A DNA stretch of 64,000 nucleotides from a virus: positions 9-64,008 of the IMG/VR virus record IMGVR_UViG_3300049061_000067. The stretch is one strand, 5' to 3'. The notes below the pieces were generated by a model. The model did not search any database and had not been told where the DNA came from. It saw nothing but the letters and a program-made list of their open reading frames with translations. A program made the translations under genes and the position numbers. Of this stretch, positions 1-64,000 are shown one piece after another (the stretch's first letter is position 1; each line of letters begins with the position of its first letter).

Positions 1-2016
1 TAGCGCCTGAATGCGGTTGCTCAAGTCACGCTGTTCCTCTAAGGTCAGGAAGCCAATGCGCTTCTGTTCTTCCAGTCCTTCGCGGCGTGCGTCAATCTTG
101 GCCCGCTCCAGTGCTTCGATAACCGTCAGTCCCTCAGACTCGACTAGCCCTTGCCGATCAATTGCTGCTTCAATCTCCTTGATTTGTCGGTCAAACTCAC
201 CGATCAACAGGTCGGTTTCGTTAGCTCGCTGGTTACGTATTGCATCGGCACGCTCCTTGGCAGCCTTGGCGCGAATAGCTGCCGCTGTAACTTCAAACTG
301 GTTCTCCTTGTCAAGCCGATCCTGCTGGAGTTTTTGTACTTCCTCGGTGGCCTTGCGCAGGTTGTCTTCGTATTGAGTATCGGCTTGGTTGAGTCCTTTA
401 ATCTCCGTCTCTCGCTGTTTTAGCCGCGCATCGATTTGAGCCAACTCGGCGTCAAGGATGCGCTTGTTATCCGCAATAACCTGTTGTGCTTGTTTCTCGC
501 GGTTGATGCGGCCCTGCTGAAACAGGGAATCAAGTGCCTGATTGCTACGAGTCGCGGCACGCTTAGCTGCCGCCACTGCCGCGTCCGCCAGTTGCGTCGC
601 CTCAGCCTCTACCTGCTCGGTGGTCTTTGCCCCCGGTAACGGCACCCTCAAGTCAGGCACCGTCAAGGCAGGAATGTTCTTGCGTTCCTCTAGTTCCTTG
701 AGTTGATCATTAAGTCCCTTGAAGTCGCCTGTAAGCGCTTGAACTGTGATTGAGAGTCCAAGGAAAAAGCTTTCCAACGAGCGGCCCGTAGCGCCCGCAA
801 TAGTGGTCGCAATGTTGATGAATGGCCTAGCTGCCGTGACGACTCTGCCAAAACTGCGAATGACCTCAGTGAGCGATGGAATTAATTCACGCACCAGCGC
901 AGCGCTGGCGGCACGTAGCTGAAAGTCAAGAATCGCTAGCTCGTCATTAAACCTGTCCGCTGCTCGCGCATCTTCTTCGCTGATAAGAATGCCGAGTCCA
1001 CGAAAGCGCTTAATTGCTCCGTCCAGATCGCCGTTAGTCTCTTTCAGGATGGCGAGGATTTGCTTGCCGCCACGAGCACCAAACAATTCAGCCGCTGCGT
1101 TGGTTTGCGTAAACCCTTCCGGCATGGCAGCCAGCGCGGTGAATGCTTGGCGCAGCGCTGATTCAGTGTCGTTGGTTTCAATGCGATATTTGCGCAACAA
1201 GTCAGCCGACTTACTGGTGAGGTCGCGCCCGTCTTCCAGTTTGCGCTGAAACAGGACCAGCGCCTGCGTCATGGTGCCAAGACTGCCGCCCGTAGTCTTA
1301 GCAAGGATCTCGAAGGCCGAAAGCGTCTTAACCCCAACGCCTGTTTGCTGCGACAGGTCCACCATCGCGCCCTGAAATTCAGCCGTGCGCTTAGAAAGGC
1401 CGAAAAGCTCGCGTGCTGCCAGCGCTGCTCCCGTAGCCAGTGCGGTGATAGCCACAACGGCAACGCCAACGGGTAACGCAATGCCACCAGCCGCTACGCC
1501 CGCGCCTTCCGTTGCCACCGCCAGTGACGCCATCTCAGTAGCGGCCTTTTCCGTAGCAGGAATAATCTTGGCGTTATTAGCCAGTACTTCAGCGCCAAAG
1601 AACTTGATTGCGGCAGCGTCCCGATTAGCCTGCCCCTCAATCTTGACAAACTGAGTAAGGAAGGAGGTCAGTTGCGGAATTGATTTACCTGTCGTAGACG
1701 CCAGTCCTGAGATTGAGTCAGCAACCTTCCTAAGCGTCGCTTCCTGCTTGTTGGTTTCTCTATTTAACCCGCTGATATTCTCAGTAACACGCAGGAACGC
1801 ACCACCAACTAAGGGAAGCCGCTGACTTACAAACACATTAAGATTGTCACCTAACTGGCTAAAAACTTTGTTGCTAGCCGAAACTGTTTGGGTGAGTTCA
1901 GGACCAAAGGAGTGGCGCAGTTGCGCTACCGCCGCACGGGTCTCCGCAACCGCCGCTTTACCACCGGAAGAATCACCGCGAATTCGTAGTAGCAGTGAGT
2001 TTTCGTTAGCCGCCAT
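1..2016 (-). CDS. Tail tape measure protein, 5' part; the ORF continues past the window start
   Basis: Minus-strand ORF from ATG at 2016 with no stop before position 1. Long alanine- and coiled-coil-rich protein immediately downstream of the tail chaperone pair. The ORF track misses it because it is incomplete. Confidence 0.6.
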   Translation of the reverse strand, partial: MAANENSLLLRIRGDSSGGKAAVAETRAAVAQLRHSFGPELTQTVSASNKVFSQLGDNLNVFVSQRLPLVGGAFLRVTENISGLNRETNKQEATLRKVADSISGLASTTGKSIPQLTSFLTQFVKIEGQANRDAAAIKFFGAEVLANNAKIIPATEKAATEMASLAVATEGAGVAAGGIALPVGVAVVAITALATGAALAARELFGLSKRTAEFQGAMVDLSQQTGVGVKTLSAFEILAKTTGGSLGTMTQALVLFQRKLEDGRDLTSKSADLLRKYRIETNDTESALRQAFTALAAMPEGFTQTNAAAELFGARGGKQILAILKETNGDLDGAIKRFRGLGILISEEDARAADRFNDELAILDFQLRAASAALVRELIPSLTEVIRSFGRVVTAARPFINIATTIAGATGRSLESFFLGLSITVQALTGDFKGLNDQLKELEERKNIPALTVPDLRVPLPGAKTTEQVEAEATQLADAAVAAAKRAATRSNQALDSLFQQGRINREKQAQQVIADNKRILDAELAQIDARLKQRETEIKGLNQADTQYEDNLRKATEEVQKLQQDRLDKENQFEVTAAAIRAKAAKERADAIRNQRANETDLLIGEFDRQIKEIEAAIDRQGLVESEGLTVIEALERAKIDARREGLEEQKRIGFLTLEEQRDLSNRIQAL

Positions 2017-2066
2017 AAACTACAAAAGCCCGACTCAATTAAGAATCGGGCCTGCGTGAAGCCGCT

Positions 2067-2288
2067 TTAGAACGTCCAGCCGTCAGTAGGTGGGCGGGAC
2101 TGTCGATACATTTCAAAGGCGATCATTCGCAGATGATCGATGGTTAATGCGTTATGGTGAATCTTACTGCCATGCTTATTTTGAAACCTCGCCTGCCCTT
2201 CAACGATTTCCAGGAATGGTTTCTGACAATGGTTGCAAATCAATACTGAGCACGTTTCGCGTTGTTCAATAATCAGCCGATGGGCCAT
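2067..2288 (-). CDS. Small hypothetical protein with a CxxC...CxxC motif (73 aa)
   Basis: ORF track. Lies between the chaperone pair and the tape measure gene. Confidence 0.3.
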   Translation of the reverse strand: MAHRLIIEQRETCSVLICNHCQKPFLEIVEGQARFQNKHGSKIHHNALTIDHLRMIAFEMYRQSRPPTDGWTF

Positions 2289-2542
2289 TAAAAACTTTGC
2301 TCGCTGAATTTCTTTGTTTCAGGTTTAGGCGCAGTCCCTGAAATTCCGCCCGTTGCTAATGCGAGTAGTTGGGTTGCCAACCTGTCGTTTTCACGCTCCT
2401 GCTGGAATTTATCCCAGGCAATTGCGCATTCCATGTTGAGAGCCTGTGCTATTGCCTCATCAGCTATTCCCAGTTCATCCGCCGGGCTCCTATTGGACAG
2501 TTTCGCTGTCGCCACGAGTATCAACGTCTGATTCTCGTCCAT
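2288..2542 (-). CDS. Putative tail assembly chaperone, second ORF (gpT-like)
   Basis: Overlaps the 3' end of the upstream chaperone ORF in another frame. The position between major tail and tape measure genes is typical of the G/GT chaperone pair. Confidence 0.35.
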   Translation of the reverse strand: MDENQTLILVATAKLSNRSPADELGIADEAIAQALNMECAIAWDKFQQERENDRLATQLLALATGGISGTAPKPETKKFSEQSF

Positions 2543-2960
2543 CAGGAAAGTTACTGACGGCCTCCACGGTCGTCTCGCCCTCCTTCAACTTAACAGGCAG
2601 CGTTGGGCCGCCATTCATGGCCCAAGTGTGGATATACCAGAAGTCATTAAGCGGCACATCATCAGGGCTAAGCTGGCCCTCTCTAGGGTTGAGATACAGC
2701 GGCGGATTAACTACCACGTCTGCCAGCACCACACGCGCAAAGGCCATGAGTTGCTCAAGTTCCTTGTCAGGCAATTGCTCAATCGCGGCTAACTGCTCAT
2801 CGGGCGTGGCCTTGCCATTCTTGCCGCTTACTTTTTGCAGCACCCGAGCAAACTTTCCCGCCTTAACAGCAAGGTCCGGACCAGTGCGTCGCACTATAAC
2901 CTCGTTGCCTGACGGGCAGGATAGCAACGTGGTCTGTCGCTTTTGCCATTGGTTGTTCAT
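2490..2960 (-). CDS. Putative tail assembly chaperone (gpG-like)
   Basis: Position between major tail protein and tape measure gene. Acidic 156-aa protein. Confidence 0.4.
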   Translation of the reverse strand: MNNQWQKRQTTLLSCPSGNEVIVRRTGPDLAVKAGKFARVLQKVSGKNGKATPDEQLAAIEQLPDKELEQLMAFARVVLADVVVNPPLYLNPREGQLSPDDVPLNDFWYIHTWAMNGGPTLPVKLKEGETTVEAVSNFPDGRESDVDTRGDSETVQ

Positions 2961-3620
2961 TTACGACTGTGCTCCGGCGTTCTGAGTAAAGAAACGTCCG
3001 ACCCGATCAGCCGCCGCACGCGTAGACACTGCCAATCCACGAAACGCCACCGGCGACTTGCTGATGTCTTTGCTGGTGATATTGCCTGCCAGTCCTGCAT
3101 CGTTGAATGCCTTGTACAGATGCACGACGCCAAAGCGTGTGGGATCATCCTCAAACGGCCAGATCAGAGCAATCGACGTGTACTGTGGCTCAGCGTTGCC
3201 AATAGTGACACCTTGCGAGCCCATGACGTCGCTGCGGGTCAGTGTGGGATTCAGCACTTCCGCCAAGTCCATGTCCATGACTTGAAGCAGCGAGCCTGAG
3301 ACTAGCGCCTCCTGCGCTGTGACGCGTGAGATAATTGGATCAGGAGATTCATCGGCGCTGAAGTTGGTGAAGGTAGGCTTGACTGAAAAGGTCCAGCCTG
3401 CATCGGTCCAGCCGACATGGCGAGCGTTGGGGTTCTGTGCGGAGTCCGGTGAGCCGTCAGTGTAAAGAATTAGACGGACGTCGGCAGCGCCGTCCCAAGC
3501 ACCTGAGCCACCACCAAGGTCAATGTACAACTTGCCCGGTCCAATGCCTACGTCTAACGTGTTGAAATTGTCAGCTGTGCCTGCCAAGGTATCACCTCCT
3601 AAAAAGCAAAAAGCCGCCAC
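2961..3620 (-). CDS. Putative major tail protein
   Basis: 219-aa ORF immediately upstream of the chaperone/tape-measure block. Synteny only. Confidence 0.45.
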   Translation of the reverse strand: MAAFCFLGGDTLAGTADNFNTLDVGIGPGKLYIDLGGGSGAWDGAADVRLILYTDGSPDSAQNPNARHVGWTDAGWTFSVKPTFTNFSADESPDPIISRVTAQEALVSGSLLQVMDMDLAEVLNPTLTRSDVMGSQGVTIGNAEPQYTSIALIWPFEDDPTRFGVVHLYKAFNDAGLAGNITSKDISKSPVAFRGLAVSTRAAADRVGRFFTQNAGAQS

Positions 3621-3693
3621 TTCCCAGTTAAAGGAAGGGCAGCCAGGTAAACGTCAAATTGCGTTTCTTAGACCGCTAGATAGTTGTCAACGC

Positions 3694-4215
3694 TCACTGT
3701 TCGCTGAACGTCAGCGTAACTTGCATCAGGGCGTCGCGGTAGTAAATAGACTCCCGCTCCCTGATTGAACCGTAAACGTGCTCCGACTCCAAAACAATGC
3801 CGAAGATTATAGCAGACATGTTGCGTTTCCAATCGGCTTTTTTTGCCGAGCGTAATACGGCGTCCAGTGTGCCCATATAACGCATGATCTTGGTGGTGAC
3901 GTTTGCGGCTGAGTCGGCGGTTACGCCAACGTAAATATCGAACCTCACTGCCTGTTTAAGACGATCGCGGGCGTCGGACTCGGACGCAGCGTTGCGGTTC
4001 GGGCCAATTGCCAGCGTCGGAAACACTAACTTCTGAATCTGCCCTAGCGAATGCTCCTGAAAGTCTTCAAGGTACTGCGGGTCATCAGGCGAGAGTGCTG
4101 CCTCAATCGTGTAGAACGTATCCAGCGCCTCTTTGAAGTCGCGAGTGATGATGAAGAGGGCATTGTCGATAATCCCCTCTTCCTGTACCGCGAAGTAGCG
4201 AGGCGTCCATGCCAT
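3694..4215 (-). CDS. Putative tail terminator or neck protein
   Basis: Synteny between the virion morphogenesis gene and the major tail gene. Confidence 0.3.
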   Translation of the reverse strand: MAWTPRYFAVQEEGIIDNALFIITRDFKEALDTFYTIEAALSPDDPQYLEDFQEHSLGQIQKLVFPTLAIGPNRNAASESDARDRLKQAVRFDIYVGVTADSAANVTTKIMRYMGTLDAVLRSAKKADWKRNMSAIIFGIVLESEHVYGSIRERESIYYRDALMQVTLTFSEQ

Positions 4216-4731
4216 TTACGCCGCCTTCTCCTCCGTCGCAAACCCACTAGCGCGAGTAAACTCAACCAGCCGTTGCTGAATACTCTTGACCAATCGCCGC
4301 TTGCTTTCTTCATTCAGCGAGATGATCGGACGTGTCTTCTGGTGAATTGGCGCGTAAGGTAGTGCTGAGCCAATTGCCAGTTCATCGCGTTCAGGGCGCA
4401 CAATGGAATCCAGTGCGTCAGGCCCGGTCATTGATTCGTATAGCGCATCCTCGCGTCGCAGTATGGTCTTGCCGGGAAACTCGCGCTCCTTGAATAGCTT
4501 GTACGCCGGACTCAGCGGCGTCCACTTGCCTGACGCGCCGCTTGCTCCCTCAGTGTGAAACTGCTGCGTCTCAATGTCATAAAAGGTAGCAATCACTCCC
4601 GGCCAAAAGTTGCGGAAGTCGCTGATTTCCTGATCCACGCGATTGAGGGCGCGGTCAAGCACCTCTACGCCCTGAATGCTGGCAGTGAAGCGAATCATGT
4701 AAACGCTGGTCCTGCCACTTTCGCCCGCCAC
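4216..4731 (-). CDS. Phage virion morphogenesis / tail completion protein (Mu G / P2 S-like)
   Basis: Motif ...GKWTPLSPAYKLFKEREFPGKTILRREDALYESMTG... resembles the conserved core of the Phage_tail_S family. Confidence 0.45.
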   Translation of the reverse strand: MAGESGRTSVYMIRFTASIQGVEVLDRALNRVDQEISDFRNFWPGVIATFYDIETQQFHTEGASGASGKWTPLSPAYKLFKEREFPGKTILRREDALYESMTGPDALDSIVRPERDELAIGSALPYAPIHQKTRPIISLNEESKRRLVKSIQQRLVEFTRASGFATEEKAA

Positions 4732-5591
4732 TTGCGTGCGACGGCTTTGACGCGTGGTGGAATGGCTTCACGTAATGGTTGACCTTCCAGACCTACCAGT
4801 TTAACCGATGCGGGGTCAGTTTCACGCCACAGGTTCAGCACCCACTCGATTACCGCTGCTTTGACGTCTGCCGGAGTCTCACACCAGCCCCAAATTGCCG
4901 AAATAGTGATCGGCACGCCTATCCACCAGCCCGGCCATGACGAGTAGTTGTAGAAATTGCTGAATGGAGCCAGCATGCCATTGCTGGACGTCAGCACCAG
5001 ATAGCCATCCTGCTCGGCAAAGGTGGGCACCGTGTAGCCCTCTGGCAATGTAAGCGCTGTGTCAAGTGAGCCTGCAACATACGGCGGCAAGTGTAAGTAG
5101 TTTGTGCCGTCGCTATAGAAGGTGCGTGTTGTAGCAATAGGTATCGGCGCGGGGTTAAAGTAACCTTCGGGCACTCCGCACTCAAGGTCAAACATGCGAC
5201 TGGCTTGCTCGATGAGTGCGTCCAACTCGGCAGGCGTAAATACTGTGACGGTTGCTGAGCCACCTGAGCCCGCTCCGCCCTGCGCTCGGCGTCGCACTTC
5301 AGTTGATGAGCAATAGGCAACGGAACGCTGAATACGAATCAGGATTGAGCGATTTTCCGTCTGCGTGTTGCTGGCGTCATCAACCGCGACAATCGTGTTG
5401 ACTAACTCATAAACTTCGCCCCACGTTCCGCCACTCAGCTTTACCTGCGTCGCGGTATCCGTGAACGCATCCGCTACAATGGTGATTCCCGCTGGACCGA
5501 CCCACGAAGACGATTGAATGGTGAGACCACCTAACCAGTCGACCCAGCCGATTTCAAAATCAAGTGTTTCAGTCGGTTCTTTAGTGAACAC
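4695..5591 (-). CDS. Head-tail connector (gp6-like C-terminal half) with an extra N-terminal domain
   Basis: C-terminal half (FTPAELDALIEQASRMFDLECG...IEWVLNLWRE) resembles gp6-type head-tail connectors. About 100 extra N-terminal residues. Confidence 0.4.
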   Translation of the reverse strand: MFTKEPTETLDFEIGWVDWLGGLTIQSSSWVGPAGITIVADAFTDTATQVKLSGGTWGEVYELVNTIVAVDDASNTQTENRSILIRIQRSVAYCSSTEVRRRAQGGAGSGGSATVTVFTPAELDALIEQASRMFDLECGVPEGYFNPAPIPIATTRTFYSDGTNYLHLPPYVAGSLDTALTLPEGYTVPTFAEQDGYLVLTSSNGMLAPFSNFYNYSSWPGWWIGVPITISAIWGWCETPADVKAAVIEWVLNLWRETDPASVKLVGLEGQPLREAIPPRVKAVARKWRAKVAGPAFT

Positions 5592-7211
5592 TTAGAGAAC
5601 CTCCGATTGAATTTCAGAGTCTATTTCTCTGATACGTATTTCGCTACCAGCTTTTGACCTACGCGATTCGGCGCCTATGACCAATGTTTGCCTCGGTGTA
5701 AAAGTGGCTGTCTGAATTATAGTACCAGAAGTTGCTATCACTACAGTGCAATTCGTTAGAGATAAGCGTTCGTGTGGCGGTGCTAAAGCCAGACCAGACA
5801 ATTCAATAGATCCCTCGGCAATGAATAAACCGCCCGCTTCGGAGATTGAAAGGAAGTCACTGGATGAAGCGATATCGCAACCCGCGCTCAGCGATGCTGC
5901 TCGTAGCAGTTCTTGATGTCCAGCCGAGTCAATGCTGGTGGTAACGGAGACAGTGATCGACATTTCAACCGTAGTAAAGAAGACGGCTGAAACCGCAATA
6001 CCAGAAGTCGAATCAATTCCCGTAGCGCGTTCAAGAATAGCCAGTCCGCCAGAGGCAATCTCGCCTGTTGTAGTAATAGACGCCGAACGCTCGATATCCC
6101 CTGCGCCTGCCTGAACTTGACCGGCACTTTCGATCACCGCATTGATGCTAGTCGTTGATGTACTTTGTATGATTGAGAAGAAGATTCCGACTGCCCCGAT
6201 ACTCCCGATGACCTCTGTGAGGGACCCACGTTCAAGAACAGATACGAATTCGCTTGATACAGTGAGATCACTGACTCCGTCAATAAGTACGCTTGCTGTA
6301 AATAAAGAGAACGACTCACCAGCCGCAGCAATGGTCATATTAGCGGTAATCCCCGCAGCCCCATTGAGCACGGAGAAAAAGGTTGACGTGCCAGTAATGC
6401 CGACAGACGCATTAAATTCCGCTGATCTTTGGAGTGCCCGCTGGCCCGAAGTTGATACAACGCCAGCACCGTCTACCAACGCCGTTCTCTCGAACACGGA
6501 AAGGAATGTAGCCGCAGAAGCGATTGCTCCCGCCCCGCCGATCAATGCTGACCCGGCAAGTAGGGCACTCCCATCCAACTCCATTGCGTGAGAGCAAAAG
6601 ACAGTGCTTGAAGCTGCGCCAAAAGTGATTGTCGTTCCGGTGAATCCTGAAGCCCGAGAAGCGGACTCCAATGCCACCGTGTCGTTAGATTGGCTGGTAT
6701 CTAAAACCTCCGTCCAGTTCGTCGGTGCGGTCGTTGTGGTGTCGGCGCTGCCTTGGACAACGAGTGTACCGTTACCAGTAAGGGCTGATTGATTAAGAGC
6801 GGGAGCCGCAGTGGCTGCTGCTTGGTTATTTTGGGAGCCCTTGCTGCGAACCGCATTAGCACCTGTTCTGCTAATTCCAGTGATCGGAATCACGTGAATC
6901 GTGCCGCTGCTGTTACTGCCTGTTGCAACGGTTATGACTGTCGATGTTGTATTAACCATCAACGCAGTTCGGATAAACACCGACATGCGATAGTTCACCG
7001 ACGAGATGGTGAAGTTCATCACATCAATGAGATCGTAAGTTCCGCTACCGTTGTTATCTGAACAAGTTGGGGTATCGTTGGTATTCGCCGCGACGCAGCA
7101 ATAGACAACCACTAAGTCACCCACTGCGGGGGTGAAAGTAGCCGTGCGGTTTCCAGTTCCCGAAGAAGCACCGCCCGACGCTACGCCTGCCGTACGAACC
7201 GCGAAGGCCAT
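5592..7211 (-). CDS. Large virion-associated repeat protein B (539 aa): N-terminal globular domain plus ~22-aa tandem repeats
   Basis: ORF track. Periodic F(F/L)SVxER...G...S repeats through the C-terminal two thirds. Paralogue of 7212-9362. Confidence 0.6.
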   Translation of the reverse strand: MAFAVRTAGVASGGASSGTGNRTATFTPAVGDLVVVYCCVAANTNDTPTCSDNNGSGTYDLIDVMNFTISSVNYRMSVFIRTALMVNTTSTVITVATGSNSSGTIHVIPITGISRTGANAVRSKGSQNNQAAATAAPALNQSALTGNGTLVVQGSADTTTTAPTNWTEVLDTSQSNDTVALESASRASGFTGTTITFGAASSTVFCSHAMELDGSALLAGSALIGGAGAIASAATFLSVFERTALVDGAGVVSTSGQRALQRSAEFNASVGITGTSTFFSVLNGAAGITANMTIAAAGESFSLFTASVLIDGVSDLTVSSEFVSVLERGSLTEVIGSIGAVGIFFSIIQSTSTTSINAVIESAGQVQAGAGDIERSASITTTGEIASGGLAILERATGIDSTSGIAVSAVFFTTVEMSITVSVTTSIDSAGHQELLRAASLSAGCDIASSSDFLSISEAGGLFIAEGSIELSGLALAPPHERLSLTNCTVVIATSGTIIQTATFTPRQTLVIGAESRRSKAGSEIRIREIDSEIQSEVL

Positions 7212-9362
7212 CTAAAGCGTTCTGTTCTCCTTTCCAATGGGTTGAACACGATATTCCGCATTAACTGTTGCGCGTCGCGTTGGGTGAAAGCCAACTGTCG
7301 GAACACCACCTGAACTCGTTATGGTCGCCGTGCAGTTGAATGACACCAGCCGGATATTATCCCTTTGCCCAATAGTTGAGACATCAGATTGCGCGGCAAC
7401 GGTTCCTGCGCCTTCAAGAACTGAGAAGAATGACGATGAGGCGGAAATGGCCCCGCTTGTAACAACCAATACAGCCCGTTCATGGGTTGCGCTCCCTGGC
7501 TGAATTTCGCCAGTACTTGTGATCAACGCAGAGACGTTAAAATCAGCAATGGATTGAACTTGTGAAAAGAATATGGACGAGGTGTCGATCCTGCCCGCGC
7601 AATCAAGCACCACCGAACGCTCAAATACGGAAAAGAACTGCGTGGAAACGCCTACACTAGCTGTAGCATCGATCTGAACCGTAGATTCAGAAACGGAAAA
7701 GAACAGGGCCGATGACTCAATCTCGGCTGTCGCGTTGATCAATGCAGTAGATTGAAGAATTGAGAAAAACGAAGCCGCGCTCTCTACGCTTCCGGCAACG
7801 CCTAAATCTGAGGTTCGCTCCAGTACCGAGAAGGAGAGCGCGGAGGTCCCAATTACACCTGAACAATCAACCGACGCCGACCGCTCAAATGTTGCTGCGG
7901 GGCTTGAAATGGTTCCCGCAGTCGTGATGCTACCGATGGCCGAGAGAACAGTAGCGCGGGAGAGTTGTCGCACGCCTGAAGCCGTGATGGCTGCGACCGT
8001 ATCAAACGAACCAGCTAGGTTGAAGACCGAAAAGAAAACCGCAGAAGCCGTGACCGCGCCAATCCCGTCGAGTAACACTGATCGGGCATGCTCGGTAACA
8101 CTCGAGAGCCCGATAATTTCCACTAAACCCACCGCGGTGGGGCTTGCTGTCGATAGAGTAAACGAGGCTGAAGCCGTAGAGCCGGCAGCATTAAAGACCT
8201 GATCGGCGCTGGAAATACCTAATCCGTCTATACGCTCAATCCAGCCTGACGCTACGGTAAATGTGGGAACCGCATCCGCAATACAGGTTGCCTGAAAGAT
8301 ACATTTCGTAGCAGTGCGCGTGAGCGCGTCCCATGTGCTGGTGGTTGAGGACGCATTCTGGCGTACGTTAACCGCGCCGATTGGACTTGTCTGATTGCAG
8401 TTGTAGTAAGTGCAAAGTTGTACGGAGATTTCGCCTGAGCCTGTACGGTTGAACCGCACATCTAACGACCCATCATAGACCGCCATGTACTTCCTGATCG
8501 TTGTAGCTCCGCCCGAGGTCGTAGTGGACCACGTGGCTATTTCAACCCAATCTGCCGGTGTGTTCGGGCTAGGTGCGGTACCCGCCGCTTCTACCGTGGC
8601 GATTACCAGATCTTTATTGCCATTCACGTCAGTGGCGGTTGTTCCCGCTGGCAAGGTTGGGGTGACGCTAGTTCCGGTCGCTGTGGCCTGTGAGGCTGAG
8701 CGGTAGTATGGATAATCGGCTGATGGCACTGCGATGATTCCGGCAAACCACCTAACGCCACTTGTAGGCGAAGCGTCTTGATTGCTGAGCGTGGTGTTCT
8801 GATCGGCAATTACACGCTCTGCCAAGTTTCCTGCCAACGTTCCACTGATTACCACTTCTTCGTCTTGAACGTAACCGGATGGGTCAGGCGCACTTGTTGC
8901 AGAGCGGCTAAAGTAGAAATGCAGTACATGCATTTCAGGCGCTAATGTAGTAATAGTCGACGGTCGGACGGGGTTGGCCGTACCGGTAGTGAAAGCATTA
9001 GCTGACCACGCAGGAAGGGAGAATACACCCTCTTCGCTGGCACCATCTTCGGACCAAGCAAAAGCAATCCTGCTTACAGTCGCACCAAGTGTGAAGGTAG
9101 GATTAGCAAGAGGAAGAGTGTCGGTTGAGAGTACGCGGCGATAGAAAAGCGAGCCGACAACACCATTAGCTGCCGTACCGACTATGTTCTGCGTTCGCCG
9201 GGACCAGCCAGCAGGGTTGCCTAACCATGCGACGTTACCAGTGTTCCCAATGGCAATCTTAATGATGTCGCCTGCGGCGTGTGTGGGTAAGGTGACAGCA
9301 ATAGTTGTTCCAGTGCCGCCGGGGTTAGAGGGTGTTGAGTCTCGAATCGTTGCGTTAGACAC
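7212..9362 (-). CDS. Large virion-associated repeat protein A (716 aa): N-terminal ~430-aa domain plus ~22-aa FFSVxER tandem repeats
   Basis: ORF track. Repeats FFSVLERTSDLGVAGSVESAAS / FFSILQSTALINATAEIESSAL / FFSVSESTVQIDATASVGVSTQ and so on. Confidence 0.6.
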   Translation of the reverse strand: MSNATIRDSTPSNPGGTGTTIAVTLPTHAAGDIIKIAIGNTGNVAWLGNPAGWSRRTQNIVGTAANGVVGSLFYRRVLSTDTLPLANPTFTLGATVSRIAFAWSEDGASEEGVFSLPAWSANAFTTGTANPVRPSTITTLAPEMHVLHFYFSRSATSAPDPSGYVQDEEVVISGTLAGNLAERVIADQNTTLSNQDASPTSGVRWFAGIIAVPSADYPYYRSASQATATGTSVTPTLPAGTTATDVNGNKDLVIATVEAAGTAPSPNTPADWVEIATWSTTTSGGATTIRKYMAVYDGSLDVRFNRTGSGEISVQLCTYYNCNQTSPIGAVNVRQNASSTTSTWDALTRTATKCIFQATCIADAVPTFTVASGWIERIDGLGISSADQVFNAAGSTASASFTLSTASPTAVGLVEIIGLSSVTEHARSVLLDGIGAVTASAVFFSVFNLAGSFDTVAAITASGVRQLSRATVLSAIGSITTAGTISSPAATFERSASVDCSGVIGTSALSFSVLERTSDLGVAGSVESAASFFSILQSTALINATAEIESSALFFSVSESTVQIDATASVGVSTQFFSVFERSVVLDCAGRIDTSSIFFSQVQSIADFNVSALITSTGEIQPGSATHERAVLVVTSGAISASSSFFSVLEGAGTVAAQSDVSTIGQRDNIRLVSFNCTATITSSGGVPTVGFHPTRRATVNAEYRVQPIGKENRTL

Positions 9363-9368
9363 ATGCGT

Positions 9369-9734
9369 TTAGTCGCCAAGTCGCCCAACAATAGAGAAGA
9401 GCTGTCCGTCGAAGACCGTGACTCGCACAGTGATGAAGCGTGCTGTCGGGACTACTGCCTGAGCATAAATCGCGTCTCCCTGCGTGAACTGCAATTGCGG
9501 TATTTCCCCTTCATTGTTATGGGTAAAAATCCTGGTTTCCATAAAAGGGTCGCCTGTCAGTCCCTCGCTGGCCTGTCTGATAAAGACACTATAAAAACTT
9601 TCATCAGTCGATAACTCCAGTTGAGCTTCGTATTCTCCACCAGTACGCAACTGAAACGGAAAGAAGGTGTGCAAGTTGTTGGTGAGGGTTCCGCCAAAAG
9701 GAAAGACGGCATATGCTGCTGTACCGTAACTCAT
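9369..9734 (-). CDS. Hypothetical structural protein
   Basis: ORF track. Sits in the structural operon. Confidence 0.4.
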   Translation of the reverse strand: MSYGTAAYAVFPFGGTLTNNLHTFFPFQLRTGGEYEAQLELSTDESFYSVFIRQASEGLTGDPFMETRIFTHNNEGEIPQLQFTQGDAIYAQAVVPTARFITVRVTVFDGQLFSIVGRLGD

Positions 9735-10372
9735 CCCGCGCTCCTCTTCACGATTCCAGTGATCGAATCATAATAAAGCGCATTTGCAATAGACGGGTCG
9801 GCATTTGGTATGTTATCCAGCACCACTTGCCCCGCTAAGTGGACTTGCCCAGTGCTGTCATCAGCCCGGACCGCCACGCCAGTGTTATTACCATCCAAGT
9901 CGCCGATCCCAGCCACGTTGCTATCAAGTCTCAGTAATAATCCGCCTGATAACTGCACCATAACGGCGAACATTTGCAGGACATCATCGACACTGAGGGT
10001 GAAATCACTTGCTGCTACAAAGTACTCAGTGCCAACCTTGGATACGTCAAGTAAATGGTTGTTAACCAGATCCGCGGTTAGACCAGCGACGATCTGGTAA
10101 GTCTTTCCGTCAATATGATGATCTACGGCTGCTGTGCCTTCCTGACCCCGTTCAATGGTATCGAATGTATCATCAGTAATCGCGGTGACGCGGATAACCT
10201 CGACATCAGGATCGTCCGAGGGATCTGGGAAATCAGTGGAGTTCCAGATCGTTGCGTTAAAAGGAGGGGATGGGAATCGCGCGCCATTATTGGCGCTGAG
10301 ATCCAAAGAGGTATCGGTGTCAAGAATGCCTACTGCCAGTGTTCCTTTAGCAAAGTTCTTAGCTAAATCCAT
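9731..10372 (-). CDS. Hypothetical structural protein (213 aa)
   Basis: ORF track. Start overlaps the stop of the upstream ORF by 4 nt. Confidence 0.45.
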   Translation of the reverse strand: MDLAKNFAKGTLAVGILDTDTSLDLSANNGARFPSPPFNATIWNSTDFPDPSDDPDVEVIRVTAITDDTFDTIERGQEGTAAVDHHIDGKTYQIVAGLTADLVNNHLLDVSKVGTEYFVAASDFTLSVDDVLQMFAVMVQLSGGLLLRLDSNVAGIGDLDGNNTGVAVRADDSTGQVHLAGQVVLDNIPNADPSIANALYYDSITGIVKRSAG

Positions 10373-10381
10373 TTATTACTC

Positions 10382-10828
10382 CTAGTCTGCGGCAGATACA
10401 CTGAGCGAAAGAAAACCAATCTCGTGATTGCCGCTCATGTTGACGCTTCCGCCCGCTTCTGTGCAGGTATCAAGCTCGCTAGCAGCAAACAGTGCTGCCC
10501 TAGAGGTCTGCCCGGTGAGTGACAGGCTTCGTAGATGCGCGGCTAAACTTCCCGGAGAAAGACGTGGTGGCAGGTTGGTCTTGTTTAAGTGCCATGAGCT
10601 TTCAGATCGTTTCATACCCATAACAATTGAAAGATAGTTATCAGTTCCCACGCGGCTCCCGCTCATATTGATGGCACACTGGTCCTGATTACCCGCTTCC
10701 AGTTCGGCCACAACAAATGCAACTGCTCTCTGCCGCTGTTCGTTATCAGAAGCATTACTCAGCGGTTTGAGACGGCTTAACTCATCGATCATAGTCTCGC
10801 GATCACTTTGTTTGATAATTGACCACAC
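10382..10828 (-). CDS. Hypothetical structural protein (148 aa)
   Basis: ORF track. Confidence 0.4.
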   Translation of the reverse strand: MWSIIKQSDRETMIDELSRLKPLSNASDNEQRQRAVAFVVAELEAGNQDQCAINMSGSRVGTDNYLSIVMGMKRSESSWHLNKTNLPPRLSPGSLAAHLRSLSLTGQTSRAALFAASELDTCTEAGGSVNMSGNHEIGFLSLSVSAAD

Positions 10829-10851
10829 TGGTTTGCGCTCACCTTTCTAAA

Positions 10852-11229
10852 TTATGTAAACGTCAGATCGAGATCACCAGTCGGAATCCGAAATGTATCC
10901 CCCGCTGTTACTGGTGCCGATGAAGAAAGATCGTCACGCCCAAGGAAGTTTCCGCCAGATGAGGCATCCCACAAACTGATCCATGTGTAAGTCTCAGTTG
11001 TGCTGACATTCAGCCACTCCAAAGCAGCGGTATTCGCGATGGCCCTGCTGGCGGCGCCCGCCCCAAAGGTACCTTGCTGGCGGGTTGTTTCTGTTGCCGC
11101 ATTCGATGTACCCGCCGATCCCGGATCACCCAAATGAAGTTTTGCGAATAACCCAGCCTCACTATAGGCAACCGCGCGCGCAACCGCATCAAGAAAACTG
11201 TTGGCTACCAGATCGCTCCATGTTCCCAT
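10852..11229 (-). CDS. Hypothetical structural protein (125 aa)
   Basis: ORF track. Confidence 0.4.
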   Translation of the reverse strand: MGTWSDLVANSFLDAVARAVAYSEAGLFAKLHLGDPGSAGTSNAATETTRQQGTFGAGAASRAIANTAALEWLNVSTTETYTWISLWDASSGGNFLGRDDLSSSAPVTAGDTFRIPTGDLDLTFT

Positions 11230-11242
11230 TGATTAAACTCCT

Positions 11243-12553
11243 TTACGCAGCTTTCGTGCGGCCTCGTTTCTTGTTTTCATCTGGTGCGGCAATCATCTTG
11301 TTCTCAGATGGGGCTTCAATTGCCTTGGTCTCACTGTCAGCCCCAATCCATCCGTGTTGCAGTGCTACGGCCGCGGGGATTGATGTGCCCCTACCCGCAT
11401 ACAATGTTACTGCGTCGCTTGGTATGCGCTGATCATTCGTCGCCTTAAAGTTCCCGTCCCGCAATTTCCAGATCCACTTGTCGCAGGTCCACACCTTCAT
11501 ATTGAAATCCTTCCCTCGATAGCGCTCGACTGTTTCAGTAAACGCCTGCCCCAGTCGCTCAAACTCACGCTCCGGTTCAATGGACCGCGCCAGTTCAAGT
11601 ACAATCTGCGAGCGCTCGTGATAGTAGAAGTCGTCAGTTATCAGGCGCACAACTTCATTGAACCATGCTGCTACGTCGTTGCGGTTGATGAAGATACCTG
11701 CTGTGGGGCCAAATGCTTCCTGTAGTCCCAGCGTCGGATGCGCGACTGTTGGAATGCCCGCGCAAGCAGCTTCAATGCCTACACGCCCGTAGGACTCATA
11801 CTCTGACGGCATCAGCAGCACCTTAGTCTTGCGAAAGACATGGCGAATATCAGGTGTGTGTGCCATCCACTCAATGTTACCACTGGCAGGTATTGCGCCG
11901 CCTTTACGCAAGGCGTCAGGCGCAAGAATCATCTGCTCGCCATAGCCGCCCTCAACTGCAAGGAATTCCCTGTCAGGCATCAATCTCGCCAGCGCCTTGA
12001 ATGTTTCAACTCCTTTGCCCGGTGTCGGGTTTACTAGCGTGATCTTCGTGCCGCGCTCGCATTCATAGTGCTCGCGTTCAACCACAGGATGGACTACCAC
12101 TGACGGCGCAAGCCACTCGGCAGGCATGGTCAACCCATTGTACGAGCTTGGGCTTGCCGCCAGCCAGTGCGAGTTGTACACCGTCAACGCGTTCTTGTAT
12201 GGCACACGCGCATCCACGCGCCAGCACATCATCTGCGCGTCGTTGTGGACAAAGTGGACTAGGGGAATCTTGGTTGACATTGCCAGCATCATTGCCTGAT
12301 TGGTGAGATCAAGGTGCGTGACGAGTAAATCCGAACCCGCAACGTAATACTCCAGCCATGACTGCTGACCACGACGAGGCGGGCGAACTACGCTAATGCC
12401 GTCGATTTCGTAAGGGGCGGTCCTGCTGTTCGCGCAGATCACGCGCACCTGATGGCCGCGCTTGACCATTGCGCGCAGGGCTGCGTGCAACGTGGTTTCA
12501 GAACCGGCGCAGTGCTCAGGCGGGAAAAGGTGGATTAGGGCTGTTAGCTTCAT
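11243..12553 (-). CDS. GT4-family glycosyltransferase (retaining, GT-B fold)
   Basis: C-terminal EYESYGRVGIEAACAGIPTVA matches the GT4 E-x7-E/GxP motif. N-terminus MKLTALIHLFPPEHCAGSET matches the GT4 N-terminal pattern. Start chosen at the second Met; the ORF track start is 12592. Confidence 0.65.
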   Translation of the reverse strand: MKLTALIHLFPPEHCAGSETTLHAALRAMVKRGHQVRVICANSRTAPYEIDGISVVRPPRRGQQSWLEYYVAGSDLLVTHLDLTNQAMMLAMSTKIPLVHFVHNDAQMMCWRVDARVPYKNALTVYNSHWLAASPSSYNGLTMPAEWLAPSVVVHPVVEREHYECERGTKITLVNPTPGKGVETFKALARLMPDREFLAVEGGYGEQMILAPDALRKGGAIPASGNIEWMAHTPDIRHVFRKTKVLLMPSEYESYGRVGIEAACAGIPTVAHPTLGLQEAFGPTAGIFINRNDVAAWFNEVVRLITDDFYYHERSQIVLELARSIEPEREFERLGQAFTETVERYRGKDFNMKVWTCDKWIWKLRDGNFKATNDQRIPSDAVTLYAGRGTSIPAAVALQHGWIGADSETKAIEAPSENKMIAAPDENKKRGRTKAA

Positions 12554-12611
12554 TAGCAAGATGGCGGGCGGCTGGCCTTCCGAGGAAAGCAATTAACCGC
12601 CCCTTGCGCCG

Positions 12612-13946
12612 TTACGAATTCGTGCCCGCAAAAAGGTCTATTTTAACTACGGCGGGGGGTCTTAAAACCCCGAACGCCCATCGGCCTTCATACAGGATGT
12701 CAATAATGTTGCGCTCGAAGTGATCGCGGTTTGAGTCGGTGATGTACACCGTTGGATCTTGTCGGTCCCAGACCACCAACTGTTTCAGGTCGCCGGAGTA
12801 GCCGGTGCCTTGCGGAATGACTTCAGACTCGATTACGGGCAGGCCCCAGAGCATCTTTGTGCCCATCTGCATGGGACCGCCAAAGTAGAACTGGCCCTGA
12901 GCGCCACGCGCAAGGTCAATGGTTTCCCAGTCGTAGGGGTTGAGCAGAAAGCCGGTTGAGCGCGCGCGGCCCTGGACCATTGCGGCAGTGCGTGCTTTGC
13001 GGGTCGTTGTTAGCAAGCCGCCGGTAGTGTCCTCGCTGTCGGCAACAAACGGCTGCGGGGTCAGGTTTGGCGTGTTCTCAAGTCCTGTGAAATGGTTCGC
13101 GCCCCCGGGACCGGCAATGATCTCTTCTTCCAGTTCAAGGTCAATGTCTAGCCGCATAAAGTTCGTCATCATCGATTGCAGTTGCGGCGCGTCACTGAGG
13201 ATCGTGCGCGTGGCCTGCATAATGACGGCAATGGTCTTGACACCTGTTTGCACTACTTCCAGCGCCATGCTTGCCTTGGGCTTGAGTGCCAGATCGTCGG
13301 TTGCCGATGTCGCCTCTGGAACAATCTTCGCAGCACGTGTCAGGGAATTAACCCTCACGTACTCGATCAGGTTCGAGCCTGTTTGCAGGATGGTGATCAC
13401 ATCGCGAATTGAAGGCTGACGCAACGGCAGTTCAACAGGCCATGGGCCATAATCGCGGCGCACTAAGCCGCCGCCTGCGGTCACGGGTACCGACATTACC
13501 AGATCCTTGAACGACAGGTCGCCCAGACCAACATCTTTCAGCGCGATGGTAGGCGAGCGACCAAACCTGACCGACGCGTTCATCTCCTTGCCTTCGGGGG
13601 CAATTGACTCGCGCCACGTCTTGAACTCAGGCGCGTTGATAATCGCCTCGCCCATCGTCTTGATTTCAGGCTGCCCGTTGCCGTTGCCATTGCCGTTGCC
13701 AAAGTCAGGGCGGTCCACAGGCTGCGCGAGAAAGGTTTCAATTGCTTTCAGGCGTTTGCTGCGGTCGGCAAACTTGTTCTCTTCGTCAACCTTGGCGCTC
13801 AGTTCCTCAATCGACTTCCAGCGCGTGTCAAGCTCGGCTTGCTGCTCAGTAGTAGGCGTCTCTGCACCCTGCTTGTCCCAGAACGCTTTCTCGGCCTCTA
13901 CCAGCGCCTTAAGCTCCCGTGCTGCTGTTTTCTTCTCTTCCGGCAT
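12612..13946 (-). CDS. Major capsid protein, HK97 fold, with an N-terminal delta/scaffold-like coiled coil
   Basis: 444 aa. The N-terminal ~100 aa are coiled coil and end in a GNGNGNGNG linker, followed by a capsid-like domain. Lies directly downstream of the prohead protease gene with no separate scaffold gene. Confidence 0.65.
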   Translation of the reverse strand: MPEEKKTAARELKALVEAEKAFWDKQGAETPTTEQQAELDTRWKSIEELSAKVDEENKFADRSKRLKAIETFLAQPVDRPDFGNGNGNGNGQPEIKTMGEAIINAPEFKTWRESIAPEGKEMNASVRFGRSPTIALKDVGLGDLSFKDLVMSVPVTAGGGLVRRDYGPWPVELPLRQPSIRDVITILQTGSNLIEYVRVNSLTRAAKIVPEATSATDDLALKPKASMALEVVQTGVKTIAVIMQATRTILSDAPQLQSMMTNFMRLDIDLELEEEIIAGPGGANHFTGLENTPNLTPQPFVADSEDTTGGLLTTTRKARTAAMVQGRARSTGFLLNPYDWETIDLARGAQGQFYFGGPMQMGTKMLWGLPVIESEVIPQGTGYSGDLKQLVVWDRQDPTVYITDSNRDHFERNIIDILYEGRWAFGVLRPPAVVKIDLFAGTNS

Positions 13947-13971
13947 CGTTGTTGCTCCTCGCGTGTTAAGG

Positions 13972-15132
13972 CTACGCCAGCGCTCGAATGGCGAGGCTTT
14001 GCATGCGTAGCGATTGAGTCCTTAGCGCAGCCACGTCGATTGACTTCTCTTTCGGCTTGGGTTCGGAAGCGGCAAGTAACTCGTCAAGTGCGTCTCTTGC
14101 CGCCAGCACCTTTTTCCGATTTGAAGCAGAGAGCATCCGGCCTTCCTTGACCCGGTTCTCATGGTTGCGCTGCATATTGCTGGTGTGCTTCGCCAATGCG
14201 GATACCACATCGTCAAAGGACTCAAAGGAGTCGGATACCGGCTGACCTTTGAGGTAAAACTCGTCGTCAGAACTGTTCAAAAACTCTTCAATCTGCGCCG
14301 TGACCAGCGGAATCATTGTCGGCGGGTACTCGTTAAAGGCTTCGGCTACCTTCGCCTTCCAGTCCATGACTACGCCGGTTACATCGGAGTCTTTAGCTGT
14401 CTCGGCAATCTTGCGAACTACGCGGCGCAATGCAGACTCAACCTCCCATGTAGAGGGAGTCGTTTGGGCCATCTCCTCAGCGAGCATGCCTTTTAGTTCA
14501 CCGTCGACAATTGACATCTTCACGCCAGTCGCCATAGCCAGCTTCTGCATAGGTGAAGTCACCAGTGAATCCTCAATCGTTTCGCCTTTAAGCAAGATTC
14601 GGATACGAGAGAACTCCTGAGCCTTTAACAGGTTCGCGGCAAGTCGCTCGGGTTTGACAAACTGTGGCAACTGCTCTTTGTAGTCCTTAGCCTCGATATA
14701 CTGTTTCTGCTTGACGGAGTAACCAAAGGAGAAGCCCATCGTCTTGCCTGCTTCCATACGCTCGCGAGCCTTAGTGCGAATGTTTTGGGAGTCTGGCGTG
14801 GAGTGGAATTGAGACTTTACAAAGAAGCCGTAGTCGTCTTCTTTGGCGTCGACGGGGAACCCTACCGCCTCGGAGAACGACCAATCATGTGAGTGCGCGG
14901 TGAACCCGCTTTGAAGGTAATCTGAGATTCCATCCGCAAAGAAGCCCTTGACAACAATGTCGCCGCCTTCGTCAATCTCGCCAAAGACGCTACGGTATCC
15001 CTCAATCGTTCCTGACCCTTCGTCAGAAACTTTTAATGCTTTCAAGTCGATGAATTTGCGCTCTATCGGCATAAGCAAAAAGCCCGTCGCGGCCTCCATT
15101 GCTGGAAACCACGGCGGGCAGGTCGTCATCAC
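13972..15132 (-). CDS. Prohead protease (HK97/U35-like) with a C-terminal coiled-coil extension
   Basis: N-terminal ~170 aa resemble a Caudovirus prohead protease. Position immediately upstream of the capsid gene. Confidence 0.6.
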   Translation of the reverse strand: MMTTCPPWFPAMEAATGFLLMPIERKFIDLKALKVSDEGSGTIEGYRSVFGEIDEGGDIVVKGFFADGISDYLQSGFTAHSHDWSFSEAVGFPVDAKEDDYGFFVKSQFHSTPDSQNIRTKARERMEAGKTMGFSFGYSVKQKQYIEAKDYKEQLPQFVKPERLAANLLKAQEFSRIRILLKGETIEDSLVTSPMQKLAMATGVKMSIVDGELKGMLAEEMAQTTPSTWEVESALRRVVRKIAETAKDSDVTGVVMDWKAKVAEAFNEYPPTMIPLVTAQIEEFLNSSDDEFYLKGQPVSDSFESFDDVVSALAKHTSNMQRNHENRVKEGRMLSASNRKKVLAARDALDELLAASEPKPKEKSIDVAALRTQSLRMQSLAIRALA

Positions 15133-15161
15133 GGGCTGACGCTTAACTCGCTAGGTTGTTG

Positions 15162-15332
15162 TCAAGTCGCAGTCTTCTGTCGCAAGCCTTTCACGCGGTC
15201 GATCAGACTGTACAGCTGCCGCTCAATCTTTTGTAGCTCTTGCTTCGTGTCCTGGCGCACATCTGGTTTGACTAAAGGAGCACTCTGCGAATTCAGCAGT
15301 GTTGGTTCGGGCTTAGGGGATTGCTGGCTCAT
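15162..15332 (-). CDS. Small coiled-coil protein (56 aa), translationally coupled
   Basis: ATGA overlap with the stop of 15329-15619. Below the ORF-track size cutoff. MSQQSPKPEPTLL...ELQKIERQLYSLIDRVKGLRQ. Confidence 0.3.
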   Translation of the reverse strand: MSQQSPKPEPTLLNSQSAPLVKPDVRQDTKQELQKIERQLYSLIDRVKGLRQKTAT

Positions 15333-15619
15333 TGAATAGTGTCAGGCCAAACCTCAGCAACCGTAACAGGGCTAAACCCGTCTGGTACTTCCGCTGAAAG
15401 TCTTAGAGGCTGTAACGGCCGATTGAACGTCAAGACTTCAAGGTAAATATAGCCCTGTTTAAGAATCTGCCGCTTCTCTTCCTCACTTAAAACCCAACGC
15501 GTCAGTACCGTGCCGTCCTCAAGCTTTACAGCCGGAAGAGGCAGATACTCAGGCTGGTCTTTGGCATAAGTAACCTCAGATACATCAGCGTTAGGAATAA
15601 CCGGACTTACAGGCTGCAT
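15329..15619 (-). CDS. Hypothetical protein
   Basis: ORF track. Confidence 0.4.
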   Translation of the reverse strand: MQPVSPVIPNADVSEVTYAKDQPEYLPLPAVKLEDGTVLTRWVLSEEEKRQILKQGYIYLEVLTFNRPLQPLRLSAEVPDGFSPVTVAEVWPDTIQ

Positions 15620-15709
15620 TTCATTCTCCTAAGTCGCGGGCCTTTCAGCCATCACGCCACACTTTAACACAACCATACGGTCAGAATGCAACAAAAGTTA
15701 TTTCGCTAG

Positions 15710-15988
15710 TCAGTAAATCGGCTTAATTTCGTTCAGAGGTAACTTCTCGTTAAAGACTATTTCAACACCCCACAACGTAGAGCAGGGCTCCGTGCGTGGC
15801 AGTAAAGCGAACCTACTTTCAATCTCCCAGAGGGTCACGTGACTCATCTCAAATCGATTGGGAGTGACTTCCTCCTTGCGCTTCGTATCTTGAAGCAAAG
15901 CGAATAGTTTCCGCAAGTCTGGCAAGCCGTTATCAGGATCGTCGGGATTACTTGATGTGTACGTTACGTCCAATTGATAACCTTCCAT
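15710..15988 (-). CDS. Hypothetical protein
   Basis: ORF track. Confidence 0.4.
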   Translation of the reverse strand: MEGYQLDVTYTSSNPDDPDNGLPDLRKLFALLQDTKRKEEVTPNRFEMSHVTLWEIESRFALLPRTEPCSTLWGVEIVFNEKLPLNEIKPIY

Positions 15989-15989
15989 C

Positions 15990-16400
15990 CTATTCCTTTG
16001 GTATTTCCGGCGATGGCATCCAGTAGCGCACGTCTACCCCTCTGCGCATCCCCTCTCGGGCGTCAACGTACACAAATCCCGCGTCGTCAAAGTACTCTCC
16101 GCTGATAGCCGCATCGGAGTAATTGAGATCATATTCAGCAAGCAATACACGTTGCGCATTCTCTGGCAACTTTTCCTTAACGCTAATAAAGTCAGACGCT
16201 AGCCATGCAGCCTCAATGCTCTGCTTGTCAAACTGACACTGATAACAGCCTTCTTCTTTCCAGCGGAGCTGAAACTGGCAAGGACACAACATCACACGTT
16301 GATACAGCCGGCGTAGCGCTTGGGCAACGGGATCAACACGGTCTCCCGCAGACCCACTAAAGTTTTCGATCTGCCGCTCAATTTCAGGCCTCATAATCAA
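15990..16400 (-). CDS. Hypothetical Cys-containing protein
   Basis: ORF track. Adjacent to the fucosyltransferase gene. Confidence 0.4.
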   Translation of the reverse strand: MIMRPEIERQIENFSGSAGDRVDPVAQALRRLYQRVMLCPCQFQLRWKEEGCYQCQFDKQSIEAAWLASDFISVKEKLPENAQRVLLAEYDLNYSDAAISGEYFDDAGFVYVDAREGMRRGVDVRYWMPSPEIPKE

Positions 16401-17169
16401 TTATCTGCCAGCCTTCGCTGTAGATATCCTCGCCAGTGATCGGCGTATATCGCGGTCCAAACCACGGGCGTGGTGCAATCACGCGCTTGTTTGATGCCTC
16501 ACCCAGAATCGCTGCCATTGCGCTGTAGGCTGAGTTGGCTATGATGAACGATGCGCATCTTTTAAGTAACCGGAAATCATCAAGGTAGTTGCGTCCCTCG
16601 CTGTAATCAACGTCACTACCAAACATTCGCTTGCACTCGGCAATATCGTCGCTGAAGACAAGAAACCGAGGCTTAGGTCTTCCAAACATGGTTGCGTCGT
16701 AATAGAACCGTTGCATTGCTGCCCGGTAGTAACTCTCAGGCACACGCGGGTGATAGCCGCCAGTGTAATCGCCGCGCCTGACATGAATGCCGACGTAATC
16801 GCTTTGTGCAGGCTCGTCAGTCATGCGCAGCCACCAGCAAACCTCGTCAAGACAGTGGACGAAATAGCGCACACTTTGCAGGTGCCCGCTGAGGCTGACA
16901 CTCTCCGTTAGGCGTACGTCGTGATAGCCCCAGTCAATGAAACGGTCAGGCAGTGTTGGACCATCGTAGACAGGCAGTGGGTTAACAAAGTGACGATATA
17001 CGTCGCAGTCCTCAGTTGAGCCAAAGCGTTGTTGATGGTCATGATTGATCCAGCGCGGAAAGGCGAAGTCAAAGCCGTTGCGACGAGCAATCCCTATCGT
17101 CGACGCCACCTGAAACAGACCGTTCGCGAATCGGCCGTAGCTGCCTAGGGCAGAAAATGTCACTATCAC
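16384..17169 (-). CDS. GT11-like alpha-1,2-fucosyltransferase
   Basis: N-terminal GRFANGLFQVAS resembles the GxGNQmFQyA motif. HVRRGDY matches the HxRRxD motif of fucosyltransferases. Also VFSDD and ANSAYSAMAA motifs. Confidence 0.6.
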   Translation of the reverse strand: MIVTFSALGSYGRFANGLFQVASTIGIARRNGFDFAFPRWINHDHQQRFGSTEDCDVYRHFVNPLPVYDGPTLPDRFIDWGYHDVRLTESVSLSGHLQSVRYFVHCLDEVCWWLRMTDEPAQSDYVGIHVRRGDYTGGYHPRVPESYYRAAMQRFYYDATMFGRPKPRFLVFSDDIAECKRMFGSDVDYSEGRNYLDDFRLLKRCASFIIANSAYSAMAAILGEASNKRVIAPRPWFGPRYTPITGEDIYSEGWQIIDYEA

Positions 17170-18119
17170 GACTGCTCACCCCACACTTGATGCACCATGC
17201 CTCCCCCTGATCCAGCATCTCCCACTCGTGCGCGATACCAGTCGAAGGTTGAGCAGAGTCCGTCATACAGGCTGATTTTAGCATGCCAGCCAAGCGCAGC
17301 GAGGCGCGTGCTGTCCAGTAGCTTGCGTGGCGGACCATCGGGCTTGCTGGCATCAAACTTTATCTCGCCACGATAGCCGACAACCTCAGCAATCATGTGG
17401 GCCAGTTCACTGATGGTGACTTCCTGCCCGGAACCTACGTTGATTGGCTCGCTGTCATTGTATTCAGCCATCAGGATTATCAGTGCATCAGCAAGATCGT
17501 CAACGTGAAGGAATTCGCGCAGCGCCTTACCAGTGCCCCAAAGCGTGATTGAGCGATCCTCGTTGCATGCTGCCCGGTACAGCCGCGACATTAGCGACGG
17601 GATCACATGCGCGTCGATGGAGTCAAAGTGATCGTTAGGGCCGTAGAGGTTGGTAGGCATGGCGCAGATGGCGTTAAAGCCGTATTGCTTGCGGTAAGCC
17701 TGGCACATCTTCAGTCCCGCAATCTTGGCAATTGCGTACCACTGGTTTGTCGGCTCAAGTGGGCCGGTGAGTAGTGCGTCTTCACTGATTGGCTGTTGTG
17801 CGGCACGCGGGTAGATGCAGGATGAGCCGAGGAACAGAAGTTTCCCGCAATCGTTTAGCCGGGCAGCGTTAATAACATTGCACTGGATTAGAAGATTGTC
17901 GCGGATGAAGTCAGCGGGACAGGTGGAGTTCGCGTGAATGCCGCCGACCTTGGCCGCCGCGAGATAGACATGCTGGATCTTATTACCCCAAAAGAAACCG
18001 TAGGTGTCTGCCTGGCTTCTTAGGTCAAGTTGCGCGTGGGTATGTGTAACAGCATCAGGTATACGCCGCAGCAATGCACTACCAACAAGTCCAGTGTGAC
18101 CTGCAATGTAAACGCTCAC
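17166..18119 (-). CDS. fcl: GDP-L-fucose synthase (GDP-4-keto-6-deoxy-D-mannose 3,5-epimerase/4-reductase)
   Basis: MSVYIAGHTGLVGSALLRRI (Rossmann GxxGxxG) resembles the E. coli Fcl N-terminus. Size and pattern of a short-chain NAD(P)-dependent epimerase/reductase (YxxxK region present). Confidence 0.75.
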   Translation of the reverse strand: MSVYIAGHTGLVGSALLRRIPDAVTHTHAQLDLRSQADTYGFFWGNKIQHVYLAAAKVGGIHANSTCPADFIRDNLLIQCNVINAARLNDCGKLLFLGSSCIYPRAAQQPISEDALLTGPLEPTNQWYAIAKIAGLKMCQAYRKQYGFNAICAMPTNLYGPNDHFDSIDAHVIPSLMSRLYRAACNEDRSITLWGTGKALREFLHVDDLADALIILMAEYNDSEPINVGSGQEVTISELAHMIAEVVGYRGEIKFDASKPDGPPRKLLDSTRLAALGWHAKISLYDGLCSTFDWYRARVGDAGSGGGMVHQVWGEQS

Positions 18120-18575
18120 TTATAGTGCTCCGTACTCATGCAGATGAATTACCGCCGGTCGATGGCCGTGTGGCCGCTGGCCTGCTTGAAACGCACGCCA
18201 CTCGAATTGCTGGTCCAACTTGCTCCAGTGCTTGTCCATGCCCTGCCAGATGTCGGGTAGCAGGTTCATTAGTTCGCCGGAGAACCTGACGCATCCAAAG
18301 CTATGAAAGATGCCAATGCCATGTTGATCGTACGAGTACGCACACCACGACGCAGGGCAAGCGGCTAACTCTTCCAATGCGCCCGGCCACGGCAGGATGT
18401 CGTGCTCGACTAGGACAACTGCTTCGCGTTGCCGCCATAGCTCCGTGAGTAGGGTCCAGTAAGCATCATCACTGGCACTGACGTCCACATAGCACGGATT
18501 GTAACGCCTGAGTAGCCATTGTTGCTCCAGCCGCAACCTCGTGTAGGGAACAACAACCTTCATGCCCGTAGCCAA
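18120..18575 (-). CDS. Hypothetical protein (151 aa)
   Basis: ORF track. Start abuts the stop of the upstream gene. Confidence 0.4.
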   Translation of the reverse strand: MATGMKVVVPYTRLRLEQQWLLRRYNPCYVDVSASDDAYWTLLTELWRQREAVVLVEHDILPWPGALEELAACPASWCAYSYDQHGIGIFHSFGCVRFSGELMNLLPDIWQGMDKHWSKLDQQFEWRAFQAGQRPHGHRPAVIHLHEYGAL

Positions 18576-18584
18576 GCCAGTCCG

Positions 18585-18815
18585 CTAATCATCATTACAC
18601 TGTTTCAGCGCTGGGGTATCACGAGAACACTGGTCCACGGCCTTGCGAGCTACGGCGTCACCGGCACGTTCCAGTGACTTGCCAGCGCTGCGGGCTACGG
18701 GACAGGGGGCTTGGCGCAGTGCAGCACCGGCTAATCCTGCCGCGTGGCCAGCGGTTACGGCCCCTGTGCGCATTGTGTTGGTGTAGTGGTCGGTTAGTGT
18801 TTTCTTCTTGCTCAT
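18585..18815 (-). CDS. Hypothetical small protein
   Basis: ORF track. Confidence 0.3.
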   Translation of the reverse strand: MSKKKTLTDHYTNTMRTGAVTAGHAAGLAGAALRQAPCPVARSAGKSLERAGDAVARKAVDQCSRDTPALKQCNDD

Positions 18816-18833
18816 ATGGCTTGCTTCCTTTGT

Positions 18834-19466
18834 CTATTTGCTCAACCAGGATCGATTAAAGTACAGCTCCCACTCCAGCAACGGATGCGGCTCACACTCG
18901 GGGAAAAGATGCCCGTAATCCTGCCTGACGAGGATCAGGTTACCTGTGTGACACAAGACGAAGTAGCCATGCTCCAGCGCTGCCACCGTCATGGTCCAAT
19001 AACCCACGCCGCCGTCGCTGTTGATTCGCTCGTCAGGCGGTTCGATGCTGGAGTCAATTTCGACTATCACGATCTTGGGGCGGGCTTGCATGCCGCAGAA
19101 GATTGCATAGTCGCCGCCATCAGTGTCCAAACTAAGCAGGTCGCAGCGATCACCAACAAAGGCGTTGACGTTGCAGGCGTCTACGCGGGAGCACTGGCAA
19201 CGGACAAGCGGATTATCTCGCCAGTTCTCCTTGCACTTGAGGTAGAGATTGTAGTCGGATTCAACGAACAGGCCGGACCGGCCAGCGTTTTCCAATAGCA
19301 GCGCCGTGTTTGAGCAGAACAACCCGTCTGAGCCGCCAATCTCGACACAGTAGCCCTGGTTCTGGTTTAGACGCACAAGCGCTTCCAGTAGCACGCCTTC
19401 TTCGCCGTTCTGCGAAAACTTATAGTTGCGGGCATATTGGCGTAGGAAGCTAAGCATGGCCCACAC
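18834..19466 (-). CDS. FkbM-family methyltransferase (putative sugar O-methyltransferase)
   Basis: CVEIGGSDGLFCSNT...LFVESD pattern resembles the SAM-binding core of the Methyltransf_21/FkbM family. Confidence 0.5.
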   Translation of the reverse strand: MWAMLSFLRQYARNYKFSQNGEEGVLLEALVRLNQNQGYCVEIGGSDGLFCSNTALLLENAGRSGLFVESDYNLYLKCKENWRDNPLVRCQCSRVDACNVNAFVGDRCDLLSLDTDGGDYAIFCGMQARPKIVIVEIDSSIEPPDERINSDGGVGYWTMTVAALEHGYFVLCHTGNLILVRQDYGHLFPECEPHPLLEWELYFNRSWLSK

Positions 19467-19908
19467 TCAGATTCCATCCCAACTTACGTCCGTTCAAAAC
19501 AAAGCCCCTGATATTTAGGTTTTTAGAAATCTCAAGATGTAGTAAAAGCTCCGCCTGTCTTCCGTACTCGTCATGGAAACTCGCATGCTCGTTATTAGTT
19601 AGATTCCTGCGAACATAATTCCAATCCGGATGTTCAGCACCTTTGGGTAGGGAGACTTCGCAGCCGCAGCAACCGTAAAACGTAAACACCAGTGGACAGG
19701 TACGAGTACGGATTAAATCCTGTTTCCACTCCCCCGTCTCATCCATAAGTTGACGGGCAGTCGCATCAAGGAACAATTGACAGAATTCTCTTGCGCAAAG
19801 TGGCTCCCGTGTAAAGGGATTTCCAGCGATTGCCCTTCCCTCTACACAGGCTATTGCTATCAGACCCGCGCTCTTCGCTATTAGATCTCGCCTAGTTATA
19901 TCAGCCAT
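19450..19908 (-). CDS. Hypothetical Cys-rich protein with a Tat-like N-terminus (TRRDLIAKSAGLIAIA)
   Basis: Twin-arginine-like motif followed by a hydrophobic stretch. CCGC cluster. Confidence 0.35.
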   Translation of the reverse strand: MADITRRDLIAKSAGLIAIACVEGRAIAGNPFTREPLCAREFCQLFLDATARQLMDETGEWKQDLIRTRTCPLVFTFYGCCGCEVSLPKGAEHPDWNYVRRNLTNNEHASFHDEYGRQAELLLHLEISKNLNIRGFVLNGRKLGWNLSVGHA

Positions 19909-20188
19909 TGAGCTTTAACCTTTCTTTCAACACCGCCGCCTTTGCCGGACAAACCCGCCGTGGCATCAGATTACCACAGTACTCGCAGAGCATCAGGCTG
20001 TAACTGATATTGAATCCCCTGCCGCTCTGGAATCCGCGCCCATCGTCAGGATGTCTGCCACGCCCGCTTGCACGCTGGCGAGTCATGTAGCATTCCAGTT
20101 GCGAGGCGTCTAACCCGTTGGCGCGAACCAGATCAAGTAGCGCGCGCTCTTCAGATGCAAGCAGAGGTTGCAGGGCTTGGTTCGTCAA
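19901..20188 (-). CDS. Hypothetical protein
   Basis: ORF track. Overlapping, coupled start. Confidence 0.35.
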   Translation of the reverse strand: MTNQALQPLLASEERALLDLVRANGLDASQLECYMTRQRASGRGRHPDDGRGFQSGRGFNISYSLMLCEYCGNLMPRRVCPAKAAVLKERLKLNG

Positions 20189-20502
20189 AGGTTCCGATCT
20201 TCTCTAAAGTTTTTCAGCACACCCGTACGGTATCTCTCCTGATTTCGCTGCTCGGTAATTACCGGACATATTGCTTCACCTACGGCGGGACTCTTAACCA
20301 CTTCTTCACCAAACTCTGTAACTTCGTAGAGATGCTCACGGAAAAGGTGAATACCGGGAACATCGTAGTCCGTGTTTAACTCTGCCCGCATTAATTCAGG
20401 TGACGGGTAGTAAAGCAGCGTGTTATCCGACTTGCGTAACCATACGTTACATTGCGCACAGTATCCGCCGTAATACCTTAGCTTCACGCTATTTCCTTCC
20501 AT
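20185..20502 (-). CDS. Hypothetical protein
   Basis: ORF track. Confidence 0.35.
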   Translation of the reverse strand: MEGNSVKLRYYGGYCAQCNVWLRKSDNTLLYYPSPELMRAELNTDYDVPGIHLFREHLYEVTEFGEEVVKSPAVGEAICPVITEQRNQERYRTGVLKNFREDRNL

Positions 20503-21260
20503 TCATGATTGCGGCGTCGATGGTGGCTGAACAGGATTGGATAACTGTCAGACGCATACTCCGGCAGCTTCTCGTAAACAAACGCACCATTGTTGTACGA
20601 AGCGGGCCAATAATGCAAAGTTAGACCATTGCGATACGCCATTGTTGTCAGGATTGCCTGATCATGCCGATGCTCGCGGAACTCAGGATGGTTAGGCGCA
20701 CGGCTTGGCGAGTCGTCTATCAGTCTACCACCCTCAAACAGGCACCACTTGAGCCATTCCTTTACAAACGCACGAGAGTAGTCAGAGACACGGAAGAAGA
20801 TCACGCTGGCTTGGCATTGCTTGCCGAAGCGCTCCCAGCTTAATTCATTGCCGTCGACGTCGCGCGCGTTGGTCCACGGCCAGATCGCGTCAATAACATC
20901 CCGCTTGCACCAGTGTGCGTGCTTCCAGTTGTTACCGAACAGGAAGATGTCCTGGTCCATGCGGTTGATGATGTGAGAGACAGGAGCGATGAACTCGATA
21001 CCAGCGTCGGCGTAGACAACAACGTCGTTAGATTTGGCGTATTGAAGTGTGTAGCCTATCAACTCAGCCTTCCACGCCCAATAGCCAAATCCTCTCGGCT
21101 TGTCGAACAGAACCTTGTTTTCGTAGTAGCACTTCAGCCTTTTGAATGATTCCCACGTCCACACGGCACGACGGTCAATCCCCTGAGCGACTGCGCTTAA
21201 GGCGCACACCTCCCGTGCGCGACTCATGCCGTCGTCTGACATGGTAACGATCCATTTCAT
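20484..21260 (-). CDS. Putative glycosyltransferase (GT32 / Caps_synth-like, DxD type)
   Basis: VVVYADAGIEF motif and overall resemblance to sugar-binding glycosyltransferases of capsule-synthesis type. Confidence 0.45.
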   Translation of the reverse strand: MKWIVTMSDDGMSRAREVCALSAVAQGIDRRAVWTWESFKRLKCYYENKVLFDKPRGFGYWAWKAELIGYTLQYAKSNDVVVYADAGIEFIAPVSHIINRMDQDIFLFGNNWKHAHWCKRDVIDAIWPWTNARDVDGNELSWERFGKQCQASVIFFRVSDYSRAFVKEWLKWCLFEGGRLIDDSPSRAPNHPEFREHRHDQAILTTMAYRNGLTLHYWPASYNNGAFVYEKLPEYASDSYPILFSHHRRRNHEWKEIA

Positions 21261-21418
21261 CTCAATCTCCCATCACGTCCGCGTAGCGGCGGTGCGCACT
21301 TAGTACACAATGGGCAATGCCGCTGATCGCATTTAGAATTGTGGCAACTCATACAGCCGTGCGGTCTAACTATTTCTCGTCTAACTCTTTCTCGCTTCTC
21401 ATGTTTTGGCTGTCTCAT
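21257..21418 (-). CDS. Micro-ORF, 53 aa, 6-Cys peptide (C-x2-C-x4-C ... C-x2-C-x2-C)
   Basis: ATGA overlap at both ends: the upstream TM ORF stop and the downstream GT start. Below the ORF-track cutoff. Confidence 0.35.
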   Translation of the reverse strand: MRQPKHEKRERVRREIVRPHGCMSCHNSKCDQRHCPLCTKCAPPLRGRDGRLR

Positions 21419-21597
21419 GATCTCAGCCTCGCGTCTGACGCCTCAATCTCTGCGTACCATCGCCTGTATTCCTCGCGTGCAATCAGTGTCGCGTCAACCT
21501 CGCGCTGCTCTTTGCGACGAAGAACTGGTCCCACGACTAGGGCAATCAGGCCATAACAAGCCATTACGAATAGCGCTATCTGTGTTCCCGCTGTCAT
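21415..21597 (-). CDS. Small single-TM membrane protein (60 aa)
   Basis: ORF track. ATGA overlap with the GT25 gene stop. Confidence 0.4.
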   Translation of the reverse strand: MTAGTQIALFVMACYGLIALVVGPVLRRKEQREVDATLIAREEYRRWYAEIEASDARLRS

Positions 21598-22208
21598 CTC
21601 AGCCTTGCCTCCGACAACTCGAATATTTCCGTGTAATCATCAACCTCGTTACGTTGCCAGAGACTACTAACACGCGGCCTCTGCCACGCTACCATTGGTG
21701 CTACCACGAAAGCATTCAACTCAGGCAGCAGGTCACTCAGCGCGTTATCAAACATCTGTGCGCTAAATTCCGGCTGGTGCTCCAGTATACGTCTGACACA
21801 TGACTTGTGATAAGCAATTGCATGCGTGGTCCATGCGGCGCGTACTCGCCACAGGTGGTTGCTGAAACGCTCCGGGGCGGGCTCGCCATTGTTCCAGCAG
21901 ACCAGGTTTGCACCCAAGTAGAGGATATCCCAGTCGGCAGGGAGTTCGCTGATTGCTTGCGGCAGGTGGTTTAAGTCACGAAATACAACATCATCTTCAA
22001 GATGCAGCAGGCGATTATCGTCGGAGAACAGGAAGTCAAGCAGAATGTTGCGCTCGCTGTGGTTGAATGATTGATGTGGACCGATCTCTTTCACGGCATT
22101 GTACTTTTCCACGGTTAGGCCCACACGCTGGAATTCGGCGCATGCCTTGAGCCACTCGCCAGGGTTGGCAGTGAGACAGACACGGCGCTGGAAGAATGAC
22201 CAGTTCAC
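21594..22208 (-). CDS. GT25-family glycosyltransferase (LPS/LOS beta-1,4-galactosyltransferase-like)
   Basis: Resemblance to the GT25 (Lic2B-like) N-terminal region ...HLEDDVVF...DILYLG. Confidence 0.5.
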   Translation of the reverse strand: MNWSFFQRRVCLTANPGEWLKACAEFQRVGLTVEKYNAVKEIGPHQSFNHSERNILLDFLFSDDNRLLHLEDDVVFRDLNHLPQAISELPADWDILYLGANLVCWNNGEPAPERFSNHLWRVRAAWTTHAIAYHKSCVRRILEHQPEFSAQMFDNALSDLLPELNAFVVAPMVAWQRPRVSSLWQRNEVDDYTEIFELSEARLR

Positions 22209-22338
22209 TTACCACCTGCTTGTTCCTTGGACCACCCGCTGCTTCACGCTCAGCCACGGGTATTGCTGAGACGCAAAGCTGTAATGGTCCAAGGTGGCCA
22301 AAAGTTAGACCGCTAGTCCCACGCCTCCCCTGACGCAA

Positions 22339-22563
22339 TCATGCGCAAGGTTCGCTATTTCCCTTCATCGCTTCATTAATAACGTTAGTAGTTAATTTAT
22401 CAAGCAGAAATTGAAACCGACCGGAGCTACCCGTAGTTAACAGCACAACAGCCTCACAGGTTTTAAGTTCATCACCGGCCTCAATACACATAATTAATTC
22501 AGGGATCTCCGCTTCTAACCTTCGTAGATCACGTATTAAGGCTTGGCGTCTCTCCAGTCGCAT
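22339..22563 (-). CDS. Hypothetical protein
   Basis: ORF track. Confidence 0.35.
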   Translation of the reverse strand: MRLERRQALIRDLRRLEAEIPELIMCIEAGDELKTCEAVVLLTTGSSGRFQFLLDKLTTNVINEAMKGNSEPCA

Positions 22564-22832
22564 CCATACTCTCCGATCTTACGTTCTAGCAGGATTATTT
22601 GTCGCAGCCATGTCCGACTAGCTACAGGCCCGGGTCCACAAAAATCATCTCTGGGCCTGCGTGCTACGACGCTTTTCAGCGTCGGCTGCGAGCTTGGGCA
22701 ACTACTGAGTCATGTACTTGGCGTCCCTTTCCATGCTTGTTCGCGGCCCAAGCCCCTCAACGCAGCACCCTAGTTCAAGAGGGCCTTCACTACCCCTGCC
22801 GCCGAATGCGGCGAGCGCTGCGCTGATCCACA

Positions 22833-23066
22833 CTACTTGTTACAACTGCCGCCGTGACACATGATCAGGCAGCATTCATACTCGGACTGACAGATAGACA
22901 AGCATTCAGCGTTGCCGTTGCACGCTGCCTGACAGGCGTTGCGGTCCGTGATGCAGTGGGCACAGCCTGCCGGAGCGGCTTCCGTGTTGCTGGTGGTCCA
23001 TGCTTGGGTTGGAGTCAGTAACATGACTACAGCAAGCAGCATTAAAGCAAGGGTTCGTTTCATCAT
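22833..23066 (-). CDS. Secreted cysteine-rich peptide (signal peptide plus ~55-aa mature part with 10 Cys)
   Basis: MMKRTLALMLLAVVMLLTPTQAWT signal peptide. Strong RBS AAGGAAAC upstream. Start set at MMKR rather than the ORF-track start. Confidence 0.5.
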   Translation of the reverse strand: MMKRTLALMLLAVVMLLTPTQAWTTSNTEAAPAGCAHCITDRNACQAACNGNAECLSICQSEYECCLIMCHGGSCNK

Positions 23067-23388
23067 TTGAGTTTCCTTTTGGTTTGAGGTTGCGTAACTG
23101 TTACCACTTTTATCAAAGATTAAAGTTGCGGAGCAGGCGTGTGCCAACGCCTCGTTCTTAAGTCCCCACTCCGGCGTTATTTCGCGACCTTGGCTAATGT
23201 CCGTCGCACCTTTCGGAACGGGTTTTCCCCAGCGGCAACCTGTGGAGACCTCCGCAAACTTGTCAAAGATTGAATTGCGCGGGCGCGGTAGTCGAGTGGC
23301 ACTAAGAGGCTAGCATCACGGGAGCCTGCCTACCGTTCCTATCCCGCTGTTTAGTCGCATTGCTGCCGCCCGCGCAAACTTAAAATTG

Positions 23389-23811
23389 TCAATCGCTGCC
23401 AAGACTCTCAACAGCAGCTAACGCAGCGCGACAGATTGCTTCGGGTAGCAACTCGCTTGAATGGCTACCCTCGCATACGTCCAAGTCCACTTGCCAAAAC
23501 TCGACATTCCATAATTGAGCAGCCCAAAGACGCGGCATGAGATCTCGCTCACGCATCCTCTCAACCACCTGCATTGCGGCCGCAATGGATTCACTGTATT
23601 CAGGCACGCATCGCGTTTCTACGGGCTCAATGCCACCTTGCTGACGATAACGCATCTGCTTCCATTCCAGCATCTCTTCGCCGCAGTTCTCGCAAAACCC
23701 TTCACCGTTGTCTGCATGGGCCATATGAGCCATTGCCCGTTCAGCAACAGCCACATCAAGTTCGCGTCCACTCAGTTTTTTCACTGGTTCAATAGTCTTT
23801 TGTCTGTTCAT
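23389..23811 (-). CDS. Hypothetical protein (140 aa)
   Basis: ORF track. Confidence 0.4.
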   Translation of the reverse strand: MNRQKTIEPVKKLSGRELDVAVAERAMAHMAHADNGEGFCENCGEEMLEWKQMRYRQQGGIEPVETRCVPEYSESIAAAMQVVERMRERDLMPRLWAAQLWNVEFWQVDLDVCEGSHSSELLPEAICRAALAAVESLGSD

Positions 23812-23960
23812 TACTGCCTGCCCTCAAGCACCGCAACACGGCGCTGGAGGTCGCGGATTTCTGAATCTTTTATGGAAAACAATATGCTAGTCACTATTGC
23901 TATCATAAAAAGTAGTACCAGCAAAAACCTGATGTCGCCACCATATCCTCGCTCGCTCAT
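23811..23960 (-). CDS. Micro-membrane protein, 49 aa (single TM plus coiled tail)
   Basis: TAATG overlap with the downstream gene. Below the ORF-track cutoff. Confidence 0.3.
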   Translation of the reverse strand: MSERGYGGDIRFLLVLLFMIAIVTSILFSIKDSEIRDLQRRVAVLEGRQ

Positions 23961-24105
23961 TGCTCAAGTTTCCCTTCGCGGACAGTCCGTTTCTTCCGAC
24001 GATGCCTTTCCTGTGTAGCAATCCAGTAACCGAATGCGCCAGCCGCGAAGAAAAGTATAAAGTCAAAGTATGAGGTCAGTAACAATGTCCGTCACTTGTC
24101 GCCTT

Positions 24106-24270
24106 TCAACCGCGCCGAAGGTTTTTCCGCACTCGCTCTCGTTGCTCATCAAAATCGCGCTCCATACGGCGAAATCTTCGATAGGCAAGTACGCCGCCAA
24201 CGAGATTCGCGGCTACGAGCAAGATAACTACGCCCGCTATTAGATACCAGATCCATGTTGGCACGCTCAT
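24106..24270 (-). CDS. Micro-membrane protein, 54 aa (single TM plus basic tail)
   Basis: MSVPTWIWYLIAGVVILLVAANLVGGVLAYRRFRRMERDFDEQRERVRKNLRRG. Below the ORF-track cutoff. Confidence 0.3.
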   Translation of the reverse strand: MSVPTWIWYLIAGVVILLVAANLVGGVLAYRRFRRMERDFDEQRERVRKNLRRG

Positions 24271-24497
24271 CACCCGCCCTTTCCCTGCACGCCCGGCCTA
24301 CCTATTATTAACAATATGAACATGGGCCAAGTTACAAATTTCTGTCTTAAGCGGCGTCGGTGGATCGCTATGGGGAAAATCTTTACAGATCTTACAGCGC
24401 TCGCATTCCCACTTGTCCCATGCGTAAGTCGGGTAATGCTCAATCAGCACTCGCCAACGATGGTTACAGGTCTTTACTGTGCCACCTAATTTTCTGA

Positions 24498-24794
24498 TTA
24501 ACCACTGCTTAAATGCCGCCACCTTTCTGGCCCCTTCCCCTGCGTGCTGTTGAGGTACGATGATTCCAATTCCGCCATTGTCCGCTTGTGGTCCAAGTCC
24601 ATTTGTAAGCGCCACGCTTTCATAACCGCAGATCGACCTGCGTAATTACCAAAGTAAGCACCAACTGCCATGCCTGCGAGGATTCCTATGGCACTGTGCC
24701 AGACTATTGTAAGGGCGAATAGTAACAGGATAGCTATAGACCATTTCAGCGGATGCGGGACTACGTTCAAGCAGAGCTCGGACCTTTTCATCAA
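24498..24794 (-). CDS. Membrane protein (98 aa, 2 TM)
   Basis: ORF track. Hydrophobic segments WSIAILLLFALTIVW and AIGILAGMAVGAYFG. Confidence 0.4.
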   Translation of the reverse strand: MMKRSELCLNVVPHPLKWSIAILLLFALTIVWHSAIGILAGMAVGAYFGNYAGRSAVMKAWRLQMDLDHKRTMAELESSYLNSTQGKGPERWRHLSSG

Positions 24795-24853
24795 ATCCCA
24801 CGTGGCTGTTTACGGTAAAAGCGCTCATTTTTGCCCTCGCGTGCTGTTGGTGG

Positions 24854-25045
24854 TCACATCAATTCTTCATCAGACGCCGATATAGCACAAGAAACAGATC
24901 TGGCTCGCTCCTGTTTAACGTACCGTTCTACCGCAATTACTATCTCCGCGCTCACTGTACGCCGATTTGTTTCCGCCAGTTTCTTAATGCCGTTGAGCAC
25001 CTTGACGGGGAAATAGATGTGCATGTCCTTGATCTCTCGCTTCAT
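24854..25045 (-). CDS. Ribbon-helix-helix (Arc/MetJ/CopG-like) DNA-binding protein
   Basis: MKREIKDMHIYFPVKVLNGIKKLAETNRRTVSAEIVIAVERYV is a typical RHH beta-strand plus two helices. Confidence 0.55.
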   Translation of the reverse strand: MKREIKDMHIYFPVKVLNGIKKLAETNRRTVSAEIVIAVERYVKQERARSVSCAISASDEELM

Positions 25046-25109
25046 GGGATGAGAATGTAGTACAGAGGGATTGACATGTCAAGTAGTTGTCAAGTAGGAT
25101 TTATAACCA
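25046..25109. promoter_or_regulatory. Divergent promoter/operator region. Contains the 12-bp perfect palindrome TTGACATGTCAA, a tandem TGTCAAGTAG repeat and an 18-bp spacer to TAGGAT.
   Basis: Seen directly. Both -35 hexamers are halves of the palindrome. Confidence 0.45.
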
Positions 25110-25423
25110 TGAGAGCATTACACGCTATTGAAGAGTGCGCTTTTGAGCCTGAGTCGGCGGAAATCCGCTGCGTGGACTGTGGTAAACCAACAGGCGAGAT
25201 GGGCACCTGTCAGGATGTCGGGTTCTGCGCCAAGTGTCGAACTGTTTACGTGTCGGAGCCAAGCATTGGGGAAGCTGGGTTCAGCGAGATGTTGATCGCT
25301 ATGATTGAAGGTCGTAGATATAACAGCAGATACAAGCCCCGTCGTGTGCTTCATCTTTCTGTTAACGGTAGTCCAGTGTGCAGTGTTAAGGGTGGACCCA
25401 CATCCAATGACGACAAACAATAG
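25109..25423 (+). CDS. Hypothetical Zn-binding-like protein (C-x2-C ... C-x2-C)
   Basis: ORF track frame. Start set at the ATG after the TAGGAT -10 element. Confidence 0.4.
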   Translation: MRALHAIEECAFEPESAEIRCVDCGKPTGEMGTCQDVGFCAKCRTVYVSEPSIGEAGFSEMLIAMIEGRRYNSRYKPRRVLHLSVNGSPVCSVKGGPTSNDDKQ

Positions 25424-25432
25424 CGAGGCCAA

Positions 25433-25750
25433 TTGCAAACGATGCTTAACCAGAGGAGCCGCACACCAATGAAATACGTATTACGCAAGGGCACCAAAAG
25501 TAGATACATTGAAGCACCGTTTAATATCGTAGGCGGGCGATATGAGCTTAGAGAGTTAGCGCAACAAATTCTCACACAGACCGAATCTGAGAACTTTTGT
25601 TATGGCACTCTCTATATCGTTAACCTTGAACTACAAGGCTCACCAAACACTAAACCCACAGAATGGGAAGAATGGGAGGCACGCACCAATGAACACCACT
25701 GCCGCGTTTTACTATTCACTGCGCAAGTCATGGTATCGCAGGATTATTGA
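25433..25750 (+). CDS. Hypothetical protein
   Basis: ORF track. Confidence 0.4.
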   Translation: MQTMLNQRSRTPMKYVLRKGTKSRYIEAPFNIVGGRYELRELAQQILTQTESENFCYGTLYIVNLELQGSPNTKPTEWEEWEARTNEHHCRVLLFTAQVMVSQDY

Positions 25751-25954
25751 TTGGCTGGTGAGATGACGCACAGGGTTACATTCATCGCCAAGCGAGGACC
25801 AGATCACAGCAGAGATGGTCAGTACGGCTGGACTGTTACAGTAGATGGCACAGTCGTTTGCGAAGTCGATAGCGACGAAATGGACATGGCGGACAATGCG
25901 CTTAACCCACTTTGGCAAGCGTTAGGCGTTAGTGTTGAGTTTGATTACGACTAG
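25751..25954 (+). CDS. Hypothetical acidic protein
   Basis: ORF track. Confidence 0.35.
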   Translation: MAGEMTHRVTFIAKRGPDHSRDGQYGWTVTVDGTVVCEVDSDEMDMADNALNPLWQALGVSVEFDYD

Positions 25955-26190
25955 CGACTACCACTCACTGCGCAACAATCATTGGTTGATGTAGACGTGG
26001 GATTAGATTCTTTACCTCTGTTGTCAATCAGCGCCAACGTTCTGATAAACTCCTGCTTTTCTTTTTCGCTAAACCGAGCAGGGAATCCACCGCCCGCAAA
26101 TCGATGGGCGTTTACCGCGTCAACGTGGGCGTACCACGCCCGCTCATACTCAGCGTACTTCCTTACATAGTTCGGCTGTTGTTGGCTCAT
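25951..26190 (-). CDS. Hypothetical protein
   Basis: ORF track. Confidence 0.35.
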   Translation of the reverse strand: MSQQQPNYVRKYAEYERAWYAHVDAVNAHRFAGGGFPARFSEKEKQEFIRTLALIDNRGKESNPTSTSTNDCCAVSGSR

Positions 26191-26225
26191 TTCACAACCT
26201 CACTTCTAAACTTCTAAGATCATCT

Positions 26226-27113
26226 CTATTGATTTATCCAAACGTGAAAGCACCTGCACCAGTCGCCCCCGGCGCACTCGGGATTTGGCGCAGGTTGTAG
26301 ATCGTCTTCGTTAGTCGCCGTCTTGCCATCTTCATCTGCGCATGGCTGACAAACGTTCTGGTCTAACAGCGCACTGTACTCCACGCGCTCCCACTCATCA
26401 CGGCGGTTTTCGGCTTCGTCGCTGCGACCAATGCTGATAACACGATTAGCCAGCCCTGTAGCCGCACGGTCGATATAGCCGACTGAGCCGGTAGCAATCT
26501 CGCTGGTGACAGCAGCAATCAGCGCTGCGCCTGTCAGACCCAACAGCGAGTGACGCGCGGCGGCGGCGATAATGCGTGATTGCACGTCGTTGGTAACGCG
26601 GCTGGTGGTGAGATCGGTGAGCAGGTCAAGCTCGTCAAAGTCGTCTGCGTCAGGCGCGTCAGCCTTCTGGCCCAACTCGGCAGCCACCAGCATGCGTCCC
26701 TGTCGATGCACCGCCACAAGCTGCTTGCTTAGGTCCGTGCGCATCGCGTCAGGCACCTGCAACACCAACTCGTGATAGTCAGCAGGCTTCACTTTCCTGA
26801 TGCGTTTCAACCCGTTCGTGACTAGCTCGCTGCGCAGGTCCAGCAGCACTTTGCCAATGGACTCTTTGGCTGACTCCTGTGCCTGAGCAACGCCCTTGAC
26901 GGCAATCTTCTCGTGCTCTTTAGGCTCACGGCTAAGCGTTAGACCGTCGTAGTCGAAGGACTTGCGCTCGAGGTGGTTCAAGCCAAGGTGAGTGTAGAAG
27001 GCGGTGGCTTTAGCTTCGCCGTGTGTGTCGATAGCCTGCTGCCAGCCATGTGCCAAGCGCAAGGCAGTTGCCGCTTCAAGTTTGAGTTGTAGTACTTTAG
27101 CTTGCAGGCTCAC
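26226..27113 (-). CDS. Head morphogenesis protein (Mu gpF / SPP1 gp7 family)
   Basis: Position downstream of the portal gene. ~295 aa with a conserved C-terminal Cys cluster (CQPCADEDG...CAGGDWCRC), typical of the family. Confidence 0.6.
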   Translation of the reverse strand: MSLQAKVLQLKLEAATALRLAHGWQQAIDTHGEAKATAFYTHLGLNHLERKSFDYDGLTLSREPKEHEKIAVKGVAQAQESAKESIGKVLLDLRSELVTNGLKRIRKVKPADYHELVLQVPDAMRTDLSKQLVAVHRQGRMLVAAELGQKADAPDADDFDELDLLTDLTTSRVTNDVQSRIIAAAARHSLLGLTGAALIAAVTSEIATGSVGYIDRAATGLANRVISIGRSDEAENRRDEWERVEYSALLDQNVCQPCADEDGKTATNEDDLQPAPNPECAGGDWCRCFHVWINQ

Positions 27114-28654
27114 GATTTCATAAACTCTCGCATCTGCTCTTCCATCGACTGCATCATTCGATCCACGTCAGCAAACTTTGCCAGCGAGGCAGGGTCAGTG
27201 GGCGTCACTGGTTTTGGCTCCTGTGAACCGTCACCCATTGCAATAACCTGCTCGGGGCTGGTAGGAGTGCTAAGCGATGGAATAATTCTGTACTCGCCAA
27301 GTGGTTTGCCTACCGGCTTAAGCCCGCATGCTGATAGCGCTTGGTCGTAGGTAATTAATCCGGCATTGAATTGCTGCACGGTACGCTTAACCACCGCATC
27401 CTTGTCCTCTTCCAACACGCGCACGTTGGACGTGTCAAACCAGAATTCAGCATCGTCAAGGTCGTCAAACTCAGGCTTCAATTGCCAGTTGATCTCCTCG
27501 GCCCAAGTGGTTTGCAGTGGGATGATTACTTCCTCGTAGCCTTGCTGGCGGGCCTGCTCACTGGAAGCGTAGCTGGTGCCGTTCTGCAAACCGACCAACA
27601 GGCCCAGCGTCGTAGCCGGGATCTGGAGGACCGCCGCCACACGTGATTCAGGGATTAAGCGCAGTGCTGACAGGTCCAACTCCTGCGGACTAAACCCCAC
27701 CTTCTCGAAGTCAATTGGCTCACTGAACACAACAGGCTCGCCAGCGTGATCGCCGGTGGTTTTGCGCAGCCAGCCTTCCTTCATGGCGGCAGCCTTAGTG
27801 GCGTCAACCCTGACTTCCTTGTCCTTGGGCGAGATCACCGGCACCTGAATGCCCATATTGCGCATGATGGCGGCAGTGAACTGGGCCATCTTATCGTCGC
27901 CGTAGAGTTCCTTAACAAGGGGCTCAAGCGGACTGCGCGTGCGCCGGTTTTCCATCAGTGGCCCACGTTTCAGGTGCAGCACGTCGGCGGCAGGCCATAG
28001 CTCAGGTGCCTTGCCGGGCACGTCAAACTGGTAGTGGCTGATGAAGGGGTCAAGGTTGGCTTCCTGGGGCACGGGAGGCGAACCATTGTCGCCGGGCCAG
28101 CGTGGACGTATCAGGTAGTGGGGAATGTGCCAGAGTTCGACTACCTGACTGGTCACACTGCGCACCTTTTTGAAGCGCACGCCACCGTCAACCCACCAGT
28201 CGACTGATGCAGCATGCGAGTAGTTGGCCCAGACGTGATGCTTGTTGGGGCGACGGATGAGTTGAGCGAGAGGATGCAGCGGGTCGATTGCAACGTCACC
28301 GGCTTTGTTGGTGCGGCGGATTACGGGCTGGGCTTCAGGCAGCCGCGTGCCGGTGTAGTTGAACACGCAGGCAACCAGCGAGTGGCCGTCGAGTGCGCCT
28401 ACTTCGCGGCGATAGTCAATAGCCGACGTTGGGCCTCGATGCCGAAAGCGATAGTCAATGAAGTTGTCGTACGTGGCGGCTGCGGATGAGAAGTCAGGTG
28501 GTGCGGTAGCAGCGGCTTTCTGCTCGCGAGGCAACAGTGCGCGATAGGCGGTTGTGACACGCTTGATTAGACTGAATTCAGCCATTGAGGCCTCACTTCT
28601 TTCTGTCCAGATGGCGGTCAAACCAATAATAGAAGGCAACCAGACTTCCGACAA
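27110..28654 (-). CDS. Portal protein
   Basis: 514 aa, immediately downstream of TerL. Composition is typical of a portal protein. Confidence 0.65.
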   Translation of the reverse strand: MSEVWLPSIIGLTAIWTERSEASMAEFSLIKRVTTAYRALLPREQKAAATAPPDFSSAAATYDNFIDYRFRHRGPTSAIDYRREVGALDGHSLVACVFNYTGTRLPEAQPVIRRTNKAGDVAIDPLHPLAQLIRRPNKHHVWANYSHAASVDWWVDGGVRFKKVRSVTSQVVELWHIPHYLIRPRWPGDNGSPPVPQEANLDPFISHYQFDVPGKAPELWPAADVLHLKRGPLMENRRTRSPLEPLVKELYGDDKMAQFTAAIMRNMGIQVPVISPKDKEVRVDATKAAAMKEGWLRKTTGDHAGEPVVFSEPIDFEKVGFSPQELDLSALRLIPESRVAAVLQIPATTLGLLVGLQNGTSYASSEQARQQGYEEVIIPLQTTWAEEINWQLKPEFDDLDDAEFWFDTSNVRVLEEDKDAVVKRTVQQFNAGLITYDQALSACGLKPVGKPLGEYRIIPSLSTPTSPEQVIAMGDGSQEPKPVTPTDPASLAKFADVDRMMQSMEEQMREFMKS

Positions 28655-28706
28655 TTATAGCGAGTCCAATAGCAGTGAGAACGATGTTCCCGACAATCAT
28701 AGCCAC

Positions 28707-30044
28707 TTAGTACATCTCCAGTTCACGTGATGCTTGCGCCAGTCCCAGTTCTGTCATGGCCCACACCATTGCATCCATGCGGTTTGGGCTGGCATCTCCC
28801 GGCGTCCACAGGCACATCTCGTCTTCCAGTTGCGCAAAGTTCCTGCCTACATGATGTGCGCGTCCATGCTCGTACACGCTGGCAATAGGTTCTGCTCGCG
28901 TTTGCTTGCCGCGCGAGGCGTGCACTAATTTAACACGAATGCTTGGGTCAACCGTAGAAATTGTCAGGGAAACCATTTCACCGCCATTGTTCGCTTCGGC
29001 AACAATGCAATTGGCTTGGTGGTGGTGATAAGCCTTGACTGCTGCTGTAGCCCAGGTCTTGGGCGAACCTTGCACGGAGTTGTCAGCAATAACGTAGCCA
29101 ATATTCGCCGTCTTGCCTGCGGTGATAATGCCTGCTTCGTCGCCGGTTGAACTGGCGCTTGGATCGATAGCAACCACAATGCGATCCAGGTCCGGCGCTT
29201 CGTCAACTCGCAGGGACTCGATCAACTCACGCTTCCACAGTGCTCCCGGCGCTTCGTCAACGTCTTCGGCCTCAATCTCCATGCGATAAGCCAGCGCCGT
29301 CATATCGTCGCTGATTTCACTAAGCGCTTCCTTGCTGAGATACGGGTTGTCGTGCGAGGTGAAGTGAAAAGCTGCGTAGCGCACGCTGGTTAACGCCTCA
29401 CGCTGATATTTCTTGAATAGCTTGCCTGCATGTTGCGGGTCATTGGCTTTGCTAACGGAGCGTGAATGCAAGCTCGGCGGCGTGTAGATGAACACTGCAT
29501 CACCGTCGTTATCAAGCAGCATTGGAGCGCCGACCAGACCCCATGCATCCTCATTCATCAACTGCCATTCGTCAAGGTACAAGTCGTCAGCATAGTCGCC
29601 GCGCAATGAGTCGGCGTTCCATGCGGTCTTAGCGCGAATGCGCTGCTCGGTGCCGGGAATCTCCAGCGTGTGGTAGGTTTCGTTTTTAACCACCTGACCC
29701 GCGTCGATGGCCGGTTGCAGTGCGCGCACCACCGTCACCCAATAGCGATGGATCTGTTCTTGTGTTGGTGCTGCGTAAAGCTGCCTGCGCCCTTTGAGGA
29801 AGCGCTTGACCGAGCGAATTGCAACGCCAACTGTCTTGCCGCCACGACGTCCGGCACGGACCACAATGCGCTTGGCGGTGGAGTCGACGAAGGCTTGTTG
29901 TTTAGGGTGATCGGCGGTAGCGGGAAGGTTGACAAGGAGTTCAGTTGATCGCTTTGCTCTCAGCACTCGGAGAAATATCGGCTTCTCTTCCGGCGTCAAG
30001 GTTTGCCATCTCTGCCTCAAATTGTCGGTCAAGTTCTGAGACAT
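28707..30044 (-). CDS. Terminase large subunit
   Basis: Walker A VRAGRRGGKT. ATPase plus C-terminal nuclease-like half. 445 aa. Confidence 0.8.
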   Translation of the reverse strand: MSQNLTDNLRQRWQTLTPEEKPIFLRVLRAKRSTELLVNLPATADHPKQQAFVDSTAKRIVVRAGRRGGKTVGVAIRSVKRFLKGRRQLYAAPTQEQIHRYWVTVVRALQPAIDAGQVVKNETYHTLEIPGTEQRIRAKTAWNADSLRGDYADDLYLDEWQLMNEDAWGLVGAPMLLDNDGDAVFIYTPPSLHSRSVSKANDPQHAGKLFKKYQREALTSVRYAAFHFTSHDNPYLSKEALSEISDDMTALAYRMEIEAEDVDEAPGALWKRELIESLRVDEAPDLDRIVVAIDPSASSTGDEAGIITAGKTANIGYVIADNSVQGSPKTWATAAVKAYHHHQANCIVAEANNGGEMVSLTISTVDPSIRVKLVHASRGKQTRAEPIASVYEHGRAHHVGRNFAQLEDEMCLWTPGDASPNRMDAMVWAMTELGLAQASRELEMY

Positions 30045-30348
30045 CTATTGGCAGTCTATCACGACGAGCAAAGTCCTGTGGAAAACGACGTTCCAGTTTC
30101 CATGCAGCGGCTTGCCAGTTGCCATTGTTGGCGGCTGTCTCAATAACCGTAAGCCAGTTTTGTACACCTTGACCTTCAGCTTCTTTTACGGCTTCGGCAA
30201 ATTCGGAATAGCGCTTACGCCACTCAATGAAGGTGTCAACATGGATTCCTGCTGCATTGCAAGCCTGATTAAACGGCGCACCGAGACGAATGGCGTCAAG
30301 GATCTTCTGCGTGATTTCAGGTGTGTACTTGGTCGGTCTGCCGCTCAT
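29941..30348 (-). CDS. Terminase small subunit
   Basis: N-terminal HTH (KYTPEITQKILDAIRLGAPFNQACNAAGIHVDTFIEWRKRY) is typical of TerS. Overlaps the TerL start. Confidence 0.55.
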   Translation of the reverse strand: MSGRPTKYTPEITQKILDAIRLGAPFNQACNAAGIHVDTFIEWRKRYSEFAEAVKEAEGQGVQNWLTVIETAANNGNWQAAAWKLERRFPQDFARRDRLPIDVSELDRQFEAEMANLDAGREADISPSAESKAIN

Positions 30349-30353
30349 CTCTG

Positions 30354-30560
30354 CTATCCTACTGACTTACGCGGCTTCCGGCCCGCTCGCTGCATGTTGG
30401 GATTAGGCTCGAACTTCGCCAGATCACCCAACCGAATGCGTACCGCACTGACTCGCGTGTTGACTGTCTTTAACTTACCCGCGTCAATTGCCGCGTAGAT
30501 CGCCTGCCGTGAGACGCCCTTGAGCTCCGCTGCCTCGGTGATTGTAACCAACTCGCCCAT
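30354..30560 (-). CDS. HTH_17 / excisionase-AlpA-like DNA-binding protein
   Basis: ITEAAELKGVSRQAIYAAIDAGKL is an HTH. Paralogue at 33321-33557. Confidence 0.5.
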   Translation of the reverse strand: MGELVTITEAAELKGVSRQAIYAAIDAGKLKTVNTRVSAVRIRLGDLAKFEPNPNMQRAGRKPRKSVG

Positions 30561-30662
30561 TGATGAACCATGCTAGCGCCTGAGAAGAAAATAGTCAAGG
30601 GTAAATTATTTGCTGAATAAACGCTTGACACGCGTAAATAATTAGCGTAGGATGGCTTCACT
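30561..30662. promoter_or_regulatory. Divergent sigma70-type promoters: rightward TTGACA-17-TAGGAT (30625-30653) and leftward TTGACT-17-TAGCAT (30598-30570), with an AT-rich near-palindrome between them
   Basis: Seen directly. Consensus hexamers with ideal 17-bp spacers. Confidence 0.45.
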
Positions 30663-30851
30663 ATGACGCATGTGAATATAACAACTGATGTAGCTTCTGA
30701 GCGCTTACCAGAGTGCCCACCTGATTGCTTAAACACAAAGACAGGCAACTGTCCACGTTGTTACGAGTTTACAGGTGACGGTTGTGCGCATGGTCCAGTT
30801 TGCGAGAACTGTCAAGACGATTTGAAGGGTCGAGATGATGGCAAAGGTTGA
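30663..30851 (+). CDS. Cys-rich small protein (62 aa)
   Basis: ORF track. Immediately downstream of the rightward promoter. Confidence 0.4.
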   Translation: MTHVNITTDVASERLPECPPDCLNTKTGNCPRCYEFTGDGCAHGPVCENCQDDLKGRDDGKG

Positions 30852-31050
30852 AATCACTTATGAATTAGCAATGGCTGCCGGACGCGATGCAGGCAATCGT
30901 TCCATGCGCGAGGGACGGCGAACCAAGTGGGCGGTCAAGGACTGGAATACGGCCTGTGAGACGTTTGAGCGGCTGTATGGCAAGCCTAAGCCGCGTCAGC
31001 GCCGTAAAAACGCCACTGAGCGCGATTCTGCGAGCGTGGCGGGTATCTGA
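30835..31050 (+). CDS. Hypothetical basic protein
   Basis: ORF track. Confidence 0.35.
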   Translation: MMAKVEITYELAMAAGRDAGNRSMREGRRTKWAVKDWNTACETFERLYGKPKPRQRRKNATERDSASVAGI

Positions 31051-31072
31051 GGACTGGAGTCAGGGAGGCAAA

Positions 31073-31297
31073 ATGACAACAAGCGATATAGTTAGCAGTA
31101 TCATCAACCTGCTCCGTGAAGGCTCAGACGGCATTGGCGGCGACTGGGGATGCGATGAAGCCGTGGAAGCGGTGCAAAAGCTGGTAGCAGCATCAGAACG
31201 TCGCCGCTACTGCCCCCGCTGCGGCTGCTCGCTTACCAGCACGGATTATGAGGCTGGGAGATGTACGCAGTGCGGGCACAAGTTGGCGCGGTCATAG
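31073..31297 (+). CDS. Zn-ribbon protein (C-P-R-C-G-C ... C-T-Q-C-G-H)
   Basis: RBS CAGGGAGGCAAAATG. Start refined from the ORF track. Confidence 0.4.
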   Translation: MTTSDIVSSIINLLREGSDGIGGDWGCDEAVEAVQKLVAASERRRYCPRCGCSLTSTDYEAGRCTQCGHKLARS

Positions 31298-31741
31298 GTG
31301 AAAGCCTTTGCGCGTAAAAGTTAGACTTAAAACCGCGCTTGGAAAGTAAAACGACGGATAAGTGTCAATTGATACCTGCAAATCGTGCGTATTACAAAAC
31401 TCCAACGTCTCACCTAAACCATCAAGGCTCAGTCCATATGGTTGCGACAGAATAGCAACGGTCTTCCCGCCCAACTTCCATTCGCTCAAGTGATCGCCAT
31501 ATGGAATACTCGGGCAATCCATGCCGTAACCAGAACATCGTTTACCCTTGAGACGGTTGACGCAAACATGACCGCCTACAGATCGCTGTTGCAAATTGCG
31601 GGTCTTTTTGAAGCTTTCCAAGAGACGTGTACAAGTGGCTTCCGCATAGGCCGGTTCGGTTTCATTGAGCGGAAGGGCCTGTAATGCTCTCACTGCTGCC
31701 CGATATTCCACCGATTGAGTGCTATTAAACCGTGAAATCAT
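31292..31741 (-). CDS. Hypothetical protein (149 aa)
   Basis: ORF track. Confidence 0.4.
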   Translation of the reverse strand: MISRFNSTQSVEYRAAVRALQALPLNETEPAYAEATCTRLLESFKKTRNLQQRSVGGHVCVNRLKGKRCSGYGMDCPSIPYGDHLSEWKLGGKTVAILSQPYGLSLDGLGETLEFCNTHDLQVSIDTYPSFYFPSAVLSLTFTRKGFHL

Positions 31742-32003
31742 AGGCCAAAACCCTCTCTCGGACAGTTTTCACTAAAATACTGTCCGCCGTAAACCTAATA
31801 GTCACATGCAAATACCTTGGGTCGGACAGAATAGGGGTAGGGTCAAATCGCTCCTCCATGCGCATGCGCGCGCGTATGAGAACTTTCATATTACCTGTCC
31901 AATCTGTCCGAGAAGTGTATTAACCAATGAAAACGGGCCTTTGAACCGGACACTTTGCCAAAAACAACTGTCCGGCAACTGTCCGAACTGTCCGTTGAAC
32001 ACG
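31742..32003. repeat. Iteron-like cluster: at least 8 copies of ACTGTCCG/CGGACAGT, including a perfect 8-bp inverted repeat CGGACAGT-N12-ACTGTCCG, plus the alternating-GC tract CATGCGCATGCGCGCGCGTATG
   Basis: Seen directly in the intergenic region next to the primase gene. Confidence 0.5.
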
Positions 32004-33308
32004 TTAAAGAGGTTTGAATCCTTCATACCATGAGCCGTCTGAGCGGCGATAGCGGAAGCCAAGGCGCTCAAGTTCATCCTTAAGCTTCCTTGTGGTTAGC
32101 GTGTAACGGTAGCCGTTTGCCGAGCACCAGCTAAAGTAGGCGCCGTGGACTTCGGCGGTTTGTTCACGGTGCTCGACGGCTTTTTGGTAACGATCCTCAA
32201 GGAACAACGCAACATGGTCGTTATCTTTGTGAAACTCCTGCGATGCGATGCGTACGGAGAGTGGCACGTCAAAATGACCGCGCTCGCGTAAACGTCGCAG
32301 CCCTGTCAAAAATACGTTAACCATTGCTTGCCCGTTGGCAATTATTTCCTGTTTGATTTGCGGCTGAATCTCCACGTCCAAGGGCGGCAGTTTTACGATG
32401 TCAGTGCGGCGGAATATCCCATTGTCGGCATCGTGGATGTAGGGTAGGTGATTCATTGCGCACAGCAACTTGCAACGTGGCGTCAGGTCATATCCGGGTT
32501 GCCCTTTTTGCTCAACCCGTACTGCTTCGCCGCTAATGATACGATTGATAACTGTGGTACAATAGGCATTCTTGACAGGCGGGGCTTCTGAGGCGATAGC
32601 AAGCGTTTTGCCTGCCAGATTCACTAGACCAAAGCGATTGCTGATGTCTGCCGGCGACAGCGTTACCCATCGCTGCGGACCTAGGGCTGCCTGTACTGCT
32701 TCGATAAACGTGCCCTTGCCACAGTTCGGAGGCCCAACCAGCCAGACGGACTTTTCAAACCTTGTGTCCGTGGTCAGGCATAAACCGCCAAACTCTTCGG
32801 TAAACATGCGCACTTCGGCGTCAATGCGTTCGCCCCATTTAGCCCATGCGTCTGACTTAGCCGCAGGGTCGTAATTGAACGGGAGCTTGCTGGTTGCGTA
32901 ATACTTTGGCGAATGCGGCAGGCGTTGAAACGTGTTCAGGTCCAATACACAGTCGTTAAACAGCAGCACGTCCGGGTTGTTGTCAAACTGTTCGTCAGGC
33001 ACCGCACGATAGTCACGCACGAGATCTGAAACACTGGCAATGGCTGCCGACGTCACCTGAAAGTGCTTGTCATCTTCCGCCAGCGATGCTATCTCTTTGC
33101 GGATTCGCAACCCCGGCACCTCGAGGAACACGCCGTCTTTATAGCGAAAGAAACGACCCTGCCCGTAAATTACCGTCTTATGTGCCTGTAGATAGCGGTT
33201 GCGCATCCACAAGTGCGGTGAGAACGCCTTGATCTCCGAGGACGCATCAGCGGCAGGCGGGGTGTTGCCAGCCTTGCCCTTACCGGGTTTAGGGGATTTT
33301 CCTGCCAT
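32004..33308 (-). CDS. DNA primase/helicase, P4/D5 family (SF3 NTPase)
   Basis: Walker A LVGPPNCGKGTF. ~430 aa. An N-terminal D5_N-like region precedes the NTPase. Confidence 0.65.
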   Translation of the reverse strand: MAGKSPKPGKGKAGNTPPAADASSEIKAFSPHLWMRNRYLQAHKTVIYGQGRFFRYKDGVFLEVPGLRIRKEIASLAEDDKHFQVTSAAIASVSDLVRDYRAVPDEQFDNNPDVLLFNDCVLDLNTFQRLPHSPKYYATSKLPFNYDPAAKSDAWAKWGERIDAEVRMFTEEFGGLCLTTDTRFEKSVWLVGPPNCGKGTFIEAVQAALGPQRWVTLSPADISNRFGLVNLAGKTLAIASEAPPVKNAYCTTVINRIISGEAVRVEQKGQPGYDLTPRCKLLCAMNHLPYIHDADNGIFRRTDIVKLPPLDVEIQPQIKQEIIANGQAMVNVFLTGLRRLRERGHFDVPLSVRIASQEFHKDNDHVALFLEDRYQKAVEHREQTAEVHGAYFSWCSANGYRYTLTTRKLKDELERLGFRYRRSDGSWYEGFKPL

Positions 33309-33320
33309 GTGTGGCGAGTG

Positions 33321-33557
33321 TTACTTGTGACCGTTGCCGTTGGACTGCGCTGGTTTAGGTGAAAGCCTTTGTCTGCGACGTGGCGGGTAAAGCTCCCTGC
33401 GCCGCAAAACCTCAGACTCCGGGATAATAAGGGTTGGGCCGATTTTCTTCCAGTTCTTGAGCAGATCCCCGCCGGTAAGCTGGCGCACACGCTGATGCGA
33501 CACGCCAAGCACTTTAGCGGCCTCTTTTACAGTCAGGTATCCCGGAATGATGTTCAC
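33321..33557 (-). CDS. HTH_17 / excisionase-AlpA-like DNA-binding protein
   Basis: LTVKEAAKVLGVSHQRVRQLTGGDLL is an HTH. Directly upstream of the primase gene. Confidence 0.5.
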   Translation of the reverse strand: MNIIPGYLTVKEAAKVLGVSHQRVRQLTGGDLLKNWKKIGPTLIIPESEVLRRRELYPPRRRQRLSPKPAQSNGNGHK

Positions 33558-33622
33558 GGCTTGGCAGTTTACTCTTGTTTATAGCAAAACCGCAAGAGCT
33601 AAAATTTATTTCATCAAACCCC

Positions 33623-33651
33623 TTGACAGACTCTTGCAGACGCGCTAGACT
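33623..33651 (+). promoter_or_regulatory. Consensus sigma70 promoter TTGACA-17-TAGACT, early rightward
   Basis: Seen directly, about 30 bp upstream of 33684. The inverted repeat ACTCTTG...CAAGAG lies in the same intergenic region. Confidence 0.5.
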
Positions 33652-33683
33652 GCGCTCAACTTGAAACGAGGGAGAGAGACGCG

Positions 33684-33914
33684 ATGGCAACGATAACTTT
33701 CAACGAAGTCGCGATTCACGGTATGAAGTTGGTTAAGTGCGTTGGCGGTTGCGGTCGGACGCTGAAGCGTTCGCGCAAGTTCTGGCAGACGCTTAGTCCC
33801 TTCAATAAGAAAGCGTCCGGCGAACTGAAAAGCAGGGACGAGATTTACGAGGAACTGACGGCAGAGCGTAAGGCGTGGATCGCGGAGTCTGAAACGTGTA
33901 AACATTGCGGCTGA
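33684..33914 (+). CDS. Zn-ribbon protein (76 aa)
   Basis: CVGGCGRT...CKHCG. Confidence 0.45.
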   Translation: MATITFNEVAIHGMKLVKCVGGCGRTLKRSRKFWQTLSPFNKKASGELKSRDEIYEELTAERKAWIAESETCKHCG

Positions 33915-34415
33915 GGGAGAGAGAACAATCGGTCGCATGTATCTGACCATCACATAACCTTGAAACGGGAGGGATGGGAGCGATGAATCGTAACGCAACA
34001 ATTCGACTTACAGCAAAAGATAAGGCGGCTGCAAGGGCAGCAACGTTAGGCACTCACGGCACGATTCAGCGTGACGGCACTCTTTGAATCATTATGACCG
34101 TGGTGCGGTCGCACTACAATGGAAAACCGGCAACGCGAGAGAGGATTTATGCCACTGGAAACGCTATCGCAGAGTGGGTCGGACTGGACAGTTGGATCGA
34201 CATCCCGCTGATGCAATACCCAGAGCGTGTAGCCGAGTTTCACCAAATGATTCAGAGCGCTGATTAATTCTTGTGCTCACAAGGAAAAAAACAATGGCTG
34301 ACAACGACAACAAAGTTCAATGCGCCGACTGCTGGCAATGGATTAAGCGCGACGAGAACCATACGTGCAAGCAGCAGATGCGGCGCAATCAGAGGCAGGC
34401 AAAGGAGCAGAAACA

Positions 34416-34793
34416 ATGTTGACTGATAATGAGAAAATCGTGCTGCTCAACGCCGTAATTGACCGCGCTCGCGCCGACCTGAACGACGGCAAGCCGTTGA
34501 CGGAGATGGCGCACGATGCTGGCGTTGAGCAGCGTATCCTGACTGCTATCAAACAGGACCAGCGTCTTGCATCGTTGACGGTGGTACGAGCAGCGATTGC
34601 CGACGTGCTGGATGTGGGGCCTCCCTCTATTTATGGTCGCAAGTGCTATTGGTTATTTGACCATGAAGATGAAGGAGAATGTGAGTCAAAGACCCGTGCT
34701 CAGTTTATTGACGCCATCTGCCAACGCATCACCCAACTCCAGCAGCCACCACACAACATGGATGGCGAGCGATCGACAAAGGAGCGGTTGTGA
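34416..34793 (+). CDS. Hypothetical protein
   Basis: Start refined to ATG 34416, which overlaps the stop of a 42-aa Cys/Trp micro-ORF (34294-34422). Confidence 0.4.
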   Translation: MLTDNEKIVLLNAVIDRARADLNDGKPLTEMAHDAGVEQRILTAIKQDQRLASLTVVRAAIADVLDVGPPSIYGRKCYWLFDHEDEGECESKTRAQFIDAICQRITQLQQPPHNMDGERSTKERL

Positions 34794-35032
34794 TGAGCGA
34801 CAACGATAGACCTGACCCGCTTTGCGTCGGCTGCGGCAAGACGCCAAGCGAATTGAGAGAGTACGTCGATGCTGCCAGCGAAGAGGCAAGCGGCGTGGTT
34901 GATATGACACCTGACGACTATGTTTGGCAGGAGGAAGGTACGTTGAATCGCGAGAACGGCCACTTCCTTTGCACGCCCTGTTACATCAAGGCAGGCATGC
35001 CGTCGTCACCGAGAGGGTGGGTTGCGCCGTGA
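34790..35032 (+). CDS. Zn-binding small protein
   Basis: CVGCGK...CTPC. Confidence 0.4.
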   Translation: MMSDNDRPDPLCVGCGKTPSELREYVDAASEEASGVVDMTPDDYVWQEEGTLNRENGHFLCTPCYIKAGMPSSPRGWVAP

Positions 35033-35412
35033 CAACTAAGATGGACCAAGAATGGAAAGAGAAGTGGGTTGCCGCGCTGCGGTCCGGCGAATTCACGCAG
35101 GAATTTGGCGTACTAAAAGCAGGGGATTCATGCGGTTGCTGCTTATACGTGCTAACAGAACTTGTAAGACAGGAACATCCTGACGTTGGCAGGTGGGGCG
35201 AAGGCTCCTACGAGGACACGGGAGACTTCTTGTACGAACGCGAAGACGGGCATGAAAAAGCGGCAGACGGCGAACTGGCCCCGGCTATTCAAACCGTAGT
35301 TGGTCTCTGTGACGGTGATCCGCTAATCGGAGACATGACTGCTATCACTTTGAACGACACGTACAAAGCATCCTTCGCGGAGATTGCTGACAGAATTGAG
35401 AGGTATCTATGA
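35029..35412 (+). CDS. Hypothetical protein
   Basis: GTG start overlaps the upstream stop. SD sequence GAGAGGGTGGG. Confidence 0.4.
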   Translation: MTTKMDQEWKEKWVAALRSGEFTQEFGVLKAGDSCGCCLYVLTELVRQEHPDVGRWGEGSYEDTGDFLYEREDGHEKAADGELAPAIQTVVGLCDGDPLIGDMTAITLNDTYKASFAEIADRIERYL

Positions 35413-35571
35413 CCATCACCCGCAACACCGTTGCGTATGATTCAATTGACTACGAAGCAGAAGCTGAGCGCCTGTATCGTGATCTTACCAAGCTGGTGAC
35501 TGACGAATACGAACTGGCTGACATTGAGGCTGCACTACTGTATGAGACGGAGGCCAGCGGTGATAACTGAA
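35410..35571 (+). CDS. Small acidic protein (53 aa)
   Basis: ATGA overlap and GAGAGG Shine-Dalgarno sequence. Confidence 0.3.
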
Positions 35572-35961
35572 ACTGTTGCGCATGATTCAGCGACTTGCAC
35601 GTTAGGCGCTGATGGCGGGCACTGTGAGATGTGCGTGTGGGCTACCTCTCTGATTACTAACGCGATTAACGAACACGACGCTGAGCGAAGGCTTGTCGAG
35701 CAATCCGCCACCGCCATTCACGCTCGCCGCCGCGCACTGCTGGAACGCGCTGCACCTAACGCTCCCACTGACGGCGCTGTGGCCTTGGCCCATGCTTACC
35801 TTGCTGACGAAGCTTGGTTTCAGCGGTTGCCGGACAACGCGGCGGAGGATCGGTTCGTAGAGTTACTGGCCCGACAAGTCGATACCACAATTGAGTACTG
35901 GCTACAAGTGGTTCGCTGTGCTGACGAGCGCGAGCAACGCAGACTGCGGGAGGATGGATGA
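35542..35961 (+). CDS. Hypothetical protein
   Basis: ORF track frame. Exact start uncertain. Confidence 0.35.
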   Translation: MRRRPAVITETVAHDSATCTLGADGGHCEMCVWATSLITNAINEHDAERRLVEQSATAIHARRRALLERAAPNAPTDGAVALAHAYLADEAWFQRLPDNAAEDRFVELLARQVDTTIEYWLQVVRCADEREQRRLREDG

Positions 35962-36182
35962 TGGGCTTCAAGAGTGTGATTCTGACACTGACCGATGAAC
36001 AGCTTGCAACTATTGAGACAGCGGTAGACGACGATGTTCCCTTTGCCTTGATTGCACAACCGCAGATTCGCGGACTGTTTAGTGGTCAGCTTAGTGTCTA
36101 TGTTTGTACCAAAGAACAGTACGGCGTGCTAGATCCAGCAATCAAAATAGCGCGAGAGTATCCATCTTACGGAGGCGGTTAA
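35958..36182 (+). CDS. Hypothetical protein
   Basis: ORF track. Confidence 0.35.
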   Translation: MMGFKSVILTLTDEQLATIETAVDDDVPFALIAQPQIRGLFSGQLSVYVCTKEQYGVLDPAIKIAREYPSYGGG

Positions 36183-36308
36183 TGCGCCACTTCCCCGACT
36201 GGATTACCTACTGCCCGCGTCCCAGGCGTCGTCCATTATGGCGACGGGTATGGCGTGCGATTCAACGACGATTATGGTGGTAGGTGCAGCGACTGAGAAG
36301 CAAGAGAG

Positions 36309-36587
36309 TTGAGGCTGGCAATGGTGAAAGATAAGCAGTTCACGTTGTTCTGGAAGACAGGCGAGCGGCAAATCGTGAATGGCCGCAATGTAGCAGAGGC
36401 TATGACGCTTGCAGGTTATAGCGCGGGCGCACTTGGCGCTCTCGACTTCCACGCCGAAGGCGATTGCGATCGCTACGCATGGGATGCCGGTAAGCATTCG
36501 TGGGAGATTACGCCAGCGCATCCTGACTACGCCGCGTTTCAACTTGCCCGTGTTCAAATGGAAGCGCACAACCAGCATCACGAATGA
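36309..36587 (+). CDS. Hypothetical protein
   Basis: ORF track. Confidence 0.4.
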   Translation: MRLAMVKDKQFTLFWKTGERQIVNGRNVAEAMTLAGYSAGALGALDFHAEGDCDRYAWDAGKHSWEITPAHPDYAAFQLARVQMEAHNQHHE

Positions 36588-36847
36588 AATGGAGGCTACC
36601 AATGGCTGAGCAGGTGAAGATAACCACAGGCTACGTGGTCAAGGTCGAACCTGTCGAGAACGATTATAACTACCGCAATCGATTGATTATCACGGACAGC
36701 TCAGGCGAGCGTGATTACTGGGACGGCGGTGAACCGGAAGATAATAGTTTCATCCGTGACTGGTCATGGGTTGCTGACGAATTACGAAACGCCTACCTAC
36801 AGGGACGCGCAGACGCCGCAATTGCCGCCAGAGAAGGGACGGAATAG
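36584..36847 (+). CDS. Hypothetical protein
   Basis: ORF track. Confidence 0.4.
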   Translation: MKWRLPMAEQVKITTGYVVKVEPVENDYNYRNRLIITDSSGERDYWDGGEPEDNSFIRDWSWVADELRNAYLQGRADAAIAAREGTE

Positions 36848-37117
36848 GTGGCGATTCTGATTTGGTTCGTAGCGGCTGCGATTTGGATGGCCGCAACCGT
36901 AGCGCTCTATCGCGCCTGTCGGCCAACTAACGACAGTTCGGCACTCACGGATGCAGTGTGTAGTTTTATTTTCTGGCCGCTGATTCTTCCCTTCTGGTCA
37001 GTCAGTACCGCGTGGAAGGCTGGCCAAATCTACGGAGCGCGGATCGTGGCGTGGAACGATCATCGAAGACAACCTAAAGCTCTTCGCGCCGGTTCGGACA
37101 ACGGATTATATGACTAA
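36848..37117 (+). CDS. Small membrane protein (2 TM)
   Basis: ILIWFVAAAIWMAATVALY and FIFWPLILPFW. Confidence 0.4.
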   Translation: MAILIWFVAAAIWMAATVALYRACRPTNDSSALTDAVCSFIFWPLILPFWSVSTAWKAGQIYGARIVAWNDHRRQPKALRAGSDNGLYD

Positions 37118-37460
37118 AAGAGCAACCGCAATGACCCGGACGAAGGCGACAGTCTGGACGCAAGCGGACGCGAACGGATTCTACTGGTGGCGCTACGACA
37201 AAGACGCCACGCCGGAACCGGTCGAAGTGCGAGACGGAGTGTTTTACTGCATCGCGGATACCGATCCAACAAGCATGTCGCTTGGAGAGTTTCTTGGTCC
37301 TATCACGCCAGAGTTATGCAGCGAGCGCAATGCGCTACTTCGTGAAGTAGCCCAACTGCGAGAGGCGCTTGACAACGTACTGCAATGCTTCCGCAACGGC
37401 GCAATGCCTGATCGCTCAATAGTTGGCGCGGCGGAGGCGGTGCTAGCAAAGGAAAGGTAA
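37110..37460 (+). CDS. Hypothetical protein
   Basis: ORF track. Confidence 0.4.
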   Translation: MTKRATAMTRTKATVWTQADANGFYWWRYDKDATPEPVEVRDGVFYCIADTDPTSMSLGEFLGPITPELCSERNALLREVAQLREALDNVLQCFRNGAMPDRSIVGAAEAVLAKER

Positions 37461-37545
37461 CGAGTGATGGCAAGTGAATTAGCGCTACAGGTTGCTAAGC
37501 GACATCTCGAAACGACAAGAACCGTTGGGGCAAAGGAGAGAACTG

Positions 37546-37800
37546 ATGCCGAAGTTTAGAAAGAAACCCGTAGTAATTGAAGCGGTTCGCAACACGCGGA
37601 CCTTACAACCCGCAGACTTGCATGCGTTTCTTGGTTCATTTGATGGTGTTCGAATCGAAGGTGAGGAATTGGTAATCTCAACACTTGAAGGCGAAATGCG
37701 GGCTAATCGCGGCGACTGGATCATTAAGGGAGTGAAAGGTGAATTTTATCCGTGTAAGCCCGACATCTTTGAAGCGACCTACGAAGCAGTGGAAGGTTAG
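37546..37800 (+). CDS. Hypothetical protein
   Basis: Start refined to the ATG after AAGGAGAG. Confidence 0.4.
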   Translation: MPKFRKKPVVIEAVRNTRTLQPADLHAFLGSFDGVRIEGEELVISTLEGEMRANRGDWIIKGVKGEFYPCKPDIFEATYEAVEG

Positions 37801-37803
37801 ACC

Positions 37804-37989
37804 GTGAGCACAACTAGAGAAGCAGAGATAGCATTCGAGAAGTGGTGGGCGCGTAACCATCCGTTTGACTGGTGGGCCAAGGAACGAAAAGGCCAACCAC
37901 TTGATCACGGCGACCGCCTACGAGTCTGGGATGTATGCCGCCGTGCGTATATCGCCGCCGCTATCAGAGAAGGGAAGCCACAGGAATGA
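37804..37989 (+). CDS. Hypothetical protein
   Basis: ORF track. Confidence 0.35.
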   Translation: MSTTREAEIAFEKWWARNHPFDWWAKERKGQPLDHGDRLRVWDVCRRAYIAAAIREGKPQE

Positions 37990-38117
37990 GTGAGAAGGAG
38001 CAGGAGTCAATCGCTATCTACCTCAGTCGCGCTGATGCTAACCGCGTTGCCGATCTGTTGGCAGATTCCGGCGACAGGAAGACGAAAGCATTGCTGAAAA
38101 TATCCGTTATCAAGTGA
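37986..38117 (+). CDS. Small protein
   Basis: ATGA overlap. Confidence 0.3.
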   Translation: MSEKEQESIAIYLSRADANRVADLLADSGDRKTKALLKISVIK

Positions 38118-38142
38118 AGACGGAAAGTGAGAATGAACAATT

Positions 38143-38436
38143 ATGATTCGATGTATTCAGACCGAAGACACGCCAGCGTTTGAGCACGGGTTTGACAACC
38201 GAGAGCTTCACCGTGGACGCGTCTTTAGAACACAGCAAAACGGCATACCCATTGAGGCAACGATCTATCTAGGTAATCACGGGAAGCGTAAGAACGCCGA
38301 ACTGCTTCTAAGTGTCGGTAACCTTCACTTCCGTTTTATACAGGCAGACGTTGCGGAGGTCTTCGATGGCGAGCCAGATGAGAACTTTGGGGACAACCCC
38401 CAATACACATTGCGCTCGCATGGAGGCCCGCGATGA
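38143..38436 (+). CDS. Hypothetical protein
   Basis: ORF track. Confidence 0.4.
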   Translation: MIRCIQTEDTPAFEHGFDNRELHRGRVFRTQQNGIPIEATIYLGNHGKRKNAELLLSVGNLHFRFIQADVAEVFDGEPDENFGDNPQYTLRSHGGPR

Positions 38437-39008
38437 ATGGACCACCAGAGAGAATCTGGCTCTACGGCGGTCTTAAATACGGCAGGATGATTGCGTACAC
38501 GAATCCGGCGCGGTGGGTAGGCTCGTTACGGTCGACATCAAGCTACACGGAGTACGTGCGCGCTGACCTTCCCCGCGCTACAGCAGCTGACATTGAGCGC
38601 AAGCGAATCATCGCTATGGCAGATGCACTGGAATACGAGCTGCCCAACTATGAGCAGATGAAGGGCGTCGAGGCCTTACGAAAGAAGCTACAAGCAGAAC
38701 CTCCCCGCGCTACCGGAGAAACAACAGTTGAAGGATGTCTGGCTGAGTTGCGGGAGATATTTCCACGTCATTACTGTTCAGTCTCGCACGAGGGGCGACT
38801 GGTACTAGGTATGGGTTGGAAACTAGAGAAGATTGAAACAGTAGCAAGAATTCGTATTACGTCCGCGACCGTTAAGGACACAATGTTACCAATTGAGGCT
38901 GACGCGGACTCGCTCAACGAGGCAATGGCTCAGGTCCGCGAGTGGGCCAGCAAACAAGTTCGCGCCACCCGCACGCGAGAGCCAGAAGGAGCAAGCAGTG
39001 AAGATTGA
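38433..39008 (+). CDS. Hypothetical protein (191 aa)
   Basis: ORF track. Confidence 0.4.
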   Translation: MNGPPERIWLYGGLKYGRMIAYTNPARWVGSLRSTSSYTEYVRADLPRATAADIERKRIIAMADALEYELPNYEQMKGVEALRKKLQAEPPRATGETTVEGCLAELREIFPRHYCSVSHEGRLVLGMGWKLEKIETVARIRITSATVKDTMLPIEADADSLNEAMAQVREWASKQVRATRTREPEGASSED

Positions 39009-39336
39009 AATCAGCAGCGGGCAATTCCGCCGTACTTACACCGCACCGTCAGGTCACGATGCCGTGCGGAAATTCTTTGATGAGATTAGGGCAGGGAAGA
39101 TTGATCTAGGCGATCTTGGTCTTATCGGTGAGTGGGCCGACGCGAAAGAAGCCTATCCATTTCGGATCGTACCCGCACTTTGCAAAGCGGGATTTATTAC
39201 GTGGAGCCAAATGGAGAATCTTCACAAACTTGCGGGCGCGAATTTTACACAAGCCGAACTAACGGAAATGGTCAACACGGACTCGTGGATGGTGCGCACC
39301 AGTGCGGACGTGGAAGAAATAACAACGGTGCAGTAA
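38998..39336 (+). CDS. Hypothetical protein
   Basis: GTG start after the conserved leader ACCCGCACGCGAG...GAAGGAG. Confidence 0.4.
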   Translation: MKIEISSGQFRRTYTAPSGHDAVRKFFDEIRAGKIDLGDLGLIGEWADAKEAYPFRIVPALCKAGFITWSQMENLHKLAGANFTQAELTEMVNTDSWMVRTSADVEEITTVQ

Positions 39337-39388
39337 GTCCCGCGCCGCCACCCGCACGGAAGTGAAACAGTAGAAGGAGAAAACACCA

Positions 39389-39721
39389 ATGGAGGAAAAA
39401 CCGATCACTGGGCTTTGGAGAAACGACCCAGCAACACCGGAAGGAAAGTATCTGGTAAAACGTCGCGACGGAAGCGTGGTCGAGTGGCCTAACTTCGTCA
39501 TTGGAGCTAAAGACCCTGCGGCCCCGGCAGCATTGCGGGCCTATGCGAAAGAAGCGGAGAGATTGGGCTTCTATAGCGGCTATGTCGCGGATTTGTACGA
39601 ACTGGCCGGTAAGTTTGAGCAATATCGAATCGTTCATGGCTCCGGCGATCCGGATCGTGGGAGACACAGGAAAGACGATGTAGCAACCATTGCCGAGATG
39701 CGCAGCGGTCAAGGAAGCTAA
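39389..39721 (+). CDS. Hypothetical protein
   Basis: Preceded by the same leader motif. Confidence 0.45.
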   Translation: MEEKPITGLWRNDPATPEGKYLVKRRDGSVVEWPNFVIGAKDPAAPAALRAYAKEAERLGFYSGYVADLYELAGKFEQYRIVHGSGDPDRGRHRKDDVATIAEMRSGQGS

Positions 39722-39751
39722 GACCCGCACGGAAGGGGAAGGAGAGAAACT

Positions 39752-39937
39752 GTGAAAGAGTTAGTCTGGTTCAACGTCTCAGTTCTGTATTCGGCGATCT
39801 GCGCGGCGTTCGCCGTTGAGTCTGCGGCTGGTACTAAACGACTCGTGTTGGTGTTTCTTGCGGTTCACGGTGCGTTGTGGGCGGTTTACCGCGCGGGCGA
39901 TCTCCTGAGAAAGCGAGCGCGAAGTGAAAGGCGGTAG
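39752..39937 (+). CDS. Small membrane protein
   Basis: Preceded by the same leader motif. Confidence 0.4.
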   Translation: MKELVWFNVSVLYSAICAAFAVESAAGTKRLVLVFLAVHGALWAVYRAGDLLRKRARSERR

Positions 39938-40135
39938 CTGAAGCGATGGGTGAGTCGTATCGAATGAGTCAGAAGCTCCGCGAGGAACTGGAATACATTG
40001 CTGGACTCTGCAATAATGGCGAGTCGCACGTAGCGGGCGATCGGCGACACGCTTGGCTACTCGTGCCCGAACTGTAAAGATTGTCCCGCAAGCACTATCA
40101 CTCCCAATAAGGCAGGGCCAGCCAGGGTAATTCGC

Positions 40136-40474
40136 ATGTCAATGGAAGAGCTACACGACTCAATTGGAATGGAAGATGGTGATGGTCCGCTAACCCAACG
40201 CGAATTAGACTTTCTCTGGGAGCAACTGGAAACCGCTGGACCAGTGTTCAGGAAACGGGTTATAGACGCTCTCACGGTCCCATCCGCTAAGGCGCTTATA
40301 CAAGGTATCGCTAGAGAGGTTCGAGCGACGGCCCGCACCAACACCATCAGCGAGTGCATTGAGAAGCTGAATGCTCTATCTATCCTGCCGTTCGACGCCG
40401 TACCCTATATACGCCGGGATGACGCGGTGGCGGCACTGGAAGCGCTGGTTGAAAGTAAGCAAGAAAGTTGTTGA
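40136..40474 (+). CDS. Hypothetical protein
   Basis: ORF track. Confidence 0.4.
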   Translation: MSMEELHDSIGMEDGDGPLTQRELDFLWEQLETAGPVFRKRVIDALTVPSAKALIQGIAREVRATARTNTISECIEKLNALSILPFDAVPYIRRDDAVAALEALVESKQESC

Positions 40475-40507
40475 CAGTGATAGCGGACAATGCTACTTTA
40501 GCCGCCG

Positions 40508-40744
40508 ATGCGAACACGAAAAGGCTACAGAGCGTGTCCAACGTGTGGCGGCAATGGTCAGGTGATTGATCAAGTCGAGCAAGGTCGACGGTTGCGTGCG
40601 CTGCGCAAGGCTGCAAATAAGGGGCTACGTGAAGTAGCGGCAATTATCGGTTACTCGCCTGCGTATCTCAGTGACCTTGAACTTGGACGCCGTCAGTGGA
40701 ATGAATACCTCATTGAGCGATTTAAGCAAGCGGTACGTGCGTGA
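40508..40744 (+). CDS. XRE-type HTH regulator with an N-terminal CxxCxGxG zinc knuckle
   Basis: CPTCGGNGQV, then LRALRKAANKGLREVAAIIGYSPAYLSDLELGRR (HTH_XRE-like). Confidence 0.5.
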   Translation: MRTRKGYRACPTCGGNGQVIDQVEQGRRLRALRKAANKGLREVAAIIGYSPAYLSDLELGRRQWNEYLIERFKQAVRA

Positions 40745-41778
40745 CCAACTACTCTAACAGCTATCTGCAACGCTTTCGTGAGTGCCCGCTGGCTTGCTAC
40801 TACCACAACGAGCTTTGCCTGCGAAGGCGTGAGGATGGCGGCGAGTCGCATCACATGGTTTACTCTCGGGCCTTCCATGAGGGACTGCGCTTAATTCACC
40901 TTGGTGAACCACTGCGAACGGCACAAGAGGCGTTTCTTGCTAGTTACCCGCGCCAATTAGATGAAAGCGATCTCGCTAAAACGCGGCAAAACGGCGTCAC
41001 GGCATTGGCGCAATATGTGAGCCGCTGGCGTGAGGAAGACAAGCGATACAAGGTGCTCAGCGTTGAGACGCTGGACAAGCAAGAGGACGGCTTTGTGGTC
41101 AAGCTGGACCTCGTGATTGAAGATATTGCTACGGGCCAGATCTACGGCATGGACCACAAAACCACAAAGAAATACTTGAACTACGATTACTGGGCAGGCT
41201 TTGAACCAAACTCTCAGATCGTTGAATACGTGCGCTACATCAAGGAGCGATGGGGCTTTTGTGACGGTTTCATCATTGACGCCATTAGCTTTCGCTGGCT
41301 TGCAGAGAAAGACAAGCGTGGAGGCTTCAACGGGCAATGGTTAGACATCGACAACGCCGAGCAGTACGGCTACTCACACGGTGAGCGCCGCTTCTCGAAG
41401 TACCATAAGCGCGAGATGCTTGCGTGTTGGGGACTGCGTACCTCGTTTGAGCGCCAGACGTTCAACGTCAATGGGCGGCAGATGGAAGCGGACCTTGATT
41501 CGCGTCACTACTGGGTGGACCGAGTTGAGCACGCGAAAGCAACAGGTGTCTGGGGCATGAATACCTCGCAGTGTAAGTTCTGCGAATACCGTGATCTTTG
41601 CAAGGCTGGCTGGTTCTATCCTGATGATGCGGAGTTGATTGAGCTTAACTATCGACGCATTTGCGGGCGTTGGTTTGGTGAACCACTTGCGCCGTGTCAA
41701 CTTGACCGCGAACATGAGGGCGAGCATGCGCTACAATCGCCGGAGTTTGCGCCCACTGAGATCACTATAGAGGTTTAA
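40741..41778 (+). CDS. PD-(D/E)XK nuclease of the Cas4/RecB family with a C-terminal Fe-S Cys cluster
   Basis: DLVIEDIATGQIYGMDHKTTKK (motifs II/III). N-terminal C-P-L-A-C plus C-terminal CKFCEYRDLC, the 4-Cys pattern of Cas4-like exonucleases. Confidence 0.55.
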   Translation: MTNYSNSYLQRFRECPLACYYHNELCLRRREDGGESHHMVYSRAFHEGLRLIHLGEPLRTAQEAFLASYPRQLDESDLAKTRQNGVTALAQYVSRWREEDKRYKVLSVETLDKQEDGFVVKLDLVIEDIATGQIYGMDHKTTKKYLNYDYWAGFEPNSQIVEYVRYIKERWGFCDGFIIDAISFRWLAEKDKRGGFNGQWLDIDNAEQYGYSHGERRFSKYHKREMLACWGLRTSFERQTFNVNGRQMEADLDSRHYWVDRVEHAKATGVWGMNTSQCKFCEYRDLCKAGWFYPDDAELIELNYRRICGRWFGEPLAPCQLDREHEGEHALQSPEFAPTEITIEV

Positions 41779-41834
41779 CCCTCTAAACGCTACAAACGCC
41801 GATAGCATGTCGCTGCGGCCCTTTGAAAGGATGA

Positions 41835-42746
41835 TTGACAATGCCAGATCGCGCAACATTCCTTGAGCGCAAGCCCGCGCTCACGCTTAACATTTCAGGC
41901 TACTTCGGAAGTGGGAAGACGCTGCAATCGTTATCGTTCCCTAAGTGCTACGTTATTAGTTGCGACCCTGCCGGTCTTGAGACGGTGCGCCAACCCGCCA
42001 ACAAGCGTTTCCTTGACAACTTAGTGTGGTACGAGGAATTGCACATTGAGACAAAGGGTGAGTTAGTTGGCACCTTCAAGGAGAACGCTACCAGTGAGCA
42101 GCGTGAAAGCGTCTATGGATGCTTGACCCACGCAAGACAACTGGCAGCAGACGCCGCCATCGAGACGCTAGTAATTGACGGCTTCACCTACTTCGTGGAC
42201 ATGAAGTGGCGACAGATCAACGAATACGAGGTCGCCAAGTCAGCCACTACGGGCAACGTCGACTCACAAACAATGTATCGCAACCTCGGTCTGTACCTGC
42301 ATCGCTTTGTGGCTGCTGACTTGATGACAATGGCAACGCGCCACAAGCTAAACGTCGTGCTCACAACGCACCTCAAACGTGAGAGTGAAGAGGCAGTGCA
42401 AGGGAATGCGAACATTAAGAATCGCGCCAAGAAGGTGATGACCAACAGCGACATTGCGCCCATGATTGAGGGCGGCTTTCGTAACAAGCTCAGCGGACTT
42501 GTTGGCGCAGATCTTTATCTTGAGAAGTCATTGAAGGATGGCAAGGTACAGTATGAAGCAATCTGCGACATTGCACGAGGCTTGGGAACAATCGTCAACG
42601 CTAAAAACCGTTTCGGCTTGCCTGCACGCTTAGACCTGACGAACAAATCATTGTATGACGCAATCATGAATTCACTGCAAGTCAAAGCCGATGTGGCTAA
42701 GGCTACTGCGGCACCAACTACGATGCCCACAAAAACGGGCGCGTAA
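41835..42746 (+). CDS. RecA-like/AAA ATPase, Sak4-like recombination protein
   Basis: Walker A GYFGSGKT. Size and genomic context (nuclease-ATPase-SSB-RusA). Confidence 0.5.
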   Translation: MTMPDRATFLERKPALTLNISGYFGSGKTLQSLSFPKCYVISCDPAGLETVRQPANKRFLDNLVWYEELHIETKGELVGTFKENATSEQRESVYGCLTHARQLAADAAIETLVIDGFTYFVDMKWRQINEYEVAKSATTGNVDSQTMYRNLGLYLHRFVAADLMTMATRHKLNVVLTTHLKRESEEAVQGNANIKNRAKKVMTNSDIAPMIEGGFRNKLSGLVGADLYLEKSLKDGKVQYEAICDIARGLGTIVNAKNRFGLPARLDLTNKSLYDAIMNSLQVKADVAKATAAPTTMPTKTGA

Positions 42747-42781
42747 ATATCAACAATCAAACTTGAAGGAGCTAAATAACC

Positions 42782-43375
42782 ATGTCAGCCACAGAGGAAG
42801 CATTGAACTACGGCGACGAAACGGATGATACGCCCGATTGGGTCACGGAAGGCGACGAGGACATCAGCGTTGGCGATCTATCGCACGTACCAGACGACGA
42901 TACGACGCCTACCGCACGAAACGTAGTGTTTGAAATCCGCAAGGCCACACTTGATACGCAGGAGTACAAAACCGAAGGCGGTCCGAAAGTGTGGGCCAAG
43001 AAGAACCTACACCTAGAATTGAAAGTTGGTCCCGAGGGAGCAGGCGAACCCGGTGAGGACGGCAAGCCGCGTTATGTTGGCAAGGTATTCTTCGTCAACC
43101 TATTGCTGGCGCTCAATCGCGAAGACTTTCCCGATGCGTTCAAGTATGACAAGTACGCTCCTGACGGCAAGGCATGGCGTCCCACGAAACAGTTCTACAA
43201 AGCCATGGGCGGCGACGTCGCCAACATTCAGATTACGCGCCAGTTTCGTGAAGAACTTGTTGGCAAACTGGTCAAGGCTGACATTATCAAGCGCGCAAAG
43301 CGAGCGCAAGTTGAAGGCGTCTGGACGGATCAGGGCAGCGAGAATGTGATTGAAAACTATCGGAAAGTAGAGTAG
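42782..43375 (+). CDS. Putative ssDNA-binding protein (DUF669-like)
   Basis: Acidic N-terminus. Position directly after the Sak4-like gene, as in many Sak4 modules. Confidence 0.35.
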   Translation: MSATEEALNYGDETDDTPDWVTEGDEDISVGDLSHVPDDDTTPTARNVVFEIRKATLDTQEYKTEGGPKVWAKKNLHLELKVGPEGAGEPGEDGKPRYVGKVFFVNLLLALNREDFPDAFKYDKYAPDGKAWRPTKQFYKAMGGDVANIQITRQFREELVGKLVKADIIKRAKRAQVEGVWTDQGSENVIENYRKVE

Positions 43376-43380
43376 ACGCG

Positions 43381-43770
43381 ATGGGGGCCACAGAGGGCGG
43401 TGAGTACAGGTTTACGATTCCAGTCTTGCCGCCTTCTGTGAATGCTTTGCACAACATCATTTACTCGCAGCGCAAGGTAGAACTAAAACCAGAGGTTCGC
43501 AAGTGGAAGAACGACGCCACGGTGTTTGTGCCAAGGATTGTATTGCAATCGGAGAAGTCGATCATTCGCGTCGATACTGTCTTTTACTATCGCTTCTATT
43601 ATGCCAATGGCAACCTACGAGAGTTTGACACGCACAACGCGGTCAAGCCGTTGCTAGACCTGATTGCAGCAAAGGCAGGATTCAATGATAAGCGGGTCAA
43701 GTGCGGTTCATGGGATAGCATTGACGGCATTGATGAAAAAGTTGAAGTAACGCTAAGAGAACTCCACTGA
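43381..43770 (+). CDS. rusA: RusA-family Holliday junction resolvase
   Basis: LPPSVNALH near the N-terminus. ~130 aa with conserved acidic residues. Confidence 0.6.
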   Translation: MGATEGGEYRFTIPVLPPSVNALHNIIYSQRKVELKPEVRKWKNDATVFVPRIVLQSEKSIIRVDTVFYYRFYYANGNLREFDTHNAVKPLLDLIAAKAGFNDKRVKCGSWDSIDGIDEKVEVTLRELH

Positions 43771-43790
43771 CCAGCCAATGCCCATGCTGA

Positions 43791-43988
43791 ATGAAACGAT
43801 TGACGTTGGGGAGGATCGCTGATATGCGCGGTGATACTGGTTATGCTTACCTACCAGCCGGACAGGCTGAGGCTGAATTTGCTAAGTACGAAACGCGTAT
43901 CAAGGCGCTGGAACAGTTGAGCGCGTCACTGGCGGCGCAGGTTGATCGGATGCGCCCGCTGTGCGATGCCGCTGTCGCGTGGGCTTAA
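43791..43988 (+). CDS. Hypothetical coiled-coil protein
   Basis: ORF track. Confidence 0.35.
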   Translation: MKRLTLGRIADMRGDTGYAYLPAGQAEAEFAKYETRIKALEQLSASLAAQVDRMRPLCDAAVAWA

Positions 43989-44077
43989 TGACGATGAAAG
44001 CAAAGGTAACAGCGCAAACAATCTCTTAGATGCGGCTGATATCTACGAGCGGGTAATGGTTCAATTAAAGGTGATAG

Positions 44078-44299
44078 GTGATGGCGCTAAAAATTGTCGC
44101 AACGTATAGCCACGGCACTAATAAATTCTGGGTCTACGAACACAAAAGCGACGAAGGTATCTTCAAGTTCTGGGTGCCGCATAGCAAGCGCATTGAAGGC
44201 ACTAGCCGCTATCAGTCTCAACGACCACCAACAACAATGGACATTCACGTTGAGTTTGAGCGAGGCGAGCAGCAATTGGCCCAACAGGAAAGCGAGTAA
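44078..44299 (+). CDS. Hypothetical protein
   Basis: ORF track. Confidence 0.35.
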   Translation: MMALKIVATYSHGTNKFWVYEHKSDEGIFKFWVPHSKRIEGTSRYQSQRPPTTMDIHVEFERGEQQLAQQESE

Positions 44300-44300
44300 C

Positions 44301-44423
44301 ATGACCTACCACTGCCACTGCTGCGGCAATCAGCTTTGTGAATGTTCGCAATACCAATGCGACAATTGTGGCGCGTGCTCGACGTGTTGTGAGTGTGGGG
44401 AGGGTGAGCGCCCTGGTTCATAG
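44301..44423 (+). CDS. Metallothionein-like micro-protein (40 aa, 13 Cys)
   Basis: MTYHCHCCGNQLCECSQYQCDNCGACSTCCECGEGERPGS. RBS AGGAAAG. Below the ORF-track cutoff. Confidence 0.4.
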   Translation: MTYHCHCCGNQLCECSQYQCDNCGACSTCCECGEGERPGS

Positions 44424-44521
44424 TCGGCTGCTAGCGCCGCTGATTTAAGTTACGACGCGAATGCGCGGGTTTAAGTATCGTCCAAAGGGGCGCTCAGGGT
44501 AAACAGGAGGACAATCAGACA

Positions 44522-44752
44522 ATGGATGCAAACCAACTACGGGAACTGACAGCAAGCGAGGACGCTAGATTGGCGCGAGAAGCAGCGGCTGACATCTACG
44601 GAGAGCACGGCATATCGTACGTGCGAGACGTGTTTACTGATGGCCGGGACGCCGCAATGACGTATATCGGATCATCCCGTCACCGAGCAGTACACAGTGA
44701 AGAGGAAAACGGTTACCCGTCTTTCCGTGATAGCGGAATGCCACTAGGGTAA
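44522..44752 (+). CDS. Hypothetical protein
   Basis: ORF track. Confidence 0.35.
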   Translation: MDANQLRELTASEDARLAREAAADIYGEHGISYVRDVFTDGRDAAMTYIGSSRHRAVHSEEENGYPSFRDSGMPLG

Positions 44753-44771
44753 CACGAAAGGGTTAGACATA

Positions 44772-45029
44772 ATGGACGCCGAACAATTACAAACACTGGT
44801 AACCAACGCACTACTGGACCACTGGCCGCCGCATCTGGGCGTGAAGACTGGGGCGGAGAAAATCGCCTATCTGGCTGAGCGGTTGCGAGAGTCAGTAGAT
44901 GTCCAGGCACGCAACGACGAATTGATAGAAGAGAATCGTGATCTGACCGAAAGGGTTGGCGACTTGGAGTCTGACGTTGAGGACCTTGAAGAAGAGATCG
45001 AGGAGTTGAAAGCTAAGGTCAAGCAATGA
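44772..45029 (+). CDS. Acidic coiled-coil protein
   Basis: ORF track. Confidence 0.35.
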   Translation: MDAEQLQTLVTNALLDHWPPHLGVKTGAEKIAYLAERLRESVDVQARNDELIEENRDLTERVGDLESDVEDLEEEIEELKAKVKQ

Positions 45030-46108
45030 TCACCCTCCCCCGCGCCCAACTTGCCGCTGAGCTTGCATTGCTTACTGTTACAGCTGAGCGCAAAACTACG
45101 ATCCCTATACTCAGCACTGTGAGGTTTGAGTTCACCGGCAACACGCTTACGTTTACCAGCACCGACATTGACACTACTATCATCACTGAGATTGAGGCGT
45201 CAGGTGAGCTGTGGTCAGGATGTGTACCGTCAAAGCAGTTACAGGAGTTGGTGCGGCTGTTCAATGGCGACACAGTTGAGTTCACGCCTAAGCCAAACGA
45301 ACGCATTCAGGTCAAGTGTGGTAAGTCAAGTCACAAGTTGCCTGCGTTCCCAGTGGCAAGCTTCCCTGAAACGCAGCAGGCACAAGTGGAGATGGCGGCC
45401 TTGGACGGCGCTCAACTTAAGACGGCAATCGTCCGCGCGCTGAGATGTACCTCCCCTGACGCCGTTGAGGCATGGATGCATGGTATATCGTTGCGGTCGC
45501 GCGATGGAGTACTCACTGTGGCAGGCACCAACAGCCGTCACTTTGCGGTGACAGAGATTGCCACGACGCTGGATGTTGACGTCCTGCTGCATGTTCGTGC
45601 TGCAACTGCGCTAACCAAGTTTCTTGACGGTGAAGTGGAAGTCGGCGCAAACAGTAATCAGGCAGTCTTTCGCCAAGGGTCTAAAGTGTTTGCTACTCGA
45701 CTGCTTGACGCCAAGTTTCCTGACTGGCGACCACTGGTGCCAACTAGCTTCAAACATTCGTTTGTGCTGGACAGTGCGGCCACGGCACTGGCATTCAAGC
45801 TGGCAGCAGTGACCGCCAAAGAGTCGGCGCTGATTCCAGTCCCTTTGCGTCTCAGCCTGTCGCAAACGGAGCTGACCATTGAGACAAAGGAAAGCGAGAT
45901 GGGCCATTCCGTTGAGACTCTGCCGATTGACTGTCCCACGCTAAACGGCGACAAGCTGACTATTGGCGTCAACGGGCAACACTTTATCTCGTTTGTCGAT
46001 CTGGAAAGTAATCCGGTCATGGCTTTCAACGATGACCTGCGATTGTTTCAGTTGGGCGTTGAAGGTGAACCAGGCTATCGCTATATCACCATGACGTTGA
46101 AAGCATAA
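45026..46108 (+). CDS. DNA polymerase III beta sliding clamp homologue
   Basis: 360 aa. TIPILSTVRFEFTGNTLTFTSTDIDTTI resembles E. coli DnaN TLPILGNLLLQVADGTLSLTGTDLEMEM. HKLPAFPVASFPE resembles FSLSTLPAADFPN. Confidence 0.6.
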   Translation: MITLPRAQLAAELALLTVTAERKTTIPILSTVRFEFTGNTLTFTSTDIDTTIITEIEASGELWSGCVPSKQLQELVRLFNGDTVEFTPKPNERIQVKCGKSSHKLPAFPVASFPETQQAQVEMAALDGAQLKTAIVRALRCTSPDAVEAWMHGISLRSRDGVLTVAGTNSRHFAVTEIATTLDVDVLLHVRAATALTKFLDGEVEVGANSNQAVFRQGSKVFATRLLDAKFPDWRPLVPTSFKHSFVLDSAATALAFKLAAVTAKESALIPVPLRLSLSQTELTIETKESEMGHSVETLPIDCPTLNGDKLTIGVNGQHFISFVDLESNPVMAFNDDLRLFQLGVEGEPGYRYITMTLKA

Positions 46109-46383
46109 TGGTAAAACGACTAGAACAGCCTGAATGGGGCTTTATGACACCCGCTGAATTGCAGCGCCGTCTGCTTTTAGAGTGTGACGCAGGCGAGCAT
46201 AAGCATGGCAAACTGCAATCAGCCCATGAGGTTTTCGCGGTTATCCTTGGTGAGCTACAGGGGTTCTGGGACAGCGTGCGCGACCACGACCCTGACCCGC
46301 AGGAGTTGTTGCAAATCGCAGCCGTCGCGCGACGCGGCATACTTGACCTGACTGAGGCGGCACGTAATGGCGTCATACGCTGA
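46108..46383 (+). CDS. Hypothetical protein
   Basis: ORF track. Confidence 0.35.
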   Translation: MVKRLEQPEWGFMTPAELQRRLLLECDAGEHKHGKLQSAHEVFAVILGELQGFWDSVRDHDPDPQELLQIAAVARRGILDLTEAARNGVIR

Positions 46384-46558
46384 GCTAAAGTTCAAGCCTA
46401 CAGGCAAGCGTCGTTACTGCCCGCATTGTCGTGCCACACGGTTGACGAAGATCTCCACAACTACCATTGAGTGGGACTGCTACGTCGAGGCATGTAAGCG
46501 CTGCGGTAACTGGCTCATTAAGTGGCCCAAGAAGACTTATGACGACTACATACGCTGA
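46367..46558 (+). CDS. Zn-ribbon protein
   Basis: CPHCR...CKRCGN. Confidence 0.4.
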   Translation: MASYAELKFKPTGKRRYCPHCRATRLTKISTTTIEWDCYVEACKRCGNWLIKWPKKTYDDYIR

Positions 46559-48869
46559 TTTTCTGGACAGCAAACGCATCACGGTTGCGCCGAGCGGGTT
46601 CACACCTGAGAGTCTGAGTTCGCATTCATTTGACTTTCAGCGTGACATTACCTGTTGGGCGTTAGAACGCGGCAAGGCGGCAATTTTCTCCGATTGTGGA
46701 ACAGGGAAAAGTTTAATGGAGTTAGACTGGGCTGAGCGTATAGTCCAAAAGCTCAATAAGTCAGTGCTAATCCTCGCACCATTGGCGGTGTCTAGGCAAA
46801 CAGTACGGGAAGGTGCAAAGTTTGGGATCGGGGCGCGTCTTGCTGTCCAGCAGTCGGACATAACAAAGCCCGCGATCTATGTCACCAACTATGAAAAGCT
46901 GCATCATTTCGATCCGTCTACGCTCGTCGGCGTGGTGCTGGATGAGTCGTCAATCCTGAAGTCCTACTCTGGCGCTACTCGTAATCTACTGGTTGAGCAA
47001 TTCGCCAACACGCCAATGAAGCTTTGCGCTACGGCTACGCCCGCACCCAACGACTACATGGAACTTGGCAATCACAGTGAATTCCTTGGTGTGCTAACGC
47101 GCACTGAGATGCTATCAACCTTCTTTGTTCATGATGGCGGTGACACAAGCAAGTGGCGGCTTAAGGGCCATGCTGAGGAAGAATACTGGAAGTGGGTATG
47201 CCAGTGGGCCGTGATGCTGCGTCAGCCTGCCGACTTAGGCTACGACAACAATGGCTTTGTGTTGCCGCCACTAAGCTATCACCATCACGTAGTCAAGTCA
47301 GCACGCAATCTTGACGGGTTCCTGTTTCCAGTGGAAGCGCAAACACTGCTCGAACGACGCGGGGCACGTAGGAACAGCCTAAGCGAGCGTGTTGAACTAT
47401 GCGCGTCGCTGGTCAACGAGTCAACTGAGCCATGGCTGGTCTGGTGCGACCTGAACGCTGAGGGTGACGCGCTGGCAAGATTGATCCCTGATGCCGTGCA
47501 GGTAGCAGGGCGTGACAGCGACGAAGCCAAGGAAGATCGACTGCTTGGGTTTGCCGAAGGACGCTATCGTGTGCTGGTGAGCAAGCCGAGCATTGCGGGG
47601 CACGGTCTAAACCTGCAAATCTGCTCTAACCTTGCCTTCGTTGGTCTAAGCGACTCATGGGAACAGTGGTATCAGGCAGTGCGACGTTGCTGGCGCTTCG
47701 GGCAAACTCGAGAAGTCAACTGCCACGTTATTACCAGTGAGGCTGAGGGCGCCGTGGTACGCAACATCCAACGCAAGGAAGCTGACGCCGCGCGCATGGC
47801 AAAGGAGATGGTGAAGCATATGTCGGTTTACAACACTGAGGCAGTGCATACGGGCACGGTCAGAACCGCTGACACTTACAAGACTGACGTGAAGCGCGGC
47901 GAGCGTTGGGAGATGCGGTTGGGTGATTGTGTTGAGCTGATCAAAGACGTGGCAAGCGATAGCGTTCACTATTCGATATTTAGCCCGCCGTTTGTATCGC
48001 TTTACACGTACAGTTCGTCTGAGCGCGATATGGGTAACGCGCGGGGCGACATGGAGTTCTATGCGCATTTTCAGTTTCTCGTTAAAGAGCTATACCGCGT
48101 GCTGTTACCCGGCCGCTTGCTGTCGTTTCACTGCATGGACATTCCGGCAATGAAAGAGCGTGACGGCTATATCGGCTTGAAAGATTTCCCTGGCGATCTT
48201 ATCCGCATATTTCAGTCAGCGGGGTTTATCTACCACTCACGAGCGTCGATCTGGAAAGATCCGTTGATTGAGGCAACACGCACCAAGGCGCTTGGACTGA
48301 TGCATAAACAAGTAGTCAAAGACAGCGCGATGTGTCGGCAGGGACTACCGGATTATCTGATTACCATGCGCAAGCCCGAAACGAACAGTGAGCCGATCGC
48401 GCGGCCCAACGGGTTTACGGAATTTATTGGCGAGGATGAACCGAAAGCGCGAAAAGGCGAAGCGGTTATTCGAGCTAGGGACATAGCCAATTATGCGGGC
48501 ATGACCAGCGATGATCCGGTTTACAGCCATCAAGTCTGGCGACGCTATGCCTCCCCTGTCTGGATGGACATCAGCCAGTCTGACACGCTACAACGTGAAT
48601 CTGCGCGAGAAGAGGCCGACGAGCGACATGTGTGCCCTTTACAGCTGCAAGTGATTGAGCGCGGACTGGAACTATGGACCAATGTGGGCGATGTGGTCCT
48701 AGATCCTTTTTCAGGCATTGGCAGCACTGGTTACGTAGCCGTGCAACGTGGGCGACGCTTCATCGGGTTTGAACTTAAGGCCAGCTACCACCAGCAAGCC
48801 TGCGCGAACCTGCGCAACGCAGAATCAGCAATAGAACAGACGACGCTGTTTAGCGAGGCCGCAGGATGA
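46539..48869 (+). CDS. SF2 helicase fused to a beta-class DNA methyltransferase (N4C/N6A; the SPPF motif suggests N4-cytosine)
   Basis: Walker A DCGTGKS, DExx VLDESS, motif III ATATPAPN. C-terminal half has IFSPPF (motif IV) before DPFSGIGSTG (motif I), the beta-class circular permutation. Confidence 0.6.
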   Translation: MTTTYADFLDSKRITVAPSGFTPESLSSHSFDFQRDITCWALERGKAAIFSDCGTGKSLMELDWAERIVQKLNKSVLILAPLAVSRQTVREGAKFGIGARLAVQQSDITKPAIYVTNYEKLHHFDPSTLVGVVLDESSILKSYSGATRNLLVEQFANTPMKLCATATPAPNDYMELGNHSEFLGVLTRTEMLSTFFVHDGGDTSKWRLKGHAEEEYWKWVCQWAVMLRQPADLGYDNNGFVLPPLSYHHHVVKSARNLDGFLFPVEAQTLLERRGARRNSLSERVELCASLVNESTEPWLVWCDLNAEGDALARLIPDAVQVAGRDSDEAKEDRLLGFAEGRYRVLVSKPSIAGHGLNLQICSNLAFVGLSDSWEQWYQAVRRCWRFGQTREVNCHVITSEAEGAVVRNIQRKEADAARMAKEMVKHMSVYNTEAVHTGTVRTADTYKTDVKRGERWEMRLGDCVELIKDVASDSVHYSIFSPPFVSLYTYSSSERDMGNARGDMEFYAHFQFLVKELYRVLLPGRLLSFHCMDIPAMKERDGYIGLKDFPGDLIRIFQSAGFIYHSRASIWKDPLIEATRTKALGLMHKQVVKDSAMCRQGLPDYLITMRKPETNSEPIARPNGFTEFIGEDEPKARKGEAVIRARDIANYAGMTSDDPVYSHQVWRRYASPVWMDISQSDTLQRESAREEADERHVCPLQLQVIERGLELWTNVGDVVLDPFSGIGSTGYVAVQRGRRFIGFELKASYHQQACANLRNAESAIEQTTLFSEAAG

Positions 48870-49177
48870 GCGACGTTCATGGCTCACGCGCCGCCGAGGC
48901 TGGTTGCTGTGCGTTGTTGCTGCTGGCAGGCATGGTGCTTGGCGTGGGGCTGAGCGTACTGATGGTTTGGTGGATTGCGGTGAGAGGTTAGCTATGAACA
49001 CAAAAGCAGACAACGACATCCTTATGGTAGCAATGATGAACATGCTCTTGCTGCTAATGGACATTTATATCACGGAAGAGATACCAAAGCGGGAACAGTT
49101 GACGGAGAGATTGCGCTAAAACAAGTTCCTCTTCTGGTTGCGTAAACGACACTTGCAGATGACGAAAGGTAAGACTA

Positions 49178-49621
49178 ATGAGAAGCCCAGTCACACAACT
49201 AATCGAACTGTTTCACGGTCTAACAGTGGACCAACAGGCATTGTTCCTCGATCAGGTTGACCCGCAGCCTGATGAGGTGGGGAAACCTGCTAAGAAGGCA
49301 CGTAAGGCGACGATAGTTCGTAAAGGATGCGCTGCCTGTGACTACTTTAAGTCAGCACCAATTCATCACGATCCTAACTTGGCAGAGTACCATGTCTATC
49401 AGCTTGCTAAGTCGAAGCGGGCGTCAGGGATGGCGGCAGCGATCAACAAGAGTCTGCAACGGCAGCATCAGTCGGCGGAACTTTGTACCCGTGTCAGCGA
49501 AGACGGCGACGATCCTGCTACCTGCGGGGAACCTGAGGGTAGCGGTATTCACGATCCGGCAATGGGTTATCGCAATTACCATCCATTCGCCGCATCTGCT
49601 CAGCGCGCGGCGGGAGATTGA
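49178..49621 (+). CDS. Hypothetical protein
   Basis: ORF track. Confidence 0.4.
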   Translation: MRSPVTQLIELFHGLTVDQQALFLDQVDPQPDEVGKPAKKARKATIVRKGCAACDYFKSAPIHHDPNLAEYHVYQLAKSKRASGMAAAINKSLQRQHQSAELCTRVSEDGDDPATCGEPEGSGIHDPAMGYRNYHPFAASAQRAAGD

Positions 49622-49622
49622 G

Positions 49623-49820
49623 ATGGCGTCTAACATCAATGCGACCGACCCCTACGCCAATCCCTTCGAGTGGTCCAACGCCTATCCGTATGAAGCACCG
49701 GAGGATCGGCTATTCGGCTTGCTGCCATGCCCGTGGCAATGTGAGCAGGGACTGCTCCCGCTTGTCAGTGGTGGCTACATTGCCTGTCCGTCGTGTGGCA
49801 GCGAGGAACGAGCAGGCTAA
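49623..49820 (+). CDS. Zn-binding small protein
   Basis: CPWQC...CPSCG. Start refined. Confidence 0.35.
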   Translation: MASNINATDPYANPFEWSNAYPYEAPEDRLFGLLPCPWQCEQGLLPLVSGGYIACPSCGSEERAG

Positions 49821-50020
49821 TGACCCAATGCCTCTCCTGCGGCTACGTCACGCTTGAAGACGCCCCTGCCTGCTGGCATTGCGAGGACGCACATCAGCGG
49901 TTGCTGGAGCGCCTGACTGATGGCGACGATGGCGCGTTGACGTGGCCCGAGCTGGCAGCATGGGCGCAGAGTGATGTGGCGCCAAGGGGGCAGGTGGCAC
50001 GAGTCTGGAAGATTGGCTAA
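49820..50020 (+). CDS. Zn-binding small protein
   Basis: CLSCG...CWHC. TAATG overlap. Confidence 0.35.
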   Translation: MTQCLSCGYVTLEDAPACWHCEDAHQRLLERLTDGDDGALTWPELAAWAQSDVAPRGQVARVWKIG

Positions 50021-50027
50021 ACCCGCA

Positions 50028-50252
50028 ATGGAATGCTCAAACTGCAATGGCAGGACTTACGTAGTCGACTCGCGCCAGGACGAGAACACGCGACGGCGGC
50101 GTTACTGCTGTCGCTCATGTAAGGTCAGGTTCACTACCTGCGAGATCACTGTCGCCGAGTACGAGAGATTGCAGTCCGTGCGTATCAACATGGCAGCAAT
50201 CAACGCGGCTATTGATACATTGAACGCGGTTAAGAAAGCGGTGCGTGGCTGA
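50028..50252 (+). CDS. Zn-ribbon protein
   Basis: CSNCNG...CCRSC. Start refined. Confidence 0.35.
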   Translation: MECSNCNGRTYVVDSRQDENTRRRRYCCRSCKVRFTTCEITVAEYERLQSVRINMAAINAAIDTLNAVKKAVRG

Positions 50253-50348
50253 TGGACTTACCATTACAAGGCGTCAGGGCTCAGCGGCGTCTCGTTTGCC
50301 GTGTAAATAATCATTGACATCTAACCCGCTCGGATTATGATTCAGATT

Positions 50349-50462
50349 ATGAGGAAATGCCAACGCTGCAAGTACGAATGGAAGCCGAAAACGGCTAATC
50401 CAAAGGAATGCCCAAACTGTAAATCAAGAAAGTGGGAGAAAGATGCTAAACGTACACGTTAA
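50349..50462 (+). CDS. Mini zinc-ribbon protein (37 aa), paralogue of 57518-57658
   Basis: MRKCQRCKYEWKPKTANPKECPNCKSRKWEK. Promoter TTGACA-16-TATGAT at 50296-50323. Confidence 0.35.
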   Translation: MRKCQRCKYEWKPKTANPKECPNCKSRKWEKDAKRTR

Positions 50463-51108
50463 GATAACAGGATTAACACCGCTATTGATGCACGCGGACA
50501 ACATTGAATGGTCTGACGCGATGGATGAGTGGCGCAAAGATCCGAGTAATAAGGCGATGTCTAAAGCTGGCGATGATCGTACCCCGCCTTGGCGCTGGAT
50601 TGGCTCATTGAACACTGACGGAAAGATTATCACGATTCCCAGCGAGTACATCATGGGTTGTATGATGGCGGGCGGTGCCCAAGTGCCAACAGGATCGGGC
50701 AAGAAGACGTTCAAAGCACAATCGCAAAGCGGTCTACTGTGCCCTGAGTTTCACTGGCCGCTACACGTCAACGGCTCAGGTGCCACGGTATCAATGGCTG
50801 ATATCAACGCGCTAAAAGATGGCAAGCTCAAGTTCTCTCAACACTCAGATAGGACGCGAGAGTTGGGATTCGCGTTGTTCGTAAAGCGTGCAAAGGTTGG
50901 GCAGTCTAAGCATGTTCGTGTACGTCCGCGATTTGACCAGTGGTCCACAGAGGGGCGTGTGGCTATTATTGATGAAGCTATCACCCCAAAGGTACTACAG
51001 CAAATCCTTGATATTGCCGGACGATACAAGGGGCTGGGCGACTGGCGACCGGGCGGGAAGACGCCGGGACAGTTTGGGATGTTTGAGGCGGTGGTTACAG
51101 AGGATTGA
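50443..51108 (+). CDS. Hypothetical protein (221 aa)
   Basis: ORF track. Confidence 0.45.
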   Translation: MLNVHVKITGLTPLLMHADNIEWSDAMDEWRKDPSNKAMSKAGDDRTPPWRWIGSLNTDGKIITIPSEYIMGCMMAGGAQVPTGSGKKTFKAQSQSGLLCPEFHWPLHVNGSGATVSMADINALKDGKLKFSQHSDRTRELGFALFVKRAKVGQSKHVRVRPRFDQWSTEGRVAIIDEAITPKVLQQILDIAGRYKGLGDWRPGGKTPGQFGMFEAVVTED

Positions 51109-51539
51109 GATTGGTGTGGTTCGGTGGGGTTCGGTATTGGTGCGGTACGGTCAGGTGTGGCCAGGCACGGTTCGGTCCGGCAAGGTAGGGGCGTCAATGG
51201 CGCAGCAATCATCATTTTGGTTCGGTCTGGCTTGGCTAGGCAAGGCTCGGTACGGCGTGGACCGGCATGGTAAGGCGAGGCTAGGGCATCAATGGTGCAA
51301 TTTGCTGTTTTATGGTTTTTGGTGTGGCGAGGTATCGGCGAGGCGAGGCACGGCTAGGTATGGTGGGGCGGGGTCTGGTCCGGTCGGGTTAGGCAAGGGA
51401 GCCAATGGCTCACGCAATGCTAAACCTATCTATCTGTGGCTGGGCGCGGTATGGCTTGGCTAGGTCTGGTGGGGTCAGGTTCGGCTGGGTGTAGGTTAGG
51501 CGTGGTTTGGTGAGGACGCCAATGGCGTGAAAGGGAAAC
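51109..51539. repeat. Non-coding G+T-rich degenerate tandem repeat array (about 4 units of ~93-117 bp, each ending in (G)CCAATGG(C/T)G; internal GGTTCGGT sub-repeats)
   Basis: Seen directly. The CAATGG anchors at 51185, 51280, 51393 and 51510 fall in different reading frames, so the repeat is at the DNA level. Confidence 0.5.
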
Positions 51540-51749
51540 GTGGCCGAAATAATCCAATGTCCCGATTGTAACGGATCGGGTCGCGTTACAGACTGGACGG
51601 CAATGATTATGCCGCCGACATTTATAATACTTTGGGTTTTTGACAAGTTAGATAGAGATTGTCCTGTTAAGTATACGAGTCAACGCTGCAAGCGATGTAA
51701 GGGCAAGGGGCAACTCAGGGTTGAGCCTGACTCACTATCTGAGGCGTAA
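51540..51749 (+). CDS. DnaJ-type zinc-finger protein (two CxxCxGxG repeats)
   Basis: CPDCNGSGRV and CKRCKGKGQL. Confidence 0.45.
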   Translation: MAEIIQCPDCNGSGRVTDWTAMIMPPTFIILWVFDKLDRDCPVKYTSQRCKRCKGKGQLRVEPDSLSEA

Positions 51750-51759
51750 AGATAAATCC

Positions 51760-52251
51760 ATGAAACCTCCACAATTAGTCAACGGTATCCCCTACGGTCC
51801 TGACGTGCGTAAGTTAGAAGAGGCATTTCCATTGCCTGATGAAGATCAAGTCATCCGACATACGGAGTTTGAGGCACTACTAAAAATCCCAGCTAAAACG
51901 CAACGCTATTATGGCGTTATCAATACTTGGCGCAAACGATTGCGCAATGAGCGAAACATTGACAGTGAGTGGATTCATGGCGTCGGGTTGAAGATCCTTA
52001 ACCCGGCTGATCGGCTAAAGGAATCGGAGCGCAATGTTAAGCAGGGCATCCGACATACCGGACGTGCATTTAGACGGCTTGCGATTGTACCGCGAGATCG
52101 TCTTGATGCTATCGGTCAAGCTCGATATGATCATGCAATAGGTATAGCAGCAAAGTTGACACAGGCCGGGCGGGACGCAAAACGGGAGTTAGCAATTGAC
52201 CTTGCTCCAATAAAGTCGCTGCCTAAGCCAAAGCTTGTTAGTAACGGATAG
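51760..52251 (+). CDS. Hypothetical protein
   Basis: ORF track frame. Start refined to MKPPQL. Confidence 0.4.
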   Translation: MKPPQLVNGIPYGPDVRKLEEAFPLPDEDQVIRHTEFEALLKIPAKTQRYYGVINTWRKRLRNERNIDSEWIHGVGLKILNPADRLKESERNVKQGIRHTGRAFRRLAIVPRDRLDAIGQARYDHAIGIAAKLTQAGRDAKRELAIDLAPIKSLPKPKLVSNG

Positions 52252-52409
52252 GCACGTTTGAACCTGTAAAGCTAGTAGTGCGGGGCGGGAGGCTATGAAA
52301 GCTCAGGGCTGCGGGTAGGCATTGGGCTTATGTCCGTTGAAAACGATGAATTGAGCTGAGCCGTTTAACCGTAGTAGCGCGTAAATTAGCAACCTTCAAG
52401 GGAGTGCCG

Positions 52410-52820
52410 CTAATCAGACGAACGCGGCTTATCAATCTCGCTATAGCTTATCCCATGTGCGTCCAGCAAGCCTTTGAGCCGTTTCATCTGATACTCATGC
52501 AGCGTCAGGCGGGTAGCTTGCTGAGCACTTAGTCTGCGTTCGTCTTCAAGGTCCAACATCGCATCCGTGGCTTTGCGCTCCCAATGCTCACGCTCACTGC
52601 GTAGCCTCTCAGCTCCGGCAATTGCTTGTGTAGCGGCTTGGATGAGTGACACGTCGGTGCTTACGCTAACCTGTCTTGTTTCAGCATTGAGTTTGGCGAT
52701 TTCAGCAGGTTCTCGGCGTCGCCGTGTGAGCCAGCCACCTATCCATCCAAGGGATGATGCAAGCACAAGCCACAACACTTGTAGCAGGCTGTGAGGAATG
52801 GCAGGGGATTCGAGTTGCAT
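52410..52820 (-). CDS. N-terminal TM plus coiled-coil protein (i-spanin/holin-like)
   Basis: LLQVLWLVLASSLGWIGGWL is a TM segment followed by a long charged coiled coil. Start chosen at the internal Met after the upstream stop. Confidence 0.35.
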   Translation of the reverse strand: MQLESPAIPHSLLQVLWLVLASSLGWIGGWLTRRRREPAEIAKLNAETRQVSVSTDVSLIQAATQAIAGAERLRSEREHWERKATDAMLDLEDERRLSAQQATRLTLHEYQMKRLKGLLDAHGISYSEIDKPRSSD

Positions 52821-52827
52821 GGGCGGA

Positions 52828-53304
52828 TCATCGAAGTACCTGGTTGAGTTGCTGTAGCGCCTGGGCCAGCGTCTGGTCCTTCTGCTCGTCTTGCTTGCGG
52901 TCCTTGATGACGAGATTAAACGTAGGAGTCTTGCGGTGCTGGCGCGGGTTCTTCTGGCGTGGGAACACAAGCGAACTATACTGCGCCGACTCAAGTGGGA
53001 AGGCTCGATCCAGCGGCACATCTTTGTAACCCATCCAGTCACTCACGCAGGCAATGTCTGCTTGATCTTCTGACGAGAAGAAGCCGCCGTTTTCAAACCA
53101 GAACACTGTTACCTTTTTGCCGTTGACCTCTACGCCCTTGGGACACGGGACCTTCATCACATTCCATGAGAAGTGAATAAACGGGCGAAAGATATACCTG
53201 AAGAACGCCTTGCGATACCACGGGGTAGCAGGGTCAAGCTCCCACTTCCAGTGAGCCACCATCCAGATCCTGTCCGAAGATTCTGTGACTCGCTCTGGAA
53301 CCAC
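52828..53304 (-). CDS. Hypothetical protein (158 aa; possibly lysis-associated)
   Basis: ORF track. Confidence 0.35.
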   Translation of the reverse strand: MVPERVTESSDRIWMVAHWKWELDPATPWYRKAFFRYIFRPFIHFSWNVMKVPCPKGVEVNGKKVTVFWFENGGFFSSEDQADIACVSDWMGYKDVPLDRAFPLESAQYSSLVFPRQKNPRQHRKTPTFNLVIKDRKQDEQKDQTLAQALQQLNQVLR

Positions 53305-53306
53305 TG

Positions 53307-53477
53307 CTAGCCGCCCCCCTGTCCCTTGCCGGGGTTATCAATGTCGCCTTGCGGCTCCGGCTTCGGTGTCGGTGCGGGAGCGGGCTGCGGCTGCTTAGGC
53401 TGCGTCGGCTTAGTTGGCTGCGTCGGCTGATTCCGTTGTCTCTCCCTGTCCTTGTCCATCTCGTCTTCTGTGTGCAT
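53307..53477 (-). CDS. Pro/Gln-rich small protein (56 aa)
   Basis: MHTEDEMDKDRERQRNQPTQPTKPTQPKQPQPAPAPTPKPEPQGDIDNPGKGQGGG. Below the ORF-track cutoff. Confidence 0.3.
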   Translation of the reverse strand: MHTEDEMDKDRERQRNQPTQPTKPTQPKQPQPAPAPTPKPEPQGDIDNPGKGQGGG

Positions 53478-53521
53478 GGTTGCTTGTCACCTTTCTCGGG
53501 TTATGAAACTGTAAACTAACT

Positions 53522-53956
53522 CTACGCCTCTTTGCTGAGGCGTACCACATTTGCCAGACACAGTTTGCGCTTGCGAAACACGCGCGGGAACAGTCCGATC
53601 TCCACTGGAAACGTCTGGCCGCTGCGCTCTCTCCCGTAGAGCACCGTATCGCGTCGGCCCATGCTGCGAGTCTGCATTGCCTGTCCGAAGCTTTGAACGT
53701 AGCCTACGTGCCCGTGACGATAGTTTTCCGGCACCAGCTCGATCAGATCCAGCCCAGCCATCTCGTCAGTCACGTAGCCAAAGATCGCTTCGGCACCCGG
53801 CGTAGCGTAGATTACCTTCTGCGTCTCGATGTCCACCAGCACGAAGCCTGCTTTGTCTGCGCCCCAGATCTTGATAGCGTCAATGTCGCTTTGAGTGAGC
53901 ACGGACGGATCGATGTCGTCTACCACGGCTACCAGTTTGTCTAGTTCTGAGCTCAT
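53522..53956 (-). CDS. Standalone FixL-like heme-PAS domain protein
   Basis: AEAIFGYVTDEMAGLDLIELVPENYRHGHVGYVQSF...GRRDTVLYGRERSGQTFPVEIGLF aligns with the Bradyrhizobium FixL heme-PAS [36 protein letters not shown]...GRIVTGKRRDGTTFPMHLSIGEM, including the proximal His. Confidence 0.55.
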   Translation of the reverse strand: MSSELDKLVAVVDDIDPSVLTQSDIDAIKIWGADKAGFVLVDIETQKVIYATPGAEAIFGYVTDEMAGLDLIELVPENYRHGHVGYVQSFGQAMQTRSMGRRDTVLYGRERSGQTFPVEIGLFPRVFRKRKLCLANVVRLSKEA

Positions 53957-54300
53957 TGTTTCAGGCTAATTCGCAGAAAGTTGAACACGAAGCCAAGCAG
54001 CAGCATTATTACACTGGCAACCAACCCTTTGATCCACTTGCCGTTTTCAATTGCTTTGGCCTTGGTTTCCTTGGCCGCTTCTTCCAGCATGTGGATGCGC
54101 TGGTTGATAACACTGATTTGCGCCGTCGCCATGTCCGACTCAAGCTTACCAAGCGTCTTGTTTAGCTGGACCAGTTGAAACTCGACGCCAACCATCTTCT
54201 CGGATAGTTGCGAGACTCGCCCCTCGCGCTCGCGTAACTGCTCCTGTATGCCAGCCAGTCCGCGCGTAACAAGTTCGACAAGCTTCTGTTCATCGGTCAT
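53953..54300 (-). CDS. Coiled-coil protein with a C-terminal TM anchor (holin/spanin-like)
   Basis: C-terminal GLVASVIMLLLGFVFNFL. Confidence 0.35.
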   Translation of the reverse strand: MTDEQKLVELVTRGLAGIQEQLREREGRVSQLSEKMVGVEFQLVQLNKTLGKLESDMATAQISVINQRIHMLEEAAKETKAKAIENGKWIKGLVASVIMLLLGFVFNFLRISLKQ

Positions 54301-54498
54301 TTAGTCGGGGGAGGTAGCGTTCATTGACATTGGGCTATAACAGCGCCTCGGCTCCCCGCAGAGTCTGGAGCATGTCCCTTCACGCCGTAAACCCTCGCAT
54401 TACCGAGACGCTGCCACTCATTGCCGCCCCTCAGTAGCCCCTCCAACACGTGCGACGAATGTACGCGTTGCATTTCACCAAAAGGCGGCAATCTTGCG

Positions 54499-54744
54499 TT
54501 AGACTGGTGGCTCAGCGGGCGCTGGCGTCGCTGGCGTGTTCTCGCTTACTGCGCCAGCAAGATTGTCGCTTGAGGCGTCCAATTCTGTCACCAGCGCGTT
54601 GATGTTTGTCGCGTCTGCGATATCGTCTGCTGCGATGGCATCCTTGATGCGCTGCGAGATGCCGCGAATCAGCACTACTGCCGAGGTATCAACCGAGGTA
54701 TTGCGGGCTACTGCCGCCTGAAGTCCACTTAGATCAACTGCCAT
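54499..54744 (-). CDS. Hypothetical protein
   Basis: ORF track. Confidence 0.35.
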   Translation of the reverse strand: MAVDLSGLQAAVARNTSVDTSAVVLIRGISQRIKDAIAADDIADATNINALVTELDASSDNLAGAVSENTPATPAPAEPPV

Positions 54745-54746
54745 TG

Positions 54747-55085
54747 TTAGTCTCCTTTTGACTGTTCATTAATTGCGGCTTCCTCCGCGTCGGACGAAGC
54801 GTTAAGCTCCTTAACTGCTGCGTCAATTTTAGCTTGGATGCCACCTTCCAGCAGTTCCAGAATCAGGTCCAACTTTGCATTGATAAACCCAACATCAGGC
54901 AACTGCACGCCTCGCACTGCTTCAAGGATCTCGTCAAGCTTGGTGCTAACGTCGCCACCTGTTCCCTTTGCCAGCACATCAGTCCGACGATTGTAAGCAC
55001 CGATAAACGCATTAAGCAGGAAGTAGACATTGCCCTGCTTCTCAATTTCCTGCACCAACTTGTCTGTACGTCGAAATGGGAACAT
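54747..55085 (-). CDS. Hypothetical protein
   Basis: ORF track. Confidence 0.35.
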   Translation of the reverse strand: MFPFRRTDKLVQEIEKQGNVYFLLNAFIGAYNRRTDVLAKGTGGDVSTKLDEILEAVRGVQLPDVGFINAKLDLILELLEGGIQAKIDAAVKELNASSDAEEAAINEQSKGD

Positions 55086-55499
55086 TCACTCCTGCTTTCC
55101 ATACCAAGGTTGACAATCGTCAGGCAAGGTATAGAGCGTGTTCGGTACGATCTCACCTGCTTTGAACATTCGCCAAGCTTTTATGTTGCGCCACACGCGA
55201 ACCTCGCACGACGTGACTGCTTTGAACCAGCGATCCGTGATGATTGCTTTTACCTTGTCGCCTGATTGGATGTCGCTGGTTGAGAGTGAAGCATCGGGGT
55301 TGACTCTTCCGTCTCGCATGGGAGCAACCAGTCGCCACTGCGCAAAGATTTCCCTAGCTTCTGTGGGATCGGTGAAGGTGAACAGGACCATCTTGCCGTC
55401 TTCGAGGCAGGCAACTGACTTATCAGGTTCCTTGACTGTGCAAGTGACAACCTTGGGCTCTTGGACCATGAACGCGAGCAGGAGTAACAGGCTGATCAT
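55086..55499 (-). CDS. Secreted or periplasmic protein (signal peptide MISLLLLLAFMV)
   Basis: Start refined to the Met with the ATGA overlap. Confidence 0.4.
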   Translation of the reverse strand: MISLLLLLAFMVQEPKVVTCTVKEPDKSVACLEDGKMVLFTFTDPTEAREIFAQWRLVAPMRDGRVNPDASLSTSDIQSGDKVKAIITDRWFKAVTSCEVRVWRNIKAWRMFKAGEIVPNTLYTLPDDCQPWYGKQE

Positions 55500-55690
55500 T
55501 CCATCTCTCCAACGAGCGATGTTTCGCCAATCCTTACCGCAACCGTCTTCCAATAGACCAGCCGCTTGCGAAGGACTGGAGCGCAATACGTTACCTTCCC
55601 ACGCTCAACTACAAACCCGGCACAGAGGTACGCCGTTGTCACTCTGTACAGTCCGTCTCTCAATTGCAATCTCCCTGCTTCAGCCGCCAA
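55496..55690 (-). CDS. Hypothetical small protein
   Basis: ORF track. ATGA coupling to the downstream gene. Confidence 0.3.
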   Translation of the reverse strand: MAAEAGRLQLRDGLYRVTTAYLCAGFVVERGKVTYCAPVLRKRLVYWKTVAVRIGETSLVGEME

Positions 55691-55781
55691 TCAAGCCACT
55701 CCTCAAACGAGTGGTCTTTGGCAAAGTTGCGCGCTGGTAATTGGCGTTCAAGTTCGTAGATGTAGTGGGCTTCGGTGTAGG

Positions 55782-56315
55782 TCACGGTTGCAACGCTGCC
55801 TCCAGTCGGTTGACTTGAACCTTGAGCTTGCGCTCGAGTTCTTTTTCATCACGCGCAATCACCGTAGCGCTGCGCGCCTCGGCGCTGGTCCCAGTGCCGG
55901 AATAGAACACCACCAGCGATGCAAGTATTCCCTCGGCAATGTTCGCGGCTTGCTGAATACGCGGATGGGCAGCAAAGTTCTGACGGTTGATGATGACCCT
56001 GAAACATTGTAACGCGCTAAGGGATGCCTGAAACTTCCGCGCCCTCTTCTCAGCGGCTGAAAGTTCCGAGGGAATGGCGTTGAATGCATCCTGCAAGGTT
56101 AGCGCGCATCCGGCACCATCGTTAAAGTCGGTGATAATTGCGGTAGCCTTGGCTTGCGGAATAGCACCAGCACTGACAAGTGAGTTAACCAGCGGGCCGG
56201 ACGCCGCAAGTGCTAGTCGAAACGATTTGATTGCAGTGCTGCCGCCGCAGCCGTATTCAAGGACCACGGTTAATAGCAGTGCAGCAATAAGCTTGCTTCG
56301 TGAGAATAGCTTCAT
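55782..56315 (-). CDS. Putative lipoprotein (177 aa)
   Basis: MKLFSRSKLIAALLLTVVLEYGC is a signal peptide plus Cys. Strong RBS AAAGGAGAT. Confidence 0.45.
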   Translation of the reverse strand: MKLFSRSKLIAALLLTVVLEYGCGGSTAIKSFRLALAASGPLVNSLVSAGAIPQAKATAIITDFNDGAGCALTLQDAFNAIPSELSAAEKRARKFQASLSALQCFRVIINRQNFAAHPRIQQAANIAEGILASLVVFYSGTGTSAEARSATVIARDEKELERKLKVQVNRLEAALQP

Positions 56316-56477
56316 AAAGGGATCTCCTTTAGGGATCGTCCAAGATGCGCCAGCAGTGTACCATTTTCAAGTAGTCTACGGCGAAAAAGTTACGGAGCTA
56401 AGTTGAGCTTGACTTGTAATACTGATTTATAGTAAGTTGCCGTCGCTTGAAAGTTTAGTGAGTTGAAAGGTAAATAA

Positions 56478-57284
56478 ATGAGATACTTGTCAATGTTAAT
56501 TCTCGTGGTGCTAGCCGCTCTAACAAGTGGCTGTAACTACGCCGAGGAACAAGGAACCGTCGCGGTGGAGACTAGTTACGGCAAGATTGTAAAAGTTCAC
56601 GAACCGGGAGAATCGTTTAGCTGCTTCTCGTACGGTTGCGACTCTTACGAAGTTGACTTGCGCGATCACATGGACGGGGTAGACTGTGCGGGTGTAACCA
56701 GCGACAATATTCCTTTCTACATGAAGGTAGACGTGGTTCACAAGCCTATCAAAGATCGCGTTGCGGAGTATATTTCGTTATTCGGGGCGGAACCTGATGG
56801 GCGTAGTCAAAAGCGTTGGGCCGTATTAAAGCAGCATGTGGGAAACGCCTGCCGCAATGCTACGTCGGGTCGCTATAACGCTTATGATTTGCGTTCTAAG
56901 CAAGCCGAAGTATTAGCAGCAATTCAAGCTGAGCTTGCTCCAAAACTGAGCGCGGAAATGGCCTTGAGCCTTTCAAGTGTTGGCATGGAGATTCAGCCAC
57001 AGTTTTCAGACCCACGTATTGACGAAGCAGCAAACGCTGTCGTGGCAGCACAGAAGCAAAAGGAAGCTGAGGGCGCGTTAAAGGCCGCTGCTGATATTCG
57101 CGCAGAACGTCAACAGGTAGAAGCGCGGATTTACGCAAACCCGCTGGCTTATAAAATTGAAGAACTGAAACTCCTTAAGGAAATTGAGCAAGTACGCGCC
57201 GAAGGGATTGCACGACACCAAGGAACGCTCATTCTTGGTCAAACGGGCATCACGCCACAACTGCAAATAGGAGGGCAAAAGTGA
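56478..57284 (+). CDS. SPFH/Band-7 (prohibitin/HflKC-like) domain lipoprotein
   Basis: Lipoprotein signal MRYLSMLILVVLAALTSGC. C-terminal coiled-coil region ...RIYANPLAYKIEELKLLKEIEQVRAEGIARH is typical of the SPFH family. Confidence 0.55.
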   Translation: MRYLSMLILVVLAALTSGCNYAEEQGTVAVETSYGKIVKVHEPGESFSCFSYGCDSYEVDLRDHMDGVDCAGVTSDNIPFYMKVDVVHKPIKDRVAEYISLFGAEPDGRSQKRWAVLKQHVGNACRNATSGRYNAYDLRSKQAEVLAAIQAELAPKLSAEMALSLSSVGMEIQPQFSDPRIDEAANAVVAAQKQKEAEGALKAAADIRAERQQVEARIYANPLAYKIEELKLLKEIEQVRAEGIARHQGTLILGQTGITPQLQIGGQK

Positions 57285-57511
57285 AGCTCATAGGAATAGT
57301 TGTTGGCATCCTTTTAGCAATTAGTTTTCTGACAGCGCTATACTTAATCGTGCGTAGTTTCCATCATCAGTGGAAATGGCAAAATAAAGTAAATGAAAAC
57401 CGGATGCGTAGAGCTGTGATGGAAGAGTTTGATATTCAGTACGAGGTTGACGAGAAAGGTTTTGTTGCTCCCGTTAAGCGTAGCGGCAGAGGACATAGAT
57501 CGCCAATGTAG
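57281..57511 (+). CDS. Small single-TM protein (76 aa), co-operonic with the SPFH gene
   Basis: LIGIVVGILLAISFLTALYLIV. ATGA overlap. Confidence 0.45.
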   Translation: MKLIGIVVGILLAISFLTALYLIVRSFHHQWKWQNKVNENRMRRAVMEEFDIQYEVDEKGFVAPVKRSGRGHRSPM

Positions 57512-57517
57512 ACCTTA

Positions 57518-57658
57518 ATGAAAAAGAAAATCACTAAGGAGCAGTACCATTGTAAATGTGAGCGTTGCGGACATGAGTGGGTCAGTCGTAAAGGCGTTCC
57601 AATGGTCTGCCCGAGTAAACGCTGTCATAACCCACGCTGGAATGAAAAGGTCAGTTAG
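57518..57658 (+). CDS. Mini zinc-ribbon protein (46 aa)
   Basis: CKCERCGHEW...CPSKRCHNPRW. Paralogue of 50349-50462. Confidence 0.35.
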   Translation: MKKKITKEQYHCKCERCGHEWVSRKGVPMVCPSKRCHNPRWNEKVS

Positions 57659-57665
57659 AACGCCA

Positions 57666-59555
57666 CTAGACCACATTCACCCGCACTGCCACCACGCCAC
57701 ACGTCGACTGAAACGTGATTGTGCGACTTTGCCGCTTGACCTTGACGCTAAACTGTTTAACCGTGCTGGTTGGACCGGCGCTCCAGACCAGCGGCGACAC
57801 TGTTACCTGCCCGTCGCTGCCGGTGACTCGCACTTCTGTTGGACCGCTTAAATCTTGCAGCGTCACAGCAATTGTTCCAGTGCTGTTTCTGCGGATCGAC
57901 ACTGATGCTGGTGCTGAGATGGTGCAGGGAACTGTTGGCGGTGGTTGCGGCTCAGGCTCCGGTGCTGGCGCAGGCGCTGTGCCGGGCTCAGTCTGCGTCT
58001 GCTGCACCCACGCGCTACCTGTCCACTTGTACCAGAAGTTATCAGTACCCAACACGTAGACGGTCTGTGCCAGATACTTGTACACCGAACCCTCGCCGCC
58101 GCCTGCCTGTACGCCGTCACGAAGCGTCTGTCGCGCGCTGCCAATGGTCCATGTTGCATGGGCAGCGTCAACGATGGTCGTTGCCTTGGTACCATCAGGG
58201 CTAGGCTCAGGCAGCGGACTGGGTGAAGGCATTGGCGTTGGTGCCGGAATCGGCGTGCCACCTGTCCACGCCAGATACGACGGCACTCGCCGTGCATGCT
58301 GGTTGTAGTTCTTCGGCGTGCCGTCCATCATGGCGCGCACTCCATCGCTGCCACCGTAAGCCGCGTCCCACAGCTCGTCACCTGCTGTCTTGAAGAATGG
58401 ATCGCCTGATAGTTGAAACGCCTTGCCGAACGCAGGCAGGATGGTGGAGATCGCCTGTCGCGTGCTTGGCAGCCACCATGCTTCCAACGCTGTCCACGGG
58501 AATGCAATGTCACCCTTCTCGTAGCGTGTCGGATTGACTGACGTACCACCGTGGTAAAAGTAGTGGAAGCCGCGTATGCGCTTGCCTGAGACTTGCTCGA
58601 TCTGGTCCTTGATGTACGGACCGTTGCTGTACAGGTGCCGACAACCGCGCGTGATCTGGCTCTTGACGTTCTCTTTAACTGTCGCATTGCCGGTTAACTC
58701 ATACACGTCACACAACGCAGCCAGCAGCAGCCCCACCATAAACGGCTGCATCACGCCGACCAGCGAACCGCCATCATCGTCAAGCCAATCGTCATTCCAA
58801 ACCCATGCGCCGTCTGCACGTTGCGTACGCCCGAAGTATTGGACTGCGGCTGACTCGACGTCTGCAAGGTACTGCGCTCGCAATTGTGCGCCATTGGTTG
58901 CCGTGCCGCCTGCTGTTAGCGGAAACGAGTCAGGCAACACCTTCGCCAGCCATGTTGCATAGTGCAGCGTGAATGCACCCTCACGCAGGTCGTACAGTGC
59001 CGAGTTCAAGCGTCGCAGCACGTAAATGTCAAAGAAGTAGCGGGTGTAGGAGTTGATCCAGTCCCATAGCTCGGGCCTGCCGTCTTCCGCCCGAAGGGTT
59101 AGTCCGGCTATGCCTGCATGGCGTGGTGGAGGGGCCGCGTTGTCTTCACCTTGTGGCGGCGGTAGCCATGCGCGAATCCTGCCTTCGCCAATCCACGCGC
59201 CGTTTTTCCACCACTCGTCTGCGGCCGTGCGATGCAATTGCATCATGTAGTCGTTTCCCGATCTTGCGTAAGCAATACGCAGACTTTGAGGCAGGTCATA
59301 GTAATGATGGTTTACGTAAACATCGAATGGACCGTTAGCCCAATTGCTAACAGCCTGTTTCCATGCATCCTCAGACTCAAACTGCTCACGCAGCGGTTTA
59401 GGCGGGGATAATACATGCGGTGACTCCCCATGCTCCCGCGCCTTGGCAACCTGCGTCTGGTCGAACCAGCTGTTGCCGATTGGGGTAAGTGGGCCAGTGA
59501 TGAATTCTGCTGCTGACATGGCTGAGTGCTCCTTGAATGGATATAAGAAAGACAC
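57666..59555 (-). CDS. Large multi-domain enzyme: putative (alpha/alpha)-barrel polysaccharide hydrolase/lyase, Pro-rich linkers, small Trp-rich domain and C-terminal Ig-like domain. Tail-associated depolymerase or lysin.
   Basis: 629 aa. Linkers PIPAPTPMPSPSPLPEPSP and PAPAPEPEPQPPP. Position at the end of the tail-fibre operon. Confidence 0.4.
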   Translation of the reverse strand: MSFLYPFKEHSAMSAAEFITGPLTPIGNSWFDQTQVAKAREHGESPHVLSPPKPLREQFESEDAWKQAVSNWANGPFDVYVNHHYYDLPQSLRIAYARSGNDYMMQLHRTAADEWWKNGAWIGEGRIRAWLPPPQGEDNAAPPPRHAGIAGLTLRAEDGRPELWDWINSYTRYFFDIYVLRRLNSALYDLREGAFTLHYATWLAKVLPDSFPLTAGGTATNGAQLRAQYLADVESAAVQYFGRTQRADGAWVWNDDWLDDDGGSLVGVMQPFMVGLLLAALCDVYELTGNATVKENVKSQITRGCRHLYSNGPYIKDQIEQVSGKRIRGFHYFYHGGTSVNPTRYEKGDIAFPWTALEAWWLPSTRQAISTILPAFGKAFQLSGDPFFKTAGDELWDAAYGGSDGVRAMMDGTPKNYNQHARRVPSYLAWTGGTPIPAPTPMPSPSPLPEPSPDGTKATTIVDAAHATWTIGSARQTLRDGVQAGGGEGSVYKYLAQTVYVLGTDNFWYKWTGSAWVQQTQTEPGTAPAPAPEPEPQPPPTVPCTISAPASVSIRRNSTGTIAVTLQDLSGPTEVRVTGSDGQVTVSPLVWSAGPTSTVKQFSVKVKRQSRTITFQSTCGVVAVRVNVV

Positions 59556-59624
59556 GGTTAGATCCGCCGCCTGTGGTCGTTGCGCTCCTGATGTGTAGCT
59601 CGTGCCTGGAAGTTCTTTTTCTCG

Positions 59625-60362
59625 CTAAACTCCCCACTTACCTCTTAGATAAGATGTCCATGCGTCCCTTGCCGTTGATCCAAGTGCGGATTTGAATAAA
59701 ACAATTTCGTGAAGCGTGGCTTTTAGTACATTTTGTGACCCATTACCAAAAGCACCAATCATTAGATCTTTGGTCGTTGCCGTACCCGTCACAAGCGACT
59801 GGACTCCGTCAGATGCTCCGTTGCGATAATACGAGACTGTGCTACCAGAGATAATCGCTGCAATTAGACTCGTTCCCGCGGTATTATTAGCCTTAGTCCC
59901 TGCCGCGATAAATGGTCTGTCTATATTGGGAAATCCACCTGCGATCGTCGTCAGATAGTAAAGATACGCCCCCGCGCTCGCATTGTTATCCTTCGATATA
60001 ATCGACATCACATTCGAATCCATAAAGGCTCCTTGTATGACGACGAAAATAGAACTATCCGCGTTCAAGGCTAGATCCGCATTATTGGCGACAGTCATAA
60101 ACTTTGAATCAAAGGCAATGCCTGGCAGGCCGTTTAGGCTGCCGGTATTGAAGGCGGGGCGGCTGCCAGAAGTGGCTTGTGAGGCATGGTATGAATTGCC
60201 GCTAAAGTCATTCCATTGCTGTACCGTTTGTCCGTTAGTCGCGAGAGTTGTTCCGGCATCGTTATAGACACCCTCATCAGCTTTAAGCCACAAAACGAGA
60301 TCAGTCGTTGGGGGTGCGCCGCCCGCTGCTCTTGATGCTGGAAATCCTACTATATGGCCCAT
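59625..60362 (-). CDS. Tail fibre / receptor-binding protein with a ConA-like lectin (LamG) fold
   Basis: 245 aa. Sequence pattern compatible with the Laminin_G_3 family. Position in the tail-fibre operon. Confidence 0.4.
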   Translation of the reverse strand: MGHIVGFPASRAAGGAPPTTDLVLWLKADEGVYNDAGTTLATNGQTVQQWNDFSGNSYHASQATSGSRPAFNTGSLNGLPGIAFDSKFMTVANNADLALNADSSIFVVIQGAFMDSNVMSIISKDNNASAGAYLYYLTTIAGGFPNIDRPFIAAGTKANNTAGTSLIAAIISGSTVSYYRNGASDGVQSLVTGTATTKDLMIGAFGNGSQNVLKATLHEIVLFKSALGSTARDAWTSYLRGKWGV

Positions 60363-61267
60363 TACGTTAATGTCACTTTCAGGCTGATAGTAAGCCGTTG
60401 AATTGAAGTCACAGAATCGACGTTAAAGCGAACAATGTCACCCGCCGATATTGAGGTAGTCCATCCTGTCAAGGTGGCATCTTGTGACTTAGCGGCAGAC
60501 GAGATTGCTGGCACGGCGGCCGCTGTTATTGAATCCGCGTCCGTTGGGGGAAAGTTTGCGTAAGTGTCCTTCCAAATGTCGACAACGATTGAGCCGGATT
60601 GATCTGCAAGCATCGTTATAGCGTTGACGGCACAGGCGAAATCTATTGGCCCAAGGTCGCCTTTTATTCCTGTTGTGATTGTTGAGCCGCCGCCATCGAT
60701 AACAAAGGTCAGCGTTGTTGTTTTTAGGTTTGTCTTAACTGTTGGATTTGGGTAAGTGCCAGCAAGATCCCCGCCCGCTGATCCGCTGGGAGCCGCACTG
60801 GAAACGGTATTTCCCAGCAGGCTCTGCATCTGCATGTTGGTCCCGTCATAGACCAGATCAACCCACTGGCCTGCGCGAATGTCGTTGTCAGCAAGGTCGG
60901 TAGTAATCCCACCAGCAGCTTTCTTGATTGTCTTGGCACCCAGACCGTTGAAGTTGACCGTGCAGGCGCCTGTGTTTGCGGTATTGGCCTTGAATCGATA
61001 GTGCTGACCTGTCTCGTAGGCAACTGGTGCGGGAAACAATGTGGCAACATAGGTATCAGTCGATCCCGCATCGGCGGCAAAACGCGAGCTAAACAGATGC
61101 TTGATGATATTCAGCCAACTTATGCGTTTGGTTGTTCCTGTGGTCGCGTCAGTTAGATCGTCCTTATCGACAATTGCGCTAAAGTCGTCACCTGCTGGTG
61201 CCGTTGTAAGCTCCGTAAACTGACTCCATTGTTCATTAGGCATGTTCTTTCTCCATGAGTACGCCAC
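60362..61267 (-). CDS. Tail fibre protein
   Basis: 301 aa, Gly/Thr/Ser-rich. Position. Confidence 0.45.
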   Translation of the reverse strand: MAYSWRKNMPNEQWSQFTELTTAPAGDDFSAIVDKDDLTDATTGTTKRISWLNIIKHLFSSRFAADAGSTDTYVATLFPAPVAYETGQHYRFKANTANTGACTVNFNGLGAKTIKKAAGGITTDLADNDIRAGQWVDLVYDGTNMQMQSLLGNTVSSAAPSGSAGGDLAGTYPNPTVKTNLKTTTLTFVIDGGGSTITTGIKGDLGPIDFACAVNAITMLADQSGSIVVDIWKDTYANFPPTDADSITAAAVPAISSAAKSQDATLTGWTTSISAGDIVRFNVDSVTSIQRLTISLKVTLT

Positions 61268-63989
61268 CTTCCTTTGCCATCAATATGCCGCCTTCCTTCG
61301 CCATTGCAAACAATGACCCAAAGCCGATGACTATTGAAGCCGTCACCGCCGTCGAGCAGCCCCATTGGTTACACGCAACAGCCTCCACCGTGTACAACCC
61401 GTCAACGCTTGCCAGCAACTCAAACACGCCCTTGTTGTCTTCGTTGGGCGGCAATGCAGAGTTGATTGATTCATCGACTGCTACACCGCCACGCAGGATC
61501 AGCCTGATCTTCGCATACATTCCCGCTCGATAGATTGTTTCTCCGAAAATGACGCCGCCACGGATTGAAGTAATTCCTGCCGCCCCATCAGTGGCTTGCG
61601 TCAGTCCATCAGGTGGAAATCCAGCCTCGTCAAACGCGATGTTTGGCGGCGGGGATTCAAAGTTGGTTAGCCCGGACGGAATCAGCAAACCCGCAGGCTC
61701 AGCCACCAGATCGCTGAGTTGCAGCCGTGAGTACTTACGCGCCACAAACGACACTGTAAATTCGCCGGTAATCTCAATGTCTTCCAGCCGGACCAACTGG
61801 TTTCTGAATGGCCCTGAATCATCCGAGACACAGCATACGTCGCCTTCGTCAAGCAAGAGCGCGTCGCCTGCCGAGCCCCACTCGAAGAAGTGATCGCCGT
61901 CACGCAGCTTGTTTAGCAGGCCGTTGGACAGGCGTGCCGATTGATTGTAGTTGTCTACTGACGCATGGTCGACCTCAAACGTGTTCACCTTGCGCGTCTT
62001 GCGCTGATGGTTGAAGTCATTGACCGTGATTGGCTGCTTGCCAAAGTCCCTGACCGACTCGCGATACTCTGCCTTGATCTGGTTAACCAGCGATTGCCGC
62101 GAAGCATCCGGCCAGCCAAAGGTACCGTCAAGAATGTTAGCGCGCGTGGTATCAGCATAAGCCAGCGCCTTCCCGGCAAACGACTTCATGACCCGCGTGA
62201 TTTCAGTCTCCGCGTCGTGGGCCTCGTCAAGCGCTGAAGCAAGAGTCAGCACGCCAAGCTTGGCCTTAACTGTAACCACGTTGGTTACAGCATGCGCTTC
62301 CACGTAGGTGCTGATTTCGGGTGTCGCGTTAATCACGCAGGCCATGCGGTGCCCGATAGTTGCGCTGGTTTCATTGTCAAGCAGGGTCAGGACGCAATCA
62401 ACGCTGTCGATGGTTACAGTAATCGTTGCACCCTCGCTCAACGAGCCTGTGATTGTCACTGTAGCTGACGATTGAACCGTGGGTGAGCCCCCGACAAGCG
62501 TCGCGCTGGAAGCTACGGCCGTAGGCCCGCCTGACGCAGAAGCGGCTAGCGTGATACTGTCTCCCAAGTCGGAATAAGCTGCCGCCGTTACCGCGCGCAC
62601 TTCGGAGATCTCGCTGGCAATCTGCGTCCACGTTACAGGATCATCGTCAGTGAGTTGCCAAACAGTGTCGCTGTCACGTTGCAGGGCGTACTTGCCGACG
62701 TCTGCGGCAACCAAGTCCGTTGCGCCCTCACGCGTGATAGCAGTGTCATAGATGAAGGTAATGTGCCGGTCAAGATGCACCTTGCCTTCCAGCAAGTACG
62801 GCGAACCAAGCGTGTTCTTCCACGGCAACACGTCGTTGACTGTGAGTGTTGTTGTCCCGACAAGCGCTTCCACGCGCAGCTTTGTCCAGTCAGCCGGGCG
62901 CTCGCTGTCAATGATTGTCTGCCCCTTGATGTTCCAGCGGAGAAACCCGCGAAAGGTAGGGAAGATGCGGTCATACAGCGCGTCAACGGCCTTCTGCACT
63001 TCGGAGAACTCAATGTTACACGTGAAACGCTTGCGATAGACGGTGAGCGCGTCGAGTGACGTCGGCGGGGTCGCGGGATCAAAGAACTCGTAGTCGCACT
63101 CACGCGCGGGCACGCCTGCGGGTATCTGTGTGCGAGTAGATTCAAACGATGCAGGAGTCAGGAGTCCAGTAGAGTTGTAGCGCTTGTAATCAACGCCTGC
63201 TTTAGCCGTCTCGGTGTTAGGCAACAGGCAACGCTCAGCGTTGGATTCGTCTCGTATAGCACCGCAGTTGTACGCTGCTGCATAAGCGCTCAGATAATCG
63301 TCAATTGAATCAGGGTCATTGTTCATTAGCGCTGGCTCAGTGAGAATAAACCGCGCATGGTCAACGGGGTTGTCGGTCCAGTCCTGACCGGGGCAACCTG
63401 TTGGCGTGACGCGCATTGAGGCCCACAGGCGTGATACCTGCTCTGCCGTAGCGGCGACGCCGTTAAACAGCGCCAGTCGCGAGGCTCCCTGACTTTGCCA
63501 GACTGGCCCAAAGGCAAAGTTGGGTGTATAGCCAAATCGCCACGGTGAATTATTGAAGTCGGGAAAAACTATCTCGCCAGTGAAGGCTTGCGAGTCTCTG
63601 AGACAGCCCTGCACGTACAGGTAGATCGCGTTCCCATCGTAGACGAACACGATCAGGTAAGGCGTACCGTCTTCCACGATTGGTCCATACGACAACTGCC
63701 CTGTTCCGCCACCTATGGCGCCATTACCAAAGGACACGAAGATGGTGTCAGAGCCCAGCCCCAGTCCAAACGACAGCCCAAACGGCACACCGCCCGCCGT
63801 GTCCGTGCCCCGATTCAGGATGTATGACTGAGCCACATGTGAGGTCATACGGCCAATTGCAACCCAGGTTTGAACGCCACGCAGGTCTAACGAACCGCCA
63901 GATGGGGCAGGGAGAAACCCTATTGGACCACTAACGAAGCGAGATGCAGAATCGGTTTCAATTGGAACCTCAGGCGTGCTGATATCCAA
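61236..63989 (-). CDS. Host-specificity / central tail fibre protein (J-like) with an N-terminal LamG-like domain. The N-terminus may extend beyond the window.
   Basis: 917 aa, the largest tail ORF. C-terminal tandem MAKEGG(I/V)LM repeat. Confidence 0.5.
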   Translation of the reverse strand: MDISTPEVPIETDSASRFVSGPIGFLPAPSGGSLDLRGVQTWVAIGRMTSHVAQSYILNRGTDTAGGVPFGLSFGLGLGSDTIFVSFGNGAIGGGTGQLSYGPIVEDGTPYLIVFVYDGNAIYLYVQGCLRDSQAFTGEIVFPDFNNSPWRFGYTPNFAFGPVWQSQGASRLALFNGVAATAEQVSRLWASMRVTPTGCPGQDWTDNPVDHARFILTEPALMNNDPDSIDDYLSAYAAAYNCGAIRDESNAERCLLPNTETAKAGVDYKRYNSTGLLTPASFESTRTQIPAGVPARECDYEFFDPATPPTSLDALTVYRKRFTCNIEFSEVQKAVDALYDRIFPTFRGFLRWNIKGQTIIDSERPADWTKLRVEALVGTTTLTVNDVLPWKNTLGSPYLLEGKVHLDRHITFIYDTAITREGATDLVAADVGKYALQRDSDTVWQLTDDDPVTWTQIASEISEVRAVTAAAYSDLGDSITLAASASGGPTAVASSATLVGGSPTVQSSATVTITGSLSEGATITVTIDSVDCVLTLLDNETSATIGHRMACVINATPEISTYVEAHAVTNVVTVKAKLGVLTLASALDEAHDAETEITRVMKSFAGKALAYADTTRANILDGTFGWPDASRQSLVNQIKAEYRESVRDFGKQPITVNDFNHQRKTRKVNTFEVDHASVDNYNQSARLSNGLLNKLRDGDHFFEWGSAGDALLLDEGDVCCVSDDSGPFRNQLVRLEDIEITGEFTVSFVARKYSRLQLSDLVAEPAGLLIPSGLTNFESPPPNIAFDEAGFPPDGLTQATDGAAGITSIRGGVIFGETIYRAGMYAKIRLILRGGVAVDESINSALPPNEDNKGVFELLASVDGLYTVEAVACNQWGCSTAVTASIVIGFGSLFAMAKEGGILMAKEGGVLMEKEHA

Positions 63990-64000
63990 TACCGCAAAGC

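Follow-up and report, generated by a model that had tools for sequence, protein, structure and literature searches.

HflK and HflC of E. coli and the prohibitins PHB1 and PHB2 are SPFH proteins that build cages facing away from the cytoplasm, within which FtsH or m-AAA proteases are enclosed. QmcA, YqiK, and the flotillins hold their SPFH domain on the cytoplasmic side. Among phage genes acting at the envelope, bor and lom of lambda have their own promoter and are set against the late operons, and T5 Llp, T4 Imm and Sp, and P22 SieA are known from superinfection exclusion. Many phages and giant viruses have genes annotated as SPFH, to which the literature that we found assigns no function. The phage SPFH lipoproteins grouped in the PHROG family phrog_200 likewise have no function assigned in any case (PMC3220722, PMC1524935, PMC13239085).

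The window considered here is the whole 64,000-nucleotide stretch of viral DNA that was analyzed (positions 9 to 64,008 of IMG/VR record IMGVR_UViG_3300049061_000067), and all coordinates refer to it. Three plus-strand genes are wedged between minus-strand genes, as an earlier sequence-only reading had described: an SPFH/Band-7 lipoprotein gene (gene 1, 56478..57284, 268 aa), the gene of a micro membrane partner (gene 2, 57281..57511, 76 aa), and a mini zinc ribbon gene (gene 3, 57518..57658, 46 aa). The AT-rich spacer that separates gene 1 from the divergent minus-strand gene upstream (55782-56315) was put at about 160 bp in that reading and measures 162 bp (56316..56477), with 40.7% GC. Downstream lies a tail-fiber-like minus-strand gene (57666-59555), transcribed convergently and separated by a 7-nt gap from the stop of gene 3. 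No intrinsic terminator was found 3' of the zinc ribbon, an Rfam search of 55500-58500 gave no match above chance, and there are no tRNA genes across the window. Our preferred reading, held at slightly better than even confidence, is that genes 1 and 2 provide a periplasmic SPFH scaffold and a membrane partner that are related to a host module, are used during infection, and move between phages, with the zinc ribbon as a non-obligate neighbor.

The region 56316-57660 has a GC content of 47.0%, whereas the window as a whole averages 53.4% (sd 2.1%, calculated for 1345-bp windows). Equally low values occur in 0.13% of the 1345-bp windows, and the global minimum (56254-57598) overlaps the cluster. 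The individual genes have GC fractions of 0.499 (SPFH), 0.424 (partner), and 0.461 (zinc ribbon), compared with an average of 0.528 per gene (sd 0.041). In codon usage, the SPFH gene ranks 13th of 34 and is no outlier. The lower GC that had been noted relative to the neighboring genes is thus confirmed, the cluster lying in the lowest-GC stretch of the window. A foreign origin of this gene finds no support in its codon usage, although the dip in GC is real.

The description of gene 1 as encoding a lipoprotein-anchored SPFH/Band-7 protein is borne out by a match to the Pfam Band_7 model (PF01145) over residues 24-204, which scores 39.7 bits where the cut-off is 23.6. The protein begins with a signal peptide (residues 1-19) of the form MRYLSMLILVVLAALTSG-C19, made up of a basic n-region, a hydrophobic h-region, and a lipobox, LTSG-C19. 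This is followed by the SPFH alpha/beta domain (approximately residues 27-176), coiled-coil helices (residues 179-246), and a C-terminal motif, HQGTLIxG, that is nearly invariant among homologues. The lipobox Cys19 is present in 20 of 20 homologues, always preceded by Gly or Ala at position -1, a pattern that points to export of the protein and its lipidation at Cys19. Anchors of the lipobox or N-terminal helix type are found across the wider family. The residue that follows the lipobox cysteine is Asn, Ser, Thr, or Ala and never Asp. In E. coli, a residue other than Asp at this position sorts a lipoprotein to the outer membrane. Because Asp is never found here, the E. coli rules would send the gene 1 lipoprotein to the outer membrane, away from its inner-membrane partner; the rules of E. 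coli may not be those of Acidobacteriota.

An AlphaFold2 model of the gene 1 protein (mean pLDDT of 77.8) contains two helices after the SPFH domain, at residues 179-220 and 222-246, with a long helix of approximately 65 residues. The best matches of this model in Foldseek were prohibitin (8rrh), erlin (9vvj), HflK/C (9cz2, 7vhq, and 7wi3), stomatin, and QmcA (in QmcA-YbbJ, 8z5g), with E-values of 1e-12 to 1e-8 and alignments of at least 250 columns; at the level of sequence, there was no match to solved structures. As modeled, the architecture is that of the full cage-forming SPFH type, in which the SPFH domain leads into a long coiled coil and then a conserved C-terminal strand, and it most resembles those members that face away from the cytoplasm, namely prohibitin, erlin, and HflK/C. 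The NCBIfam models of HflK and HflC do not match the protein at E ≤ 0.1. The phrog_200 "lipoprotein" profile does so at E 1.4e-12 (residues 7-260 aligned to positions 88-355 of the 379 in the profile), a match that is weak beside the E 1e-57 of the phage PhiSH19 protein, PHROGs having no curated cut-off. With the family profile that we built, the PhiSH19 protein is likewise recovered, at E 7e-13. The family is isolated: 68 cluster representatives of 1.84 billion match its profile. Neither blastn with the region nor tblastn with the SPFH protein gave a match among 50,697 phage records, and scanning IMG/VR with the window SPFH protein gave none either.

The product of gene 2 conforms to the single-pass 76-residue protein that had been proposed. 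One N-terminal membrane helix is predicted, after which come a basic patch next to the membrane, RSFHHQWKWQNK, an extension of the helix, and a small beta-hairpin; a structure model shows a single long helix plus the hairpin. The predicted topology is N-out, C-in, with approximately 50 residues on the cytoplasmic side. No Pfam match beyond chance level was found in it, and none to the NfeD/OB-fold domain (PF01957). The GTG start of gene 2 overlaps the TGA stop of gene 1 (GTGA), and stop and start overlap or lie no more than 5 nt apart in all loci, an arrangement by which gene 2 is judged to be translationally coupled to gene 1. All 54 homologues of the partner are 73-87 aa long and are found on the same contigs as SPFH homologues.

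The two genes are adjacent in 11 of 11 independent phage loci. Comparison of 6 kb on either side showed the pair to be the sole similarity to the window in four of them (L003, L007, L010, and L012), and in two more (L009 and L015) it is joined by just one extra weak match each. In most loci, these are the only genes shared with the window, and the pair therefore behaves as a mobile cassette, cargo that, from comparison of these sequences, has moved between otherwise unrelated phage genomes. The suggestion that the cluster is an accessory one agrees with these changing genomic contexts. Most relatives carry the pair among replication and DNA modification genes (nuclease, methylase, and polymerase), in most cases co-directional with early genes. 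Identity across phages is 53-78% for the SPFH protein and 30-57% for the partner; the high conservation of the former fits constraint from self-assembly or from a conserved host target.

This distribution bears on a role in the timing of lysis, in which the proteins would regulate a holin or spanin. Both products are predicted to lie in the envelope, a coiled-coil lipoprotein superficially recalls spanin components, and the genes stand beside small minus-strand genes, which had been taken for a lysis-like cluster. However, those upstream genes match no lysis family HMM, the position is not kept in relatives, most of which have nuclease, methylase, and polymerase genes around the pair, and the two inspected bacterial chromosomal loci with related genes lie outside any prophage context. 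The topology is also wrong for a two-component spanin, which combines an inner-membrane protein bearing a periplasmic coiled coil with a small outer-membrane lipoprotein; here the lipoprotein is an SPFH protein of 268 aa, and the soluble part of the partner is predicted to lie in the cytoplasm. Control of lysis thus seems extremely improbable. Identity as an Rz/Rz1-type spanin was itself considered and ruled out by size, predicted topology, and neighbors without lysis matches.

The third gene is distributed differently. Its product has the cysteine pattern CxxC...Cx4C (C14xxC17...C31x4C36), and the window copy matches no Pfam or PHROG family. The paralogue that had been noted near 50349-50462 corresponds to a plus-strand ORF at 50337..50462, outside the module, which encodes a second mini zinc ribbon of 41 aa; the relationship is distant, with 38% identity over 29 aa and a pairwise E-value of 2e-6. 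Copies 77-83% identical to gene 3 are found after the pair in locus L001 and after an unrelated 646-aa gene in L018, a syntenic phage whose contig lies in a Pyrinomonadaceae metagenome-assembled genome (MAG). Only in the window and L001 does a zinc ribbon follow the pair; in L002, a mini ribbon 37% identical to gene 3 precedes it, with stop and start overlapping.

These three adjacencies among 11 loci, together with the match of the L002 ribbon to phrog_6417, "translational regulator" (E 1.5e-5), are what would commend a functional triad, in which the ribbon serves as a dedicated regulator, possibly one that activates translation of the SPFH operon in the manner of Com. Against this, the ribbon is not next to the pair in 8 of the 11 phage loci, its closest homologue (83% identity, in L018) accompanies a different cargo gene, and the window copy lacks the PHROG match. 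Mini ribbons are moreover multi-copy and scattered in the related phages, and we roughly estimate that chance could produce two independent adjacencies in ten genomes. We consider a functional triad highly improbable, and the conserved SPFH, transmembrane, and zinc ribbon triad that the sequence-only reading had anticipated gives way to a conserved pair of SPFH protein and partner, as judged from gene order. By the same comparison, the ribbon is part of a local slot and is not an obligate component of the SPFH module.

That slot appears to be a variable plus-strand one in the window phage, marked by the mini zinc ribbon gene on one side and a promoter-like block on the other, the same two elements that frame the 646-aa cargo in L018. 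The promoter- or operator-like block, TTGACTTGTAATACTGATTTATAGTAAGT (56409..56437, plus strand), occurs once in the window. It can be parsed as a -35-like TTGACT separated by 18 nt from TAAGTT (TAnnnT), or alternatively as a tandem AnTTGTRRTA repeat with a spacing of 13 nt. A 27-nt block with the hexamers is kept upstream of the plus-strand unit in three diverged phages (the window, L001, and L018), whereas the spacer sequence flanking it has diverged among them. Because of this conservation, a promoter belonging to the cluster itself is plausible. The hexamers on which the original proposal of such a promoter was based do exist (TTGACT at 56409-56414, TATAGT at 56428-56433, and TAGTAA at 56430-56435), but they are spaced 13 and 15 nt from TTGACT, compared with the 16-18 nt between -35 and -10 hexamers that defines a σ70-type promoter, and a σ70 scan called neither them nor the block upstream of the SPFH gene. 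The TTGACT/18-nt/TAAGTT arrangement, which matches the σ70 consensus at 8 of 12 positions, received no call either. A Shine-Dalgarno-like GAAAGG (56465..56470, plus strand), read from the sequence, lies 7 nt 5' of the SPFH ATG. No integrase was found among window ORFs of at least 295 aa, and expression from a prophage is therefore doubtful.

The only cellular relatives of the SPFH protein are chromosomal. They comprise 134 loci, almost all in MAGs of Blastocatellia/Pyrinomonadaceae and including closed chromosomes, and their products are 34-39% identical to the window protein over its full length. A genome scan with the close-homologue alignment gave nothing; the loci were found with an alignment of intermediate breadth, a broad one being too diverse for pattern scans. 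Of 80 host copies, 71 have an N-terminal membrane helix as their anchor instead of a lipobox. The two host loci inspected (L076 and L024) have cellular, housekeeping-type neighbors and no prophage context. In 42 of 80 host loci, the SPFH stop is where a micro-ORF encoding an N-terminal membrane helix begins, compared with 0.6% of random positions; these ORFs are shorter (39-65 aa) than the phage partner, and about half of the host loci have no obvious micro-ORF. The phage partner HMM matched none of the 80 host loci, and the likeness of the micro-ORFs is therefore one of architecture and not demonstrated homology. Neither the chromosomal relatives nor their similar micro-partner had been mentioned in the sequence-only reading.

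From MAG binning and the taxonomic range of this one gene family, the probable host of the phage is a soil bacterium of the Blastocatellia/Pyrinomonadaceae (Acidobacteriota). A literature search for phages of these bacteria found no relevant paper. An archaeal host was considered since the terminase is 64% identical to that of Methanosarcina virus MetMV, but it was rejected: this is the sole shared gene, MetMV has 42% GC compared with 53% here, and the DnaN clamp encoded in the window is of bacterial type.

The chromosomal relatives also weigh on superinfection exclusion, in which a periplasmic lipoprotein ring and its partner would alter the envelope so as to block DNA entry by later phages. 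A predicted envelope lipoprotein with a small membrane protein is consistent with such a role, as is their carriage on a mobile accessory cassette that here has its own promoter-like element. In relatives, the pair lies among early/replication genes, and early-made envelope lipoproteins are also typical of superinfection exclusion genes. In the Salmonella phage PhiSH19, the phrog_200 SPFH lipoprotein gene is two genes from a putative "superinfection exclusion protein," although by annotation only. On the other hand, the proteins show no similarity to known exclusion proteins, and none of the three matched PADLOC-DB 2.0 at E ≤ 0.1; the suggested defense or abortive infection function finds no direct support. 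An SPFH protein that retains 53-78% identity across phages otherwise unlike the window is atypical of fast-evolving exclusion genes, and a single bacterial class carries relatives of it on many chromosomes, with housekeeping-type neighbors at the two inspected loci. Superinfection exclusion is, on balance, unlikely.

We return to the preferred reading, a periplasmic scaffold with a membrane partner. In the mechanism that we infer, the lipoprotein would form a ring or dome at the periplasmic side of the inner membrane, fencing off a patch of membrane. The partner, in contact with the lipoprotein, would have its helix in or at the fenced patch and its tail in the cytoplasm. Counting against this, the gene 1 protein lacks a membrane helix against which that of the partner could pack. 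The phage would make the pair while infecting, as a diverged viral version of the chromosomal SPFH-plus-micro-protein operon of the host lineage. Its likely purpose would be to reorganize or stabilize the inner membrane, or to control the turnover of membrane proteins, until lysis.

A more specific proposal, which we regard as distinctly unlikely, is that the phage SPFH lipoprotein is a viral mimic of the host's periplasmic SPFH cage. It would co-assemble with the host ring or replace it, capturing or releasing an inner-membrane client such as an FtsH-type protease, with the partner tail providing a link to the cytoplasm. The proposal rests on the shared architecture and on the 34-39% identity between phage and host proteins, which is comparable with that between the co-assembling subunits of HflK/C or PHB1/2. 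If correct, it would amount to phage takeover of a membrane-compartmentalizing cage, and to a two-gene "SPFH plus micro-protein" system, distinct from SPFH-NfeD, that is common to Acidobacteriota and their phages.

For the question of what viral SPFH genes do, the locus is a defined and testable unit: an obligate, mobile pair that matches host chromosomal pairs and whose SPFH protein is strongly conserved across phages sharing nothing else. It offers bacterial SPFH proteins a type of partner other than NfeD and provides a host lead, to Blastocatellia/Pyrinomonadaceae, for a family of 54-79-kb metagenomic phages. Its practical value is modest pending a phenotype.

Among the described systems, HflK/HflC and prohibitin share with gene 1 a periplasmic or luminal SPFH domain (predicted here) and an SPFH domain followed first by a long coiled coil and then by a C-terminal strand, and they are among its best Foldseek matches. 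Unlike the paralogue pairs HflK/C and PHB1/2, the window has a single SPFH gene, and the anchor is a predicted lipid on Cys19 instead of the N-terminal membrane helix of HflK/HflC; these differences, with the lack of an NCBIfam match, led us to reject membership of the HflK/HflC family. The SPFH-NfeD operons (QmcA-YbbJ, YqiK-YqiJ, FloA/FloT with NfeD, and the archaeal stomatin pair PH1511-PH1510) likewise link an SPFH gene tightly to a small membrane protein gene, and QmcA-YbbJ (8z5g) is one of the structural matches. The window partner differs in having no NfeD/OB-fold domain and in being a 76-aa single-pass protein with its soluble part predicted to be cytoplasmic, and membership of this class was rejected because the partner lacks PF01957.

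The phrog_200 phage lipoproteins (for example, Kuttervirus PhiSH19 gp 74140-74931c; ORFs of the T4-like phages RB43, 44RR, and Aeh1; and Schitoviridae phage GIB1) resemble gene 1 in length (approximately 263-268 aa), lipobox, and SPFH domain. In PhiSH19, as in the window, the SPFH gene overlaps a small membrane protein gene (phrog_11680), although that gene is upstream and its product has two hydrophobic segments. The relationship to gene 1 is very distant, tblastn with the window protein matching none of the 50,697 phage records, and the hosts differ, being Enterobacteria for the phrog_200 examples and probably Acidobacteriota here. Lambda morons of the bor/lom type have no sequence relationship to the cluster, and in most relatives, unlike bor and lom, the pair is co-directional with early genes. 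In the window, the likeness to them is one of layout: an opposite-strand envelope gene with its own promoter or promoter-like element, set against late or late-type operons and lower in GC than its surroundings. The chromosomal pair of Blastocatellia/Pyrinomonadaceae (e.g. OY970389.1, locus L076, 5881-6765 and 6772-6924) mostly has an N-terminal membrane helix in place of the lipobox. Its SPFH protein has the same length and C-terminal motif as that of gene 1, and at its stop there is often an ORF whose product combines an N-terminal membrane helix with a basic patch and a short tail.

The window is a phage genome that takes up nearly all of its contig, apparently 64,008 bp long, and encodes a major head protein (12612-13946), a portal (27110-28654), a large terminase (28707-30044, minus strand), a primase (32004-33308) and a Gp77-type podophage tail adaptor (4695-5591); no tRNA genes were found in it. 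The terminase shares 64% identity, across 82% of its length, with that of the archaeal virus Methanosarcina virus MetMV (MK170447.1). This is the sole gene that the two genomes have in common, and their GC contents are 42% (MetMV) and 53% (window). The structural block also contains sugar-modifying genes (16384-18119 and 11243-12592, both minus strand) encoding a family-11 glycosyltransferase of the fucosyltransferase type and an NAD-dependent epimerase/GDP-mannose-dehydratase-like enzyme. A further, glycosyltransferase-like gene adjoins that of the major head protein, and these genes may serve virion glycosylation or host-surface modification. Plus-strand genes (45026-46108 and 46467-48869) encode a DnaN-type sliding clamp and an 800-aa helicase-N6/N4 DNA methylase fusion. 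No DNA polymerase was seen in the window; a UDG-PolA fusion is present in three related metagenomic phage loci (L003, L010 and L012).

Between minus-strand genes at 55782-56315 and 57666-59555 lie three plus-strand ORFs: gene 1 (56478-57284; 268 aa), encoding an SPFH lipoprotein; gene 2 (57281-57511; 76 aa), encoding its membrane partner and translationally coupled to it by a GTG start that overlaps the TGA stop of gene 1; and gene 3 (57518-57658; 46 aa), encoding a mini zinc ribbon. The sequence-only reading had suggested looking for the three elsewhere as a conserved triad, but the conserved unit is the SPFH-partner pair, and the ribbon directly follows it solely in the window and in the related locus L001. 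There are 39 metagenomic homologues of the SPFH protein (53-78% identity) and 54 of the partner, the latter each of 73-87 aa and on the same contigs. Their co-occurrence is obligate: in each locus inspected, comprising ten independent ones (L001, L002, L003/4, L005/6, L007/8, L009, L010/11, L012, L014 and L015) and a near-identical fragment of the window's own phage (L013), the partner starts no more than 5 nt from the SPFH stop or overlaps it. The surroundings of the pair vary. It is a plus-strand island amid minus-strand operons in the window and L001, lies within the tail-fibre region in L002, and in most other loci runs in the same direction as nuclease, ERCC4, Dam, clamp or polymerase genes. 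Within 6 kb on each side, it is the sole window-like content in L003, L007, L010 and L012, and is joined by one additional weak match each in L009 and L015. The SPFH protein is conserved far better than the surrounding phage backbones. Given these varied contexts, and the pair as lone shared content, it acts as a mobile two-gene cassette.

One of the small minus-strand genes that precede the cluster encodes a 144-aa PAS-domain protein (53522-53956), which is kept at 51% identity in a distant relative (L005, 5994-6521, minus strand), along with its neighbour at 53953-54300. An IS605 OrfB/TnpB (Cas12f-like) gene is found on the minus strand of L005 (283-1332) and L006 (177-1271); in one relative it is some 1.2 kb upstream of the pair and could be a vehicle of local rearrangement. 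Close to the cassette, L009 (2533-4134) and L015 (4691-7627), both on the plus strand, encode a TROVE (Ro60-like) protein and two Tet/JBP dioxygenase and GIY-YIG gene pairs. The SPFH gene of L009 (6001-6802, plus strand) is broken into two overlapping ORFs (6001-6639 and 6590-6802) beside an intact partner gene, either because it is a pseudogene with a frameshift or through an error of assembly.

Gene 3 has a CxxC...Cx4C pattern and no family match in Pfam or PHROG. Its closest homologue (83% identity) is found in L018, a 75-kb phage contig in a Pyrinomonadaceae MAG bin, where (DATJKB010000744.1, 6030-8141) the ribbon is preceded, in place of the SPFH pair, by an unrelated 646-aa gene that itself has no Pfam or PHROG family match. 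The position is syntenic with that in the window: the upstream minus-strand genes are homologous, and a tail-fibre-like gene lies downstream. A 27-nt block, TTGACTTGTA(A/G)TACTGAnTT(A/G)T(A/G)GTA, precedes the plus-strand unit in the window, L001 and L018, unlike the remainder of the spacer, which has diverged among them; it occurs once in the window. Of the promoter hexamers proposed earlier for the cluster, TTGACT belongs to this shared block, the best-conserved reading of which is TTGACT, 18 nt, TA(A/C)G(T/G)T, but TATAGT is not conserved and a sigma-70 scan did not call the block. It is probably a promoter or operator of unspecified type. The ribbon and the promoter-like block belong to the slot and not to the pair, and this slot before the tail-fibre genes looks like a variable cargo site. 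Mini ribbons of this type occur in several scattered copies in these phages (L002, 5840-6004, plus strand; L003, 9806-9883; L010, 10577-10675; L012, 8685-8777), and the paralogue suspected near 50349-50462 is a plausible, if distant, one, ORF 50337-50462 being 38% identical to gene 3 over 29 aa. The L002 ribbon lies ahead of the SPFH gene, the start of which it overlaps, and matches phrog_6417 'translational regulator' (Com-like; E 1.5e-5), an arrangement that is a lead rather than a conserved association.

The cluster had also been described as lower in GC, with a scan of GC and codon usage proposed as a check. The dip is real: 56316-57660 has 47.0% GC, approximately 3 standard deviations under the mean for segments of its length, of which 0.13% are this low and the global minimum overlaps it, and the 162-bp spacer before the ORFs has 40.7% GC. 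Several other small genes in the window are comparably low, however, and the SPFH gene does not stand out in its codon usage, so the dip alone is weak evidence for recent foreign origin.

The identification of gene 1 as an SPFH/Band-7 lipoprotein is supported by an HMM search (Pfam Band_7, 39.7 bits against a cut-off of 23.6) and a match to phrog_200 'lipoprotein'. At the sequence level, its N terminus, MRYLSMLILVVLAALTSG-C, is a signal peptide and lipobox, the cysteine of which is invariant, and preceded by G or A, in 20/20 homologues. No solved structure was detectable by sequence alone. The AlphaFold2 model (mean pLDDT 77.8) comprises an alpha/beta SPFH domain followed by ~65 helical residues, with a highly conserved but poorly predicted C-terminal HQGTLIxG segment. 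Foldseek groups it with full-length cage-forming SPFH proteins, ranking prohibitin, erlin and HflK/C best, followed by stomatin and QmcA; prohibitin, erlin and HflK/C face away from the cytoplasm. Gene 2 is modelled as a single long helix, made up of a membrane segment and a basic extension, and then a small hairpin. Because every homologue has a basic patch after the membrane helix, the positive-inside rule predicts that the ~50-residue tail is cytoplasmic.

Relatives are also found in cellular genomes. A HMMER search of 1.84 billion representatives with the family profile matched only 68 clusters, the score falling from 440 to 210 bits once outside the phage clade; nearly all matched proteins are of 255-300 aa, with a lipobox or N-terminal membrane helix. 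Scanning one genome per species gave 134 loci, including two closed chromosomes, almost all from Blastocatellia/Pyrinomonadaceae (Acidobacteriota), and the two inspected (L076 and L024) are flanked by ordinary cellular genes. Over its full length, the window protein shares 34-39% identity with all 80 retained copies, and no other window gene occurs at their loci. Most of these host copies (71/80) are helix-anchored, and since the family includes lipobox as well as helix-anchored versions, either kind should have its SPFH domain in the periplasm. At 42 of the 80 loci, the SPFH stop marks the start of a 39-65-aa ORF whose product has a membrane helix at its N terminus and a basic patch, compared with 0.6% of random positions. 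The phage partner profile detected none of these micro-ORFs across the 80 loci, and what the two sides share is the two-gene architecture. Together with the MAG bin of L018, the chromosomal relatives point to Blastocatellia/Pyrinomonadaceae as the probable host lineage.

By analogy with its structural relatives, the lipoprotein would be exported and form a ring on the periplasmic side of the inner membrane, with the partner helix located in the ring-bounded membrane patch and its tail in the cytoplasm. During infection the pair might serve the phage in reorganising or stabilising the membrane, or in controlling the turnover of membrane proteins. Such a host-directed role is favoured over superinfection exclusion, because the SPFH protein is highly conserved across unrelated phage backbones and its chromosomal relatives are widespread; furthermore, no integrase was found among window ORFs of at least 295 aa, which argues against prophage-expressed conversion. 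Exclusion is a less likely function for the pair, and control of lysis, also raised by the sequence-only reading, is unlikely. SPFH annotations are common in viruses, including Kuttervirus, T4-like phages, Schitoviridae phage GIB1, Xanthomonas phage X1, Rhizobium phage Pasto and giant viruses, and the literature found on virus-encoded SPFH proteins gives no function in phage infection. In Pasteurella, an HflK/C-like protein of a prophage is reported to be a virulence factor (PMC9872710).

The locus belongs to none of the HflK/C, SPFH-NfeD operon, spanin or PADLOC systems. The SPFH protein of Salmonella phage PhiSH19 (JN126049.1), of 263 aa, is also a lipoprotein, and the start of its gene is overlapped by the end of a 72-aa ORF (74931-75149, complement). 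This ORF has two hydrophobic segments and is unannotated yet conserved, matching phrog_11680 (E 1e-46). The overlap hints that the pairing of an SPFH lipoprotein with a micro membrane protein may be general in phages.
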